DNA from: Candidatus Zhuqueibacterota bacterium
GTDB taxonomy: Bacteria > Zhuqueibacterota > Zhuqueibacteria > Thermofontimicrobiales > Thermofontimicrobiaceae
Direction: 5' to 3'
DNA length: 64,000 nucleotides
Assembly: GCA_049322915.1 (NCBI GenBank)
Contig: JBMOPW010000021.1
Coordinates: 26,079 to 90,078 of the forward strand
Made by a program: the position numbers and the translations under genes. Below are positions 1-64,000 of this stretch, piece after piece. Positions within the stretch are counted from its first letter, which is position 1. The number at the start of each line of letters is the position of its first letter. Under the pieces are notes generated by a model. The model was given only the letters and a program-made list of their open reading frames with translations, was not told where the DNA came from and made no database searches.

Positions 1-405
1 ATTCTGCGCGCCGGCGAAATACGAGGCCACGCTGTCGACGGGCATTTCCATATTGGATTGGCCGGAGCAGAGCCAGACCTCGCCGAAGAGCGCCTGCCGG
101 ATGGTGATGGTGGTGTCGCCTGTCACGGTGATGGTGAACGGGCCGCCCGCAGCGGTCGTTTTCAGGTAGGCCTTCCAGTCGCCGGCCGCATCCGCCGCAG
201 TCACAACCGGCTCTGGCAGCCAACTTGCCTGAATGGAAACCGCACTGCCCGGTTTTGCCTTGCCCCAGATGGGTGCGGTGAAATTTTGCTGCAACACCAT
301 TCGGTCGCTGAAGAAGGCCGGCAGTCGCAGCGTTGCTTTTTCAGCAGAAAATCCGGAAACGGCAGTCAGCAGGATAAGAATGAAAAAGAAGGATTTTGTT
401 CGCAT
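1..405 (-). CDS. Sialate O-acetylesterase (SGNH/SASA family), 5' part; runs off the window
   Basis: Not in the ORF track. Hand translation from ATG at 405 gives MRTKSFFFILILLTAVSGFSAEKATLRLPAFFSDRMVLQQ...GEVWLCSGQSNMEMP: a signal peptide plus the SDxMVLQ and GEVWLCSGQSNM motifs. Confidence 0.9.
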   Translation of the reverse strand, partial: MRTKSFFFILILLTAVSGFSAEKATLRLPAFFSDRMVLQQNFTAPIWGKAKPGSAVSIQASWLPEPVVTAADAAGDWKAYLKTTAAGGPFTITVTGDTTITIRQALFGEVWLCSGQSNMEMPVDSVASYFAGAQN

Positions 406-486
406 TGTAGAATTCCTTGTATTGTTAATCACTAACCATGATTAGACTTTTAAATGGCTGAAAACAATAAAAAATCGGAAAGAGAC

Positions 487-705
487 TGTCCCGAAGGGAC
501 AATCGGCAATAGCCCGGGAATTTATTCCCGGGACAAAATTAAATGATATTGTGATGAAGTCCCGCAAGGGACGATTGAGATTTTAAACAACCGACTCCTT
601 GTTTCCCATTTTTCATTCGTCCCTGTCTGGACTTGAATTTATTTTCTCAATTCCATCCCCCGACTTGAAAGTTGGGGCTATTCTCAAACTGTCCCTTTGC
701 GACAT
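487..705. repeat. REP/MITE-like palindromic element (nested GTCCC/GGGAC hairpins)
   Basis: TGTCCC-GAA-GGGACA (487-501), CCCGGGAAT-TT-ATTCCCGGG (513-532) and GTCCC-GCAA-GGGAC (559-572). The distal GGGCTATT...TGTCCCT can pair with the proximal AGGGACA...AATAGCCC, giving a ~220 nt foldback. Confidence 0.6.
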
Positions 706-785
706 TCACAATGACTCACGTTTTATATTTTGTCCACCAAGTTCAGGACTGTACATACTCACTAATTTACCAATCACCACTCCCC

Positions 786-3047
786 TCACTCCACCACAAT
801 TTCATCGATGAAAATCCACGCTTTGCCTCCGACGCCGATGTGCCAGCCCGGGCATTTCAGCCGTGAACTGGCGAAGACTTTGATGTACCGCGCGGATTTC
901 CCGCTGACCTCGGTTTGAAATTGCTGCGTGAATGCTTCCGGTTGGGTATCCGGAATTGTATTTTTCACCTGATTCACCAGGTCAAAATGTTCGCCATCCT
1001 CGGAAATGGAAAATTCAACGAACTCCGGCAACCAGATCCAGGCATACCACTGCTGCAGGAACGTTGTCTGAATACGCTGGATGGGGTGACTCTGCCCCAG
1101 ATCGATGATCGCTTCCAGATGCTCATCCTCAAAGCCGAGCCAATTGTAATGATAATCGTTCGGGCCGTGCAGCCCATTGGTCAGGGCTGAACCGCCTCCG
1201 ACCGGGTATTTTTCGCTGTGCCGGGTATTCAGCGTGACCGGTTTCCCAAACGCCAGATTACCTTGAACGCTCACACGCAGCAGTTGCTGAACCGACTTTA
1301 AATAATGCTGCGGCGTTGTCCCATTTTCTTCCAGCAGCCTGATGCCGGCTTTTTCGGCCTGGCGCACGAAATTCTCCAACCGCTGCCGCATGGCCGGTTT
1401 CACGGTCCAGCCTTTCTCAGACTTGTCAAAGTAGGATAAGTCCGCATTGACATCCCGCAGGGAAATATCGAGAATGGCGAATTCCAGGGGCAGCCGGGCG
1501 GTCTTCACCCGCTCGGAAAATTCCGGCTGGTCGCGCACCGCAGCCTCGGCCCTGTCGAACAACTCCGAATAGGCCGCAATGAGCTCCGGGCGCAGGTAGC
1601 TGTCGATGCCATCATAGGGGTAGCCGTAAATATTTAAATTATCGTGGGATGCTTCCAGCGCATCATGCATGGCGTCGATGTACTTTCGAATGTACGGGCC
1701 GGCCGCGCCATAATAGCCGTTGAGAAAATCGGTCATGATTGCATCCACATCCGCATCCGGATTCCACAGCAGTTTGGCAATGATGTACGTGCGCAGCTCA
1801 CCGAATTCACCGATGTTCGCGCCGCAGCCCTGCTGGAACATCATCCGCACGCGATTCTTGGCAAAGAACCGGATATTGGGCTGAAGCACGCGCAGGTTGG
1901 GAAACGGACTCACCATGTTCCGGAACTGAACCACGTAATCCCACATCAAAATGGTGTCGGTGAGTTTCGCCCACGCTTCAATGTCCCGTCGGAAATCTGC
2001 GCTGGTGGAATCCGTGGCAATGGCCTCGCTGCGATTGCATTCGATGCTGCACAGCATGATATTGACATTCGGTTTCGGCGTAACGCCGGTCGGCGCGCTG
2101 CGGGAATACTGATAAGCCAGCGTGGATATGGTCTTATCCGGGAACTCCGCTGCCACGCGATTGACAAAATCAACCAGCGTCCCGGAACTGCCCCCGAATT
2201 TTTGATTCAGCTTTTGGCATGCCTCGCACTGGCATTCGTTGTAATTGTCGTTTTGGGAGACAGACCAGTAATGCGCCTCCGGCTGCTTTTCAATGAGGTC
2301 TCGCAGGTTCTTCACCAGAATGGAGAAGACGTCCGGATTGCTCAGACATAACTGTCCATTGGGAATTCGTTTTCCGCCCAACAGAGAAAAATACTCCGGG
2401 TGCGTTTTGAAATATGTCCCGGCCGGCACAAGTCTTTGAAACGTGTGAACCCACATGCCCCAGTCCTCCAGCCTGTCGGCGCGCGAATGCAGCTTGTGCC
2501 ATTCGCTGTAGCCGCGATCCATGGCCTCGAGATAGTGGATTTCGCGATAATGAAAGTACGGCGCCTGGGTATCGTTGATTGGGTTGATTTTAATTTCTTC
2601 GTTGCGGGGAATGAGGCTCACTGTTGCGCTGTATTTTCGGCAGCCCAGAGAGGTTTCGATGAACGAATACACGCCGCAGAGGGCGCCCTTCCTTTTTCCG
2701 CCGATGATGACCAATTTGTCGTTGAACGTTTTGATGGTGAATCCGTCATCGCCCAGACTATCGGCCGCAGCGCGCTCCTGCCGATTCGTCTCGCCAATGA
2801 TGATTTCGAATTTGCCGGTCGCCGTAGTGTCGGATTGAATGGGAATCTCCGCCCCTGAAATTTGCTTGATGTACGTTTGCAATTCCGAAGCCGCCTGCCG
2901 TTCGATGGGCGTGGCGCTCTCCGAAATGATGATGCTGTATCTGGTCGTCCGGTTTTTCGTCAATTCCAGCACATGAATATCGGAGCAGTGATGAGAAAAA
3001 AGATTTGTAAGAAAAACAATCAGCAACAATCGGAATTTTAAGGGCAT
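786..3047 (-). CDS. DUF4838 domain secreted protein (putative glycoside hydrolase) with C-terminal F5/8-like beta-sandwich
   Basis: GH67N-like N-terminus (AASELQTYIKQISGAEIPI), HPEYFSL...QLCLSNP, SQND...CQCEAC, WDY, and YIIAKLLWNPD. Likely start is MPLKF at 3047. Confidence 0.8.
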   Translation of the reverse strand: MPLKFRLLLIVFLTNLFSHHCSDIHVLELTKNRTTRYSIIISESATPIERQAASELQTYIKQISGAEIPIQSDTTATGKFEIIIGETNRQERAAADSLGDDGFTIKTFNDKLVIIGGKRKGALCGVYSFIETSLGCRKYSATVSLIPRNEEIKINPINDTQAPYFHYREIHYLEAMDRGYSEWHKLHSRADRLEDWGMWVHTFQRLVPAGTYFKTHPEYFSLLGGKRIPNGQLCLSNPDVFSILVKNLRDLIEKQPEAHYWSVSQNDNYNECQCEACQKLNQKFGGSSGTLVDFVNRVAAEFPDKTISTLAYQYSRSAPTGVTPKPNVNIMLCSIECNRSEAIATDSTSADFRRDIEAWAKLTDTILMWDYVVQFRNMVSPFPNLRVLQPNIRFFAKNRVRMMFQQGCGANIGEFGELRTYIIAKLLWNPDADVDAIMTDFLNGYYGAAGPYIRKYIDAMHDALEASHDNLNIYGYPYDGIDSYLRPELIAAYSELFDRAEAAVRDQPEFSERVKTARLPLEFAILDISLRDVNADLSYFDKSEKGWTVKPAMRQRLENFVRQAEKAGIRLLEENGTTPQHYLKSVQQLLRVSVQGNLAFGKPVTLNTRHSEKYPVGGGSALTNGLHGPNDYHYNWLGFEDEHLEAIIDLGQSHPIQRIQTTFLQQWYAWIWLPEFVEFSISEDGEHFDLVNQVKNTIPDTQPEAFTQQFQTEVSGKSARYIKVFASSRLKCPGWHIGVGGKAWIFIDEIVVE

Positions 3048-3164
3048 GGTTTGTCCCTGATCTGGTGAAAGGAAAATGAGTCTGATAAATTGCAGCAACC
3101 GAATTGACTCATGGCCTAATTAATAATTCGAGTAATTCGTGGTCAGTACTAAAGAACTCAACTA

Positions 3165-4040
3165 TTAAAACACAACCTCCGAAACCACCGGATAATGATC
3201 TGAAATATAAACTCCATCCTTTAAAATATTCAGCGTTTCATGGGTCATCACTTTTACGCGGGGATTCACAAAAATGAAATCGATCTCCTGTGTGCCCCCG
3301 GGGTCAGTGAATCCGTTGAATGTGTTTTTGATGCCTGCATGGGGCATTGCGGAGATGGTCCTGGAATCTTTCAAAACAACGTCATCGGGCAGGACGCCGG
3401 TCAGTATTTTATAGGCGCTGTCCTGCGCTGTACAGTTGAAATCACCGGTGAGGATGATCGGTTTTTCTCCGGCAACGGCTTTCATTAAATTCAGCAGCAG
3501 CCGGGCGCTCCGGATTCTGGCCAATTCGCTGATGTGGTCAAAATGGGTATTGAAAACATAGAACTCTCTGTCGCACGTCTTATCCCTGAGACGGACATAA
3601 GTGACAATGCGCGTGCAGGCGGTGTCCCAGCTTTTACTGCTGGGCGCGGTGGGCGTTTCCGAAAGCCACAGCGTGGAATCCCCCATATTCTCGAAGCGAT
3701 CCCGGAGAAAAAAAATCGGCGTAAATTCACCGGCGCTCTTCCCATCATCCCTGCCGACGCCGCACCAGTCGTAATCGAAAAGCAGCGAGTCCAGATCGTC
3801 GAGTTGGCTTTTCAATACCTCCTGCATGCCGATGATGTCGATGTCCCGCTCCAGAATGGCGCCGGCAGCGAGCGCCTTGCGATTGGGCCAGGCATTCACT
3901 CCGTCGTTCGGGTTGTTGTAGCGGATATTGAACGTCATCACGCTGAGTTCGCTATCGAGTTGGGGCGTGGCGCAGGAATTCAGCAACAGAAGAGATGCGC
4001 ATAGAATGAATCCGAAATAGAAGAAGGTTTTCATGGGCAT
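3165..4040 (-). CDS. Endonuclease/exonuclease/phosphatase family lipoprotein
   Basis: MTFNIR, GMQEV, NTHFDH, GDFN and SDHYPV motifs; lipobox-like LLNSC. Confidence 0.9.
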   Translation of the reverse strand: MPMKTFFYFGFILCASLLLLNSCATPQLDSELSVMTFNIRYNNPNDGVNAWPNRKALAAGAILERDIDIIGMQEVLKSQLDDLDSLLFDYDWCGVGRDDGKSAGEFTPIFFLRDRFENMGDSTLWLSETPTAPSSKSWDTACTRIVTYVRLRDKTCDREFYVFNTHFDHISELARIRSARLLLNLMKAVAGEKPIILTGDFNCTAQDSAYKILTGVLPDDVVLKDSRTISAMPHAGIKNTFNGFTDPGGTQEIDFIFVNPRVKVMTHETLNILKDGVYISDHYPVVSEVVF

Positions 4041-4156
4041 GGATTCCTTAAATTGTTGTTGCAGTTCAATGAAATAAAATTCAGAAAAGTGCTACTGTTC
4101 ACGGGCCTGTCGATTGAAACCGGGCCTGTCTTGTGACATTGCCGGCGCGCGGCTGG

Positions 4157-5200
4157 CTACCGTCCCTCATTTTCCAGATCGATTTTGCGCCACTCGTCGA
4201 AAATGACCAGTGCGGTCTCCGGGTTGGCGCCGGCGCCGAACTCGAACTCGGCGATGAGGCCGCCGTTCGGGTCGTACAGATGTTTTGCCATCTCGCGCAC
4301 GGCATCGCGACCATCCTGGGGATTGGCAGAGGGCAACACATGCTGGCGGTCGATTTCTCCCCAGAAAGTGATTTTGCCCTTCACGCGACGGCTCAGATCG
4401 GCCATGTCCATGCAGAACAGTTGTGAATTAATGGCATCCACGCCGATTTCGACAAGGTCATCGTAGATTTCAGAAATGAACCCGTCCGAGTGCATGAAGA
4501 CGAACTTGCCCCGGGCATGGGCGATGTCGCAATAGTCTTTATACAGCGGTTTGAACAGCTCGCGCCAGATCCTCGGCGGAATGAGCAACTGATTTTGCGC
4601 GCCCCAGTCGTCCATGAACATGAGCGCGTCGACATCCATCTGCGCCCAGAATTCCAATTCTTTCACGTAGAACGCATGAATTTTCCGGAGCAGATCCCCA
4701 CCGCCTTGTTCCGGCATCATCATATCGACCATAGCATTCTCTGTACCGCGCACAAACTGGTAGCGTTCCCAGGGACGGGGACAGCAGTTGGCAAGGACAA
4801 AGCGATTGGTGCTATCGTAAAAACGGCGAATCTGGTCCCTGGCTGGCTGGAGCGCCGTCGGTAGTTGATCGTAAGGTGGTTTCACCTGTTTCCGGTCGGC
4901 GATGTCCAAAAGCTGCGGCGTCTCCACTTCGCCAATCACACCTTCCTGGATGTTCCTGAATTTGCAGCCCCATTCATCGGTGAAATAGCCGATCTGGTAA
5001 GGATCGCCTTTCACGCGCGGCGAGGCCGGATAGAAATAATCCGGACGCACAAAATCATTGGGATAGAGTTCTTCAATTTTCTTAACCGTATCCGGGTAGC
5101 GCATCCCGGCCCAGGGCAGTAGCCAGAGATCGCGGGGCGTTCGTTCCGGGCGTTCAAATTTTAGGCAGCGGGTGACAATTTCCCGCGGGGTTTGCGGCAT
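4157..5200 (-). CDS. Uroporphyrinogen decarboxylase/MtaA-CmuA superfamily protein
   Basis: TDEWG, DDWGAQNQLLI, FMHSDG and FWGEIDRQHVL motifs. Confidence 0.85.
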   Translation of the reverse strand: MPQTPREIVTRCLKFERPERTPRDLWLLPWAGMRYPDTVKKIEELYPNDFVRPDYFYPASPRVKGDPYQIGYFTDEWGCKFRNIQEGVIGEVETPQLLDIADRKQVKPPYDQLPTALQPARDQIRRFYDSTNRFVLANCCPRPWERYQFVRGTENAMVDMMMPEQGGGDLLRKIHAFYVKELEFWAQMDVDALMFMDDWGAQNQLLIPPRIWRELFKPLYKDYCDIAHARGKFVFMHSDGFISEIYDDLVEIGVDAINSQLFCMDMADLSRRVKGKITFWGEIDRQHVLPSANPQDGRDAVREMAKHLYDPNGGLIAEFEFGAGANPETALVIFDEWRKIDLENEGR

Positions 5201-5352
5201 GGGTTCTCCTGCGAATTTTTATCAATCATCAAAACGAGGCAGCGGAGAGTCCCCGGAATATCGTCCGGGAACTCATCGTCCAATAACTCGTCGTAAGGTC
5301 TGAATGGGTTGTAACGTGTCGGCCAAGCGCAAGTAGCATCAGCCGACGGCCG

Positions 5353-7836
5353 TCACTTTCCGGCTTTATCGGAATAAAACAGCACCGGGGCCGGGATAAT
5401 CTGCCTGGCAATGCCCGGGCCTGCATAGCGCACCATCAATCCCAGTCCGTATTCCTTTTGAAAATAGTCGACTGAAATGAGATGATACCCGGCCTTCAAC
5501 GCAATTTTTCCGGATTCTTCGCGCATGCCGTGAATGCCGTCGTTGGTGACAACCGGCTTCGCGTCAATCGACAGCGCAGAGCCATCGTCGGATTCTGTGA
5601 AAAATGTGTAGACACCATCGGCTGGAATGCGAAGGAAGCCTTCGAATCGCAGGCCAAAATTTTTATCCACCGGCGAAGGCGTCAGATCGAAGGACGCGCA
5701 GGTTTTAACCGCGGCCGCTTTCAGCGTCGAAAAATCGGGCAGGCTGTCCCACGCCCCTTCGAAGTAGTGGACGACCAGGCCCGGTTTTGGTTTGGATAGC
5801 TTCAGGGCAGGCATTAACTCCACTTTTTGGCAGGTGAATTGGCTCACCCGGCTGCGGATATTCTCCGGCCAGATTGTCACCGCGTTGATCGTTGTGGTCT
5901 GTGAAAATTCCAGTGGCGCTGAATACAGGGGCGAAGTCGCGCCGGGGAGGCTGCCATCCAGGCTGTAATGGATTTCACCGCCGGCGCTGCCCGTCAGTTT
6001 GACCACCGCCTTTTTCAGAAAAACGTCGTCGGTGGATTCAAATTCCGGGGACAGATACCCGTGGTTCATTTTCTTCACCGTCTCCGTATCCATTTTAATG
6101 ACAGCCCGATCGTACGTCATCAGGCCATTCACTTCTATTTCCACGTCGGTTGTTTGCGTGTACACAGCCGCTGCCAGACCGTTTTTCCTGAGCGGCTGCA
6201 ATTTTCGGCACAGGATTTCGTAGGCTTCGGTCAATTGCTCGGCTGTCTTGTACCCACGATAGCCCCAATTTTTCTCCTTGCGCCACGAATGATCCAGCAG
6301 AGGCAAACCAAGCCCGCCGTATTCGCCCAAAACTGCTGCGCGAAATGGCTCATTGGCTGGCGCAGCCGGGCCGGGGTAGGCATGAATATCGTTCACGTCG
6401 CCGGTATTGCGGTCGGTCCAGCCGCTGGCATTGTTGACCAGCCGCGTGGAATCGTACTGCTTGATCCAGGCGACAATGCCCTCTGTGTCGAACTGCCCCC
6501 ACCCTTCATTGAACGGCACCCACATCACAATGCTGGGGTGATTGTAGCGTCCATCGATGAGCTGCTGCAATTCCTGTTTGAACTGGGCCGCCGATTCTTC
6601 CGTCCTGATGATGTCCGGATCATTGGGGCCGATGTAAGCATCCCCGGAAGGCATATCCTGCCACACCATCAATCCCAGCTTATCGCACCAATAATACCAG
6701 CGCGCCGGCTCGATCTTCACATGCTTGCGCGCCATGTTGAACCCGAGCTGCCGGGTTACTTCGATGTCATAACGCAGGGCTTCGTCGGTAGGCGCGGTGT
6801 ACAGGCCATCCGGCCACCAGCCCTGATCCAGCGGCCCGTGATGAAATAATGGTGTGTCGTTGAGGAACAGGCGTTTAGCGCCATCCGGCGCCTGCTCGAC
6901 GGAGATTTTTCGCATCCCGAAATAGCTGGTAACCTCGTCCATCTTTGTATCGCTCTGATAAATGGTGATTTCAAGGCCGTATAAGAATGGCGAGTCCGGC
7001 GACCAGAGTTTGGCTTCTTCATCGAGATAAATATCGATGGTCTCGTCCCAGAGACTTTCCGCCTCAATGGCGACCTGATCTCCGTCTTTCACTTTGATCT
7101 GGACGCGTTGATTTTCCCTGTCCCCTGTGGTGACGAGGTTCAGAGATAAAATGCTGTCATCGATATTCGTCCGGATTTTAAATGACTCAATGTGCGTCTC
7201 TGCCAGCGGCTCCAGCCAGACTGTCTGCCAGATGCCGGTGACTGAGGTGTACCAGATGCCGCCGGGTTTGGCAACCTGTTTCCCGCGCGGCTGCGCGCCG
7301 CTATCGATGGGATCCCACACGCGCAGGACAATTTCATTGTCTTCGGATTTCAGCGCGTGGGTGATGTCGTAACTGAATGCATCATAGCCGCCGCGATGGC
7401 GTCCGATGGCGTGATCATTGACCCACACCGTAGTCTCCCAATCCACAGCGCCGAAATTCAGGTGGACATGTTTTCCAGCCCAGCCGGGAGCAAGCGTGAA
7501 CGTTCGCCGGTACCACAGACAGTTTTCAGCGCCGACCGGTTTTTTCACGCCGGACAGAGCGGATTCAACCGGAAACGGCACAAGAATTTCACCATCAAAA
7601 TCAGCCGGGCAATCTTCAGCGACAGGACGAATGGCATATTCCCACAGGCCATTGAGGTTTTGCCACTCGTTTCGGACAAGCTGCGGCCGCGGGTATTCCG
7701 GCAAAGGATTTTCCGGATTGACCTGCGGCGTCCAGCGAGTAATGATGTCGCCGGGGACCAGCGCCCAGGAGTTCTGCTTCGAGCAGTTGGAGAAAAATAG
7801 CATACATAACATTCCCGGAATCATAAGGTAATTCAT
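5353..7836 (-). CDS. GH2 beta-galactosidase-like protein with Fn3-associated and PA14 domains
   Basis: PEYPRP, HRGGY, LDQGWWPDGLYTAP, RKHVK, WVPFNEGWGQ and GEYGG motifs; IHYSLDGS linker; ESDDGS PA14 motif. GGAGG precedes ATG at 7836. Confidence 0.9.
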   Translation of the reverse strand: MNYLMIPGMLCMLFFSNCSKQNSWALVPGDIITRWTPQVNPENPLPEYPRPQLVRNEWQNLNGLWEYAIRPVAEDCPADFDGEILVPFPVESALSGVKKPVGAENCLWYRRTFTLAPGWAGKHVHLNFGAVDWETTVWVNDHAIGRHRGGYDAFSYDITHALKSEDNEIVLRVWDPIDSGAQPRGKQVAKPGGIWYTSVTGIWQTVWLEPLAETHIESFKIRTNIDDSILSLNLVTTGDRENQRVQIKVKDGDQVAIEAESLWDETIDIYLDEEAKLWSPDSPFLYGLEITIYQSDTKMDEVTSYFGMRKISVEQAPDGAKRLFLNDTPLFHHGPLDQGWWPDGLYTAPTDEALRYDIEVTRQLGFNMARKHVKIEPARWYYWCDKLGLMVWQDMPSGDAYIGPNDPDIIRTEESAAQFKQELQQLIDGRYNHPSIVMWVPFNEGWGQFDTEGIVAWIKQYDSTRLVNNASGWTDRNTGDVNDIHAYPGPAAPANEPFRAAVLGEYGGLGLPLLDHSWRKEKNWGYRGYKTAEQLTEAYEILCRKLQPLRKNGLAAAVYTQTTDVEIEVNGLMTYDRAVIKMDTETVKKMNHGYLSPEFESTDDVFLKKAVVKLTGSAGGEIHYSLDGSLPGATSPLYSAPLEFSQTTTINAVTIWPENIRSRVSQFTCQKVELMPALKLSKPKPGLVVHYFEGAWDSLPDFSTLKAAAVKTCASFDLTPSPVDKNFGLRFEGFLRIPADGVYTFFTESDDGSALSIDAKPVVTNDGIHGMREESGKIALKAGYHLISVDYFQKEYGLGLMVRYAGPGIARQIIPAPVLFYSDKAGK

Positions 7837-8067
7837 CGTTCCTCCAGTTAACAAATCATCGATCCGTTTATTTAACTTCATGAATCTACAGAAATTTTAA
7901 TCTGTACTATTCAATCGAACTTCAATGAATATAAATGCCCCATTGAAATACTCTGAGACTATTATGGGCAAAAGCCCTTGACCTCGGAGAAATTTCTCCG
8001 GATTCCGGTTCTCAGGAACGAGGTGGATCAGAGATGGTGACTTCTGTTCTTTGAGTCGGTTTGGTCA

Positions 8068-11346
<3,279 letters not shown>

Positions 11347-11428
11347 TTAGTAAATTTCATTTGAAATTACCTGTTACCCATGGAAGCGATTTTATTCGGT
11401 CGGGATAATTCATTCCATTGAAATCAAG

Positions 11429-13833
11429 CTATTTTAAAATCAAATGGCTTTCCAGCGCATATGTCTGCCCCGGTTCAACCTTGATGTCAGCAACAGTGTC
11501 ACGATAGCGTATTTTACACTCACCCCTGATTCGGGAGCGAAGTGAGACTTTGCTCAGCCGGCCCGCTCGCCAGGTCATATCGATGACAAATCCGCCGCGG
11601 GCGCACAAGCCGGTGACCTCACCATCAGGCCAGGCGGAAGGCAGCGCCGGGAGTAGATGGATCTCTCCTGTGTGGGATTGCAGCAGCATTTCCGCGATGC
11701 CGGCGCAGCCGCCGAAATTGCCATCGATTTGAAACGGCGGATGTGCACAAAATAAGTTGGGAAATGTGCCGCCGGCATTCAAGTAGTCATACTCCTGGCT
11801 CGTTGTCGGGCGAAGCAGCGTGTGCAGCATTTGATGGGCGCGATCCCCTTCATGCAGTCTCGCACGAAAGCTGATTTTCCAGGCCAACGACCAACCGGTG
11901 CCGCCATCGCCGCGCGCTTCCAGCGAGGTTCGCGCTGCCCGCGCGAGTTCGGGCGTATGTTGCAACGTAATCTGCCTGCCCGGGTGCAACGCAAAAAGAT
12001 GGGACAGATGCCGATGTTTGTTCTCCGGATCGTCGCGGTCTTCTATCCATTCCTGCAACTGACCCCAGCGCCCGATTTTTGGCGGTGCTATTTTCTCCCT
12101 GGCTGCCGCAATTCGCTCTGTCAGGGGATCCTGAAGATTGAGAATCGTGCGCGCTTCGAGAATATTGGTGAACAAATCCCATACTATCTGATGATCCATT
12201 GAAGCGCCGGCGGAAATGCCGCCCTGCTCCATGGAGTAGGAGGGAGCGGAAACCAGGCAGCCGTCCTCGTTCTCGATGAGATTATCCAGCCAGAATTCAG
12301 CGGCCTCTTTCATCAGTGGCAACGCTGTTTCGCGGAGATAGACAGAGTCCCGGGTGAAGGCGAAATGCTCCCATACATGCTGGCATAACCAGGCTGCGCC
12401 GACAGGGAAAAACCCCCAGGGGAAATCCCAGCCGGGCGCAGTGAAGCCGAACGTGTTGAGCATGGTGCAGGCAATCCACCCTTTCGCGTTGAAATGCTCC
12501 CGCGCAGATAAACGGCCCGGAACGCGCAGGCTTTCCACAAAGTCGATCAGGGGCAGGTGGCATTCGGAAAGATTCGTCACTTCAGCCGGCCAGTAATTCA
12601 TTTCAACGTTGATATCAGTATGATAATCGCATGCCCAGGGCGGATTATTGGAATGATTCCATTTGCCCTGCAAATTTGCCGGCAGAGTCCCCGGTCGGGA
12701 ACTGGAAATGAGCAGGTATCGCCCGAACTGGAAATAGAGCGCTTCTAACTGCGGATCAAGGACGCCGGCGTTGTAGTCAATCAATCGTTGGTCCGTGGAT
12801 TTGTCACCGGCAGTTGATTTGCCCAATTGCAGGCGCAGCCGATGAAACAGGTTTTGATAATCAGCCACGTGCTTTTCTAAAATCTGTTCGAAGGATTGAG
12901 TCGAAATTTTTGTTATCACATCCCGATTCAGGGCGGAAAAATTGCGACCTCTGTAATTCGGATGGATTGGCAAATAGTCCGTCGCAGCGGAAAAATAAAT
13001 GGTCACATGGTCTGCATGCAAAATCCGGATTGAATTCTCTGAAAAATGTATTTCTCCATGTCCAATCTCGAACCTCATTCGCGCTTCGAATTTCATGCCA
13101 TTGTCTGTCACTTCGCCCAGGATCACCAGTTGATTGTCCGAAAACGATTGCTCCATGATGTGATGATCTGTCGGGAAGCGGATCTGATAGTTTGTCCCGC
13201 CCGGATCGTTGCTATCAAAATGAAAAACGAGCGCTCTGGCCGGGTAGCTCGCAAAGTACGTGCGGTTATACTCGATGTCCCCGCATGTATAACGGACAGA
13301 ACCGACCGCGCGATTCAGATCGAGCTCTCGCCTGTAATTCGTCGGATGACCGGCATGGTCGACGCGGACGAGCAAATCGCCCAGCGACTGATACGCTCCA
13401 TAGTCGCCGTAACTGAGCGTGGCGTTTTCGGTGTGAATGATGCCAGTCAATTTTTGATTGGCCAGGTTATGGGCTTCATCATATTTTTTTTTTGACGGAG
13501 CAGGTCCCGCACGCGGGGTAGAAAATTATGTGCGCCGGTTCGGTTCCCCCCGTTGTATTGCAGATGACTCCCCGGTCCGCCTGCCCAGAGCGATTCTTCA
13601 TTCAATTGAATTCGTTCCTCTTGCACGCCGCCAAAAAACATCGCGCCTAAATAGCCATTGCCGATGGGCAGGGCTTCGGTCATCCATTCTGCAGCCGGCC
13701 TGGTGTACCAGAGTTTGAGATTCTCGTTTTTCACTTCTTTTCCACAAAACAGAAATGAAAGGATTGACAGGAGAAATATAATTTTAAAATGGAGAATGGT
13801 TCTTTGCGCGCAATTTAAAGATGTAAAATTCAT
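11429..13833 (-). pseudogene. GH95 alpha-1,2-L-fucosidase split by a frameshift in an A10 run
   Basis: The 128 aa ORF (signal peptide, LWY..PA, ALPIGNG, IQLNEESLW) continues in another frame as the 673 aa ORF (FGRYLLISSSR, PANLQG, NVEMNYW, HRHLSHL, FQIDGNFG). The frame changes at the T10 run at 13484-13493. Confidence 0.85.
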
Positions 13834-13863
13834 AGGGCAAATGTTTTCTGTGGATTCAAAAAG

Positions 13864-13947
13864 TGAACACTGATGACACGGATGATGCAGATTAACGCGG
13901 AAAAAAATCTGTGGAAATCCGCGCGCTCTGTGTCATCCGCGTGCTAT
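13864..13947. repeat. Imperfect palindromic REP-like element (CACGGAT/ATCCGCG type)
   Basis: Intergenic foldback GATGACACGGA...CGCGGA...TCCGCG...TCTGTGTCATC. Confidence 0.5.
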
Positions 13948-13965
13948 GTTTTTATCAGTGCCGGA

Positions 13966-16791
13966 CTATTTAATGATGACAACTTCTTCCCCGGCATACA
14001 TAACCACTTCATCTGGTTCATTGCACTCTTCAACGCCGACGCCGTGATTCGCGCCGACCCACACAATGTTAAATGTCCGCTCCGTTAGCATGCCCGGAAA
14101 TGCGCCCTGCCGTTTGCCAATAATGAGCGTTTTTTCTTTTTCATTCCAGCGAAAAGGAATGGTGGCATAAACGCCGCGTTCGTAATTGTACGTGTCGTTT
14201 TCATCCTCGTACAGCGTGAACTCAGCGTCCGAGCCGGGATAGATGCGCAACTCGATGGGCTCCTCCGGCGTCTCATCCGAATACTGTTTGAAAGGCCCAA
14301 GAGGCAGGATCGAGCCGGCTTTGATGTACAGCGGCATGATGTCAATGGGCGTTTCCCGGGTAATAGCTTTTCCGCCGGCGATTTTTTCTCCGGTCCAGAA
14401 ATCGAACCAGCCCTTCGTCTCCGGCAAGTAGAGTTGACTGGATTTTTCTTTTTCCAGTGAGTTGCCGGAAAGAACCGATGTCGGAGTCTTCCAGACCAGT
14501 TTGAAAAGAGCGTCGACTTCGCCCTGAAAATACTCGACTTTTATCGCGTACTTCGTGTTCCCCGCAAGGGTCAGTTTGTGGGAATAATAGCTGACTCCCT
14601 GGCATTTCCACGAGTCGATGATGAGTTGGTCATTCAGCCAGACGCGAACGCCATCATCGACAATCGCGCCGATTTCGTAGTCGCCGGCCTCGTTGCTCAG
14701 CAGAAAGCCATGCCAGCGTATGCTGTAATTGGAAGCCGGGCACCCGGCTGGCGCGCCGCCGCACCAGTTGAAATCCAGACAGCTATCGGTGCGGGTATTG
14801 ACCAATTCGTCGAAGTCGACGCCTTTGAAATAGTGGCCGACCAGCCCGCCCGGCGCATCCTCCGGTGAAAACAGATTCTCTGTCGGAATGACGTCGCCCG
14901 AGGTCTGCGGCTCGTAATACATCGCCTCGGTGACCGGCATCGCTAGGATAGCCGGCCCGAACATGAACTGATTGTCGATGGCGTAGCATTTCCTGTCATC
15001 CGGGAAATCCATAGCCAGGCCGCGCATCAAAGTATACCCGCTGTGCGTTATCTGCCAGGCGATGGAATAAATGTAGGGCAGAAGCCGATAGCGCAAATGG
15101 TCAAATTTCACAAGGCTGTCGTAGGCCCAATCGCCAGGCTCGCCGAACCGCCACACCTCGCGCGGGGTGCCTGTTCCGTGGGAGCGGAAAATCGGAGTGA
15201 ATGCGCCGAACTGAAACCAGCGCACGTACAGTTCGCGATAGGCAGGATCGTCCACGCCGCGATTGTACAATCCGCCGCGGCCGCTGGGAAAGAACGCGCC
15301 AATATCGTGGGACCAGTAGGGAATGCCGGCCATGCAGAAATTGATCCCGGCGGAAATCTGCTTCCGAAAGACATCCCAGTTGGCGGAGATATCGCCGGAC
15401 CAGGTGCCGGCTGCAAATTTTTGCTGTCCGGCAAAAGCGGATCGGGTCAAAGTGAACACGCGTTTTTGAGATGAAAATCGCCGCTGGTCTTCGTAGGCGC
15501 CTTTGGTCGTCATGTAGGAATAGGTGTTCAGGTAGCGCGCCATGGTCCCCATGGCGTTCCTGCCGCAATCCTTGATCTCCTTCTCGGTGATCTCCTGTGT
15601 GTCAGTATTGGGAAATTCCGGCTCGGTGGCGTCCATCCAGAGCGCGTCCACGCCCACGGACAGCAATCCTTTTTTGACGTGTTTGAAATAGATGTCCCGC
15701 GCCTCTTCGCTATAGGCGTCATAAACGTCCCCGCCGGCCCAATGCTCGTTATCGAAAAGGTAGCCTTTGGATTTGAGCTCTTTGTTCAGCGCAGTTTTTT
15801 TGCCAATCATGGGCCAGATGGACACCATCAGATGGACGTGATATTTTTCATGCAGCAGTTGAATCATCTCGGCCGGGTTTGGGAAAATCGATTCGTCCCA
15901 TTCCATAGAACTCCAGTATTCATTTTCACCCCAGTAGCGCCAGTCCTGCACCATGTTGTCAATGGGAATGTTGCGCCGGCGATACTCCGCGGTTGTGGCG
16001 AGGAGTTCCTTTCGATCCACATACCGCTCTTTGCTCTGCCAGTAGCCGTAGGCCCATTTGCCCAGCAAGGGCGCCTGACCGGTGATTCGGCGGTAGCCGG
16101 CAATCACTTCGTCCATTTTTTTCCCTGCGACGAAATAGTAGTCGATCTGATCCGCTACCTCGGACCAGAACGACATGCCATCATCGCCATCGTGAAACAT
16201 TGTCCGGGAATAGTTATCCCACAGAATGCCGTAGTTGTTCGTTGACACGAGGAAGGGAATGACGGCCACTTTATTGGCCTGGACCAGCAGCACGTCGTGT
16301 CCGCGATAATTCATAACGCCGTCCTGGTATTGACCTAATCCGTACAGACCTTCGTCCCCGCTGAGTTGAAACCGCGATTCGGCATGCCACGTCTTTTCGC
16401 CGAGCACACGGGCCGGGGTCAGTCTGTGCGGCGCCGGCGCTTGTTCGCGCAACAGCACTGCGCCGGAACTATCACGGAATTGAATAACGCCGCTGTGCGC
16501 GTTTACTTCGATTTTTAGCAATTCGGTCTCGAAGACAATTTCCTCTCCAATCCTGGAAGAAGTCCAGTTCACCGGCGTCCACGCCTCGTTGGCGATGAGG
16601 CTCTGCCGGGAGAGGAATGATTTCTTTTCGGCAAAAATGACGCGAACAATTCCGGGCGAACAGATCTGGATTTTCAAAAATCCTTCGGGCACGGGGATAA
16701 TGCTGCTGTCGCTGCGCTGACCGTGCGCTATCTGGACAAACCCGAAAAAGAGAAAGATCAAAACCAGGGAGGATAAAAGCACGTATGGCAT
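13966..16791 (-). CDS. GH31 alpha-xylosidase/glucosidase with PA14 insert and DUF5110
   Basis: YGLGQ, WQSKERY, WMDATEPE nucleophile, WSGD, HDIGAF and RWFQFGAF motifs; VDDGVR PA14 motif; LYEDE C-terminal motif. Confidence 0.92.
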   Translation of the reverse strand: MPYVLLSSLVLIFLFFGFVQIAHGQRSDSSIIPVPEGFLKIQICSPGIVRVIFAEKKSFLSRQSLIANEAWTPVNWTSSRIGEEIVFETELLKIEVNAHSGVIQFRDSSGAVLLREQAPAPHRLTPARVLGEKTWHAESRFQLSGDEGLYGLGQYQDGVMNYRGHDVLLVQANKVAVIPFLVSTNNYGILWDNYSRTMFHDGDDGMSFWSEVADQIDYYFVAGKKMDEVIAGYRRITGQAPLLGKWAYGYWQSKERYVDRKELLATTAEYRRRNIPIDNMVQDWRYWGENEYWSSMEWDESIFPNPAEMIQLLHEKYHVHLMVSIWPMIGKKTALNKELKSKGYLFDNEHWAGGDVYDAYSEEARDIYFKHVKKGLLSVGVDALWMDATEPEFPNTDTQEITEKEIKDCGRNAMGTMARYLNTYSYMTTKGAYEDQRRFSSQKRVFTLTRSAFAGQQKFAAGTWSGDISANWDVFRKQISAGINFCMAGIPYWSHDIGAFFPSGRGGLYNRGVDDPAYRELYVRWFQFGAFTPIFRSHGTGTPREVWRFGEPGDWAYDSLVKFDHLRYRLLPYIYSIAWQITHSGYTLMRGLAMDFPDDRKCYAIDNQFMFGPAILAMPVTEAMYYEPQTSGDVIPTENLFSPEDAPGGLVGHYFKGVDFDELVNTRTDSCLDFNWCGGAPAGCPASNYSIRWHGFLLSNEAGDYEIGAIVDDGVRVWLNDQLIIDSWKCQGVSYYSHKLTLAGNTKYAIKVEYFQGEVDALFKLVWKTPTSVLSGNSLEKEKSSQLYLPETKGWFDFWTGEKIAGGKAITRETPIDIMPLYIKAGSILPLGPFKQYSDETPEEPIELRIYPGSDAEFTLYEDENDTYNYERGVYATIPFRWNEKEKTLIIGKRQGAFPGMLTERTFNIVWVGANHGVGVEECNEPDEVVMYAGEEVVIIK

Positions 16792-16873
16792 CGTATCTCC
16801 AATGTTATTTTATGAAAACGTCGGATTTAAAATCTTCACACTCCTGCAAGGAAGCGCCGGGTGGGCGCGACAC

Positions 16874-18325
16874 TCATTTGATTTTGGAAATTTTAAAAAC
16901 CCATGCATACTGGCAGGGAGGATTTTTTCGGATGTGCTCCGGAATCGTCGCGAAAAATCCTGATCCCACCTTTTCCCACGCCAACGCGGTGTTGGTTCCG
17001 ACGAACATCACTGTCGCGTCATCAGCCGGGGAAATAGTCGCCAGCCAGATTTTCGACGGCGTCGTCGGTTCATTTTCATCCGCCAGATAAATCGCGTACA
17101 CAGCGCCGTCGCGCTGCCGGGTGAGACAGATTTTGCCCTCTTTGTAGGGAGCGATGGGACGAGTGCTGTAAATGGCCTCGCTGTTCACTTTCATCCAATC
17201 GCCGATTTGCCTGAGCCGCTCGTAGGCGTCCGGCTGCCAGGCGCCATCCGGGCCGGGACCGATATTGAGCAGCAGATTCCCGCCTTTGGACACAATATCC
17301 ACCAGCAGATGAATGAGATTGTGGGCGGAGCGATAGCTCGCGTTCGGTGAATAAGACCAGCCGCCGCCCATGATGATGCATGATTCCCACGGATAGGGGA
17401 GCATGCGGTCCGGTACCTGGTTTTCCGGGGTGAGGTAATTTTGAAATTTCCCCGGAACAGCCCGATCCACCACGATCAAACCAGGCTGTTTCTCCCGCGC
17501 CTTTTGCACCATCGCCGGCATGTTGATATCCTGATTCTGAATGCGGCTGAATTTGTAGTCCGGGCTGTTGATGTAGCGGACAATTTCCTCGCGCGTCATG
17601 GGTTGCACCCAGCCGCCGTCCAGCCAGAGTATGTCCATAGGTCCGAAATTGCTCATCAATTCATCGATCTGACCTTGGGTGAAATCGACGAATTTCTGCC
17701 AGCGATCCGGGTAGGTCTGAATATCGTAATTAGCATTTCGATCGGGCGTGGCGAAATTGGGCCACCAATAATATTCCGAGTGCCAATCCGGCTTGGAAAA
17801 ATAAGCGCCGGTCATGAAACCTTTGTCTCTGAAAGCATTGAAAATTTCTTTGGCAATATTCGCCCGCGGATTCGATGAAAACGGGCACTCCGAATGGGTC
17901 ACGCGATAATCGGTGAGTTTCGTGTCGAACATGCAGAAACCATCGTGGTGTTTCGTGGTGAACACGACGTATTTCATGCCGGCGGCATGGGCGGCTTCGG
18001 CCCATTTCTGCGGATCGAATTTCACCGGGTTGAATGTCTTTTTCAAATCTTCGTATTTCTTTTTATATTCTGTATAGTCGTCCAGGGAGCGGCGACACCA
18101 GCCCTCGTCCTCCGCGCAGATGGACCACGATTCCACAATGCCCCACTGGCTGTAGGTTCCCCAGTGCATGAGCAGGCCGAATTTGGCATCCTGCCACTTA
18201 TCCAGCTTTTTCAAAACGAGCGGATCGGTCTCCGGCACATAGGTCTGCCCATGATGCTGGGCCGCCGCCGGAAGGATGATTTGCAGCAGTGCGAACGCTG
18301 TGAACAACATGGCAAATCGGGTCAT
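16874..18325 (-). CDS. GH29 alpha-L-fucosidase
   Basis: WQDAKFGLLMHWG, TTKHHDGF, WLDGGW and KGGNLLLNIGP motifs. Confidence 0.93.
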   Translation of the reverse strand: MTRFAMLFTAFALLQIILPAAAQHHGQTYVPETDPLVLKKLDKWQDAKFGLLMHWGTYSQWGIVESWSICAEDEGWCRRSLDDYTEYKKKYEDLKKTFNPVKFDPQKWAEAAHAAGMKYVVFTTKHHDGFCMFDTKLTDYRVTHSECPFSSNPRANIAKEIFNAFRDKGFMTGAYFSKPDWHSEYYWWPNFATPDRNANYDIQTYPDRWQKFVDFTQGQIDELMSNFGPMDILWLDGGWVQPMTREEIVRYINSPDYKFSRIQNQDINMPAMVQKAREKQPGLIVVDRAVPGKFQNYLTPENQVPDRMLPYPWESCIIMGGGWSYSPNASYRSAHNLIHLLVDIVSKGGNLLLNIGPGPDGAWQPDAYERLRQIGDWMKVNSEAIYSTRPIAPYKEGKICLTRQRDGAVYAIYLADENEPTTPSKIWLATISPADDATVMFVGTNTALAWEKVGSGFFATIPEHIRKNPPCQYAWVFKISKIK

Positions 18326-18377
18326 AGTTTTTTCCTCTGTAAAATTCTCGCGATTCCGGAATGGTTCATCATTGCGC

Positions 18378-19586
18378 TCAGGATGGCTGGAACAAGGGTT
18401 TCCCTTCGAGCAATTTCTTCAGCCGAAGCAGCGCTTCGACATAATAATAATCGGCGTAGGCAACGTTGACATCGATGTCGGCTTGGCCGGGTACGCTGCC
18501 ATTGCTGTGCAGCAGAAGGCATTGGTATTTGCCTGACGTCGCCAGATAGTCGCTGGTGGAGAGCGCTTTGAGCAAATTCACCGCGGTCTGGTAATAGCGA
18601 TTTTTCAATCCGGTCGAGTCGGCGTAGGTGCTCAATTCCAGCAGCCCGGAGGCGGCAATGGCCGCAGCAGAAGCCTCTCTGGGTTCATGCGGAATATTCG
18701 GCGCGTCGAAATCCCAATATGGGATGAAGTCCGCCGGCAGCCGCTGAATGAACCGATCAAATGTCTTCTGAGCAATGGCCAGATAGCGCCTGTCCCGGGT
18801 AAATCGGTACATCATGGTGTAGCCGTATCCGCCCCAGGCCTGGCCGCGCGCCCACATGGATTCATCGGAATAGCCCTGATGCGTCTTCTTTTCCATGACG
18901 GCGCCGGTCTGCGGATTGTAATTCAGGACATGGTAGGAACTGAAATCCGGCCGGAAATGATTGGCCAGCGTGACGTCCGAATGGCGGATGGCAATGTCCC
19001 TGAATTTAGGGTCGCCGCTCGCCTGCGACGCCCAGCAGAGCAGTTCCAGATTCATCATGTTGTCGATGATGGTCAGGTGATTTTCCGGGGCAGAGTCCCA
19101 TGATTTTATGGCGCCGACATTGGAATTGAATCGAGTGATGAGGCTCTCCGCGCCCTGCAATAGAATCGCTTTGTAAGCCTCATCGCCGGTGAGACGGTAA
19201 CCGTTGCCGAAACTACAGTAGAGCATGAATCCCACATCGTGGCTGCTGGTGTTGAATTTCTCCTGTTCCAGCGCCGCATTCCATTTCCGCGCGGACTGGA
19301 GCCATTGCTGCTCCCCGGAGTAGTCGTAAAAATACCACAAAATTCCCGGGAAGAAACCGCTCACCCAATCGCTGGTGCTCTTTTGAACCCACGTCCCGTC
19401 TGCTTTGTTATGGATAGGCATGCGGGTTGTGTCGGTCAGGGAATTCACCGCTTTGGTATATTGCGCCATAGCGGACGTGAGGAGCGCATCGCAATCGAAC
19501 CGGTTCGGCCAGACCGTCGCGGTTTCATCAGCGCAGCGACTCCCCTGCATGAAGAGAAACAGTGCAAGGAATATCATTTTCTTCAT
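18378..19586 (-). CDS. GH88 unsaturated glucuronyl hydrolase
   Basis: WVSGFFPG, HDVGF, IIDNMMNLE, WARGQAW and YADYYY motifs. Likely start is ATG 19586 after AGGAG. Confidence 0.9.
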   Translation of the reverse strand: MKKMIFLALFLFMQGSRCADETATVWPNRFDCDALLTSAMAQYTKAVNSLTDTTRMPIHNKADGTWVQKSTSDWVSGFFPGILWYFYDYSGEQQWLQSARKWNAALEQEKFNTSSHDVGFMLYCSFGNGYRLTGDEAYKAILLQGAESLITRFNSNVGAIKSWDSAPENHLTIIDNMMNLELLCWASQASGDPKFRDIAIRHSDVTLANHFRPDFSSYHVLNYNPQTGAVMEKKTHQGYSDESMWARGQAWGGYGYTMMYRFTRDRRYLAIAQKTFDRFIQRLPADFIPYWDFDAPNIPHEPREASAAAIAASGLLELSTYADSTGLKNRYYQTAVNLLKALSTSDYLATSGKYQCLLLHSNGSVPGQADIDVNVAYADYYYVEALLRLKKLLEGKPLFQPS

Positions 19587-19717
19587 CACGCAATTCTCCT
19601 GTTTTTCCAGCCATGAGATAGCTCTGCAATCGTTTTCAGATAACGGATGCGTTCCCGGTGTTCCGTTTTTGCGCGCGTTGAGAGACAAATCGGTCCGCTT
19701 CGCCGGGATCAGCTCGG

Positions 19718-21178
19718 CTATCGGTTCGCCCAAAAAAATCCGCTCAAAAATGCCAGCCGCGAAATATCTGCGAGCATGTCCGGATTGATTCGGTAAATCG
19801 TGTCCCCTGTCTTATGATAATGAAGATGCGGCCCGTTGGAATAGAACGAAGCGCATTGGACGCCGTTCCAGAAGAACGGCGCAAAGTCCGATGACCGCAC
19901 GCCCACATGGTTGATTTCCCACGTGCTTCGAAGCGTATGCACGAACTGGTCGGCCTGCTGCAGAATTTCTTTGAACCCGACCGCATTGGCGCTGAAGCCG
20001 CAACTCGTTCCATCCCCGGGACCGACCATGTCAAAATTGAACATGCTGTCCAGTTTTTTGAACGACGCCGGCACGTGGGCCACGAAATAGGTGGAGCCGA
20101 TCAGCCCCACTTCTTCGCCGCCGAACAGGACGAACGCCACGGATCGCTTTGGCTTTGTATCCAGTTGGGAAAACGCCTCGGCGATTTCCATGACCACGGC
20201 GCTGCCGCTGGCGTTGTCGTTTGCGCCGGCAAAAAGCATATTCAGATGCAATCCACAATGATCGAAGTGAGCGCCATAGACGAGGCACTCATTTTTGAGC
20301 TGCGGGTCCGAGCCCTCTACAAAGCCGATGATATTGTAGCCGGTGGCGTCGGGAAAATGGCGGGACTGCACGGCGAAGTGCATTTCCGAATGAAGTTGAA
20401 ACGATAGCGGCCGGTTGTAGGTGGTCAGCACCTTCTTCAAATCGGCGCAGGTGACATTTTTCTCCTCAAAAATTACATCGGCAATTTTCTCGGTGATCAT
20501 GGCCGGGGTGAATCCTTTGATCCAATCGCCATTGGGATTGGCGATGGCTTCCGGATAGATGTAGAAAATCCCCAGCGCGCCCCGCTCTTTGGCCGTTGCC
20601 ATGCGATGGCGATGGTGGTCGTATTTCTCGAATTGGTTCTGGTCTTGTCCCGGCGTGCCGCGAAAACACAGGATGAACTTGCCGGCAACGTCGATGCCGG
20701 CGTAGTCGTCATAGCCCAGTTCCGGGGCGGAGATGCCCCAGCCGGCAAACACCAGCGCGGCCCGGTTGTACCCGTTATCGGAAAACAGCAACGGCAGAAA
20801 ATCGGCGCCGGCGGTGAGTGGAATTTCTGCTGCCGATTCGCCCTCTTTTTTGACGTGAAATAACGTCATCGTTGCGGTGTCGATCAGCGTGTAGGGTGAG
20901 GGATAGGCCTGCAAATAGCCCTGAGAGGGACTTATCGGTTTCAATCCCCACTGGCGGAATTTCTCAGCAGCCCATGTGGCAGCGGCGGTGTAGCCTTCGT
21001 GCCCGGTCAGCCGACCGGCAAATTCAGGCAAAGCCAGCGTTTTGCAGTAATTGTACGGGTCCATGGGCTGAATCGAGTCAAATCCTTTCTGGAGATTTTT
21101 ATCCAATTCGCCGGAGAGAGCAACAGAGGCCATCGCGAAAAACAGGAGGCCCCTGATTGACACATGGTTGAAATTCAT
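19718..21178 (-). CDS. M28 family peptidase with PA domain
   Basis: GAHFDH, GANDNASG, GEEVGLIGS, NFDMVG, SDFAPF and YHKTGD motifs; signal peptide. Confidence 0.9.
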   Translation of the reverse strand: MNFNHVSIRGLLFFAMASVALSGELDKNLQKGFDSIQPMDPYNYCKTLALPEFAGRLTGHEGYTAAATWAAEKFRQWGLKPISPSQGYLQAYPSPYTLIDTATMTLFHVKKEGESAAEIPLTAGADFLPLLFSDNGYNRAALVFAGWGISAPELGYDDYAGIDVAGKFILCFRGTPGQDQNQFEKYDHHRHRMATAKERGALGIFYIYPEAIANPNGDWIKGFTPAMITEKIADVIFEEKNVTCADLKKVLTTYNRPLSFQLHSEMHFAVQSRHFPDATGYNIIGFVEGSDPQLKNECLVYGAHFDHCGLHLNMLFAGANDNASGSAVVMEIAEAFSQLDTKPKRSVAFVLFGGEEVGLIGSTYFVAHVPASFKKLDSMFNFDMVGPGDGTSCGFSANAVGFKEILQQADQFVHTLRSTWEINHVGVRSSDFAPFFWNGVQCASFYSNGPHLHYHKTGDTIYRINPDMLADISRLAFLSGFFWANR

Positions 21179-21225
21179 TTCGCCACCTTCCTTACGGTAA
21201 AATTAGGTACCATATTTATAATACA

Positions 21226-24200
21226 TCAAATTCTATCGCCACTTAAAAGATAATTCCCTATTGCAGGAATGTCTTTTTTATAATAATCAATATTCTGAAA
21301 GCTTACATGATTTACTTTCTTTATTTTTTGCATAATACTATTGTTCTTGGACTTCATCACCTGATTGCCTTGTGAATTTCTACTCTCTTTGGGATTTATA
21401 TGAGCCGTATTAAATATCAAAATTTTTTTAATAGAACTTATGGCAACAAGCTCTACATCTTCTTTTAAATGATCTATATATACAATTTTTGAATTATTGT
21501 TATAAGCATTTTTCAATCTTTTTCGTTGCGTTTCGGTCTCATAACTCTTCATAAATATTTTAGCAACTTTCCCATTTTCAAAACCGAATAACATATAACC
21601 AGAAAAATCAGAAGTGCTTGTGATGTAAATTGGTTTTTCATCTTTTTCAAAATTAATTGAATCTAAAATATGTTGTTTACTATAATAAGAATTGTTTGCT
21701 ATTTTATAAACATTATATTTGTCTGTAAAAACTAGAATTTCAGATTGCCTGACATTTTTTGGTTCAATTGCAGCTAGTGGATGAGGCCTATTATTATGCA
21801 GTGTGGCGAAACTTAAATTATTATTATGAGGTTGAGAGTCCTTAGTTGTTTCTTCATGTTCTATATCGTTTTTATCATCGATAATTTTTTCTGTTGTTTG
21901 ATGGTTTGGTTTTGAGTTCAAAATTTTCCAAAGCGGTTCCAGCGCTTTAATTCGATTTGAATAGTATTCTCCACCTTTTATTCTGAAAAATTGCCAGCCA
22001 CATCTTTCTAATACTTTCTGACGCATTAAATCATTTTGAAATTGTTCAGCACCATGCCAAATATCACCATCACATTCGATTGCTATTTTAGTTCCGTCAG
22101 GTAATATTGCCACCAAGTCAACCCGATATTTCCCTTTGGCAACTTCATATTGAGGAATGACTGAATAACTACGGCTAACAATATCATTATATACATCGAC
22201 TTCAAACCAACTTTCAAAAGGAGGTGGTTGTTCTCCCATTTTCTTAACTTTTGGAATTGGTATCAGCCTTTTCCAACCTTCTTGAATATTTTTAAAGTTG
22301 ATAAAATGATCTAAAAGTTTATAGCGTAAGTCATTCGTATTATTAATATCCTCCATTTGAACTGAATGAAACAACCAGATTTGTTCAATTGCCCGACTCA
22401 CAGCAACATTAAATCGACGTTCATCTTCTGGACGTGTAAGTGCACTTCGGTTATGATTATGGGCTGTTACAAGGCTAAGAAAAATGATATCACGTTCATC
22501 ACCTTGAAAGCTAGCTGAATTACCACATACTATTTTTCTTTCTTTAAATTGTTTTTCTCCAATTCGTTGTAATAATAAATTTTCAATTAATGCCCCTTGT
22601 GCATTACCCTGTAAACATATCACTCCAACAGTTTTGTTATCATATCGCTTATCACTTATAAGCTCTGAAAATGTATCAACAATTCTTTCAGCCTCAACTT
22701 TATTTCTAATGTTTTGATATTGACCTTCAACAAAACCATTTTGACAAAAAACATGTTTTAATGGCTCTAATCTATTTTCAGAATATTGTTTTAATGGATA
22801 TAAACCTTTACCGTCAGGTGCATAGAATAACTTATTCGAAAATTCAATAATTTCAGGCATACATCTAAAATGTTCTCTCAAAACTGTTAGTCCTTCACAG
22901 AACAATTTTGCATGGTCAAAAAAGCTAAACGCAATATCAAAGAAATTGGCGAAGGGTATTCCTTTCAAATGTTTATTGATAAAAGGAGCCATTGCGTCCG
23001 CATTTACACCTACATACTCTGGCGAGGTCTGTTTATCATCACCCACAATGATTATATTTTTTGAAATGTAAAGCAAAAAAATGGCGTCAGGACCTAATTG
23101 GCTTGCTTCGTCAATAATCACATAATCGTACATCCCTTGTTCTGGTGATATGGTTTCACTCACTTTGTACAAAGGCATAATCCAGCAAGGAACTGTTGTC
23201 TTACAATGGTCCATCTGATTTTGTGCTTCTTTGCGAAACCTTAACGCTCTTTTTCCTTTACCTGTTTTTCCTATCTTTCTAACTGCTTGCACCCAGGCTT
23301 CTAAATATTGACGTAGTGACCTGTTATTTTGCAAATTGGTTAATACATGAACCCATGCTTTTAGAGAAGCTATTTTTGAAACAAGTTTTTCTTCTCTTTC
23401 ATCATAAGAAAACAGATCTGCCATTAAATCGTTTTCATAACCCTCATCTAATAACTTTTTAATTTCACTTTCTGCATGCTTAAAATGTATTGCTTCGTTT
23501 AAATTGGTAATGTTATTTATATCAAATGTATCGTTTATTATTTCATCAACAAGAATTGGTACATAAGTTTTTAGTTCGTTTTCCAATTTTTTAAAATCAT
23601 CGTATTGCTGTTTCTGAGACTTTAGCTGATCAACTTTTGTTAAAAGTTGCTCAAATTTAAATACATCCAATTCTAAGATGGTTTTCTTAATATCAAGTGC
23701 TATTGGATGAAATTCATCATCAGATAAATAAAAACAAATTCGGTCCTTTCGACTATTGAAATCGTTGTCTAATTTCAGAATGTAATTCCTTTCAACATCT
23801 TCGATGTATTTCTTTATTGTATTACTATTATATCCTTGAATGGTTAAGGATGAATAGATTTGTATTTCAGCCACCAAACTTTTAGCTCTTTTTAAATTAT
23901 CTAAAAGGTCATTCGTATCCAAGCAAAGTTGAGAAAATGCCTCAAAATATTCAAAGTAGTTTTTTGATAAATTTTGTATATTAGCATTCCAAATTTTAGC
24001 CAGGTCTTGAAATACTTGACGTATTCTTATATCTTCAATGACAGATGAAAATTCCCATTTAGTATCACAAGGACTTCCATTAACTATAACAGAATTTTTA
24101 AAATAGAGTTTTTCTTTTATCTCTTTTGGGAGAAACGGTTTCTTCAATTCAAATAATGCACCATCCAGTTTATTACCTGATTTTAAATAATGCAATAATT

Positions 24201-26316
24201 TATTGGCATCATTTTTTAAGGTTATCCAACTTTTGTTCGGTGGATAACGAATTTCTATATTTTTATCTAAAGATTTTAAATCGATTTTTTTTAATATATC
24301 TATTAGCTTTTTTGTATCTTTCAATTTTTGTTCCCAATTGAAATTGCTATTTTGAACATCTTGAATTATCAATGCTTTTTTAGAATGTGTATTCTTCTCA
24401 ATTGAAAGACATATTTCATAAAGAGAATCCAAAAACTCTTTTGTTTTTGAGAAATCGCTACATTTTACAATGTTTAAAGAATTGTAAGAAATATTCTTTT
24501 CAATAATGTATTTTCTAATTTCTACATACTTTTCAAATTCTGAAAAGGTAAAAATCTCGTTTTTATCAGGAATTTTATAATCGAACTTATTACAATCAAT
24601 CTCTTTATAATGTTGTGTTAAGCCAATAAAATTTTCAACCTGTTGAAAGATATCAGAATTTGAAATATTAAAATACTCATCCTTAAACCAATTAAATTTA
24701 ATAGTATCATGCTCAATTTTTTCGGCAATCTGAGTTAACGTCCCTTGATAGTATTTATTTATTTCCAGTTTTCTTGTGTTTTTTTCTTTTATTTTTAGCA
24801 GTTCATTTGTCTTATCAGCTCGCTTTTCTTTTAAAGTAAGCAGTTCTTTTTCAAATCTATCTTTCTCTTTATAATGGTCGGATAGATTAGTATTTGAAAG
24901 TTTATCATTAATTGAGTTTACACTCGTTTCGAGGTCTTGAATCGATGCAGAGTCTCCACTAAGCAAGTTGACAGACAGACTTTTAAAATCATCTGGCAAT
25001 TTTTCTTTTAAAACTTCAAGGGCACGTTTTGTATATGCTGTTATTAAAATTTTCTTCCCATTGGCTAAGAAATGGCAAATAAGATTGGCAATAGTATGTG
25101 ATTTACCCGTTCCAGGAGGACCTTGTACTAATACTTTGTTGTTTCGATTCGCTTTTTTAATAATTTCAATTTGTTCATCATTGTATTTTTTCGGAAAGTA
25201 AATTATATCATTTTTCTTAGAATCTAATGTATCGAAATCACCATTATTATTTGGATTGTACTCATTAAGGTCAATAATATCATTTAATGCTGGGATGTCG
25301 GTTTCATCTGATTTTTCTATGTCGGCAATTATTTTTTCATATAAGGCGGTAAAGCTTCTTGTGTTTCGCTTGCGTAACATTAATGCAGGTGCATAGAAGA
25401 TTGTTGGTCTTTTGGGAGCATCTTTTGGCTTAATTATTTCATCCTTAAAAAGGCCATCTGGACTAAACCTGTCAGCAATTATTTGAATAGTTTCTTTATT
25501 CTGTTTATCAAAGAGACTTGCTGCAATATTTTTCTCGTTGATAAATTCGATTGCTTTTCTTTCAGCTTCAATAATATCATTGGAATTAAATCGTTCAAAT
25601 AGATCAATAATTGAATCAGTTTCGATTTGTATATCATTTGATAAACTTGGTGCAATTGTTGGTCTTACAGGGTCTTCAAAATTTATCTCTACTCTTTGAG
25701 TTAGAATATGTCTACAAATCAATGGTGATTCATCATTTGCTTTAAAATTTAATAAGCCCAATCCCATTAGAAGTTCATATTCTTCACCAAATTGCTGTGA
25801 TTTATTGTTTATTAAAAACAGTTTTTTGTATATCGAATTTACTTCAATATAAGCTTTGTATTGAATTTCATAATTTTTGTATTCTTCCCAATACATTTCT
25901 GAATCTTCAAACCATTTGGTATTAATGTATTCATCAAATTCTTCTTTGATTTTTGGATTATCCACCAAATAGAATTTATTATTATCATCAATAAAAATGT
26001 ATTCATTTAAAATGGGAAATTCCTCTTTATTAAGTAGTGAGTCTTCTACTATCCATTTTTCTAAATTGGGCGGCGGAGGCGGAAATTTTGGTAATTCAGG
26101 CTCTAATGGCTTAGAAATTTTAATCCAATAGTCAGCATCTTTATTGAAATCTTCATCAAGAATACAATCAATTAATTCATTTTTTGGAATATCTGATAAC
26201 CATATTATATCGATATATTGGCTTGGAGCATTAATTATATCTCTTACCGCTTTGCTCCTTATCTTTGAAAATTCTAAAAGATAATTAAATACTTGAAGAT
26301 ACTTTTCTTTTTTCAT
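21226..26316 (-). CDS. SF1 (Upf1/DNA2-like) helicase with C-terminal MTES_1575/Vsr-like nuclease and an extra C-terminal domain; AT-rich insertion, probable defence gene
   Basis: QGPPGTGKS, IIDEASQ, VGDDKQ, EHFRC, FQGDERD and RFNVAVSRA motifs; FESWFE...RVDL...IAIECDG..WH...D..RQ..LER.GW. Far more AT-rich than its neighbours. Confidence 0.88.
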   Translation of the reverse strand: MKKEKYLQVFNYLLEFSKIRSKAVRDIINAPSQYIDIIWLSDIPKNELIDCILDEDFNKDADYWIKISKPLEPELPKFPPPPPNLEKWIVEDSLLNKEEFPILNEYIFIDDNNKFYLVDNPKIKEEFDEYINTKWFEDSEMYWEEYKNYEIQYKAYIEVNSIYKKLFLINNKSQQFGEEYELLMGLGLLNFKANDESPLICRHILTQRVEINFEDPVRPTIAPSLSNDIQIETDSIIDLFERFNSNDIIEAERKAIEFINEKNIAASLFDKQNKETIQIIADRFSPDGLFKDEIIKPKDAPKRPTIFYAPALMLRKRNTRSFTALYEKIIADIEKSDETDIPALNDIIDLNEYNPNNNGDFDTLDSKKNDIIYFPKKYNDEQIEIIKKANRNNKVLVQGPPGTGKSHTIANLICHFLANGKKILITAYTKRALEVLKEKLPDDFKSLSVNLLSGDSASIQDLETSVNSINDKLSNTNLSDHYKEKDRFEKELLTLKEKRADKTNELLKIKEKNTRKLEINKYYQGTLTQIAEKIEHDTIKFNWFKDEYFNISNSDIFQQVENFIGLTQHYKEIDCNKFDYKIPDKNEIFTFSEFEKYVEIRKYIIEKNISYNSLNIVKCSDFSKTKEFLDSLYEICLSIEKNTHSKKALIIQDVQNSNFNWEQKLKDTKKLIDILKKIDLKSLDKNIEIRYPPNKSWITLKNDANKLLHYLKSGNKLDGALFELKKPFLPKEIKEKLYFKNSVIVNGSPCDTKWEFSSVIEDIRIRQVFQDLAKIWNANIQNLSKNYFEYFEAFSQLCLDTNDLLDNLKRAKSLVAEIQIYSSLTIQGYNSNTIKKYIEDVERNYILKLDNDFNSRKDRICFYLSDDEFHPIALDIKKTILELDVFKFEQLLTKVDQLKSQKQQYDDFKKLENELKTYVPILVDEIINDTFDINNITNLNEAIHFKHAESEIKKLLDEGYENDLMADLFSYDEREEKLVSKIASLKAWVHVLTNLQNNRSLRQYLEAWVQAVRKIGKTGKGKRALRFRKEAQNQMDHCKTTVPCWIMPLYKVSETISPEQGMYDYVIIDEASQLGPDAIFLLYISKNIIIVGDDKQTSPEYVGVNADAMAPFINKHLKGIPFANFFDIAFSFFDHAKLFCEGLTVLREHFRCMPEIIEFSNKLFYAPDGKGLYPLKQYSENRLEPLKHVFCQNGFVEGQYQNIRNKVEAERIVDTFSELISDKRYDNKTVGVICLQGNAQGALIENLLLQRIGEKQFKERKIVCGNSASFQGDERDIIFLSLVTAHNHNRSALTRPEDERRFNVAVSRAIEQIWLFHSVQMEDINNTNDLRYKLLDHFINFKNIQEGWKRLIPIPKVKKMGEQPPPFESWFEVDVYNDIVSRSYSVIPQYEVAKGKYRVDLVAILPDGTKIAIECDGDIWHGAEQFQNDLMRQKVLERCGWQFFRIKGGEYYSNRIKALEPLWKILNSKPNHQTTEKIIDDKNDIEHEETTKDSQPHNNNLSFATLHNNRPHPLAAIEPKNVRQSEILVFTDKYNVYKIANNSYYSKQHILDSINFEKDEKPIYITSTSDFSGYMLFGFENGKVAKIFMKSYETETQRKRLKNAYNNNSKIVYIDHLKEDVELVAISSIKKILIFNTAHINPKESRNSQGNQVMKSKNNSIMQKIKKVNHVSFQNIDYYKKDIPAIGNYLLSGDRI

Positions 26317-26564
26317 AGCTGCATCCAATTGTTGAGTTGCATATAAGTTCTTCAATCCTTTTTTGTAGCTTTATTGCAATTAAAACGAAAGAATAATTAT
26401 TTTTTAAACAGAACTTATTGTATAGTTTTTTCAAAACTTACAATTTATATTTATTATTAAGCACCGAACATTTTGTTTGAACCTGCCAGCGGACTGGGCG
26501 ACCGTTGACGGCAGTCTAGTACGTGAAATCAAAGCCCATAATCAGAACAGAATACCGCTCATGA

Positions 26565-28262
26565 TCACTTCTGTTCGAACACCACTTTTCCGCCGACGAT
26601 GGTCATATCGACTCTGGCTTTCATGATCTGATCTTCGGGCAGGGTCAATAAATCCTCGCGAAAAATGACCATGTCTGCCAGATGGCCCGGCTTGATTTTG
26701 CCTTTGCGGTCTTCCATGAATTGGGCGTAGGCCGAGCCGGCCGTGTACAACGCAATGGCTTCCTCCATGGTGAGTTTTTGCGCCGGGAACCAGCCATCGC
26801 CGGGTTCGCCGGCCCGGTCTTTGCGCGTGACGGCGGCGTACAGCCCTTCCAGCGGATCGAGCGGTTCAACCGGGTAATCTGTCCCAAAGGCGATTTTCGC
26901 GCCGGCATCGAGCAGGCTGCGCCAGGCATAGGCGTATTTGCTGCGTTCGTGCCCGATGCGTTTTTCGCAGAATCGTTTGTCCGTGATGCAGTGAGTCGGC
27001 TGCATGGACGCAACGACGCCCAATTCCGCGAATCGGGGGATATCTTCGGCGGTCAAAATCTGCGCGTGCTCGCTGCGATGCCGGCTATCCCGCGCGCCGT
27101 TCACCTGCCGGGCTTTTTGAAATGCATCGAGAATCCATCGGTTCGCTTTGGGGCCAATGGCGTGGATGCCAATCTGAAATCCCAGCGTATCGCAGGCGAG
27201 GACCTGCTTTTCCAATTCTTCATAAGACATTTGCGGCAGCCCGGTATTGCCCGGCGCGTCATCGAAAGGCTCAAAGAGCATCATGGTGCCGGAACCGAGC
27301 GTACCGTCCATGAACCCTTTGAGGTAGCCGAAGCGAATCCAGTTGCCGGTCTGTGGGTATTTTTTTCGCAGCGAATCGTACTGGCTCAATCGTTCGGCGT
27401 CCGCTGTCAATCTGCCTGCCACATCCACGCGCATGGTCAATTTTCCGGCGTCAAATAACTGCTGATAGAATTCAGCATCGCCGCCGCCCGGGTGCTGAAT
27501 GCTGGTCACGCCAAGCCGGGCTGCCATTTCCATGGCTGCCTGCCAGCCGTGCTCATTTCGTCGGGCAATTTCCTCCGGCGTGCGTTGCACTTTCACGGCG
27601 CCATAGGTGAGCAGTTCTTCTGCGGCTTCTTTGAAAATACCGGTCGGCTCGCCGGTCACCGGGTCTTTCATGATTTCACCGCCTTCCGGATTGGGCGTGT
27701 CTCTGGTGATGCCGGATTTTTTTATGACGTAGCTGTTCACCAGCACCGAGTGCCCATCGGCGCGACTGAGCACCACCGGGTTGTTGGGCGAGACCGGATC
27801 GATCAACTCTTTGGTCGGCCACTGCCGGGTGATGAACATTTCATGCTCCCAGCGGCCGCCGCGAATGAGTTCCCCCGGCAAGGAGCGTTGCACCCGCTCG
27901 CGAACCCGCTCTGTGATGACGGCCGGATCGGTGGTGTAGCGCAAATCGATGTAGTCCGGGTTGATTGCCGCCCAATGCGCATGGGCGTCGTTGAAACCGG
28001 GTATCACCAGTCGCCCGCCGGCGTCGATGACACGGGTTGAACCCGGCGCGATGTATGAGTCAATTTTCTTGTTGGAACCGACAGCGACAATGTCCTCACC
28101 AATCACGGCGACTGCTTCAGCCCTGGGATTGTCCGAATCGATGGTGAGTATCCGGGCATTTTTAATGACCAGATCCGCTGGACGGCTGGCGCGGTTCTCG
28201 CAACCCCATATCAGAAGCGGGACAAGGGCGAGTATTAACAATGAAAAAAAATTTCTTCGCAT
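26565..28262 (-). CDS. Amidohydrolase_3 (YtcJ-like) lipoprotein
   Basis: PGFNDAHAH, DGTLGS, HAIG, RSEHAQ, SMQPTH and GTDYPVE motifs. GGAGG precedes ATG 28262. Confidence 0.9.
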   Translation of the reverse strand: MRRNFFSLLILALVPLLIWGCENRASRPADLVIKNARILTIDSDNPRAEAVAVIGEDIVAVGSNKKIDSYIAPGSTRVIDAGGRLVIPGFNDAHAHWAAINPDYIDLRYTTDPAVITERVRERVQRSLPGELIRGGRWEHEMFITRQWPTKELIDPVSPNNPVVLSRADGHSVLVNSYVIKKSGITRDTPNPEGGEIMKDPVTGEPTGIFKEAAEELLTYGAVKVQRTPEEIARRNEHGWQAAMEMAARLGVTSIQHPGGGDAEFYQQLFDAGKLTMRVDVAGRLTADAERLSQYDSLRKKYPQTGNWIRFGYLKGFMDGTLGSGTMMLFEPFDDAPGNTGLPQMSYEELEKQVLACDTLGFQIGIHAIGPKANRWILDAFQKARQVNGARDSRHRSEHAQILTAEDIPRFAELGVVASMQPTHCITDKRFCEKRIGHERSKYAYAWRSLLDAGAKIAFGTDYPVEPLDPLEGLYAAVTRKDRAGEPGDGWFPAQKLTMEEAIALYTAGSAYAQFMEDRKGKIKPGHLADMVIFREDLLTLPEDQIMKARVDMTIVGGKVVFEQK

Positions 28263-28381
28263 AAGACCTCCTTCATCAAAAATGACAGAAAACGGACCGG
28301 TGGCCGGCTGCACCCTGGACGCGTTCCAGAGTCAATTTTTCATTTCAACTCTGTTTTTCTGTGAGCCATGCCCGGACCCTG

Positions 28382-29182
28382 TCACGTGCGATTTTGTACA
28401 CGCTGAAAAACCGCATCGTGCGGGAACTGCTCGTCGATGGGGGACTGCGCCAGATCAGCTAAAAATTCACCGATACGCCGGCACACCAGTTCCAGATAGC
28501 GCGCGCCTTTTTCAGCCGAAGCGCCGGACGGATCGCCCACCGCGCAGTAGTCATTCAATCTGGAAAAACGACGGCTGGTCTTCACCCAGTTTTTTTTCAA
28601 CGCCTCGAACCGAAACGCCCTGGGCAGCGCAATCTGCGCTTTGTCCAGTTCGACCAGGTCCGGGAAGAGGGCCAGCGCAATGGATGTCTCAAATTCCCCG
28701 GCATGGTCGTCCGGCTTCTCAAAAATTTCTGAGTAGGTATCAAAACCGACCTTCCACCAATCGCACAGGAAAATATGCACATCCAGATCGCATTGCAACT
28801 GACGCATCAGAGGATCAAAATTATTGCCGCCATGTCCGTTGATGAGCACAATTTTCCGAATGCCATAGTGCTTGAGGGAAACGATAATATCCTTCACCAT
28901 CGCATCCAGCGTGGCCTGGGAGACGTGAATCGCCAGGGGAAAATCCATCAAATTGCAGTCGACGCCAAAGGGGAGGGTTGGCAGGCAGATAACAGACTGG
29001 CATTTTTCCCACGCCAATTGGCACGACTGTTTGGCGACGTAATCGGTATGCAAAAAATCCTGACCTTCCGGCAAATGCAGATTGTGCGGCTCAATGGCGC
29101 CGACCGGCAGGACAGCCACTTCCAGTTTGGCCGCCGTTAATCGATCCAGATTTGTCCGGCTGATATCCCATGGTTGAATCAA
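28382..29182 (-). CDS. Creatininase family protein
   Basis: PVGAIEPHNLHLP, NGHGGN and HAGEFETS motifs. Confidence 0.9.
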   Translation of the reverse strand: MIQPWDISRTNLDRLTAAKLEVAVLPVGAIEPHNLHLPEGQDFLHTDYVAKQSCQLAWEKCQSVICLPTLPFGVDCNLMDFPLAIHVSQATLDAMVKDIIVSLKHYGIRKIVLINGHGGNNFDPLMRQLQCDLDVHIFLCDWWKVGFDTYSEIFEKPDDHAGEFETSIALALFPDLVELDKAQIALPRAFRFEALKKNWVKTSRRFSRLNDYCAVGDPSGASAEKGARYLELVCRRIGEFLADLAQSPIDEQFPHDAVFQRVQNRT

Positions 29183-29342
29183 TGTGTGACCTTCCCATTC
29201 TGATTAAGCTACTACCGGGCTGAATATATACCCAGGGCGGGGAATGGATTGTTCATCGTTCGGGGCGAATATCCCGAACGATCGGTTGGCAAGTTTAGCG
29301 TACTACAAATGAAAAAACAATTCCCTGGATTGAAATGTAAAC

Positions 29343-31664
29343 TTAGTTATTTGTCGCCCGGTGATACCGCGTCGCCGGCACCTGTTGTTTGGAGAGCCCC
29401 GGGCCTTCGTACGATAATCTGAGCATGGCATTGGCCCCGGCCTGAAGGTACAGCAATTTGAATGGATGAAGCCCGCTCGTCAGTTGAATCGATCCGCGTC
29501 GTTCCTGCAGGCTGTGAACACCGTCGTTCGACACCACTTCGGTTTCGTCGATGAATAATTTGGAGCCGTCGTCCGACATGAGATAGAAGAGGTACTGGCC
29601 ATCGGCAGCAATTTCCAACTGACCTTCAAAGACAATCATGAATTGCTCCGGCCGATGTTCAATTTCCGACAATCCGATGTCATAGACTTTCCCCTCGCGC
29701 ACGGTGCGCAGCATGGAATAATCCATGACGCGATCCCAGTTGCCTTCGTAGTAGCGGTAATGAATGCCATTGACAGCCGGATCCACGCGAATGAATCGGG
29801 AAGTATCCGGCCGGCTCACGCGACCATTTCTCAAATAGGTCTGAGCGATGAGCGTGGTCGATTCGTTGATTTCTATCGGTTCGGAACAGACTGGAGATGA
29901 CTCGGTTGGCGCGGAGCCGTCCACTGTGTAACGAACGAGGCTTCCTGCAACGGGCGGCTTTAAATGGACATGAATCGGTTTCAGAACGATGGTCTGGCTG
30001 GTTGTTCCCACCGGTGTGGGCACGCGGAAATGAATATCCATCGCCGCCAATCGGTCAAAATGAGCCGAGAGCCGCTGCTGAAAATCTTCGTAGTCCTTTT
30101 TATTTTTCTGTGTCCAGACCACTTCGGCGAGCGCGGCCATCCGCGGATGGGCCATGTATTCGGCGTGCGCCGGCGTGGGAATGTACTCGGTCCAGATATT
30201 GCCCTGAGCGCCAAGGATGTGTTTCACTTTGTCCTTTTCCAGATCGTCCGGCACAGGCTCGAACTCATAGACCTTTACCAGCGGAAGAAAGCCGCCAATG
30301 GCGAGGGGCTCCCCGCGACTGGCCTGGTAATAGTCGAAGTAGCAGTAGGAGGTCGGCGTCATAACCACATCGTGTCCGCTGTTGGCCGCCTCGATGCCGC
30401 CCTGCATGCCGCGCCAGGACATGACCGTCGCATTGGGCGCCAGTCCGCCCTCGAGTATTTCGTCCCAACCGATGAGCCGCTTGCCTTTATCGTTGAGAAA
30501 TTTCTCAATTCGCTTGACGAAGTAACTCTGCAATTCGTTCTCGTCCTTCAATCCTTCGGATTTAATTCGGGCCTGACACGCGGGGCATTCTTTCCAGCGC
30601 ATTTTATTCGCTTCGTCGCCGCCAATGTGAATGAATTCCGATGGAAAAAGCGCAATCACTTCAGACAATACGTCTTCCAGAAATCGGAATGTCTCCTCTT
30701 TGCCCGCGCAGTAAATATCGACGATGGGCCAGTAGCCGCCGGGAAGCACGGTGTAGGGGCCGCCGGTGCATGAATACTGTGGATAGGCAGCAAGCGCCGC
30801 CACAGCATGTCCCGGCATTTCAATCTCAGGAACGACGGTGACGAATCGGCTTTTGGCATATTCGACAATTTCGCGGATTTCGTCCTGGGTGTAGAATCCG
30901 CCGTAGGTCGCCGATTCTTCCGGTCGCTGCGGTTCGCGGTCGTTCCAGTGGCGGTCCTCACGGTCGACCCGCCAGGCGCCGACCTCGGTCAATTTGGGAT
31001 ATTTTTTAATTTCAATGCGCCAGCCCTGGTCTTCGGTGAGATGCCAGTGGAACGTGTTCATTTTGTGGTAGGCGATCTGGTCGATGTAGCGTTTGACAAA
31101 CTCTTTGGGAAAGAAATGCCGGCAGACATCCAGATGCATGCCGCGCCAGACAAATCGGGGCGCATCGCTGATCGTGACGCAGGGTGCTGTCCACTGTTCC
31201 CGAACCACGGGCGCATCGCTTTCGATTTCCGGCGGGAATAGCTGTCGCAACGTCTGGACGCCGTAAAACAATCCGGCCGGCTGATTGGCCAGAATTTCAA
31301 TCCGCTGCGTCCGCACGGTCAATCGATAGCCTTCATTGCCGAGGTCCAATGGCGGCTGCGCCAGGGAAAGGAAAATGCCGGGCGCATTTTTTTCTGTCGG
31401 TTCAGCAATGGGGGAGAGCGTTGTGGCATACCCGGTGGCGGTGTTCAAAATTGAAGCCAGATATTCGCCAATCTGCCGGAGTTGCAGATCGTCATTTTTG
31501 AGATAGATCTTTGTATCCGGTTGAAGAATGAATTCGCCACGGGTCTGATCGACACTCAGCGGCCGGGGGATGATGGAAATGGTGTCGCTATTTTTTCCCC
31601 CAATGCAACGCGCGGTGAGAAGGATAACCAACGGAAGCAATGTGAGCAGCACAAATTGTTTCAT
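29343..31664 (-). CDS. GH20 beta-N-acetylhexosaminidase with Fn3-associated and PA14 domains
   Basis: RGMHLDVCRHF, HWHLTEDQGWR, PEIEMPGH, HIGGDE and WTEYI motifs; SDDGS PA14 motif. Likely start at 31664. Confidence 0.93.
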   Translation of the reverse strand: MKQFVLLTLLPLVILLTARCIGGKNSDTISIIPRPLSVDQTRGEFILQPDTKIYLKNDDLQLRQIGEYLASILNTATGYATTLSPIAEPTEKNAPGIFLSLAQPPLDLGNEGYRLTVRTQRIEILANQPAGLFYGVQTLRQLFPPEIESDAPVVREQWTAPCVTISDAPRFVWRGMHLDVCRHFFPKEFVKRYIDQIAYHKMNTFHWHLTEDQGWRIEIKKYPKLTEVGAWRVDREDRHWNDREPQRPEESATYGGFYTQDEIREIVEYAKSRFVTVVPEIEMPGHAVAALAAYPQYSCTGGPYTVLPGGYWPIVDIYCAGKEETFRFLEDVLSEVIALFPSEFIHIGGDEANKMRWKECPACQARIKSEGLKDENELQSYFVKRIEKFLNDKGKRLIGWDEILEGGLAPNATVMSWRGMQGGIEAANSGHDVVMTPTSYCYFDYYQASRGEPLAIGGFLPLVKVYEFEPVPDDLEKDKVKHILGAQGNIWTEYIPTPAHAEYMAHPRMAALAEVVWTQKNKKDYEDFQQRLSAHFDRLAAMDIHFRVPTPVGTTSQTIVLKPIHVHLKPPVAGSLVRYTVDGSAPTESSPVCSEPIEINESTTLIAQTYLRNGRVSRPDTSRFIRVDPAVNGIHYRYYEGNWDRVMDYSMLRTVREGKVYDIGLSEIEHRPEQFMIVFEGQLEIAADGQYLFYLMSDDGSKLFIDETEVVSNDGVHSLQERRGSIQLTSGLHPFKLLYLQAGANAMLRLSYEGPGLSKQQVPATRYHRATNN

Positions 31665-31793
31665 AGAACATCCTTTCATCTTTTGAAAAAGTCCATCGTG
31701 AAAAAGAGTACGCGAAATGACCCTCAGCGCTGACCGGCAACGAGACATTCGAAGTGACGAACCGACTCTCGTCGCATCGAATCGATTCCGGTA

Positions 31794-32978
31794 TTACTTG
31801 CGGCTGGTTGAAAACCGTTCGTCCAACTCAGCCAATGTGAAACGGACGGAAACAATGAACGGCTCCTCGCCTTCGACCCAATGGCCGTAGGTGGTGAGGA
31901 CGAACATGTCGTCCGAAAGCACCTCAACGCCGGGATAGGCGCAGTCCCATTCGTTTTTGTTGTCCATGAGTCGAACGCGATACTGGCCTTCCTGTCCGTT
32001 CACAATGTCCCGGTAACTGCCCACCCAGGCGACCCAATCTCCCCGGGTTGGCGACTCGTGCGCCGTGTCCCGGAAAGAAATCACTAACCGGCCATCGGAA
32101 GCGTACTTGCCGGTATGCCTGTCCCCGGTGAGCGCTGCCGGAAGTTCGCGCGGCGCTGTCCATGTCTGACCTTCATCATCGGAAAAGATGACGAATGAGT
32201 TCCGCGTGCGGGTGTTTTCCCGCAGCAGAGCAGCCAATTGCCGCCCGTCCGGCGAGCGAAGGATCCCCGGCTCGCAGAGATGAACCGTGTCGGAGCGATG
32301 AACGACAACCGGGAATGACCAGGTCAATCCGCCGTCCCCTGAAATTGTCTGATACAGCGTCATGGTGCGCGAGTGTGTTCCGTGTTCGGTGAAGAAACGG
32401 CCATCGTCGTGGAACATGGCCAGGTAATTACCATCTCGCAAGGCCACGACGCTGCCCATGACGACGATGCCGCCCCAGTTGCCGATCGGCGAAAGCGGCG
32501 TCCAATCGAGGCCATCATTTTCCGATACAGCCATCCGCGCCGGGTACAGCCCTGAAAAAAGGATGAGCCGTTTCACTCCTTTACCATCAATGACGCGATG
32601 GATGGTGGGCGTTTCCAGCGAAGTCGCCCAGTTCTCAGGGACAGGCAGCCGCTCGCTCCACGTGAGACCGCCGTCCTCGCTGCGTTTCATCACAATCGCG
32701 CCGCGGCCGTGACCTTTGGGGTAGACGACGATGATAGTTTTGTCATCTTCCAGCAGCACCGTCGATGGGTGGCCGAGATACTGGCCTGTCTCACGATCCA
32801 CAATAGTCTGCCGATGGTTTTCGCCGGCTATGTCAATGAGAGGGATGGAATAACCGCGCGGCAATGGCCTGTCCGCAACAAGTTGGGAAAGGCAGGGATG
32901 GAAACAGATCAGCATGATGATCGGAATGATGCCGGAGAGTGAGATTCGTTCAGGTACATCGCGGAACAACTTCTTCAT
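31794..32978 (-). CDS. Sialidase-like BNR/Asp-box protein
   Basis: Asp-boxes SEDGGLTW, SENDGLDW, SGDGGLTW and SDDEGQTW; CEP and DCAYP motifs. Confidence 0.8.
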   Translation of the reverse strand: MKKLFRDVPERISLSGIIPIIMLICFHPCLSQLVADRPLPRGYSIPLIDIAGENHRQTIVDRETGQYLGHPSTVLLEDDKTIIVVYPKGHGRGAIVMKRSEDGGLTWSERLPVPENWATSLETPTIHRVIDGKGVKRLILFSGLYPARMAVSENDGLDWTPLSPIGNWGGIVVMGSVVALRDGNYLAMFHDDGRFFTEHGTHSRTMTLYQTISGDGGLTWSFPVVVHRSDTVHLCEPGILRSPDGRQLAALLRENTRTRNSFVIFSDDEGQTWTAPRELPAALTGDRHTGKYASDGRLVISFRDTAHESPTRGDWVAWVGSYRDIVNGQEGQYRVRLMDNKNEWDCAYPGVEVLSDDMFVLTTYGHWVEGEEPFIVSVRFTLAELDERFSTSRK

Positions 32979-33109
32979 ACAGAGACCTTGTATCGCTATA
33001 ATTTTCAATTCTATTTTTTGTTGAAGACAGATTGCAGATTCGATGGAAATTGAAACGAGTAGGATATATCCAATAACTTCTTAATTATTGGTGAATTTGA
33101 AACTGGGGA

Positions 33110-33138
33110 AATATCCATAAAATAATTTTAAATGTCAA
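33110..33138 (-). promoter_or_regulatory. Putative sigma70 promoter for the glycan cluster
   Basis: Minus strand TTGACA-N17-GATATT, with TG just upstream of the -10. Confidence 0.45.
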
Positions 33139-33204
33139 TAAAAAAATTGTGGCCGGGGGAAATTAAGCAGGAATTTTTTGAGGGCAGTCAGCGGAACCGT
33201 GAAT

Positions 33205-33236
33205 AAAAAAGGCACCCGGTTTCTCAGGTGCCTTTT
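33205..33236 (-). terminator. Rho-independent terminator (possibly bidirectional)
   Basis: A6-GGCACC-N10-GGTGCC-T4. Confidence 0.75.
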
Positions 33237-33695
33237 GCTGAAGGAGGAAATTTATGAACAGAATGGGAAAGAAGGATTGGGTGGCTCAAATTCAATGCCA
33301 GTTCGGAAAAGGTACATTGCTCAGATTTTTCGTTTGATTTACACAGCAATACGCGAAGGTTGAAAAGAATGTTTCGAAGAAAATTGAGAAATTTTTGTAG
33401 GATTAGCTGACGCAGATTCATTGCAGCGTCGTTCGCACAGATGCAGGATAGGAAGTGCCGCGTGCATCGGCCGGCAGTCCGTGCAGATTCTGAGCATGGA
33501 GGAACCGTGCGGAGATGGCAGCCTCACCGGTTCGGAAAATGGGTGTTCGATGCGATTGAACGAAAAGAGGAATTTTGGATGAGTCGGGACTGACGATGCA
33601 TCCAAAATTCCTCAGGGTGCGTCATTGCATGGTTCTCCGATGATGTGAAATTCTCCGAAACAGGTCGGCTGGCCTGAATCGGACAGAGCGCTGAT

Positions 33696-34205
33696 TTAGC
33701 CTTTGGGCTGTGCGTCTGTTTTGCCTTTATCGCCGGAAACAACGCCGGCTATTTTAGTGCCAAAGTAAAATGCAATCATCAATTGAAATGCTGTTAAAAG
33801 CGGATCAAGGATCTCTTTGATGCGGACATGTTCCTGTATATTCGTCAGGGCATACCCTTCCAGAAGCACGACGGTGAAAAGCAGTGTCACGGTAAGCACC
33901 GCCCTGAAAAGGCCGGGCGGAAGCCCGAGAGTTTCATGGAGGTAGGGACTATCTTCATGATCCAATGGCTGGTATTTGAGAATCATATAATATAGAAAGA
34001 TGATGACAGTCAACAGCCAGACGATGAGCAGCGAGAGCGCCATGGTGAGATAGGCGTTGCTCAGATTATTATTTTCCACTTTCGATGACAGGTAATGATG
34101 GGTGAAATACAGCGCGCAGGCTAAGAGTAAAATGATAAATATGGCAATGCTCCATTTGATCCGGAGTTGCGTTCGTTTTTTCATGTCAAAGGGTAGGGTT
34201 GTCAT
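33696..34205 (-). CDS. 4-TM membrane protein, holin-like C-terminus
   Basis: Four hydrophobic segments; LGLPPG..RA motif and terminal AFYFGTK. Confidence 0.6.
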   Translation of the reverse strand: MTTLPFDMKKRTQLRIKWSIAIFIILLLACALYFTHHYLSSKVENNNLSNAYLTMALSLLIVWLLTVIIFLYYMILKYQPLDHEDSPYLHETLGLPPGLFRAVLTVTLLFTVVLLEGYALTNIQEHVRIKEILDPLLTAFQLMIAFYFGTKIAGVVSGDKGKTDAQPKG

Positions 34206-34229
34206 AGTGACTCCTTTTTTGAATGATGA

Positions 34230-34658
34230 TTATAGTGCTAAAATGAAAATGATCACTGTTTCCAGAGCGATTGCTCCCCAAAAATATTTTTTCGTATGCT
34301 GGCACAGTACCTCTTGTTTGCGAGCCTGTTGCAGCTCGTCGGTTGTTTTATCGAGATTCTGTTTGGTGTGACTCAGGGTGGAGTCGTAGTTGGCCTCTTT
34401 GGCTTCATGGAGCTTGATGATCGAGTCCTGTTTGGCAATCTTGAACAGCAAAAGCTCAACGCGCTTCTCGCAGTTCTTGTATAATTCATTGACGGTGAGC
34501 GTGTTTTTGAACTGAGACTCGGAGATGATGTACACATTCACGTCCGGAACATAGTCGATTTTCGCGCCTTGCTCAAAGAATAAAGGGTATTGAGTCTGGG
34601 CGAATGTAGCGCCGAAACTCAATACGATGAATAGAATGATGGAATAGGTTACTTTCAT
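34230..34658 (-). CDS. Exported coiled-coil protein with C-terminal TM anchor
   Basis: Signal peptide MKVTYSIILFIVLSFGATFA, heptad-rich middle and hydrophobic C-terminus. Confidence 0.6.
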   Translation of the reverse strand: MKVTYSIILFIVLSFGATFAQTQYPLFFEQGAKIDYVPDVNVYIISESQFKNTLTVNELYKNCEKRVELLLFKIAKQDSIIKLHEAKEANYDSTLSHTKQNLDKTTDELQQARKQEVLCQHTKKYFWGAIALETVIIFILAL

Positions 34659-34683
34659 TTTTCGCCTCGTCGTATTAGAAATA

Positions 34684-35067
34684 TCATTTTCCAAAAGCTT
34701 CTCTGAATAGTTCAACCTGCTTTTCACGCGGCATTTGTTCAATTGCTTCCCGAATAGTGGAGCGCTGTTTCTCCAACAACTCGTATTTTTTCTCTATGAT
34801 CTGGATGCTCTTTTCCAACTGATTGATCTGCCACTGAAGCGTTTCTCGCTGCGTTGCCATTTTCGCCTGGTAGGACGATTCCTCTTTCTTCCGTCGGGCA
34901 ATTTCAGCGTCAATCCCTGCCAGCCGCTTATGTAGCCCATGTCCGAACGGGAAAAGCGCAGCAAAACCGATGAGCACTTTTTGCCAATCGACCACCTTCC
35001 AGATTAACAGGTACAGGCCGGCCAGAACAACCAGGACTGCCAAAATAAAAAAGATTGTCCTTCGCAT
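34684..35067 (-). CDS. N-terminally membrane-anchored coiled-coil protein
   Basis: Two short hydrophobic segments followed by a long charged heptad helix; GGGAG RBS. Confidence 0.6.
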   Translation of the reverse strand: MRRTIFFILAVLVVLAGLYLLIWKVVDWQKVLIGFAALFPFGHGLHKRLAGIDAEIARRKKEESSYQAKMATQRETLQWQINQLEKSIQIIEKKYELLEKQRSTIREAIEQMPREKQVELFREAFGK

Positions 35068-35198
35068 AACATGTTCTCCCAATTAAATTATAATACAGAT
35101 GGTTATTTCAATACTCCGCAGTCAATTAGCGATACAATGGAGTGCGACACTTACATTCTCCGCATTCGCGTCATTGAGAACGTTCGAATTCTATCGCC

Positions 35199-36767
35199 TC
35201 ATGCGCTCAGCGCATTGTACTTATTCACATACGTCCGAAGGAGTCTGCCGTATTCTTCGGCGCGCGTCTGACCATTGTAACCCCTGGCGAATGCGATGAA
35301 ATCCTGATTTTGAAGTGACGCGGTCAGGTCATTGCCCTGAATGTACAGGAACAGTCCGATAATCTGGTTTCGAATGTCATTTTGAAAATCATCAAACATT
35401 TGAAAGACCGTTGAATAGCCCAATGTTCCGAAGTTCGCGCCCATAATTTGAGGACTGCCCATACTGATCGATTTGAGCGCGGCCGTTTCATCAAACTGTT
35501 GCGCCAGTTGCAGCGCAGCCCACTCGGGTTGCTGTTGCCCGGTGTGCACCGGCTGCCAGTTGCCGGCGTCGGAATGGCGAAAATGATGCCCCTGCCAGGT
35601 GTTGGGTCGGTCGAATTTAAAATGTTTATTGAACTGGCTTTCGTGATTCGCGCCCCAGTGGCGATAGAAATGATGATTCTCAAATCGGACGATGAGCCGA
35701 CCGTCCGGGCCATATCCCTTGCCGCCGGACTCGACGCACAAAACCGCCAAACCAACGCCGGGATCGATATGATGGTGGGAGCAGATCTGCTTCATCAGCC
35801 CGCCGTATTTATTCCAGGCCGTGGCCATTTTCACCTGCTCATCGGAAAAGTTGCTGCCAATGGCAATGGACTCGCTGGCCGGTGGCCGCAAAGGATCATC
35901 GTCGTAAGAGGGGATGTCGCTATTCGGCGCGCCCGTTTCACGAATATATTGCCGTGCGGCAAAACCGGATGCTGCGATTGGCTTCACTCGCAGCCAGTCA
36001 GATGTCACATCCAGCACTTTCAGCCCGGTGCCGGCTTTGAGCAGCGCGTAGGAAGGATACGTTGTTTTGGGCCCAGTCCGCAGTTGCAAATCGTTGGTGT
36101 TCACTGTCCCGGTTGTGATGGAACCGCTGTCCGGTTCCTCAGAATCTATTTTGCGGATGAATTCCGAGCGGATGTACCCCTCATAAACGATGGTTTCAAT
36201 TTCAGCCCAGTCATGGTCGATTTTTTTGACCTTCAGTTCCGTATTCTCCGGCAGCACGGCCGTGATTGGATAATTCACTCCGGCGCCGCTTCGCACGTTG
36301 ACCAGCGGATCGTTCACCACCGCTTTGTAGAGGGCGTCCGGAACCGCGCCCCCGCCGTATACCTCAACCACCAGGTCTTTGAGGATGTATCCACTCAGAC
36401 GTTTGGACTTCACCCGCGACCATTCAGTTTTTTCCTCAAGAATTTCCAGCACTGTGCCTTTGTAGACTGTGGCCATAACGCCAAATTCATAGCTCGCCCC
36501 GCTTCGGATGTTCAAGGCATCCGGTTCGACAATGGCAAGCGCCGCGGAATGTCCACCATCGCCGGACTGTGGGGCGGTAAACGTCACCCAGGCGCGACTC
36601 ACATACCCTTCAATCAGGCAAGCATCAATTTCAAACCATTCATCGATGGTGCTGACAATCGTCACCTGGGTGCCGCGCGCCAATTGAAAGATAACCGGAA
36701 AGCTGGTTCCAGTTCCCGAACGAACATTCAGGAAATCCGCATGAATAACTCCGTTTTTGAATGCCAT
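35199..36767 (-). CDS. Four SH3b domains plus N-acetylmuramidase (DUF3380-type) catalytic domain
   Basis: Four (L/V)N(V/I)RSG-like SH3 repeats; AVLCVESGG, RFENHHF, SISMGSPQIMGAN and FARGYNG motifs. No signal peptide. Confidence 0.88.
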   Translation of the reverse strand: MAFKNGVIHADFLNVRSGTGTSFPVIFQLARGTQVTIVSTIDEWFEIDACLIEGYVSRAWVTFTAPQSGDGGHSAALAIVEPDALNIRSGASYEFGVMATVYKGTVLEILEEKTEWSRVKSKRLSGYILKDLVVEVYGGGAVPDALYKAVVNDPLVNVRSGAGVNYPITAVLPENTELKVKKIDHDWAEIETIVYEGYIRSEFIRKIDSEEPDSGSITTGTVNTNDLQLRTGPKTTYPSYALLKAGTGLKVLDVTSDWLRVKPIAASGFAARQYIRETGAPNSDIPSYDDDPLRPPASESIAIGSNFSDEQVKMATAWNKYGGLMKQICSHHHIDPGVGLAVLCVESGGKGYGPDGRLIVRFENHHFYRHWGANHESQFNKHFKFDRPNTWQGHHFRHSDAGNWQPVHTGQQQPEWAALQLAQQFDETAALKSISMGSPQIMGANFGTLGYSTVFQMFDDFQNDIRNQIIGLFLYIQGNDLTASLQNQDFIAFARGYNGQTRAEEYGRLLRTYVNKYNALSA

Positions 36768-36876
36768 GGTGTGAAGGCCTTTCTTTTCTGAAGAATAAAG
36801 ATGAACTGAACCGGAAGATTTTTTCGAAGCGTAACGTTTAAAATTTTCAGGCAAGAAACATCAAACAGCCGTGGTT

Positions 36877-36905
36877 AATGTAACAATATTGTCAAGAAAA
36901 GTCAA
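36877..36905 (-). promoter_or_regulatory. Putative sigma70 promoter of the muramidase operon
   Basis: Minus strand TTGACT-N17-TACATT. Confidence 0.55.
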
Positions 36906-37195
36906 GTGAAAATTAAGGAGTCCCAGCCTCAGTCGCGCCGCTGAAATTCTTCCGGAGAATATAAAGGAATTAAAAAGTACTGCTCACGAAATCCCGCGCA
37001 GCTAAATGCCCAAATTTTGCCTTGACTTTGGTGTTTAAAATATTATCTTTTACAAATTATTCGACTGCGACAAAATTAACCCTGCAACGTCATTTAGTAA
37101 ATTTATCACAATATGTTGAGTTTTTCATCTATCAAAAATAAAATATACAACGATAAAAAATCTATGTGACGTAGTAGGGTTAACAGAAGGGAAAA

Positions 37196-37675
37196 ATGAG
37201 AATGAGTGAGACGAGAGTCAAACAACCGACATCGCGTGGTTGCTTCCTGTGCGGGCGTGAGAATAACTTCGGTTTGAAAATGGAGTGGTACAATAATTTG
37301 GAAAAAAATGTGGTGGAAGGCGAAATTATTGTCCCGGAGCATTTTAACGGGTATCCCGGCATTGTGCACGGCGGCATCGTCAGCGCTATTTTGGATGAGA
37401 CTGCCGGTCGCGCAGTGATGCTCAATGGAGATTTCGATAATTTATTTGTGACGTTGAAATTGAATGTGACCTTCCGGACGTTCACTCCCACGCAGCAACC
37501 GCTCAAAGCTATTGGCTGGCTGGTGGGAACAGGAAACCGGAGCATGAAAGTCGCTGCGGAGCTGCGCCTTCCAGACGGCATTGTCACGGCTGAATGCGAT
37601 GCGGTGGTAGTCAGAGCGCCCGATGAAGTGAAAGCGCAATGGCAGCCAGAGGTCGATAGCTGGCGAGTCGAGTGA
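37196..37675 (+). CDS. PaaI family thioesterase
   Basis: CFLCG.EN..GL and GYPGIVHGGIVSAILDE motifs. Confidence 0.9.
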   Translation: MRMSETRVKQPTSRGCFLCGRENNFGLKMEWYNNLEKNVVEGEIIVPEHFNGYPGIVHGGIVSAILDETAGRAVMLNGDFDNLFVTLKLNVTFRTFTPTQQPLKAIGWLVGTGNRSMKVAAELRLPDGIVTAECDAVVVRAPDEVKAQWQPEVDSWRVE

Positions 37676-37729
37676 TGGTGTCCTTTGACCAAATTCACCG
37701 TCGATGCCAGAAATTTTCCAAATAAATTC

Positions 37730-37758
37730 TTGACATTAAAAAAAAAATTTATTATATT
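37730..37758 (+). promoter_or_regulatory. sigma70 promoter of the tRNA
   Basis: TTGACA-N17-TATATT, 13 nt upstream of the tRNA. Confidence 0.8.
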
Positions 37759-37771
37759 CCTCGACCTAAAT

Positions 37772-37844
37772 CGCGGGGTGGAGCAGTTGGTAGCTCGTTG
37801 GGCTCATAACCCAAAGGCCGTAGGTTCGAATCCTACCCCCGCTA
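37772..37844 (+). tRNA. tRNA-Met (CAT), initiator type; CCA not encoded
   Basis: Cloverleaf with acceptor CGCGGGG/CCCCGCT and a 1:72 mismatch. Anticodon stem TTGGG/CCCAA has three G-C pairs, loop CTCATAA; T-loop TTCGAAT. Confidence 0.97.
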
Positions 37845-37857
37845 CTAACTATAAATT

Positions 37858-37892
37858 AAGGGTTTAAATTGAATGATTTGAACCCTTTTTTT
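37858..37892 (+). terminator. Rho-independent terminator after the tRNA
   Basis: AAGGGTTTAAAT-N6-ATTTGAACCCTT followed by a T run. Confidence 0.8.
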
Positions 37893-37951
37893 GTTTATTG
37901 CCTGGATTTTCCAACTCTATTTCCAACCTTTTATTCACAGTTCTCAACAAA

Positions 37952-38176
37952 TTAATGTTTAACTCCGAAATTCCGAATCTCCTCTCGTTGTTTGGTGTTC
38001 ACCCGAAACGATTCCATATACTCAATCACATCAGTATAATTGTACCTGACCGATTTCCCAATTTTAATATAAGGGATTCCTTTGCCCAAAAACCGATAAT
38101 TTCGCAACGTGCTCAAGGCAAATTTTGTGATTTCTGCTACCTGTTTTTCCGTTAGATATTTTACTTCATCATGCAT
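37952..38176 (-). CDS. AlpA/excisionase-like HTH protein
   Basis: YLTEKQVAE....STLRNYR..GKGIPYIKIGKSVRY. Confidence 0.85.
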   Translation of the reverse strand: MHDEVKYLTEKQVAEITKFALSTLRNYRFLGKGIPYIKIGKSVRYNYTDVIEYMESFRVNTKQREEIRNFGVKH

Positions 38177-38253
38177 TGTCTCTGCTCCTGCAAATTATTA
38201 TTTATATCTATTAAAATCATTTTACTCTAATCGAAGCTAAAAAAAGGAATTAT

Positions 38254-38640
38254 TCAATATAGGTGCTGTTTATTTTCTCGTTTAAAATAATCATTCTTCG
38301 TTCTGGCTTTTTGCGGAATATAAATTCGCACAATATCCTCATCTTTTCTTTCTTTTCCCTTATCAATGTTTTTATACAAACCAATCATTTCCAGGGCGAT
38401 TTTAGTCGCTTCAGTTTTTCCCTTTCTGGATTGAGTGATCAAATCTCGCACTAAGTCAATGGCATATTTCTGAATCATTTCACTTGCGGTTTCTTTGAGA
38501 TCATCTCGATATTTCTTTTTTAAATCATAGAAATACTGTTCCGATATGCCGAGTTTAGTCGCTAATTCAATATTGGTTAGTCCTTGTTCATTATTTTCAA
38601 TTGCTTCGATGAATTTATTTTTTGTAATTTTTACCGACAT
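38254..38640 (-). CDS. HTH protein resembling phBC6A51-type small terminase-like proteins
   Basis: LTNIELATKLGISEQYFY HTH; GKTEATKIALEMIG helix; C-terminal VRIYIP strand. Confidence 0.6.
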   Translation of the reverse strand: MSVKITKNKFIEAIENNEQGLTNIELATKLGISEQYFYDLKKKYRDDLKETASEMIQKYAIDLVRDLITQSRKGKTEATKIALEMIGLYKNIDKGKERKDEDIVRIYIPQKARTKNDYFKRENKQHLY

Positions 38641-38687
38641 AATCTGTAATTTCTCTATTATTTTCTAATTCAATGAAATCTTTTTTT

Positions 38688-39737
38688 TTATTCAGCCAAT
38701 TTGAATTTCAACTCATCGATCAGTGATATACAATTTATATTTTCATTTTGGTTAGTGCTAATCATTTCAATTAATAATTTTTCATATTCTTTGTAATAGC
38801 GGCTTGGTTTAGTATTTTTGCCTAATTTTGACCGAATATATTTCATAATTAATTGCATATCATAATTGAATTGTTCGATGATTTGCTCCCTTCCGACTCT
38901 TTTTTCAAGCTGGGCTAATGATAAATCTTGATGCTCTTGCTCTTCAGCCAACTTAAACTTGTAATTTGCAGTAATATTATTCAACATTTCAAAATTTACC
39001 CTGCTATCACTTTTAAGTGCATCGCATAACTTTATGCCATTATATGATTGTGGTATTTTCAAATATTTTCTCATTTGATAAAAGTGATTTAGGTTGCTTT
39101 CAACTCGAATTTCTTCTTTAAAAATCATCGGACTTACATATCTAAGCATTTCTCTATCTTTCTGCATTTCATAAAATTTTAAATAAAAACTGATTCGATC
39201 CCTTAAATGCTTAGTCCGCACATTCCTTGTAAAGCTAATTCCAGTCTTATAATGATTTACATAATAGTTATGATTGACTCGATAATTATAAAGTGCATCC
39301 AAATATTCTTGTGGATTCCTTTCTACTTTTAAATTATTCGTCACATGCAATTTTAAAATCTGACTGTTTAAAAAATCAGATTCTTTGAAGGAAATCGACG
39401 AGGTATTTAAATTTGCCAGCAGCTTTAAGATATTATTTTTATGAATCAAATCGTGATAATCCTCTTTTAATATTTTTGCTGATGTCTCAACTATAATCTT
39501 TTGATTATAGTTACATTCCTTTAATATCAAATTGTTTACGCCAAACGGAAGAAACTCTTTCATTAAAAAGCATTCTTTTTGCTTGATAACTTCCTCACCA
39601 TTTTCAGATGCAGTATGATAGGTTTTTTCAAAATGATTTAAATTAATATCAATAAGACTTTCCATTGGTAATTTTATCTTAATCGAATCGAGCATTAACA
39701 TTTCATTATTAATTCTTGAATCTATGAAGGTATTCAA
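38688..39737 (-). CDS. Putative replication initiator (phage/plasmid gene II/X, Rep_trans-like)
   Basis: MLDSIKI start, SAKIL, LHVT, ISFYLK (YxK) and IRVE motif order. Confidence 0.55.
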   Translation of the reverse strand: MNTFIDSRINNEMLMLDSIKIKLPMESLIDINLNHFEKTYHTASENGEEVIKQKECFLMKEFLPFGVNNLILKECNYNQKIIVETSAKILKEDYHDLIHKNNILKLLANLNTSSISFKESDFLNSQILKLHVTNNLKVERNPQEYLDALYNYRVNHNYYVNHYKTGISFTRNVRTKHLRDRISFYLKFYEMQKDREMLRYVSPMIFKEEIRVESNLNHFYQMRKYLKIPQSYNGIKLCDALKSDSRVNFEMLNNITANYKFKLAEEQEHQDLSLAQLEKRVGREQIIEQFNYDMQLIMKYIRSKLGKNTKPSRYYKEYEKLLIEMISTNQNENINCISLIDELKFKLAE

Positions 39738-39833
39738 ATTGAATCCCTTTTTAACAGTGATACTATTATGTTAAGATTCAATTTCCCGCTCCGTTCCATT
39801 ATGGGATAACCACTTTCCTGATCGATCCACCAC

Positions 39834-40070
39834 TCAATGAATTCCGCCACCCAACTCTCGGAGAACATCTTCTGCAGTAATCTCCGTTTTCTTTGAACGT
39901 TCATCCATCAATCGTTGAATTTCCGATTTGATGTAAGGTTTTGTCAAGTTTTCTGATCCAATCGCCCTTGCCGTACGGTTATTATACCCCGCACGAATCG
40001 CTGCTTTTGTGGCGCACAAGTCCACTAAATACTCTTCACTGAATAGTTTTTGTTTATCTGTTAGTTTCAT
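39834..40070 (-). pseudogene. terS: Terminase small subunit, C-terminally truncated
   Basis: LTDKQKLF.EEYLVDL.ATKAAIRAGY...A..IGSENLTKP.I...ITAEDVLREL; only 78 aa. Confidence 0.85.
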
Positions 40071-40177
40071 TTATCCATCCAAGATTAGAATTAAAACTTT
40101 AAATATTTATTCATTCCATCAGATTCATTCTAAAAATGGTTCACTTAGTTCATATACCTATATTGTGAACCAGTGAA

Positions 40178-41089
40178 CTACTTTTTATACCACAATCCAT
40201 CATCACCCTTGTAGATTAATTTATCTTCAATAAGTCTGTCTATTATTAATTTAAGAGAGCTTTTCCCTTTATCTGATTCCTTTTCAAGTTCTGACCATTT
40301 CATTCCTGTTTTTTGGTCTAATAAATTTAAAATAAGTTCATCAGAATTAGTACGCTGCATCGCATCATATTTGCCAGTGCAGGTCCATTGTAAATTTTCT
40401 TCCAGAGTTAAAATTAATGGTTCCTGACTGGCACATATTTTTCCTGTAAAAGATACCTGCACTTGGTGATTTTCAGTTCCTTTTCGTTTTAGCATTATCG
40501 CTAAATCAATTGCTCCAAATATAGCGCTCGATCCTCGAATTGAATTTCCATTTTCTCCGCCTGATTTTCTGTCGTGATGAACGATAATTATACCCACACC
40601 TGTTTCAGAAGCTACATCTTTTAACATATAAATTGCTTTCGCTGCATCAGCAGAATTTTCATCCGCTTTGTGAAATCGGATGTAAGGATCAAACATCAAT
40701 AATCCAATTTTTTCACGCTTTATTATTTCAGTCAAAGATTTAATATTTCTTTGCTGGTCAAGGAATTTACTGCCAAAATCGATTAAAAAGTCTTCATTTG
40801 GTTCTAATTCCATCTTTTTAATTCTATTTTGAAAAATCGGTGCACCGTCCTCAGCAGAAACAAGGGCGACTTTCTTTTTTGCAGTTTCCATTCCTAAAAA
40901 ACGCGCTCCCTGCGACACCGCTAAACCGATATTTAATTCTAGTAATGATTTTCCGAGTTTCGGACTTCCTGAAATCATTGTCAAACTGCCCTCTGCCAAC
41001 CATCCTTTTATAATCCAGGTAATGTCAGAAGTCTCTTTTAAAACCTGTTTGAGTGGTTGAAAATTCCACACATTACTTACAGTTTTCAT
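40178..41089 (-). CDS. AAA_25 RecA/RepA-like replicative helicase
   Basis: WIIKGWL, GSPKLGKS, SAED, FDP, VHHDRK and RGSSAIFG motifs. Confidence 0.88.
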   Translation of the reverse strand: MKTVSNVWNFQPLKQVLKETSDITWIIKGWLAEGSLTMISGSPKLGKSLLELNIGLAVSQGARFLGMETAKKKVALVSAEDGAPIFQNRIKKMELEPNEDFLIDFGSKFLDQQRNIKSLTEIIKREKIGLLMFDPYIRFHKADENSADAAKAIYMLKDVASETGVGIIIVHHDRKSGGENGNSIRGSSAIFGAIDLAIMLKRKGTENHQVQVSFTGKICASQEPLILTLEENLQWTCTGKYDAMQRTNSDELILNLLDQKTGMKWSELEKESDKGKSSLKLIIDRLIEDKLIYKGDDGLWYKK

Positions 41090-41146
41090 TGTTAAATTTT
41101 TCTATTTTAATGTCTGTATCACTGTATAATTTCATTTTTATTAGTA

Positions 41147-41713
41147 TTATGATTTTAAGATTTGATGTTTTTCAAATATCAAATAATTCAGTTCTGAATC
41201 CAACTGGTTTAACCTCTGATCAGTTTCTTCAATGAAATATCTATATTTTTCTCTTTCATTCTTCATTGTAATTAAAATATCAGTATCAATTTCAATTTTT
41301 TTTTCAATTTCCTTGATTTTCGACTCAAACTGTAACAAATCATAATTTTGATTTTTTACTCGTTTCACAACAAACTCAGGTATCTCCCTTTTCGAATAAT
41401 CCACACGTCTATTTTCATAAACATTATTATTATAAATCTCATATCCAGATATAGCACATAAAAACCGAACCGCTTCTAGAAAAGAATAATGCTTTACCAG
41501 TTGGACCAATTCTATTTTATCACCATGCTGGTTATAAGAATAACAGTAAAACGTATCATCGTTCCACGCAAACGAATTTGGATTATCTCCACCATGGATC
41601 AAACATGCTGATCTTTTATTTCTTAAATTCATTTTTTTAAAATTCAACCGACTCAATAAATCTTCCATCTTCACTGAACTTTTTAACATATCCAATTCCC
41701 ATCGACTATACAT
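41147..41713 (-). CDS. CHC2 zinc-finger (primase N-terminal) protein; fourth Cys replaced by Tyr
   Basis: CLIH...FYCYSY..HGD.IELV......F.EAV..L. Confidence 0.8.
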   Translation of the reverse strand: MYSRWELDMLKSSVKMEDLLSRLNFKKMNLRNKRSACLIHGGDNPNSFAWNDDTFYCYSYNQHGDKIELVQLVKHYSFLEAVRFLCAISGYEIYNNNVYENRRVDYSKREIPEFVVKRVKNQNYDLLQFESKIKEIEKKIEIDTDILITMKNEREKYRYFIEETDQRLNQLDSELNYLIFEKHQILKS

Positions 41714-41751
41714 CGCCGCACCTCTGAAATTTTCTCAATAATTCGCTTCCG

Positions 41752-42018
41752 CTAAAGATTTGTATTGTAGTTTTTTTCATTAAGCACAAAATTATTTAAA
41801 TCTTCTCTTTTAAAATAAATTTTTCTCCCCTGCAATTTATAATATTGAAGAATTCCCTTCGATGTATAACCATATAGAGTATTTCTTGATATTCCGAGAT
41901 ATTCGCTGGCTTCAACTATTGAAAGAAACGGTTTCTCTTCCTTCTCAATCAGTCTTTTAATTTCTGATAGCGCATAATCAAATTCATTCATGTAATCTTT
42001 ATTTTCATCTGTTTTCAT
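41752..42018 (-). CDS. Excisionase-family HTH protein (HTH_17)
   Basis: FLSIVEASEYLGISRNTLYGYTSKGIL.YYK..GRKIYFKREDL. Confidence 0.88.
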   Translation of the reverse strand: MKTDENKDYMNEFDYALSEIKRLIEKEEKPFLSIVEASEYLGISRNTLYGYTSKGILQYYKLQGRKIYFKREDLNNFVLNEKNYNTNL

Positions 42019-42125
42019 AAAAAAAATCCCCATTGTAATAAATACAAACAACAATTAGCTGTTGGTATAATATACAACGGGGATTAAAAAAATATAAACA
42101 ATATTAACGTTAATATTCTGTTTTT

Positions 42126-42962
42126 TTAACTATTTTTATGTTTATGCCATAAAAACCTCATATCTTCTTCTGTCAAATCTATAATTTTTTTGTCATTCTT
42201 AAGATATCTCAAATGATTATTCAACCAATTAACCAATGTATATTCACTAATGTCATATTTTTGAACTATATTGTTCAAAATCCCATTGTAATTTAAGTTT
42301 GTTTTTCCGTTTCTCAATTTTTCCAGCATTTGGGCAAAATATAATAATTTTTCCAAATCAGTTTGTGAAGTCGGTCTGTGCTGAGGTCTTTTTTTGGTAG
42401 CTTTATCGACCTCATTTATTTTCTTGTCAAGCGCTTTAATCCTTTCCAATATTTTACTTTTAAAATTGCCATACATTTGTCTTGTATAATTATTTCCATA
42501 GAGTTCTGATTGAATTCTAAATTCTTTGTATACATATCTTAAATAAATCAACTGATTGTAAATCGATCCTATTTCTTTCGAATGCTCTTTAATTTTATTT
42601 AAATCATAATCAAATAATTCCCATTCTCTAAAATATATTTTCAAAACAGATGAATTGAATATTTCATTTATCCAAATTTCATCAGCAATAGAATCACCAT
42701 CTTCATGTTTTGGCTTCTTTGTTTTTCCAGATAGCCCGATAATGTATTCCCAATAATCCTTTTCCAATGTTACTAACAATCGGAGATTGATTCCAGGTAT
42801 TTCGAGAAACTTTGAATGTTGTTCATCATATTTTTTTATTTGATCTTTGTAAAAATCAATTCTGTCCTCAATCCCATTTATTTCATTACCATATTTTCTA
42901 AGCTTTTCAAATCCTTCAACAGTAAACTCAAATTCTGGATAAATATTTTCCGAGTCGCTCAC
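42126..42962 (-). CDS. Hypothetical protein (possible C-terminal HTH)
   Basis: 278 aa ORF with GGAG RBS and GTG start; weak internal duplication; no family recognised. Confidence 0.6.
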   Translation of the reverse strand: MSDSENIYPEFEFTVEGFEKLRKYGNEINGIEDRIDFYKDQIKKYDEQHSKFLEIPGINLRLLVTLEKDYWEYIIGLSGKTKKPKHEDGDSIADEIWINEIFNSSVLKIYFREWELFDYDLNKIKEHSKEIGSIYNQLIYLRYVYKEFRIQSELYGNNYTRQMYGNFKSKILERIKALDKKINEVDKATKKRPQHRPTSQTDLEKLLYFAQMLEKLRNGKTNLNYNGILNNIVQKYDISEYTLVNWLNNHLRYLKNDKKIIDLTEEDMRFLWHKHKNS

Positions 42963-43015
42963 GAATTATACTCCTGATTAATTGTTAATTACATCATGCA
43001 TATTTAAAACCCCTC

Positions 43016-45970
43016 CTACTTCCACCAATAAACCACACTATCATCAATGTGCTTATAATCCACCCTAATCGCCTTGAAATGTTTTTCTGCACATTTTATT
43101 TTTCTCGGTTCGTGCTGGTATTGCAGTAAATTGTAATCCTTCTGGCCCTTTGTTTCTCGCACTAATTCCAGTGTTAATCGGTGTTCGTCGTCCCAGCGGA
43201 TGATGCCCCAATCAGGATTGTAGTTGCCGATTATTTTTGGCAAATTTATTTTGAATTTGTACGGAAACTTGAAATAGCACACAATGTTATCATCCTCATT
43301 CAACCGATGTTGCACGAATCGTTTTTCCACATCCGAATCAATCTGCACATGGTCATACAGCGACCAATCCGTTCCAGCAATCAACTCTTTCTGCGGGAAT
43401 TTCTGGGATGGCGGGAAAATCGCCTCGATGTCATAATCCTCCAGCCCTTCCTTCAGACTGTATTGAACATTTTCAGCAATGTGGTCAGCTAACAAATCCT
43501 TGATGGTTGTGATGAACTTATTGGCAAATCCTTCGGGATTTTTGAAAATCTGGTTTTTCTGCTGAATGCTCAATTTCTTGAAAATCCTGAGAATGGTTGG
43601 CCTGGTCAAATTGGTTTCGCGAATGGTGCGGTCAATCAAATTAAAAACAGGATATGTTTGCTGCGCTTCGTGCACGCTTCGCTCCACAGCCTGCTGGCCT
43701 TTTTCACTCTGGAATTTGACAGATTCTTTCAAAGCCAATTCGCTCTTGTCTCCAAAAAACACTTTCTGGTTTATCCCATCGTGTAAAATTTCAACAACCT
43801 TAAATCCCTTCAATCTCGGATCATTGAATTTTTTTACCAAATCATCGCCAACCTGATACCAATGCTGAGACGCCCTAAAGTCTCCTTCGGTGTCAGTAAT
43901 TTCCACTTTGATCTGCACTTTGCCAGGCTTGATATCCTCTATGGAAATTGCAATGTCTGTGATGATAAACTTTCCTTTGGAAATCACTAATTGCGGCTCA
44001 GGGAATTCCGTTCGTTCCAGCGTGTTCACGCAGTTCGTGATAAAATCCTCAGTATCAAAATTTATCTGGTACTCGGTTTTCTGACAAAGCTTTTCCCAGA
44101 ACCTTTGAAATTCTACCTTTTTGAAAATCTTTTCATTCCTGTTCGAATAGGCTGGCCTTGCTTTGGATGGCGGCGGCGGCTCTGCATCGCCAGTTTCCCG
44201 ATATTCTGTCTGCAATTGATTCACATAGTCTTCATAACTCTCATTGGCCACCACCGTTAAAACATTGACATCATCCCCCAAAATCCGTTCTCCGTTCTGG
44301 TCTACAGCCAAACGTAATCCGCGCCCAATCTCCTGGCGTTTTTTCATTTCCGAACGGGTCTGGTTCAACGTACAAATCTGAAAAACATTGGGATTGTCCC
44401 AGCCTTCCTTCAAAGCCGAATGCGCAAAGATGAAACACACCTTTTCATCCAGGCTCAGCAGCCGTTCCTTTTCCTTCATAATCAATTCATACGCTTCTTT
44501 TTCCAGCTTCTTATCAATCGCCGTTTTCTGGCTATCCTCGATATGCGTATCCACAAATTCAACAGGTTCATTCTTCACTTTCTTCTTTGCAAAATAGCCT
44601 TCCCTTACGTCGTTCGCAGATAAATTTTTGAAATATTCCTCACTGCTTTTAAACCGTTCAAATGCCTGATCAAACAGCTTTTTGATGATGCCGTCCGCAT
44701 CCGTGTAATTGGCAACCCTGTCGATAAAAAACAGCGATAGCACCTTTATGCCCCTGGCCAGCAATTCCTTTTGTCTTTGAAAATGATACTTTAGCGTTTG
44801 TTCAATTTGAACCCGGAATGTCTCTTCCCTGGTCAACGTTAAAGGCGCCATTTCATGCAGCGTCAGTTGTTCCTGATTGGTAAAGATCACCGTACCAAGC
44901 GTTTTATCAATCACGTCAATGATAAGCCCACGGTAATTTTCATTCCCGGTTCGCTGATACAGATCATCATTCTTTCGAACATCCAGTTCCGAATAGACCA
45001 GCTCACCGCCTTTATTGACGAACAGATTCACCTTCGCCGTCGGCCCATAACCCGATAAATCAATGGATTTCAGCATCAGGCTCATTTGCCCGCCGCTGTA
45101 CTGATACTGCTCTTTCACGCCCAGCACTTCAATCTTTTTCACCAGGTTCTGCTTGAACGCATCGACCGGGGTGAGCCGATAGATCAGGTTCGGTCTATCC
45201 ATCGGCGTGGCGCTGTAGTTCAGCGAAAACAGCGGCTTCAATGTCCGCAACGCCTGCTTCGCTTTTTCGCTGCGATAGTTCTGGCATTCATCCAGGATCA
45301 AAATCGGTCGCGTTTTTTGGATGTACTCAAAAGGCAGCATCTCCCCCGGCAGCTTTTCCGTGGCCTTGAAAATATTGTTGGCCTTCTTGTTGAACGAGTC
45401 CAGCGTCATCACCATCACCTCGGTGAACGAAGACGTGGCAAAGCCCCGCAATTTGCTCAATTGATCGCCCGAATATCGGGTCAGGTGAACATTTTCATTG
45501 CCGTACAGCGTTCGAAAATGGCTGCGGGTAATTTCGAACGACTTGATCACGCCTTCGTAAATAGCGATGCTGGGAACGATGATGATGAACTTGCGAAATC
45601 CATATCGCTTTTTCAATTCATAAATCGTGCGCAGATAAATATACGTCTTGCCCGTTCCCGTCTCCATCTCAATGGTGAATTGCGGATAACGCCACGAGTC
45701 GATCGCCACCCCCTCCAGCATGAATCCGTCATCCACATCCAGCGACATCTGCTCGCCGAATCCATTCGCCTTCCTCACTGCATTCAAATTCTGAAGCAGC
45801 CATTCTTCCTCTATCCCTTGATACTCGGGCAAATTGGGCGCAATCTCAGCGCCCATCTGAAAATCCACCGCATGTTCGGGCATGCCCTTAAAAAGATTCA
45901 CCGTGCTTTCAATCGCCTGAAGTTGATAGTCCTGATTTGGATCAAATTTAAGTTGCAGTCGCTGCGCCAT
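43016..45970 (-). CDS. res: Type III restriction endonuclease Res subunit
   Basis: EMETGTGKT, LDECQ, YSAT, EGWDNPNVFQIC, QEIGRGLR and YNPDW...ETK motifs. Confidence 0.95.
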   Translation of the reverse strand: MAQRLQLKFDPNQDYQLQAIESTVNLFKGMPEHAVDFQMGAEIAPNLPEYQGIEEEWLLQNLNAVRKANGFGEQMSLDVDDGFMLEGVAIDSWRYPQFTIEMETGTGKTYIYLRTIYELKKRYGFRKFIIIVPSIAIYEGVIKSFEITRSHFRTLYGNENVHLTRYSGDQLSKLRGFATSSFTEVMVMTLDSFNKKANNIFKATEKLPGEMLPFEYIQKTRPILILDECQNYRSEKAKQALRTLKPLFSLNYSATPMDRPNLIYRLTPVDAFKQNLVKKIEVLGVKEQYQYSGGQMSLMLKSIDLSGYGPTAKVNLFVNKGGELVYSELDVRKNDDLYQRTGNENYRGLIIDVIDKTLGTVIFTNQEQLTLHEMAPLTLTREETFRVQIEQTLKYHFQRQKELLARGIKVLSLFFIDRVANYTDADGIIKKLFDQAFERFKSSEEYFKNLSANDVREGYFAKKKVKNEPVEFVDTHIEDSQKTAIDKKLEKEAYELIMKEKERLLSLDEKVCFIFAHSALKEGWDNPNVFQICTLNQTRSEMKKRQEIGRGLRLAVDQNGERILGDDVNVLTVVANESYEDYVNQLQTEYRETGDAEPPPPSKARPAYSNRNEKIFKKVEFQRFWEKLCQKTEYQINFDTEDFITNCVNTLERTEFPEPQLVISKGKFIITDIAISIEDIKPGKVQIKVEITDTEGDFRASQHWYQVGDDLVKKFNDPRLKGFKVVEILHDGINQKVFFGDKSELALKESVKFQSEKGQQAVERSVHEAQQTYPVFNLIDRTIRETNLTRPTILRIFKKLSIQQKNQIFKNPEGFANKFITTIKDLLADHIAENVQYSLKEGLEDYDIEAIFPPSQKFPQKELIAGTDWSLYDHVQIDSDVEKRFVQHRLNEDDNIVCYFKFPYKFKINLPKIIGNYNPDWGIIRWDDEHRLTLELVRETKGQKDYNLLQYQHEPRKIKCAEKHFKAIRVDYKHIDDSVVYWWK

Positions 45971-45981
45971 GCAAAACCCTT

Positions 45982-46182
45982 TTACATTATTGTTCGGATC
46001 ACTTCGATATTATTTCTCAACCATTCATTTACTATTGCCTGCACATCTTTATTTTTATCCTTTGAATATTTTTGGATAAAATCAGCGATGTCAGGTTCTA
46101 AGTAAACAGGTAAATTTAGCTGCGCATTCGCACGGTAAAATTTGCCTCGCTCGCCTTTTGAAAAATCATATTCTTTTTTCAT
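45982..46182 (-). CDS. brnA: BrnA-like antitoxin
   Basis: MKKEYDFSKGERGKFY N-terminus; translationally coupled to brnT. Confidence 0.75.
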   Translation of the reverse strand: MKKEYDFSKGERGKFYRANAQLNLPVYLEPDIADFIQKYSKDKNKDVQAIVNEWLRNNIEVIRTIM

Positions 46183-46481
46183 TATATTTTTTCCTCATAT
46201 TGTTTTCGTTCACTCTTGGTGGCTTTTCGGGCGCTAATAATTCGAACAGTTCGTTGATCTTCGCCTGTTTCCTGGAAGGTGTGAATAATGACTAACAAAA
46301 CATCATTCTTATCCTTACCAAGAGTGATCCAACGATCCTCGATTGCAGAACTGTGCTCTGTATCGTAGATAGAAATTGCGTGAGGATCCAAAAATATTTG
46401 CGCTGCCCGTTCAAAACTCACCTTATGTTTCTGTTTATTTTTAAATGCCTTGATGGGATCCCATTCAAAATTATAGTTCAA
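46182..46481 (-). CDS. brnT: BrnT family toxin
   Basis: FEWD..K...N..KH.VSFE.A, EDRW..LG and RIISARKAT..ER..YE motifs. Confidence 0.92.
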   Translation of the reverse strand: MNYNFEWDPIKAFKNKQKHKVSFERAAQIFLDPHAISIYDTEHSSAIEDRWITLGKDKNDVLLVIIHTFQETGEDQRTVRIISARKATKSERKQYEEKI

Positions 46482-46665
46482 TTTTATCCTCCCTGCCAGG
46501 TCTTATTCAATATAGCAAAAGTAAAAATAAAAACAACTTTTTTATTGAGTAATTTAATTGCTGGCTTCAGGACGTGAATTAAATAACTTTTTATTATAAA
46601 CAGACATTATCAAGCGACTCTCCAAATTTAAGGATCAGAGTAGTAAACTAAATTAATTCACAGTC

Positions 46666-48564
46666 CTAAATCGTCTTAATCAACCCCTTATCCGCCAATC
46701 TCAATTTATCCCGATCCGCAATAGCACTATCCAGACAGATTAAAATATCCTTTTCATTCAAATCCAATTGCCCAATCGTGGCGTCATAAATTTTTTCATC
46801 AAAACAAACCAGCAGCGCATGATCACAAAATTCGCTGGTGACTTTTTGAATTTTATTGGCTTTGAACTGCGCTAATCTTTCAATGCTGCTGTCCAATGGA
46901 AATCCTTCGATCAGCATGGTCTCCGTCAATAATCCCTGCTCCGTCCAGCTTTCTCGCAGCGGCGTCTCAAATTGATCGAATAGCGTTTCTAATTTTTTTG
47001 AATCTGTAGCTTCATAATTGATCCATTCTTTGTAATTGGAAAACTCAAGCCTATAGCTTTTGAAACCTAAGTCTAAAGCTGTTTTTTCATTGGAAAAAAT
47101 ATCGGGGTTCTTTTTTCCTTCTTCTTTTATTTTTTTCACTACTCGACGGATTCGTTCCTTGCCGATTTCAGCAATCGTTTTGTAGCCTGCTTTGTAGGCT
47201 TCGCTTTTTTCATCACATAATTCTGGCAGTTGTACACAAATATATTTTCTCATTCCCCCATCTTGTCCATTTAATTCTAAAGCCGCATGTGCTGTTGGAC
47301 ATGCTCCTGCAAAAAAATCTAGAATAATGTTATTTGTATCTTTTATTACCCCAATACATCTTTGTATAACTCCTAAAGGTTTTGGATATTCAAAATAAAA
47401 TTTTCCATCGAATAATTTTTTTAATTCTCTAATTGCACTTTGAGAGTCACCAACTTCATTCCTTAACCATAAAGTCATTGGAGTAATTGAATCTTTTACT
47501 TCACTCAAAAATCTTTTTATTCTTGGCACATTATTACCTTTTTCACCAAACCAAATTCTATTATCTTTTATAAGTTCATTTAGTTTTTCTTTTGTATATC
47601 TCCAACAATATCCGTTAGGAGGAAAAACATCTCTTCCACTTGGAGTAGTAATGGGATAAATTTTTTCTGGTATTGGTGGACCTACATCAATTCCGCCAGA
47701 AGTCCATTGACCTCTTTTGTCATTGTCAGGATTCTTATATCTTGAAATACTTTTATCATCTCTTTTAAGTCCAAAATCTTCTAATTGGCTTATGCTTTTA
47801 GAATAGCATAATATATAATCATGACTTTCAGAAAAATGTTTTTTAAGATTTATTGGAGAAAATGCTCTTTGCCATACGATTCCAGCAACAAAATTTTCTT
47901 CCCCAAAAATCTCATTCATCATCGCCCGCAGGTTATGCACTTCATTTTCATCAATGGAAACGAAAATCACCCCATCATCCCGCAATAAATTTCTCGCCAA
48001 CCGCAGCCTGGGATACATCATGCTCAACCATTTGGAATGAAACCGCCCATCGGCTTTTTTATTGGTGGTCAATGGCTGTCCTTCCTCATCCACCTGCCCT
48101 GTGCGGCGCAGGTATTCCTGCAGCGGCTCGGTAAAATTATCATCGTACACAAAATCATTGCCCGTGTTGTACGGCGGATCGATGTAAATCATCTTTATTT
48201 TGCCTGCATACGCCTTTTGCAGAATTTTCAGCACTTCCAGGTTTTCGCCCTCAATGAAGATATTGCGGCTGTCGTTTTTTCCGTCGGAATCCGGCGTACC
48301 ATCGGCTTTCAAGCCTTCTCCATACACAGGGACCAGCGTGCCCTTGCTGGGAACCGCCGCCATGCGCCGAGCCTGCCGTTTGCCGGGCCAGAACAGTCCA
48401 AAATGCTCCTGGGCTTCATCGTCTTCCAGGTATTGGCCCAGCGCCTCCTGCAAAACCTCCCAATTGATCTTGCCGTCGGCAAACGCCTCGGGCGCGATCT
48501 TTTTCAATTCATTGATTCGATCTTCATTGAAGGTAAATGATGGTCTTAGTTTTTCGATTGGCAT
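46666..48564 (-). CDS. mod: Type III DNA methyltransferase Mod subunit
   Basis: IEGENLEVLK, IYIDPPYNTG, HSKWLSMMYPRL, YPKP and DFFAG motifs. Confidence 0.95.
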   Translation of the reverse strand: MPIEKLRPSFTFNEDRINELKKIAPEAFADGKINWEVLQEALGQYLEDDEAQEHFGLFWPGKRQARRMAAVPSKGTLVPVYGEGLKADGTPDSDGKNDSRNIFIEGENLEVLKILQKAYAGKIKMIYIDPPYNTGNDFVYDDNFTEPLQEYLRRTGQVDEEGQPLTTNKKADGRFHSKWLSMMYPRLRLARNLLRDDGVIFVSIDENEVHNLRAMMNEIFGEENFVAGIVWQRAFSPINLKKHFSESHDYILCYSKSISQLEDFGLKRDDKSISRYKNPDNDKRGQWTSGGIDVGPPIPEKIYPITTPSGRDVFPPNGYCWRYTKEKLNELIKDNRIWFGEKGNNVPRIKRFLSEVKDSITPMTLWLRNEVGDSQSAIRELKKLFDGKFYFEYPKPLGVIQRCIGVIKDTNNIILDFFAGACPTAHAALELNGQDGGMRKYICVQLPELCDEKSEAYKAGYKTIAEIGKERIRRVVKKIKEEGKKNPDIFSNEKTALDLGFKSYRLEFSNYKEWINYEATDSKKLETLFDQFETPLRESWTEQGLLTETMLIEGFPLDSSIERLAQFKANKIQKVTSEFCDHALLVCFDEKIYDATIGQLDLNEKDILICLDSAIADRDKLRLADKGLIKTI

Positions 48565-48584
48565 TGTTTATTTATCCTATCAAC

Positions 48585-49195
48585 TTTAATTTACAAATAA
48601 TTTATAACTAATTTACAACTAATTGACAATTTATTTATCAACAAGTTAGGTTAAATTTATCACTCATTTTACTTCTAATCAACAAAAATTTACAACTAAT
48701 TTTGGTTATGATTTTCAATGAGTTATCACTGTCTGAATTAAATTTATTAAAAATCTCCCAATTAATCTTATCATCGTCAAACGCTTCAGGAGCGATCTTT
48801 TTCAATTATCTGGTTCGATCTTCATTATAAGGGACATGAATGAAATAACTCCGCCCTTGTCGGATCTCTACTATAATAAAGATCCGCCTAAGGAGGATGT
48901 CCCATTTACAAATGATCCTTGCTCATAGCGAGGCAAGATTACTTTATCAAAAGAGTAACTTAATTAGTTCACAGTCCTAAAAGTGAACGCTGGTCTCAAT
49001 TTTGCGAGGGGCTTGTTATTTATTCATTTTTAAAAAATACCTTAAACTACTTTACAGGTATTTTAAAACTAAAATGCAATTTATTTGTCAATAAGTTATA
49101 GCAAATTTATCATTAATTTTAAAACTAATCTATTGAAATTTAAAAATAATTTTAATGGTAATTTTTAACAAGTTAGCTATGTTTTTAAAACTTGT
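48585..49195. repeat. Two diverged ~150 bp AT-rich blocks with IHF-like sites (about 48590-48740 and 49045-49195)
   Basis: CAATTTATTT(A/G)TCAA(C/T)AAGTTA...AAATTTATCA..ATTTTA...CTAATC is shared by both blocks. TATCAACAAGTTA matches WATCAANNNNTTR. Confidence 0.7.
48751..48829 (-). pseudogene. Relic of a second mod 5' end
   Basis: Translates YNEDRTR*LKKIAPEAFDDDKINWEI, versus FNEDRINELKKIAPEAFADGKINWEV in mod. Confidence 0.85.
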
Positions 49196-49234
49196 CATTG
49201 AACAAAAGAATTATTGAGTAATCAATTGTTTTAT

Positions 49235-50902
49235 TTATTTTATTAAACTCCATTCAGGATATTTCTTTGTTCCTTTATTTTTAATAGTATGGTCCTTTTG
49301 GGACATTTGAGAAAGTAAATTGGCAATTTTTTTCTTCTTTTGTGTTTCATCCAGCGCATCGGATAATTTATTCATCAATAGCTCATCGATATCTGTACGA
49401 TTTGCCGAGTCATATTTTTCTAGATAAGCAATTACCATCTGCTTATAATGAGCGTCATCAAACGCCCTATTTTTAATGTATCTTGTTTTATCTCCGGTGA
49501 TGGATGCGATTTTGGCAGCGACAAATAAATTGGGGTATCTTCCTTCAATCAAATTTTGCCTTTTTAAAATCCTGAATTCATCTTTTGTTAATTGAATTTT
49601 CTTTTGAATTTTATCCAATAAGATCACGATTTTAAGATCAAGATCGGAATGTTGGATTAGCATTCGGGTATAATTTTCATCGATGACTTTTCCAATGATC
49701 TTTACCGTCACTTCATCAGCCCTATCGAGCGTATAGGTAGGCAATGGGAAATATCGGTTCTTTTGCAAGGTAAACATTTTTTTAATTCCGCCGCCTATGG
49801 TATCAATCATATTCAAATGAAACATGGCATTTGCCAGAAACTGATTTCGATAATATTTGGGAGGCCAATCTTGTTCAATAACTGCTTCAATACTGCCAGG
49901 AAGAAAAATTCCTTCATTAGAAAATAACAACTCATCTGACTTTTCAATTACGGTGATTTTGCTCTGTTTCTTATAATCCTGATGGGCGATACAATTATGC
50001 AACGATTCACGAATAACCCAGTTTTCATATTGCGTTAGTTCTATTGGGAACAATGTATTGTCTGGTAGATAACGATATTTCAGATTTCTTATTTTTGTAG
50101 CTATGGCATCTGTATTTAAAATAAGTGGCGGCCCAAAATGGTCATAATCTTTATCTTGATTATTTTCGTCTTTTAGTATCCAGCTTATTCTGGCTATCGC
50201 AGGCAATAAAAAATGCTCTGATTCTTCCTTACCGAGTAAAACAATTGCTGTATTGGTGATTTTGCCCTGCATCGTCACTTTCGCTTTATTAAGAAAAGTT
50301 ATATCGTTCCAATGATCGACTTCCGTTGCAAAATTGGGGAATTTCTTTTTAAATTCAATTCGAGCTTTTTGGATAGCATCCTCATTCAAATCTTTTATCG
50401 TTGCTTTATCACATATTTGGGCTGACCAATCCGCTTGATGCACCTGCCCTCGAATTTGTTCGATTTCCTGGATACTAAGCGCATTCAACGATTCACCTTC
50501 TCTGCCGTAAAAATGACCTTCCCATGACGTAGGAATTCCAGGAGAAGCCGCAGGGATTTGAAACATAATTACTCGTCCTTCAGGCAAATAGAGCGTGTAA
50601 ATTTCATTAAACGTAATTCGGTTATTCGTTTTTTGGGCAATCTCTTCTTTTAGGCTATCCAGGTCTTTTTCATTATCTCGATATTTTGTACCAACGATTT
50701 CTCTGGTTTTATCGTTAATGCCAAAAATCAACCATCCATAATGCTGGTCTTTTAGATTCGCTTCATTGCTTAAAGCAGAGAAGTATTTGCCCAATTCACT
50801 AAAATCGTACTTATTTTTTGCTTCTTTAAATTCAAACCATTCAGTCTCATGCGGCAATGCACGAAGCTGATTTAATAATTTTATTAGCTCTGCTTCTGTC
50901 AT
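49235..50902 (-). CDS. AlbA_2/Schlafen domain plus HATPase_c_4 (RecG C-terminal-like) protein
   Basis: ETEWFEFKEA, SALSN, LIFGI.D, RESLHNCIAHQDY, YRN..LA.AM and IDTIGGGI motifs. Confidence 0.9.
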   Translation of the reverse strand: MTEAELIKLLNQLRALPHETEWFEFKEAKNKYDFSELGKYFSALSNEANLKDQHYGWLIFGINDKTREIVGTKYRDNEKDLDSLKEEIAQKTNNRITFNEIYTLYLPEGRVIMFQIPAASPGIPTSWEGHFYGREGESLNALSIQEIEQIRGQVHQADWSAQICDKATIKDLNEDAIQKARIEFKKKFPNFATEVDHWNDITFLNKAKVTMQGKITNTAIVLLGKEESEHFLLPAIARISWILKDENNQDKDYDHFGPPLILNTDAIATKIRNLKYRYLPDNTLFPIELTQYENWVIRESLHNCIAHQDYKKQSKITVIEKSDELLFSNEGIFLPGSIEAVIEQDWPPKYYRNQFLANAMFHLNMIDTIGGGIKKMFTLQKNRYFPLPTYTLDRADEVTVKIIGKVIDENYTRMLIQHSDLDLKIVILLDKIQKKIQLTKDEFRILKRQNLIEGRYPNLFVAAKIASITGDKTRYIKNRAFDDAHYKQMVIAYLEKYDSANRTDIDELLMNKLSDALDETQKKKKIANLLSQMSQKDHTIKNKGTKKYPEWSLIK

Positions 50903-50929
50903 GGAATTAAATCCCCATCTGCATTTTTT

Positions 50930-51055
50930 TTATTCACTTTCGAATTTTCAAAAATCCAAAGCTTGCAAATTGGCATTCACCCAATCCTCCCGCTCCGCAT
51001 CCGAGCCAAAATCTTCAAAATAAGCCTTCATTCCGATTTTCGATTCACCAATATC
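50930..51055 (-). repeat. Diverged duplicate of the PD-(D/E)XK nuclease 3' end
   Basis: 53 bp are identical between 50979-51031 and 51872-51924; the flanks differ largely at synonymous positions. Confidence 0.92.
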
Positions 51056-51056
51056 T

Positions 51057-51680
51057 TCATTGTGCAATCATCGCCTTAACATAAGCCTGCATCACCGCAT
51101 TAACCTGGCATTGGACAGCATATTCCATTAGTTTGTTAATGTCAACTTCTTTTCGTTTCAGATAATTTTTCAGTGACTCCAGCGCAATATCTTCGCCCAG
51201 CCGATTGCGATAGCGAAACATATCGCTTATGGATTTTTCCTGATTATAGATCCGAACGACACCATGAGCCGTTTTTATTTCTTCAATTCCCAAAAAATAA
51301 AACCTGTCCCGAAAAAAATATTTCCGAATGGGCGGGTATTCGATTTGGGGCAGCTTGGCCGAGTGGCGCAGCGCTACATAAACTTCTGAAGGATTAAACG
51401 TAGTCAATTCATAATATTCCAGCGCCGAAAGCAGGCAGATGACCCCAGTCGGCACCGCTTGGCACACATCAATAAAGCTTATTGGAATACCATTCGCTTG
51501 CGGCAAATCTGCCATACGGTAAAGCCCTGGCTTGATCTTCTCCAATACGCCTTCAAGAACCAAACGAGCAATATCCCTGGTATGCACCGCAGCCTGCTTC
51601 AATTCTTTGGTCCGTGCAAAGCCACCGTGCGCTTTAAAAATTGAAATTATTCTGTCATCTTTGTTCATTTCTTCTGCCAA
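51057..51680 (-). CDS. abiEi: Type IV TA AbiEi family antitoxin (no adjacent AbiEii)
   Basis: HGGFART.EL, G.LEKIKPGLY, GVICLLSAL.YYELTT and IYN.EKSI.DMFRYRN motifs. Confidence 0.9.
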   Translation of the reverse strand: MAEEMNKDDRIISIFKAHGGFARTKELKQAAVHTRDIARLVLEGVLEKIKPGLYRMADLPQANGIPISFIDVCQAVPTGVICLLSALEYYELTTFNPSEVYVALRHSAKLPQIEYPPIRKYFFRDRFYFLGIEEIKTAHGVVRIYNQEKSISDMFRYRNRLGEDIALESLKNYLKRKEVDINKLMEYAVQCQVNAVMQAYVKAMIAQ

Positions 51681-51726
51681 TTTATGTAATTGGCGGTAAT
51701 ATAGAACAAATTAGGTTTCGATGCAA
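51675..51726 (-). promoter_or_regulatory. abiEi promoter and operator-like inverted repeat
   Basis: Minus strand TTGCAT-N17-TATATT followed by GCCAATT-N5-AATTGGC. Confidence 0.6.
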
Positions 51727-51822
51727 GTTGTTTTTGTGCCTAAATTAAAATCTATTCCATCTCAATTTGTATTCCGATTCGCTTTTGATACTAATGAATT
51801 ATTGAAAAATTTTGGTCATTGT

Positions 51823-52647
51823 CTATTCCTTTTCAAATTTCTCAAAATCCGTCCCCTGCAAATTCGCATTGACCCAATCCTCCCGCTCCGCATCCGAGCC
51901 AAAATCTTCAAAATAAGCCTTCATGGCGCTTCTCGATTCAGCAATGTATTCAAGATACGATTGGCAGGAGAATCGGGCGTCGCAGTTGCGACAAACATGG
52001 GAGCCAAAGTCTCGTTTCGTGCCAGGCACAGGTTCTTTCAATTTTTCAACTGGCGCAGGCTGGAATTGTTTCGCCTCAATCGCATCCACGACTTTGCCGA
52101 AATCGGCAATCGTTTCCGCCACTTTTTCTTTTTTAAATGGAATTCTTACCAACGGCTGCCAGCGGGACAGCTCATGCTGGATTCGGATCGGAATATTCTC
52201 TTGAATTGCATGCTTTAATGAATTGGGCAATGCTGTGGAAATTATAGCCGTGTGATCCAGCTTTTCGCCCCGCAATTGCTGCCAGATAAAAGCATAAATA
52301 TCAAGCTGCTTTTCATAATACTCGATATTTTTTTGGATATATTCAAGGTCGTGGGTTTTAATATCGTACATCCAGGTTTCATCATCTTCCCTGACAATAT
52401 CGACAATTCCTTGAATCGTAAAACTTCTACCCTTTGCTGTTTTTTGATCGGGCAATGTCAATTTAACTTCGGTCTCTGTCACCCGCTCCGCCACATCTTT
52501 CATACGCTTGTAATAATAGATGATCTGATTGAGCGCCATCTGTTTCGTCGCATCGGTCATCGTATGTCCCCCTTCCAGCCGCAGCATCTCGTAATTCAAT
52601 TCAAAAAACTCCCTGATCCGCTCAATGACTTTTTCCTCTTTCAACAT
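51823..52647 (-). CDS. PD-(D/E)XK (RecB/AddB/Cas4-like) nuclease
   Basis: E..L, GIVDIV, YDIKT, QL.IY and C-terminal CRNCDARFSC motifs. Start may be 52647 or 52692. Confidence 0.88.
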   Translation of the reverse strand: MLKEEKVIERIREFFELNYEMLRLEGGHTMTDATKQMALNQIIYYYKRMKDVAERVTETEVKLTLPDQKTAKGRSFTIQGIVDIVREDDETWMYDIKTHDLEYIQKNIEYYEKQLDIYAFIWQQLRGEKLDHTAIISTALPNSLKHAIQENIPIRIQHELSRWQPLVRIPFKKEKVAETIADFGKVVDAIEAKQFQPAPVEKLKEPVPGTKRDFGSHVCRNCDARFSCQSYLEYIAESRSAMKAYFEDFGSDAEREDWVNANLQGTDFEKFEKE

Positions 52648-52736
52648 CTTTCTTTCACCAATTTTATTCCACCATTCCATATCCTCAATCACCCAACGGA
52701 ACGTCCGCCAATTTTTAAGGCGGATTATCCATTTAC

Positions 52737-55322
52737 CTAATCACCCAATTTCCCACCAACTCTCCGCTCATCAATGAGCAGATAATGCAAATCCTCAATC
52801 GTCTGATGCACCAGGCTGCCAAAAAACATGGTCTGGGAGCGGGAAGGAACGAAGCCATATTTTTTGAATAGCATGTAGCTTCTGGGACACTGCAAATAGC
52901 CCAGGTAATCGCCCGTGTACGAATAGGTTCTACCCCGGTCTTCATCTGCAATCTGAAAATCAGGCAACAGATCGATATCGAAATCCTGCAACGTTGGCAG
53001 CTTTAATTCCCGCAATATCGTTTTAAACGGTTCTGATGTCCGCTGACCCCGCCCCTGGAAATGCGGAATGATGGTTAAATGTTTTGCCCGTGACAGCGCC
53101 ACATAGAACATGCGCATATTATCAAAATGGCTGATTCGATCCAGTGGCTCGCCCTCTTTTTTCAGCAAATCCCGCATAATCACTTCGACCATATCCGCAT
53201 CCCGTTCGGTTTTGAATACGCTGCCCAGCACCACGATGGGAAATTCCAGTCCTTTCGCCTGATGGATGGTCAGAAACGGCACCCTGCCTTTGGGAAAAGG
53301 GTCATCGACATACTCATGTTCCGATTCACCCAGCCGAAATAATGCATACGTAAATGAAGAAAAGAAGGCATGGATAAATTTGTTTTCAAACAGAAACGCT
53401 GCCGTGATCATTGGCGTCCGATCTTCCATAAACCTGACCAAATATTGCGTGATCAATCCCAGGTTACACACAGGTCCTTCGTCAATCCCTTCCTCAGCCA
53501 GGCGATAGCAATTTCTGAAATACTTGAATGCATTGAGCTGATAAAATAAATCCAGAATCGACCAATCCACCGAAGTGACCCGATTGATGATATATTCCAA
53601 CGAGTAAGGCTTGCCTGATTTTTCCTTCCGCTGGATCGCTTGAGAAAAATAATGACTTCCCAATGTTTTTTTGGTTTTTGCTGAAAGACCTGCAATATTG
53701 GCTAAGCTCCGAAGCCATTCTTGCTTGAAAGCATATTTGAGATTCCATTTTTTCCGCTCAACAAAATCAATCAGCTTTTCATAATCCGCCACAATCGTTG
53801 CAATCTCCCTTTGCTTATCGCTGATAAAATCTGCCAGCGCTTTATCCTCTGCAATCAGTTGCTCCGCTCTGGCAATACATTCCAGCGTCCAGTTTCTGAA
53901 TTGTTGCAAGCCCCGACTGGCAGCCCCCTGATGGCTTGGTCTGCCAAATATTTTGAAGAATAGCCCATAAACTACGATTGCTTCTTCCACTTCTAAAAAC
54001 CTTCCCGCCCGTGGCGCATAAACAGGAATGCCCAGTTTTTCCAATGCCGCCTTAAATCCTTGAACTCGAACACTTTCTTTCAGATAAGGAAATAGAAACG
54101 CCACCTGGTTATAATCTTCGATTTTACTTTTTTCTTTTAATTGCTGAACAAAACGAGCCACCTGCTCATAAATCTCGTCAGGACTGTTTGCCCCTGTTGA
54201 AATAACGGCTGGAATTTCTTCTTGATTATGCGATTCAATTTTTTTATTCTGGACCCGATAAAATCCCTTGCCATCTTTTTTTGACCAATCGGTTCGTTCA
54301 ATAAAATCCGTATAAAATTCCACGATTTTTTTCTTTGACCGATAATTGATATTCAAGTCTATTCGCCTGGGTTGAGCCTGTAAATACTTTACACAACGAT
54401 TCTCAAACTCAACCAGATTCTCGACGGTAGCGCCTCGAAACCGATACAGCGCCTGATCATCATCACCAACCACACAAATATTTTTGGACTTCTTTGCCAA
54501 CTCAAAAAACAACTTCTCCTGAATCGTATTGGTATCCTGGTATTCATCGATAATGATATGCTTAAAAACATCCTGGCAACCTTTAAAAACACAAATTGTA
54601 GTGTATGCCTGCTGTTGCAGCAAGGAGAAATCAACCGAGCCAATTCCATTGCCCGAGCTCTTCAATGAATATTTATAAAAATCATACATCGTCAACAATG
54701 CTTCAAGCGTTTCATGGTTGGGATTTACTGTCCCAGGCATCACGCATTCTTCGGAAAATCGATTGAATAGTTTAATCACATTCAAAACGGCTTCATGTCT
54801 GGAATAGTGGTCGTTCCCGGAAAAATACTGATTAATGGCACGCTGTGCCGTTTCCTCATCATCCTGCCCAGCAGCTTTAAGCAAATCAATCCAGAAACCA
54901 CGATTATAGATTTTGAAATATTGAGATAACTCATCCAGTAAAATTGGAGCTTTACGTCTCGATGAATGGGGGGCAAATCTGCGGTCGCTCAAAATTTTCT
55001 GGCAAATGGAATGTACTGTTCCAATGGACATCCTGGCGATATCGTAAGGCTTGCCCGTCTCATTGGTCACCAGCCCAAGTAGACTTCGCAATCCTTCCTT
55101 CAATTGTAAGGCAGCTTTCTCCGTAAACGTGCTGAGAAAAATTTCTTCTGGCTTGATATCATGAAACACAATCAAATTCAGCGTCCGCCACAATAACACC
55201 CGTGTCTTTCCCGATCCAGGTCCCGCCGTCAGAAACAGCGGTCCCTCCACATGAAGAATTGCATCCCTTTGTTTTTGATTCGGCTGGAATTTTTTGATTT
55301 GCCAGAGCTGTTCGATAGTCAT
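52737..55322 (-). CDS. UvrD/PcrA-like SF1 helicase ending in the N-terminal piece of a PD-(D/E)XK_1 domain
   Basis: AGPGSGKT, TFTEKAA, IDEYQDTN, VGDDDQ..YRFRGA, NYRS, TIHQAKGLEF and FYVALSRA motifs; tail YSYT....YLQCPR.Y......FGSLVH..IE. Confidence 0.92.
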   Translation of the reverse strand: MTIEQLWQIKKFQPNQKQRDAILHVEGPLFLTAGPGSGKTRVLLWRTLNLIVFHDIKPEEIFLSTFTEKAALQLKEGLRSLLGLVTNETGKPYDIARMSIGTVHSICQKILSDRRFAPHSSRRKAPILLDELSQYFKIYNRGFWIDLLKAAGQDDEETAQRAINQYFSGNDHYSRHEAVLNVIKLFNRFSEECVMPGTVNPNHETLEALLTMYDFYKYSLKSSGNGIGSVDFSLLQQQAYTTICVFKGCQDVFKHIIIDEYQDTNTIQEKLFFELAKKSKNICVVGDDDQALYRFRGATVENLVEFENRCVKYLQAQPRRIDLNINYRSKKKIVEFYTDFIERTDWSKKDGKGFYRVQNKKIESHNQEEIPAVISTGANSPDEIYEQVARFVQQLKEKSKIEDYNQVAFLFPYLKESVRVQGFKAALEKLGIPVYAPRAGRFLEVEEAIVVYGLFFKIFGRPSHQGAASRGLQQFRNWTLECIARAEQLIAEDKALADFISDKQREIATIVADYEKLIDFVERKKWNLKYAFKQEWLRSLANIAGLSAKTKKTLGSHYFSQAIQRKEKSGKPYSLEYIINRVTSVDWSILDLFYQLNAFKYFRNCYRLAEEGIDEGPVCNLGLITQYLVRFMEDRTPMITAAFLFENKFIHAFFSSFTYALFRLGESEHEYVDDPFPKGRVPFLTIHQAKGLEFPIVVLGSVFKTERDADMVEVIMRDLLKKEGEPLDRISHFDNMRMFYVALSRAKHLTIIPHFQGRGQRTSEPFKTILRELKLPTLQDFDIDLLPDFQIADEDRGRTYSYTGDYLGYLQCPRSYMLFKKYGFVPSRSQTMFFGSLVHQTIEDLHYLLIDERRVGGKLGD

Positions 55323-55447
55323 TTTTGGTTTTATTTTATAATTTGGTCATTTAGTCTACAAAATAATATTGGCAAATGTGGTGAATTGCAAAAATAATCA
55401 GGATATTGTTTAAAGAAATAAGGCAAAATTAAAGATCATTGGTAAAT

Positions 55448-57229
55448 TTATAAAATGCGTTTTTTTGCTAATTCATCTTTTAATATATTTGATTTTGGAC
55501 ACTCTTTTACAATATCCCATAATTGTAGCCATTCTTCTTTTTGCCAACAAGGATATGCATCTACTTTGATAAGTGAAATCAAGAAATCAAGGAATTCATC
55601 AGTTTCTCGATGTGCAAACTTTACTTTTGTAAGGTCATCAGCAAAAGTACCAACATGTTCAATCTTTTCTGGCGAAAAATCTATAGCTAATCTAACAGCC
55701 TTCTTAAAAATGCCATAGGAAAAGGGAATTAATCGCCAGAAATCAATTCTTAAATCATTTCCGTCTGGTAAACTGAAAAAACCTTGTTGTGTTGACCATT
55801 TCCAATAAGGCAAAAGCACTTGCTGCCAAATCTGCTCAGCTAATGCCGCATTTGCATTTTTAAGTTTATCTTCCCAAGCATCTATTAATAATCTTCTCCC
55901 ATTTTGATCGATTAAGCTTGATATTAGATAAAGATTTTCAAGTTTTGTTTTCTGCACCCAAAAAATATAAGCATTATGATAAATAAACCCGTTTCTTACT
56001 TGTTCATTGAATTGATCATATTGATTTACTATCTTCAAATAAGTATCATCGTATAGCTTAATAATCTCTTTTGATAATACGTTACTCCAAAGGTAACCTG
56101 TCCATGCCAAAAGATTTTGTTCAGTTACTTCTTCTGATAGAAAAAGCGGTAATAGTTTGTTAATAGTCCACTCAGGTTCAACCGCTTCAAACCAACTTAG
56201 GTATTGCGTGGTGAGACAAAGTCCGTAACGAGAACCTTTGTTATAATTATTGATGATATATTCAAAAAAATCTAATAGATTCCAAGGAATTACTAAATGT
56301 TCCTCGTTCTTTCTCTTTTCATTAACGATTTTCATTGCATATTTTAAATAAATTTGAGTCATTGTACCAAAAGGATGATTAAGAGCATCTGTCATCCAAT
56401 CCGTTCTTGAATTTATCCCCCTCCTATCAAAATCAAAGTCTGTAAATATATCACGACACAATTTATAAAATTCAGGCCAATCATCAGGATTTTTATCACG
56501 AATATCGTACCATCTTTCGAGGAGTGTTGGTATACTATGCCAGAATTTGCCTTCTGGGCGGCTTTTCATTAATACCGCTAATATCTCAATAAACTCTTCT
56601 ATTTGGCTATTTTCCCATTTGATCTCTTTTTTTTCTAAATCTGGTCTCAAATCCCAAATGATAGGATTCATAATATCATCAGGAAAATCTTTTAATTTTG
56701 ATTTGATTTTATTAAATAATGTTTTACAGAAGTTGAAGTCATTAGAACATCGATATCCAACTCTTCCCGCATATTCATATAAATCATGACTGGAAACATT
56801 TTTTAATTGTAGCAGAAAATCAAGAATCTCATCTGGATTCATTGAGTTAATATCTTTATCCTGTGATAGCCCATATTTGTATTCTGTTTTATTTTTTTTA
56901 AAATTTTCTTTCTTCCATTCTGGGTGTCTTTTTAGTATATCTTGAAATTTCAGTTCGGACTCATTTGGGATTTTATATTTTGCAGCCTTTAATTCACTTA
57001 ATGTGTCATAGATTATATACTCATAAAATTCATCAGTTTCTTTTTCTTCAGTACCAACTTCAATTTCCTTTGATAATCCTAAGTTGATTTTAGAAAGAAG
57101 CTTTTCTCTTAATTCAGGATATCTTTCAAACGCTTGTTTAAAGAGTTCTTTTGCTTCTTGATGAGTTTCTAAATCCCAGAAAAGATTATCTGTGAATAAT
57201 ATATCTATTATCTCTTGTTTATTTAACAT
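55448..57229 (-). CDS. Helical protein resembling the C-terminal half (DUF4020-like) of DSR1-type sirtuin defence proteins
   Basis: W...T..E, DWMTDALNHPFG, WT...LLPLF and AW.GYLW patterns; overlaps the SIR2 ORF by 11 nt. Confidence 0.65.
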   Translation of the reverse strand: MLNKQEIIDILFTDNLFWDLETHQEAKELFKQAFERYPELREKLLSKINLGLSKEIEVGTEEKETDEFYEYIIYDTLSELKAAKYKIPNESELKFQDILKRHPEWKKENFKKNKTEYKYGLSQDKDINSMNPDEILDFLLQLKNVSSHDLYEYAGRVGYRCSNDFNFCKTLFNKIKSKLKDFPDDIMNPIIWDLRPDLEKKEIKWENSQIEEFIEILAVLMKSRPEGKFWHSIPTLLERWYDIRDKNPDDWPEFYKLCRDIFTDFDFDRRGINSRTDWMTDALNHPFGTMTQIYLKYAMKIVNEKRKNEEHLVIPWNLLDFFEYIINNYNKGSRYGLCLTTQYLSWFEAVEPEWTINKLLPLFLSEEVTEQNLLAWTGYLWSNVLSKEIIKLYDDTYLKIVNQYDQFNEQVRNGFIYHNAYIFWVQKTKLENLYLISSLIDQNGRRLLIDAWEDKLKNANAALAEQIWQQVLLPYWKWSTQQGFFSLPDGNDLRIDFWRLIPFSYGIFKKAVRLAIDFSPEKIEHVGTFADDLTKVKFAHRETDEFLDFLISLIKVDAYPCWQKEEWLQLWDIVKECPKSNILKDELAKKRIL

Positions 57230-59120
57230 AACCGCCTTCTATCAGTTTTTTCAAAGCAAAAATACTAAGTCGCTTAAAGTATGGATCCTTAATTTGCTGC
57301 CACATTTGATAAACTAAAATTGCTTTTTCTACATTCAGTTCTATTAGGATTTTCCATACTTCTACAATGGTGTCTATAACAAGATCAATTGCAGTATGGG
57401 AATAAGTTTCGCCGACTTCAATATTAGGCCTTCTGATGTAAGTATACGATCGTGGTTTAAAACGTTCTAGAGTAATCTGAAAGTCTCTTAATTTGTTTGT
57501 CAGATGAACAAGAAGTTGATATCCCAATCTTGTGACATTTGGCTTGAAAAATCGTTCATAGTATTCTTTGAAATAGTAATCCTGCATTTGTCCAATATAT
57601 TCTACTTCTGCTTCAATTTTAGATGTTATCTCTTTATCATCACCTGTTTCTTCTGCATAGATTGATTCAAATGACCTTCTAATTTTAATTTCAACTTTCA
57701 AAATTGAGATAAGTAGCCATATAGCATCATCATAAAGATTAAATTCAATTAGTAGCTTAAAGAAATTTTCCATTCTATGAAAATAAAGAGCATTTTTATT
57801 ATTTTGAATAGAAACTTTGAATAGCTCTACTATTTTCCTCAAATCGTATTTCATAATATTTAAATTGTCTTTATCTAATAGCCTGGAAAATGTATCGAAT
57901 AAAATTGGATGCATAGTTTCATGAAAGGGAGATAATTTTAAAATCCATTTATCAACATCGCTTATAATAAATCCAATTATCTTTTCTGCTAAGAAATAGT
58001 CAAGTTCTTTTAAATTCTCATGTTGTTTTAGTATATTTTCTAAATAGCCTCGGCTAAGAAATATATCAAACCAACCTTCATGCAAATCAAATTGTGCAAA
58101 ATCACGTAGTAATTCTGGAGTTTTGAAATATAGTAACGCACGTGTATATTTATCATTAGGTAGTTCGGTCGGATTACTTTTTGCAATTTCTGATAACACA
58201 TTTCGACGATCGATAAATCCCCTTCTATTATCTTCTCCCCATGCAACAAGAGTTCTCTCTAAGGCTCTATGGTCTATCTTTCTTTTAATTTTTTTAATTG
58301 GATAAAAAATTGGATAAACACCACGACGTCTCCAATCTAACTCAATCTCATTAATATTATCTTCTTTAGGAATCAACGCCCACTTCGGTTTAATATCTTT
58401 CGCACCTTGCGATTTTGAGCCTTCAAGTGCAAGTGATAAGTATCTTAAAGGGGGATCGTTTAAGCTGTATCCAATGAATAAGATAGCGTAGTGCTTAAAT
58501 AACTCGTGTGCAAATTTTAAAGCCCATCCTTCATCCATATAGGCTCTGCCAATATCTTTATCAGATAATATCATTTCTTCTGGATTTGAAACATGTCCAT
58601 GTAAATAGCCTATCCCCTTAAATCTTATGGCTGGTGGAAAGGAGGGTGCTTCATGAATTACCCATTTTTCATTGTTTAAATATTCCGATTCATCAATAGC
58701 ACGATTTAATAAGTTATCAAAATTTGTCGTTATAATCCGTGGTGTTGATTCTCTTGGGAAAAGATTTACTATTGCTTTGTGTAGTACTATTCGCTTTCGT
58801 TGCTCATCTTTACTTAGTATTTCAGCAGCAGTTTGATGAATAGGCTTATGTTGATCGTTCCATATTCCTAAAACTTGATCGTACAATTTTCTATTAAATA
58901 GTTTTTTTTCATTATCATTAGTTTTTATAGCCAGCTTTTCTTGAATTTGATTGCATAGTTCTTTAAATGTTGGATAAAAAGTATTGGGTCTTTGTTGTGG
59001 ATCAGCTCTTGTAGAAATCCCAGCTCCAACAAAAATGACGAGTTCATCCTTCGATAAAGCATTTATCAAATCAATTGGCAAGCCAACATTATCTTCTGTG
59101 TAAGTAACGGTGTTTAGCAT
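57219..59120 (-). CDS. SIR2-domain NADase, DSR1-like N-terminal half
   Basis: LVIFVGAGIS, IITTNFD, YLHG, D.GRAY..EGWA..F and LFIGYSLNDP motifs. Confidence 0.88.
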   Translation of the reverse strand: MLNTVTYTEDNVGLPIDLINALSKDELVIFVGAGISTRADPQQRPNTFYPTFKELCNQIQEKLAIKTNDNEKKLFNRKLYDQVLGIWNDQHKPIHQTAAEILSKDEQRKRIVLHKAIVNLFPRESTPRIITTNFDNLLNRAIDESEYLNNEKWVIHEAPSFPPAIRFKGIGYLHGHVSNPEEMILSDKDIGRAYMDEGWALKFAHELFKHYAILFIGYSLNDPPLRYLSLALEGSKSQGAKDIKPKWALIPKEDNINEIELDWRRRGVYPIFYPIKKIKRKIDHRALERTLVAWGEDNRRGFIDRRNVLSEIAKSNPTELPNDKYTRALLYFKTPELLRDFAQFDLHEGWFDIFLSRGYLENILKQHENLKELDYFLAEKIIGFIISDVDKWILKLSPFHETMHPILFDTFSRLLDKDNLNIMKYDLRKIVELFKVSIQNNKNALYFHRMENFFKLLIEFNLYDDAIWLLISILKVEIKIRRSFESIYAEETGDDKEITSKIEAEVEYIGQMQDYYFKEYYERFFKPNVTRLGYQLLVHLTNKLRDFQITLERFKPRSYTYIRRPNIEVGETYSHTAIDLVIDTIVEVWKILIELNVEKAILVYQMWQQIKDPYFKRLSIFALKKLIEGGYVK

Positions 59121-59761
59121 TGTTTTTTCAGTAAGTTAAACTGCAAAATATTTTTTTAATTGAATTTAGTGATACTTTTCACCATAATTATTTTTCTACC
59201 TCTTTTACTATAATAATAAATACTTTTGTAACATCTTCAAAAGAGAAATAACAAAGAAAAAAATGTTGTGGTTCCAATTTTTTTTAAAAGGAAAAAGTAC
59301 AAAATGTCTATTATAAATGCCAATAAGGTAACAATTTTTTCAAACATATCCGCAGGGAAAGTATAAGTAGGTTTATAAATTGCATGTTATCAGGAATTAA
59401 ATGTATATTGTTTTTACTAAATAATAATAATACAATGAGATTATAACCAGGAAGAATAGGTATGAAAAAAAGAGTATATCTAATAGCTTTATCAAACAAT
59501 CCGATCAATTAATAATTTATAAGAAATATACTAAAATGAAATTATGAATTCAACAAATAAATATTAGTGTTTTGCAATATATTATTATATTACCGTAACA
59601 AATTAATTATAGTTCTCATATTTAAATTACGGTTTTTCAAAATTCAATATATTTCAATTCAATTTTATCATTTCAAATTTAAGCTTGATTTTTTAACTCA
59701 TATTGGTTAACTTTTGTACAGTAATTCAATAAGGTATTTAAAATCACAACGGAGAGAAAAC

Positions 59762-59983
59762 ATGGATTGCAAAAACGGCTTCCACAGAATAAGAGTTGTT
59801 AAGGACCGCGGCGATATCTATTATACCATTTGCGTGAACTGTGGAGAGAGAAAATCATGGAAAAGAAATCTGAACGCCATTGAAGACCTTGCATGGATTA
59901 AAAATTTGAAAGCCAAATCAGGCTATACAAAAATCCCTTTGCTTGGCATGAATTATTACAGGGACACACCAGCCGCCAATTAA
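59762..59983 (+). CDS. Small basic Zn-ribbon-like protein (73 aa)
   Basis: GGAGAG RBS; C-x4-H...CxxC (MDCKNGFH...ICVNCG). Confidence 0.6.
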   Translation: MDCKNGFHRIRVVKDRGDIYYTICVNCGERKSWKRNLNAIEDLAWIKNLKAKSGYTKIPLLGMNYYRDTPAAN

Positions 59984-60014
59984 AACATAGTTGCCTGAAA
60001 TCTGTAAAATAAAG

Positions 60015-60618
60015 CAACCAGCGGCATCATTCAAAAAAACAGCAGGAAGCCGAGCACGTGAGAAACGTTTTTTTGATTCATGCCTTAGTACATCACCTGA
60101 CCTTTTATGCAGATTGTCACTGTAGGAACAAAAACATCCTATTGCATAGCATGTTTTTGTCTTATTCCATTGTATAACTATCGGGATATTCCTGGCGCGT
60201 TTACCAACATAAGGATCAAAACGATCCCCATCAGCCTGACAGTTATCCGAAGTGCAGAGAACCAACCAGCGGCATCATTCAGAAAAACAGCAGGAAGCCA
60301 AGCGAGAAGAATCGTTTTTCAGAATCATGCCTTGGCACAATATCAAACAAAGGTGCACATTATTACTGAAGGATTAAAAACATAAAGCTGTAAAAAGCAC
60401 AGCTTAATGTTTTTATCTTTCTGAATCAGATTTCTTTCAGGTGAAGTAAATTTTAAAAAAGGAAGACAAATAAAAACCGACCATACGCCACGAGAACGCT
60501 AACCTCTTTTTGGTCATTCGGTAAAACAGGAAAGCAACACATCTTCCAGGAACGCTCCAGCCTGCTCAGAAAAACAGCGCGAAGCCCAGCAGGTGAGAAT
60601 GTTTTCCTGCATCAGGCT
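60015..60618. repeat. Three dispersed ~60 nt hairpin repeats plus two secondary hairpins (structured non-coding region)
   Basis: A1 60023-60084, A2 60271-60331 and A3 60559-60618 share a loop (AACAGC..GAAGCC.AGC...AGAA). B1 60128-60160 and B2 60375-60415 share an AAAAACAT/ATGTTTTT stem. Confidence 0.85.
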
Positions 60619-60909
60619 TCCGCGTCCTTCCAGATGTTATCGGGAATGGATACAACTCAAAATCAGCCAACACCAACCATCCGCGCATTATGGAACGTGA
60701 GGAGAAGAAATTACGCTCATCATCGTTCGGCGGCAATAAGGTGGCCTCCCAACAACCCAGCATCCCAACCCAACAGGTCTTTCCGCTCCCAACACAACCC
60801 CACACAACCCATCGCTCTACCCGCCCTCAGTCCCGCCGCCTCTCGTTGTTTCGCTGCATTTCTTTAATGTCCATTTATAACGTGACGTTATATCATTTAT
60901 TAGTAATTT

Positions 60910-63875
60910 TTATGATGAATTTTTGATATAACTTATGACACCTGCTTCTTTATTAATTATATTCAATTCAAAGTTTTCAATAATTTTGATATGGACTTTT
61001 TGAAGCAAATTTCTTGTAGCATCTTCATCAGATAATAAAGTCCCATCCTTATCTTTCTTTAACTCAACATTTGTTTTAATAAATTCGATTGCCATCTCTT
61101 TGGTGACGGATTTAATAAACATGTCGAATTTTTTATTAAAAAACTTATCACTAATAAATTGTTTCATGTTGCAATAATTTTTAAGATTGAAAACACCGAT
61201 AGTATTTTCATATTCATAACTTAAAAATATTGGTGTATTTTCTAATAATCCGATTTGTTCACGAAATTTAGGTTTTGGTGACATTTTCCAATTAGGAATG
61301 AATAAATGAGAATTAGCTAATTTTTTATGGTACGACCATTCATGTGGTATAAATATAATATTAGGCGAAAATTCATTTTTCTTTTTAAATAAATCAATCA
61401 GTTCAAGTATACTTTCAAGGATAGGAGGATTTTCCAAATTGTTATTTATATCTTTATGTACTGATGCATATTTAAATAATTCACTAAATATTCTTACATT
61501 TTCATAATTGCCAATTCCCTGTCCATAAGCTTGACCCCATCCGCTAAAAGAGTCGTCATTATCAACAAAAGCACCTTTTACATCTAATTGATTAAAACCA
61601 AACCATTCACTTTTTAGTTTTTCACCATTATAAGGAATTTCTTCATAATTTGAATAGCTTGATAATATATAATGTCCAATACAGTTATTTTCCCATGAAT
61701 TTTTGAAGTTACTCTTAAAATCTTCAATTTTTATTTTACTCAATTCTTTTTCGATCAATTTATTTTCTTTTAGTAAATCATGTCTTTCTAGTAATTTTTT
61801 ATTAAATGAAAGAAATTGATCTATTCGATTTTCAATGTCCGTTTTATCTGTTTCACTTGATCTAATTTCATTGCCTGATATCTTATTAGCTTTTTTTACG
61901 GCGATTATTTCAGCCCATTGATATAAATTTTCCTTAATTTGAGTACATATATGTTCAATTCTTTCGTATCTAAATTCTGAAAATGATTTCGATTCTTGGA
62001 TTTTATCGAAATTATCAGGAAATTTACCGATTGAAATTCCTTTAATACAGTAATACCAAGGTAGCCAACTATCAGAAGAAATTGGAGTATAAGTTTTACC
62101 TTCAGGTGGTTCGTCTAACTCAAAATTTCTCCAATTAAATCCATAATTCCTATCTTCAGATATAGCAGTCGAATATAAATTTGTCAATTCAATGATATTT
62201 TCAAATGCACCATTAGAAATTGAATAAAATTGAATTAAGTGCCCTTTTTGAAGGTGTTTTGGATGATCTTTATTAATTTGATATAAAAAAATCATCCATG
62301 AATTGATAGCAAATGAAATATATTTTTTATCTTCGTGCTTTTTATTGACTATATCCTTCGTTGTTTTGATTTTATTCAGCTCATTTTCAATATTAGTAAT
62401 ATCATTATTGTTCTCTTTTGCTTCATTTAACTTCAGTTTAAGTTCAAATTCTTTATTATCATAATAGTGATAATTACGATCCAAGTATTTGAAAAAATCC
62501 ATTAATTCATTATATGCATGTTCAAAGAACTTAAAGTCTTTATTCTCGATTGACATTATAAGATATGTTTGAAAAACTAAATAAATTTCTAATGTATATT
62601 TATTTAGTTCGATAATTCGAGAATCATTTTCAGATTTTTCAAATTCTTTTTGCAACCTAAATTGCACAAATTCTTTTAACCATCCAACGCATCTATCTTT
62701 TATAAACTCCGTTTGAATTTGCTCATCTTGATGAACTACTTTAGAGTATATATAAGGATAAAAGTATAATAATCTTGAGAATGTAAAAATAACATTTGAT
62801 TGAAATGAAAGCAAAATAATTCTTAAAGGGAAATATCCAACTTCAGTAAAAATTTCTTGCATACCTGTTCGCAATGTTTCATCGATGATATGGTATAAAT
62901 CTCGTACTATTTTCTCATAGGGCTTCCAATTATTGAATAGACCTTGAGTATTATTCAGTAATTGAAATATTTTCATCTCTTCAATAAAAGATGATATTAC
63001 TGAATAATAAATATTCAAATAATCATCCAGCTCTTCTGGATTTCTATTATTTATAATATTTCGTATCGCAACCTTAAATTCATCAAATTCACTCTCATCA
63101 AAAGAAAAAGGTTCTGTTTTTTTTACTTTGAATGAGTGATTTAATAATCGAATAATTTTTTTAACTGGAAGATCCTTTGGTGCAGCTAATATATTTCGAT
63201 CAGAAATATAATCACCTATAGCAAAACTATTTAATCTTACTCTTTTCAATTCATTTGTGTCGTGATTGAGATAACGATTTATTTTTGCAAGCTTTTTAAT
63301 ATTGATATCATAGATATATCCCCTTTTTTTTATTGAATAATCTTTAATATCATCACTCTTTGAATTTAATCCAAATAAGTAGCCACTCTCTACATCATAC
63401 TCCTTAAAATAATCATTAAAAATATTTTGACTAAGACGTTTATTTACTTCATATTCAATTGCTTGTTTACTCTGTTTAATTATCCATTTTATTCTTTGGT
63501 CTTTAAGATAATCTGTACTCAAAATTTTGTACACAATATGATAAAACCATCCAATGCCCAAAATAGTTATTGTAAAGGATAGGCTTAATATAATTAGACA
63601 TTTTTCAAAATAATCATTTTGGTTGAATAAAATTATATATGCTGGGATAAGTAGGTTGATTAAGGAAAAGATTATTATGGGGTATAAATAGGATACCCTA
63701 AAAAAAAGAAAAAAAATGTTCTGACTACTAATCTTTTGTCCAATGGAATTCATCAAAAATAGTACAACTGTAATTGCAATCGCTAAAATGGCGGCATATA
63801 TTTCCCATAAAGTTGTAAGATTGGATAATAAGTTATCATTATTAAATGAAATATTTTTATGCAGAAAATTTGAAA
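60910..63875 (-). CDS. Large membrane protein (DUF2254-like TM region, helical middle, putative HK97-fold C-terminus); 5' end cut off by an IS
   Basis: Three TM segments near the N-terminus. The ORF-track start (63963) lies inside IS sequence, so native coding resumes at 63875. Confidence 0.7.
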
Positions 63876-64000
63876 TGTCAAGGGCAATCATATTCCCCAC
63901 TAGCGGGGCAAACATATTCCCCACCTGCACAGGTGGTTTAGCGTTAATATAAAAAGCCTGCAAATTAGAGTCAAGCGTTTTGCAATTTGGGCTTAAATTT
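63876..64000. mobile_element. IS21-family terminal inverted repeat; element continues beyond the window
   Basis: Begins TGTCAAGGGCAATCATATTCCCCAC-TAGCG-GGGCAAACATATTCCCCAC: a 5'-TG end with tandem ~19 bp transposase-binding repeats typical of IS21 ends. Confidence 0.75.

Follow-up and report, generated by a model that had tools for sequence, protein, structure and literature searches.

Several kinds of repeated or loop-bearing hairpin have been described in bacterial and phage genomes. REP/BIME elements are intergenic imperfect palindromes, often clustered, that can act as terminators or RNA stabilisers, and REP are present in many copies genome-wide. Sites of the attC/CALIN type (integron attC sites, and clusters of them that lack an integrase) form imperfect hairpins, roughly 60 nt long, in which one unpaired position is conserved; they lie in one orientation beside diverse small cargo and have a stem of low sequence but high structural conservation. 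LhrC1-5 of Listeria and PrrF1/2 of Pseudomonas are tandem small regulatory RNA families with their own terminators, and lambda nut boxB and HK022 put are phage antitermination sites followed by terminators. A covarying stem with a fixed loop is also the usual look of single-strand origins.

Here we analyse hairpins, named A and B, in a 64,000-nt stretch of contig JBMOPW010000021.1 (hereafter the window) from a Candidatus Zhuqueibacterota bacterium. They belong to a rare family of non-coding units, each made of two hairpins, that had not been described before; these units adjoin swappable cargo genes in AT-rich mobile islands. The A/B hairpins have the features of REP/BIME named above, but the genome of 6.25 Mb contains the unit at a single locus, apart from one degenerate copy. 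Neither BLAST nor a covariance model (R1, built from the three window copies A1-A3) showed the dispersal expected of REP, the degenerate copy (on contig C2) scoring 23 bits. Hairpin A shares all the listed features of attC/CALIN sites; however, its conserved part is the loop and not foot boxes. The foot of A reads GGCAT/ATGCC or variants thereof, and an AAC/GTT pair is present solely at the loop end of the stem. Further unlike attC/CALIN, the integrase match is below the cut-off, A sites do not seem to bound every gene, and gene homology does not seem to break off at the sites.

Like LhrC1-5 and PrrF1/2, the A/B units are diverged head-to-tail copies in which a stem-loop exposing a conserved motif is followed by a T-tailed hairpin, a likeness in arrangement. 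They differ in that the motif is purine-rich rather than C/U-rich, in belonging to a mobile-island module with a C-rich end, and in being known from DNA alone. With lambda nut boxB and HK022 put they share a small hairpin with a purine-rich, GAAGAA-like loop upstream of terminators (here the terminator-like B) on a mobile element, but the loop here has 26 nt and there is no downstream gene on the same strand to profit from read-through.

The first-pass annotation had not recognised the region as CRISPR, attC, a type III antitoxin or a retron, and these exclusions hold: the array is neither CRISPR nor classical attC, no reverse transcriptase is adjacent, and no Rfam family is present. A CRISPR array was rejected since similarity among the copies is 61-93%, their spacing is 248 and 287 nt, and the intervening DNA is itself repeated (linker and B). 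A retron msr-msd was rejected because Pfam found no reverse transcriptase domain in 23 ORFs of the window and 47 ORFs of related loci. For a ToxI-like type III toxin-antitoxin RNA, the candidate was dropped as the units are 250-290 nt long and the flanking 73-aa and 1017-aa ORFs belong to no family; beyond the 73-aa ORF the next gene is SIR2, and the neighbours vary by locus. Rfam 15 returned only chance matches to animal RNA families, far below gathering scores, for window positions 57000-64000 (E <= 5), and one chance match for five related loci (E <= 1), so that no family was matched.

A discrete module of two alternating hairpins

Direct reading of the sequence, a repeat finder and single folds agree on three A and two B hairpins where the first-pass annotation had placed them (Table 1), with B starting 44 nt after A in both A1-B1 and A2-B2. 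Its term dispersed array is better replaced by a diverged tandem triplication with a unit of about 250-290 bp (start-to-start distances 248 and 287). According to the repeat finder, A1 and A2 are 93% alike over 44 nt and A3 is 61-71% like either, while A1-B1 and A2-B2 form a tandem duplication (80-93% alike). The G+C content is about 41% over positions 60001-61000, versus 26-33% in the surrounding AT-rich stretch.

Table 1. Positions of the module, its parts and associated pieces in related loci (window coordinates unless a locus is named).
Feature	Position	Strand	Remarks
Whole module (promoter-like site, 73-aa ORF, A/B array, C-rich tail)	59683-60862	+	Bounded by relatives
Promoter-like site (TGTACA, 18 nt, TAAAAT)	59715-59744	+	9/12 consensus matches; weak hint
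73-aa ORF, near-orphan	59762-59983	+	Cys3, His8, Cys24, Cys27; possible zinc knuckle
Hairpin A1	60023-60084	+	Repeat finder, single fold (z -2.2); 84.3 bits with R1
Hairpin B1	60128-60160	+	A-tract, stem-loop, T-tract; terminator-like; -14.7 kcal/mol, z -4.6
Hairpin A2	60271-60331	+	Repeat finder, single fold (z -3.5); 85.8 bits with R1
Hairpin B2	60375-60415	+	Terminator-like, both strands; -22.4 kcal/mol, z -6.7
Hairpin A3	60559-60618	+	72.3 bits with R1; outer stem replaced; without B 3' of A3
C-rich, G-poor conserved element ending the module	60690-60862	+	Recurs in the genome, G001, G019, L165, L176
A 5' halves fused to radC-like fragments	L164 1628-1843; L174 (oriented) 6411-6523; L163; L165 1516-1734; L166 3950-4121		Four junction variants
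Piece upstream of cargo gene starts	L174 (oriented) 2742-2909, 5765-5878; L164 1140-1253, 2227-2389; L161, L158, L173, L180		

The limits of the module are given by relatives. In contigs from four metagenome runs, similarity to the window is confined to 59683/59702-60862, and several different flanks follow on both sides; we conclude that ORF, array and tail form a discrete module of about 1.18 kb. Promoter-like sites in the region and arrays (window, L165, L164) are not more numerous than in shuffled sequences.

The 73-aa ORF matched no Pfam, PHROG or PADLOC family and has one homologue (93% identity) among 5.8 billion proteins. It is kept beside the array in metagenome contigs of close relatives only. 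The partnership between hairpins and ORF that the first-pass annotation had considered is thus not borne out, given this one relative and the absence of the ORF from other hairpin loci, and we rejected the ORF as a partner of the family on account of its single homologue. Judged from these sequence searches, its link to the array is local to this lineage.

In A3 the outer stem is AGCCTG/CAGGCT in place of GGCAT/ATGCC, as described before, with the register shifted by one base, and one inner pair changes from A-T to G-C between A1 and A2. The symmetric mismatch reported right after CAT was found by reading the sequence as C:C in A1, A2 and B1 and as A:A in B2; across 32 A copies this position is unpaired in 19, mostly as C:C, and paired in 11. 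The motif GCGAAGC is present as reported, in A3 only, but its reading as an unusually stable mini-hairpin is a one-copy coincidence, since other family members carry GCANGAAGC at that position.

Single-hairpin folds of A1, A2, B1 and B2 are compared with chance in Table 1. For A3 the single fold is weak (z -1.4), and a different structure is favoured: the lowest-energy fold pairs the loop GAAGCC with a GGCTTC just 3' of the stem. Such a GGCTTC beside the stem, able to pair with the loop, is found in A3 and in last-position copies of other loci, and this modelled pairing would fit a switchable RNA.

Stems covary around an almost invariant loop

Hairpin A consists of a stem of 17-18 bp, usually with one C:C mismatch, and an almost invariant, purine-rich loop of 26 nt, which reads as two AGCNNGAAG copies. 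The loop is constant (AGCANGAAGCCNAGCNNGAAGAA) while the stems differ. When the 32 A copies were aligned to the reference, standard pairs filled 84.1% of the stem cells, versus 41-53% with the partner column slid. Both sides vary in 11 of the 18 stem pairs, and 65 cells with double changes were observed versus 28.8 in shuffles, none of 500 shuffles reaching 65. Relatedness among copies can inflate such counts, but the slid controls keep the relatedness and score far lower. The covariation of the stems, which had been noticed from the window copies, is thereby confirmed. Certain stems recur, namely TCGG/CCGA, GATGG/CCATC and A7/T7 among the inner and GGCAT/ATGCC versus GGCTT/AAGCC among the outer types.

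The proposal that selection acts on the hairpin rather than on a protein was also supported: A copies are 59-65 nt long, their lengths do not change in steps of three, and no reading frame is common to them. A profile of the neighbouring radC-like proteins found no match in ordinary units. Besides these lengths and the lack of a radC match, we rejected a protein-coding A because a seven-codon mini-ORF in the 3' arm is absent from A1 and A2. Symmetric half-sites of a DNA-binding dimer could also give rise to covariation, without formation of a hairpin.

The A-linker-B unit and its possible transcription

The unit of about 150 nt comprises A, a semi-conserved linker of about 44 nt, and B, itself made of an A-tract, a stem-loop and a T-rich tail. 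Units are arranged in tandem on one strand, with the C-rich tail at the end of the array. The consensus fold of 14 A-linker-B units has -35.9 kcal/mol and 39 pairs, of which 14 are compensatory, including seven in the inner stem of B. While this inner stem covaries, the base of B (AAAAACAT/ATGTTTTT) and its tail (GTCTTATT) are fixed in the 14 units. All 14 have an A-run 5' of B and TGTTTTTGTCTTATT 3' of it, part of which pairs with the A-run.

We tentatively prefer a reading in which the units are small RNAs transcribed rightwards, or 3' untranslated RNA, with A displaying the fixed loop and B acting as terminator. Transcription would run rightwards through the module, in the window probably from the promoter-like site ahead of the 73-aa ORF. 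Each A would offer its single-stranded loop for contact in trans with a protein or with a nucleic acid of complementary sequence, and the B hairpins would stop transcription before it ran antisense into the convergent neighbouring gene. The C-rich, G-poor tail may serve as a Rho loading site and help to stop transcription. What the sequences demonstrate is the hairpins with their covarying stems and fixed loop, the layout of the unit, the separateness of the module and its position next to variable cargo in AT-rich islands; that the units are RNA, which strand is transcribed, that B terminates and that a partner exists is what we infer.

The plus strand is supported by the base of B, which contains a G-U pair on this strand in 14 of 14 units that would be an A-C mismatch on the other, by the tail, which is more T-rich on that side, and by the module limits, which include a plus-strand ORF with a promoter-like site. 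In favour of the minus strand, the 32 A copies contain 28 A-C versus 12 G-T mismatches, and A1-A3 fold slightly better on that strand; the wobble counts thus favour different strands in the alignment of A (32 copies) and in that of the units (14).

A simple terminator scan called B2 on both strands, and B1 and the B copies of L165 and L164 were not called. The call of B2 favours the RNA reading; the uncalled B copies and the chance level of promoter-like sites inside the arrays tell against it, and no RNA run contains the stretch. The behaviour of B2, together with the position of arrays between transcription units, their variable copy number and their many degenerate copies, would suit a module of hairpins and terminators that passively blocks transcription from both sides, between convergent or neighbouring cargo units, and acts without a specific partner. 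Under that explanation the module was duplicated and eroded by slippage, the loop being conserved only through the youth of the copies. We hold it to be distinctly unlikely, both as to the barrier and as to the youth of the copies: the loop stays fixed while the stem was replaced several times, across metagenome sources and two genera, which is not expected from neutral decay of young copies, and an invariant loop of 26 nt is superfluous for a barrier.

The C-rich element consists of four fixed blocks with variable C/A linkers and has GGG tracts on the other strand. Its homology with all relatives stops sharply near 60862. The element lies 3' of the arrays in L165 (5283-5595) and L176, and it occurs also at L010 and L011. 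A second one in the source genome (contig C2, 38257-38402) is located behind one diverged A-like and one B-like hairpin. G001 has the element and a 20.6-bit A-like match at the same locus, G019 the element without hairpins; altogether, 3 of the 125 class genomes carry it. Six sequences of the element gave a weak consensus structure on either strand (about -5 kcal/mol).

Distribution of the hairpin family

R1 scores A1-A3 at 72-86 bits and independent copies elsewhere at up to 71 bits. In the source genome only the three window copies reached 72-86 bits, the next match being the one on contig C2. G007, which belongs to another genus of the same family, was the sole R1-positive genome among 151 relatives, with two matches of 65.8 and 35.1 bits placed 236 nt apart. 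The hairpins are thereby present in 2 of 14 genomes of the taxonomic family and in 2 of 151 genomes of an even sample of the phylum.

A degenerate loop pattern retrieved 23 metagenome contigs, mostly shorter than 8 kb. Full-length R1 matches (E <= 1e-4) were obtained in 17 of them, often two to four per contig; two pairs of these contigs are near duplicates. In species-representative genomes the bare loop motif occurs in 120 stretches, and none of the 100 searched with R1 contained the hairpin; these matches of the motif are due to chance. No DNA resembling the region was found in E. coli genomes, phage records or plasmid records, and no viral contig matched two loop patterns.

AT-rich islands in the source genome

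The AT-rich island of the window starts right after a tRNA-Met gene (37772-37845) and extends to the end of the contig. A repeat of the 3' end of tRNA-Met, as a mark of integration, was not found within the window. On the minus strand, the gap holding the array is flanked by a 1017-aa ORF (60910-63963) without family and by the SIR2 and 593-aa genes. The SIR2 gene product (633 aa) and the adjacent 593-aa ORF (together 55448-59120, minus strand) match the N- and C-terminal parts of the defence protein DSR1, respectively, indicating a split DSR1. Besides this pair, the island carries a type III restriction system, a Schlafen-like protein, AbiEi and a UvrD/nuclease pair, and other genes encode an excisionase-like protein, a CHC2 zinc-finger primase fragment and an AAA_25 helicase. 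No integrase was recognised in the start region of the island (37772-42962), where a 349-aa ORF (38688-39737) has no family. This same region contains a satellite-like set of genes, namely those for the helicase, the primase zinc finger, the excisionase-like protein and a small helix-turn-helix protein faintly like terminase small subunits. Elsewhere in the window (21226-26355), a second AT-rich insert (27-33% G+C) encodes a single protein of 1709 aa with superfamily-1 helicase and MTES_1575-type nuclease domains.

The second locus of the genome (contig C2, 37000-46500, L181) is a 9-kb AT-rich island between DegT aminotransferase and SpoIIE genes. It carries genes for a large serine recombinase, a MerR-like protein, an MmeI-like restriction-modification enzyme and a SocA/Panacea pair, and the diverged hairpin with its C-rich module lies near one end. 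A helix-turn-helix protein common to both islands was considered and rejected, as the two proteins are not alike.

The gene content of the window island bears on the suggestion that A could be a single-stranded DNA signal in replication or transfer of the island, whether as a priming site for the primase of the island, as a single-strand origin or as a transfer origin whose nick site lies in or beside the hairpin. The primase fragment, the helicase and the excisionase-like protein would agree with such a role, as would the single orientation of all copies in a locus and the combination of covarying stem and fixed loop. A radC-like gene accompanies many arrays, and radC-like genes are often found in transfer-leading regions. 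Several A copies are moreover followed by TTAGTGCGC, which we take to resemble the nick region of some mobilisation origins. Against this, the 18-bp stem is too short for a -35 and a -10 box and contains no promoter-like site; the sequence 3' of hairpin A is far more variable than the loop (14 units); neither the window nor the related loci yielded a recognisable relaxase or rolling-circle replication protein; and the second locus sits in an island with a serine recombinase and no primase. On balance we regard a role of this kind as very unlikely.

Cargo genes and signs of rearrangement

The genes beside the metagenome arrays are very diverse and include a ThsA/ThsB pair, split DSR1, methyltransferases, SnoaL-like proteins, a LOG-like protein and beta-lactamase folds, among others. 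Given this diversity, the special tie to the flanking defence genes that the first-pass annotation had considered is not supported. Of 51 neighbouring ORFs (>= 100 aa) picked, 47 were scanned with Pfam; they contained no conserved partner gene and no recombinase except one DDE transposase (L158). All A copies within a locus have one orientation. By our reading of a mechanical ORF table, 15 loci have an ORF of at least 90 aa to the left of the array; in 14 of them, all but L159, this ORF is antisense to A and its start is 71-903 nt away from the leftmost copy.

Several copies of A bear signs of breakage and rejoining. Chimeric copies combine the 5' arm of one stem type with the 3' arm of another. 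Common to L170 and L165 is a half-site that breaks off directly 3' of GAAGCC and continues into one and the same A-rich sequence. The 5' halves of A are also fused, at HNHPSG codons, to 3' fragments of a radC-like JAB gene (Table 1), with several partial radC copies per contig, all on the hairpin strand; near the array in the source genome no radC fragment was found. The chimeric copies and cut half-sites look, from their sequences, like products of DNA recombination, which would count against the RNA reading.

We considered that A is a DNA-level recombination site, folded or double-stranded, through which cargo is gained, lost and swapped, the arrays being scars of repeated events. We rate this as possible but rather unlikely, and the same holds for the form it might take, an integron-like or att-like system without the classical integron integrase. 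The extreme diversity of the cargo, almost always on the strand opposite to A, fits it. So do the placement of genes between A sites, with three A sites punctuating three gene blocks in L170 and the ThsA/ThsB pair lying between two A sites in L165, and the different flanks of the relatives of the window's module. The rearranged copies described above can be counted in its favour as well; however, their junctions fall at different points of A with no single crossover point, and unequal crossing-over within a tandem array also yields chimeras. The split-DSR1 pair is 87.8% identical over 3681 nt between the window and L170, and this likeness stops at the gene ends, not at the hairpins. Adjoining genes are in many cases not separated by an A; L180 has a single A for its four genes. 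Apart from the DDE transposase the scanned neighbours held no recombinase, and the integron integrase profile TIGR02249 reached at best 79 bits versus a cut-off of 265 in the source genome, which is 96% complete and in which the island runs off the contig. Finally, the foot of the hairpin lacks the attC boxes RYYYAAC/GTTRRRY.

A bolder version, which we consider unlikely, would make the A hairpins the sites of an undescribed, integrase-independent platform for gene exchange on mobile islands of this uncultured lineage. The folded DNA with its fixed loop would then serve as crossover or nick region, cargo headed by promoters (including split DSR1 and Thoeris) would be shuffled, and the radC-like gene, which is repeatedly broken at its catalytic motif, would be either a target or the enzyme.

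If the units are RNAs, as in the reading that we tentatively prefer, they represent a new family on mobile islands beside defence cargo, and the exposed 26-nt motif should lead to a partner. If they are DNA sites, they mark an assembly of defence and accessory genes without known integron machinery. Either way, the covariance model can help to locate such hot spots of cargo in metagenomic data, in which most of the flanking genes lack annotation.

Further small insertions and a recurrent non-coding piece were observed in the related loci. In L159, L172, L161, L164 and L138 a palindromic insert of about 17 nt (CCTGCCCTCGAAGGGGG-like) separates ACGGC from the 5' arm of A, and it is also found inside the radC reading frame of L174 (oriented, ~3075-3095); it has the look of a footprint. 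L174 further carries, in the interval from B to the following A (oriented, ~6140-6250), an insert of about 100 nt bounded by an inverted repeat (AGGGAGTGGGATAA / TTATCCCACTCCCT). L164 lacks this insert, which resembles a miniature transposable element. In L166 (2620-2720) a radC-like gene is interrupted by about 40 nt between direct duplications of about 31 nt. Just upstream of many unrelated cargo gene starts, also at places without A, there is a conserved non-coding piece of about 110-170 nt (Table 1). Its end towards the gene reads TATAAA/TATAAT, which makes it a candidate portable promoter.

Follow-up and report, generated by a model that had tools for sequence, protein, structure and literature searches.

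We identified, at 60910..63875 (minus strand) of the 64 000-nt stretch of DNA analysed here (the window), a gene for a membrane-anchored protein whose C-terminal domain is predicted, with good support, to adopt the HK97 fold of phage capsids and encapsulins. Our preferred reading, to which we assign a probability of roughly 45%, is that the protein belongs to an unexplored kind of anti-phage accessory in which a capsid-like sensor is coupled to a membrane effector, and which is carried as the tail gene of restriction-modification (R-M) operons. The defence role, the capsid-related trigger and the membrane effect are what we infer from fold, domain layout and gene context. The family may represent a new kind of anti-phage gene.

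The open reading frame at 60910..63963 (minus strand) contains no internal stops and encodes 1017 aa from a TTG codon, or 1029 aa if it is read up to the window edge. The surviving gene body, 60910..63875, comprises residues ~30-1017 of the protein (P0001) plus the stop codon; its 988 codons are intact and its GC content, at 25.8%, is foreign to the window core (49.4%). The relative P0004 (1083 aa, 36% identity) is colinear with it, residues 93-1079 aligning with query residues 30-1010. Two independent AlphaFold2 (AF2) runs were carried out without templates, one for the full-length protein with 85 sequences and one for the C-terminal domain with 97 sequences. The full-length model (pLDDT 88.0, pTM 0.79) shows long helices up to residue 188 and an alpha/beta domain at 743-1012.

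All features of the protein are given here on the minus strand. The transmembrane (TM) helices that had been proposed for the N-terminus are present, three of them surviving at 63541..63819 (residues ~49-141), as indicated by hydropathy, by the AF2 helices and by the N-terminus of P0004; the hydropathy scan placed membrane segments at residues ~52-70, 95-113 and 122-140. Full-length relatives carry two further TM helices upstream of these three. DSSP on the AF2 model then delimited a stalk helix close to the membrane (residues 150-188) with a small alpha/beta domain (192-281) at 63121..63516, an all-alpha helical-repeat domain (291-690) at 61894..63093 and a long connecting helix (707-738) at 61750..61845. 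The initial annotation had described a long helical linker. The region is indeed helical, but according to AF2 and DSSP it consists of a small alpha/beta domain and a helical-repeat domain of ~400 residues. The HK97-fold (capsid/encapsulin-like) domain, delimited by AF2 and structure searches, follows at 60913..61737 (residues 743-1017).

Profile searches with the query protein matched no family in Pfam (E≤0.1), NCBIfam or the PADLOC models (PADLOC-DB v2, E≤0.1). The Pfam, PADLOC and PHROGs searches of the query and the Pfam searches of its relatives revealed no enzymatic domain, which leaves the membrane module as the sole effector candidate.

The AF2 model of the C-terminal domain (m45754e57ccfb) reached a pLDDT of 95.2 and a pTM of 0.90. 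When it was compared with 48,161 chains by VIA-align, 78 chains scored at Z≥8, and the best 50 of these were capsid, encapsulin, GTA or phage-related chains, with the HK97 fold throughout. The first eight matches had Z-scores of 14.5-13.0, with 196-226 residues aligned at 3.0-3.8 Å. They were headed by T4 gp24 (1yue_A; Z 14.5, 226 residues, 3.7 Å); HK97 gp5 (1ohg_A) scored 14.1, and the encapsulins 2e0z_A, 7bcv_A, 9i8e_C and 6x8m_A scored 13.7, 13.6, 13.6 and 13.1, respectively. Model residues 36-309 aligned with residues 10-266 of the 266 residues of 7bcv_A. Foldseek returned 152 matches in the PDB at E≤1e-3, a structure search of a viral library repeated the HK97-fold result, and VIA-align on the full-length model again found an HK97-fold match (Z 14.4), with nothing informative for the membrane and helical parts. 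Among the clusters listed by ESM Atlas features, several were capsid or encapsulin clusters, with scores of 0.80-0.81, which is an independent but weak lead. We conclude that the HK97 fold of the C-terminal domain, as modelled, is well supported and far beyond chance; the predicted structure aligns with solved capsid and encapsulin subunits over most of the domain. The apparent HK97/encapsulin fold that the initial annotation had read from the sequence was thus recovered by AF2, VIA-align and Foldseek alike.

The five motifs on which that annotation relied were all found at the places it had given. GWGQ...FSEL (residues 808-829) lies within a 24-residue helix (809-832) and is followed by ILELIDLF (852-859), PNIIFIP (867-873), IGLLENTPIFLS (904-915) and VHIK...GVI (990-1010). 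A beta-hairpin (strands 772-777 and 788-795) precedes the helix, which reproduces the HK97 order of E-loop and then spine helix; the E-loop-like hairpin would accordingly span residues 772-795 and the spine-like helix residues 809-832. Since the structure searches give aligned ranges and not superpositions, the putative assignment of each motif to the A or P domain is deduced from the order of the elements.

At the sequence level, Pfam capsid families matched neither the query (E≤0.1) nor 36 relatives (E≤0.01), PHROGs gave no capsid match for the query and a profile search of PDB sequences returned no capsid. The fold alone therefore does not separate descent from a virus from an ancient shared fold.

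The two parts of the protein are separable, as can be seen from proteins that consist of one of them only. The N-module (TM helices, stalk and small alpha/beta domain) also occurs as a separate protein: P0146 (387 aa) aligns with the query over residues 42-286 and nowhere else. With ESM Atlas features, the N-module scored 0.93 against unnamed clusters of 287-392 aa and 0.84 against DUF2254. In the Pfam searches, three of the 36 relatives reached 23.7-25.5 bits for DUF2254 (PF10011), short of the 28.8 bits that Pfam sets as its cut-off; the query gave no match. The shared features are membrane helices and a small alpha/beta domain, and we take them as no more than a weak hint of distant kinship. 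As DUF2254 is a domain of unknown function, the likeness names no activity for the N-module. Conversely, many relatives of a short class (714-727 aa) begin with Met exactly where the C-module (helical-repeat and HK97-like domains) has its first helix; a scan of metagenomes for this class yielded two short loci, which had no upstream sequence. A crude positive-inside count placed the C-module on the cytoplasmic side in 73 of 84 scorable long relatives (1000-1220 aa), suggesting that it is located in the cytoplasm.

The family comprises 362 representative relatives at E≤1e-3, of which 27 reach E≤1e-30. Most of the 362 are colinear over their whole length of ~1000-1100 residues, and intact homologues are single genes. 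Within the HK97-like domain, K796 is invariant (85/85 sequences) and E821 is present in 79 of 85. The family is rare: within the phylum to which the window belongs, one of 167 genomes has it, and in the phylum of genome G167 three of 401 sampled genomes. A cluster look-up of ten relatives returned single-member clusters with uninformative names. Homologues were detected neither by tblastn of P0019 against 50,697 phage records nor in two scans of viral contigs, the sensitivity of which was limited by the search pattern; tblastn of P0022 against plasmids gave no match. A large, unnamed and horizontally mobile family is the best explanation of these data.

In nine of 13 relatives' loci having upstream sequence, R-M genes lay upstream on the same strand and the family gene came last; this is a raw count, and the 13 loci belong to one subfamily (28-39% identical to P0019) and not to the query's closest relatives, P0003 and P0004. 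The partner systems were of type I, II and III as well as Dcm-Vsr-MutH-like. Examples are hsdR-hsdM-hsdS-gene (L015), hsdM-hsdS-gene followed by a HEPN-like gene, HerA and NurA (L016), hsdR-RhuM-hsdMS-gene (L022), res-BroN-mod-gene-GIY-YIG (L032) and MTase-REase-gene (L019). The four other loci had no R-M gene upstream, and in one of these (L026) the gene followed a BatA-D operon. PADLOC matches of the neighbours included REase_II (9e-127), PDC-S05, PDC-M19A/B, PDC-S13, PDC-S14, HerA and a retron-like RT. The homologues thus recur next to defence genes in unrelated genomes and not in housekeeping settings.

The window copy has no adjoining R-M operon. It sits in a low-GC island that starts at tRNA-Met and holds a type III R-M system, Schlafen/AlbA, AbiEi, UvrD with PD-(D/E)XK, and a split Dsr1-like pair located 1.8 kb from the family gene. 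Fold, TM helices and island content together support the proposal, made in the initial annotation, of a capsid-like domain tethered to the membrane within a defence island. That annotation further suggested that the domain could sense or poison phage capsid assembly and trigger a membrane effect, which we treat as a hypothesis. When the family profile was compared with the two genes that lie upstream of the L033 variant, no similarity emerged; searching Rfam with the intergenic region that bears the repeats gave no credible family.

We hypothesize that the intact protein is a two-module protein of ~1050 residues, with an N-module of 4-5 membrane helices and a small, distantly DUF2254-like alpha/beta domain, and a C-module in which the helical-repeat domain precedes the domain with the capsid/encapsulin fold. 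The C-module would act as the sensor and engage a component of phage head assembly, either the major capsid protein (MCP) or one of its binders (scaffold, prohead protease, portal or decoration protein). Once the sensor is engaged, the N-module would disturb the membrane, and the outcome would be an abortive-infection backstop behind restriction. If this defence reading is true, the sensor principle, like-recognises-like or a built-in mimic, is one that is undescribed in bacteria.

The MCP is sensed by Avs7/8/10 and Dsr1 (PMC13581612), and likewise by CapRel and Lit. Among these systems, recognition is by tetratricopeptide repeat (TPR)-like or other sensors, with effectors of nuclease, NADase, tRNA-directed or protease type. 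The trigger class proposed here, HK97-fold head-assembly proteins, is that of Avs7/8/10, Dsr1, CapRel and Lit, but here the capsid fold lies in the host protein itself and no enzymatic effector is detectable. To our knowledge, none of these systems has been reported to contain a capsid-fold domain. Host-kept capsid domains that interfere with incoming capsids are found in eukaryotes, namely the capsid-derived restriction factors Fv1, enJS56A1 and Ty1 p22. The concept is alike, but their fold is unrelated (retroviral Gag), they come from another domain of life and have no membrane effector, and in our case the function is hypothetical. A more specific version of the preferred reading, which we regard as tentative and rather doubtful, is that the family is a prokaryotic capsid-derived restriction factor: the membrane-tethered HK97 domain would join, or be displaced by, phage capsid assembly, and membrane failure would follow, making the gene a portable second line behind R-M systems. 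If true, the HK97 fold would for the first time be seen in a cellular role besides the closed shell, and the Gag-derived restriction factors would have a bacterial counterpart.

The helical-repeat domain leads to a different, and in our estimation unlikely, assignment of roles, in which this domain is the true sensor and holds the protein's own capsid-like domain as a built-in pseudo-ligand. The repeat would be an alpha-solenoid like the TPR sensors of Avs7/8/10 and Dsr1, which wrap HK97-fold capsid proteins, and phage capsid protein would displace the mimic and free the membrane effector. In one report, the capsid protein with its HK97 fold is enveloped by Avs TPR sensors, and EcDsr1 is stated in the legend of a figure to detect phage capsid proteins (PMC13581612). 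Helical-repeat and HK97-like domains always occur together in our family, including the class of 714-727 aa, and the fairly high pTM of the full-length model (0.79) suggests a fixed arrangement of domains. However, contact between the two domains is conjectural. The helical region also matched designed helical repeats only (7rdr_A, E 2.3e-13 by profile; 8gel_A, Z 11.0 by VIA-align), the profile search of PDB sequences otherwise giving only chance matches to membrane proteins, and comparison of the family profile with the two neighbouring Dsr1-like proteins detected no similarity in this region or elsewhere.

The HK97 fold is known from the capsids of tailed viruses and, in cells, from encapsulin shells; proteins with this fold are self-assemblers. 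It is therefore conceivable, and about as unlikely as the pseudo-ligand arrangement, that the HK97-like domains assemble at the membrane, to which they are tethered, as a lattice, a ring or an incomplete shell with a structural or cargo role outside immunity. The protein would then be an unusual relative of encapsulins that is bound to the membrane, or else belong to the machinery of a mobile element. In fold the domain is equally near to both groups (encapsulins, Z 13.6-13.7; phage capsids, Z 14.1-14.5), and an R-M gene is absent upstream in four of the 13 loci. Encapsulins (families 1 and 2 and the P. furiosus virus-like particle) are the cellular, non-viral form of the fold; they resemble the domain as much as phage capsids do, and the alignment spans nearly the whole encapsulin chain (10-266 of 266). 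The query differs from them by its membrane anchor, its long helical domain and its defence-gene neighbours. No Linocin_M18 or SrpI-like Pfam match was found for the query or the 36 relatives, and the Atlas feature score of 0.80 to a SrpI-like cluster is a lead only. Genes of cargo type (ferritin-like, peroxidase or desulfurase) were absent beside the gene, both in the window and in the examined loci. An extension of 740 membrane-anchored residues on each subunit would make a closed shell unlikely, and sporadic distribution together with a position at the tail of type I, II and III R-M operons is typical of defence cargo.

For the MCPs of tailed phages, HK97 gp5 and T4 gp24, the likeness is likewise structural (Z 14.1-14.5 over ~200-226 residues, rmsd 3.5-3.7 Å), with hairpin, long helix and alpha/beta core in the same order. 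The query differs in sequence, however (8-12% identity, no capsid Pfam match), and ~740 residues of membrane-spanning and helical domains stand before its capsid-like domain in the same chain. Portal, terminase and prohead protease genes, which would mark a phage head module, were absent in the window and in the relatives' loci. The accessible text of a 2022 review mentions encapsulins as the only recruitment of the HK97 fold (PMC8987985), and that of a second paper describes no such architecture, TM helices appearing there only as insertions in family 3 shells (PMC8346489). Our full-text literature search found no paper on a membrane protein of this kind with a capsid-fold C-terminus. A widespread membrane family with R-M linkage would mean a second, quite different cellular recruitment of the capsid fold.

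A role in maintaining or regulating the R-M systems, without any sensing of capsids, would also account for the linkage to their operons. The protein would then be, for example, an addiction or stabilization toxin, or it would regulate the R-M complex or tether it to the membrane. The family gene runs in the same direction as the R-M genes and lies last behind them, often overlapping or abutting (L015, L016, L022 and L032). However, the partner systems are of unrelated types (I, II, III and Dcm-Vsr-MutH-like) and some copies, including that in the window, have no such operon beside them; an autonomous function better suits a module that is independent of its partner. We consider this accessory role improbable. 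That the C-terminal domain has some other fold and the HK97 assignment, which comes from AF2 predictions and has no sequence match to capsid families beside it, is a modelling artefact is very improbable, given that two independent AF2 runs gave the same domain (pLDDT 88 and 95.2), three search methods returned HK97-fold chains only and language-model features point, weakly, to capsid and encapsulin clusters as well.

The anti-phage function proposed above concerns intact family members, and the window copy is probably impaired. Its true 5′ end is replaced by the terminus of a multi-copy, IS-like repeat at 63876..64000, such that the upper boundary of 63875 given in the initial annotation was right. 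By alignment with relatives, ~90 residues at the N-terminus have been lost to the element, and with them two membrane helices typical of the family. This agrees with the earlier suggestion that the copy had been hit by an IS, with disablement itself being only probable. A search of the same genome for the missing N-terminal piece returned only the known copy and a chance-level match (E 0.34). We also considered residues I469, F614, H764, N926, A552 and V391 as signs of decay and rejected this reading, since at each of these positions the consensus residue is missing from P0003 and/or P0004 as well. The segment 63876-64000 recurs with 100% identity over its 125 nt at the starts of two further contigs of this genome, C14 and C11, beyond which the sequences are unrelated; the end of the window is the end of the contig and lies inside the repeat element. 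None of the sequencing runs listed as containing the stretch is recorded as RNA. In the probable source run (X1), the element was found on a 1799-nt unitig with a depth of 335.9, the depth of the gene being 50.6, and at that same end the unitig connects to three others.

The initial annotation had placed a membrane-anchored protein with an HK97/encapsulin-like C-terminus at 60910-63875 (-), and the open frame, the architecture and the fold searches described here confirm that observation. The main finding is the protein family itself rather than the probably impaired copy in the window. The frame is open at 60910-63963 (-), 1017 codons counted from a TTG, and stays open up to the window edge, which is also the end of the contig. 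Two further contigs of the genome (C14 and C11) begin with the same sequence as the last 125 nt of the window (63876-64000; 100% identity), beyond which all three diverge completely. In the probable source run of the assembly, the unitig with the gene has depth 50.6 and the terminal 125 nt fall on a 1799-nt unitig of depth 335.9 (~6.6 times that of the gene), with three further unitigs (depth 46-68) joining at the same end. The identical contig starts, the unitig depth and the joining unitigs identify 63876-64000 as one end of a multi-copy element of IS size. Coding sequence proper is confined to 60910-63875, corresponding to residues ~30-1017, and the first 29 'residues' of the frame arise from reading through the element end. 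Within the element terminus, an 18-nt motif is directly repeated and a 16-nt palindrome is present; no transposase was seen. One copy, on C14, lies ~400 nt from a dnaA-like gene, and 183-nt unitigs matching the repeat end are present in unrelated soil and biofilm runs.

The relative P0004 (1083 aa, 36% identity) aligns with query residues 30-1010 through its residues 93-1079 and carries two more hydrophobic helices N-terminal to the aligned part. Since P0004 extends further upstream, ~90 residues including two membrane helices are missing from the window copy; we sought this piece in the same assembly and did not find it elsewhere. The remaining 988 codons contain no stop. The window copy is truncated at its 5' end by the repeat element and is probably impaired. 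Of the earlier proposal that an IS had probably disabled it, the loss of the 5' end is thus borne out, while the functional consequence stands as probable.

Hydropathy analysis located three membrane segments (residues 52-70, 95-113 and 122-140). A full-length AlphaFold2 model based on an 85-sequence family alignment (pLDDT 88.0, pTM 0.79) comprises long membrane and stalk helices up to residue 188, a small alpha/beta domain (192-281), an all-helical domain (291-690), a 32-residue helix (707-738) and a C-terminal alpha/beta domain (743-1012). A second length class of relatives (714-727 aa) has its Met start precisely at the helical domain's first helix, and stand-alone proteins of the N-terminal module exist (P0146, 387 aa), which argues that the family protein is a fusion of two separable modules. 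Unnamed ESM Atlas clusters of 287-392 aa score 0.93 against the N-terminal module; this module also gives weak, sub-threshold DUF2254 signals, in three of 36 relatives and as an Atlas score of 0.84. A crude positive-inside count over the 84 scorable long relatives (1000-1220 aa) placed the C-terminal module in the cytoplasm in 73, with nine opposite and two tied.

The best matches of the full-length model in a Foldseek search of the PDB were HK97-fold capsid proteins, with 25 matches at E<=1e-3 (for example phage DEV, E 9.8e-5; HK97 prohead II, TM 0.60 normalised to the target; the P. furiosus particle, 0.59). Against predicted viral structures, 27 matches reached E<=1e-3 and the best named ones were major capsid proteins. 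A second AlphaFold2 run on residues 705-1017 with 97 sequences (pLDDT 95.2, pTM 0.90) gave 152 PDB matches at E<=1e-3 (top 2e-7). With VIA-align, a method independent of Foldseek (library of 48,161 representative chains), this domain model matched T4 gp24 (Z 14.5; 226 residues, 3.7 A), HK97 gp5 (Z 14.1), the P. furiosus particle (Z 13.7) and two encapsulins (Z 13.6). Seventy-eight chains had Z>=8, the best 50 all being capsid, encapsulin, gene-transfer-agent or phage-related HK97-fold chains, and the full-length model gave the same picture. The model contains the whole fold rather than a sub-motif, because the alignment to encapsulin 7bcv_A covers residues 10-266 of its 266. A language-model feature search with residues 715-1017 returned capsid and encapsulin clusters at 0.80-0.81, which we regard as a lead only.

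The sequence motifs on which the initial annotation had based its fold assignment were found in place. Its 'spine-like helix' falls within a 24-residue helix (809-832) that follows a hairpin (772-795); judged from the order of elements rather than by superposition, these would correspond to the E-loop and spine helix of the HK97 fold. K796, just past this hairpin, is invariant in the 85-sequence alignment, and E821, in the spine-like helix, is kept in 79 of the 85; G905, G814, F749, W611, W556 and Q935 are also strongly conserved. The predicted models place the C-terminal domain structurally within the HK97 fold, and the AlphaFold2, Foldseek and VIA-align results support the earlier assignment. 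That the capsid-like fold is a modelling artefact appears very improbable in the light of these two structure-comparison methods.

At the level of sequence, these searches gave no tie to capsids: the query had no match in Pfam, NCBIfam or PADLOC and no capsid match in PHROGs, no capsid family was matched in 36 relatives, and the family profile matched only designed helical repeats among PDB sequences. The family protein differs from phage capsid proteins in lying outside both the capsid sequence families and a head module. No homologue of the relative P0019 was found in 50,697 phage records, and two viral-contig scans found nothing of the family. It differs from encapsulins in belonging to no encapsulin sequence family and having no cargo gene. 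Encapsulins are the sole HK97-fold recruitment mentioned in passages of a 2022 review (PMC8987985), and sections of an encapsulin survey (PMC8346489) describe fusions and some shells with inserted membrane helices, with nothing of the present architecture. A full-text literature search, judged mostly by titles and abstract openings, found no membrane-anchored HK97-fold protein in defence islands.

A word-indexed search returned a single close relative (P0003; 869 aa, 81% identity). An exhaustive HMMER search returned 362 representatives at E<=1e-3, 189 at E<=1e-10 and 27 at E<=1e-30, most of them 1000-1150 aa and colinear with the query. Where the query deviates from the consensus, P0003 and/or P0004 do not carry the consensus residue either; these positions are therefore subfamily traits, and we rejected decay as their cause. 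P0003 is labelled as a Candidatus Lokiarchaeota MAG (6.6-kb contig) and the window is bacterial, so that either the gene was recently transferred between domains or the contig was binned wrongly. The family occurs in one of 167 genomes of the window's phylum, the window genome itself, and in three of 401 genomes sampled from the phylum of G167, a relative's genome labelled Saccharibacteria that holds locus L015. The fourteen loci recovered in reference genomes belong to Patescibacteria/CPR, Gammaproteobacteria, Cloacimonadota, Verrucomicrobia, Spirochaetes and Scalindua. GC content is 25.8% in the gene, compared with 49.4% in the glycoside-hydrolase-rich window core and 37.6% in the remaining island, and all ten relatives looked up form single-member clusters. 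Together, spread, GC content and clustering are the pattern of rare, horizontally moving cargo. Two relatives are split into overlapping ORFs (L018, 2292-5778, 569+598 aa; L025, 30-2917, 772+199 aa) and are probably frameshifted, which suggests frequent decay of the family gene. At L033 (G226:C2:201000-220900), ORF 10118-11698 (-) encodes a 526-aa variant whose match to the family profile is limited to the capsid-fold part (positions 654-1016, E 1.8e-52). Two same-strand genes of unrecognised family (429 and 271 aa) precede it and an IS200-like transposase comes after it; the variant could represent a multi-gene form or another way of assembling the protein.

We called neighbouring ORFs of relatives by a simple script and scanned 136 + 38 with Pfam and 48 with PADLOC. 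Thirteen loci had usable upstream sequence; L013, L023 and L025 did not, L025 is a duplicate of L024, and L029 and L015 are one locus. Same-strand restriction-modification genes lie upstream in nine of the 13, with the family gene last or near-last in the row, an uncontrolled count from loci of one subfamily, the source of usable search patterns. The family gene follows hsdR, hsdM and hsdS (L015); hsdM and hsdS in an overlapping row, with a HEPN-like gene, HerA, NurA and a methylase beyond (L016); hsdR, RhuM and hsdMS, with PDC-M19A/B beyond (L022); a type I R fragment and RadC (L014); a methylase and a type II REase (9e-127; L019); an EcoRI-type methylase (L020); a PglX-like methylase and two unknown genes (L021); RadC, REase, Dcm, Vsr and an unknown gene, with a retron-like RT downstream (L024); or type III res, Bro-N and mod, with GIY-YIG/DUF4357 (PDC-S14) downstream (L032). 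The remaining four (L017, L018, L026, L033) have recombinases, unknown genes or a BatA-D operon. As type I, type II and type III systems all occur as partners, the gene is not bound to one restriction-modification mechanism. A role in maintaining such systems would fit the recurrent upstream genes, and seems improbable given this variety of partners.

In the window, a low-GC island begins at tRNA-Met (37772-37845), where GC falls from 49% to 38%, and the gene stands at its far end. The stretch 37772-55322 includes a CHC2 primase finger with AAA_25, type III res (43016-45970) and mod (46666-48564), Schlafen/AlbA_2 (49235-50902), AbiEi (51057-51680), PD-(D/E)XK (51823-52692) and a UvrD helicase whose C-terminal tail is nuclease-like (52737-55322; PADLOC RTasHel and GajB-like matches); none of the ORFs scanned was noted as an integrase. 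This content and the nine relatives' loci from one subfamily support the defence setting proposed earlier. A Dsr1-like protein is split into two overlapping ORFs (55448-59120, -): a SIR2 half (57219-59120, 633 aa, PADLOC Dsr1 7e-49) and a C-terminal half (55448-57229, 593 aa, 2.5e-16), which score 196 and 95 bits, both far under the NCBIfam equivalog cut-off of 1400. Because EcDsr1 senses phage capsid proteins according to a figure legend (PMC13581612), the capsid-fold protein may have a capsid sensor 1.8 kb away. We found no profile similarity between the family protein and the two Dsr1-like proteins.

No enzymatic domain was detected in the family protein, so that the membrane module is the sole candidate effector; the probably cytoplasmic helical-repeat and capsid-fold module is the candidate sensor. 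Upon engagement of the phage head-assembly machinery by the capsid-like module, the membrane module would compromise the membrane. Our best reading, at a probability of about 45%, is such an abortive-infection-type accessory, and the function suggested by the initial annotation, as a predicted role, is plausible. In a close variant, the helical domain might hold the internal capsid-like domain as a pseudo-ligand until a phage capsid protein displaces it. The alpha-solenoid sensors of Avs7/8/10 wrap HK97-fold capsid proteins, as passages of the same paper (PMC13581612) describe, and Dsr1 detects capsid proteins; the argument is one from analogy rather than from contacts between the two domains, and we consider it unlikely. 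A membrane-tethered assembly unconnected with immunity is about as doubtful.

Between the Dsr1-like genes and a repeat region lies an 89-aa ORF (59714-59983, +) with two Cys pairs of zinc-ribbon-like spacing and no family match above noise. The intergenic region 59990-60620 has 44% GC inside flanks of 26% and holds three copies of a ~70-nt unit, spaced 248 and 287 nt, each with an 18-bp stem (e.g. 60023-60040 paired with 60067-84), and two more hairpins (60128-60160 and 60375-60415). An Rfam search of this region gave no credible family; a 150-nt part has a 72% identical copy on contig C2 of the same genome. The 1709-aa product of a gene at 21226-26355 (-), which stands among glycoside-hydrolase genes in the core part of the window, has helicase domains of superfamily 1 (AAA_11/AAA_12) and, at its C-terminus, an MTES_1575 restriction-endonuclease-like domain. 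An Acido-Lenti-1 small RNA (Rfam RF01687; 39.2 bits vs a cut-off of 37) lies at 487-532 (-).
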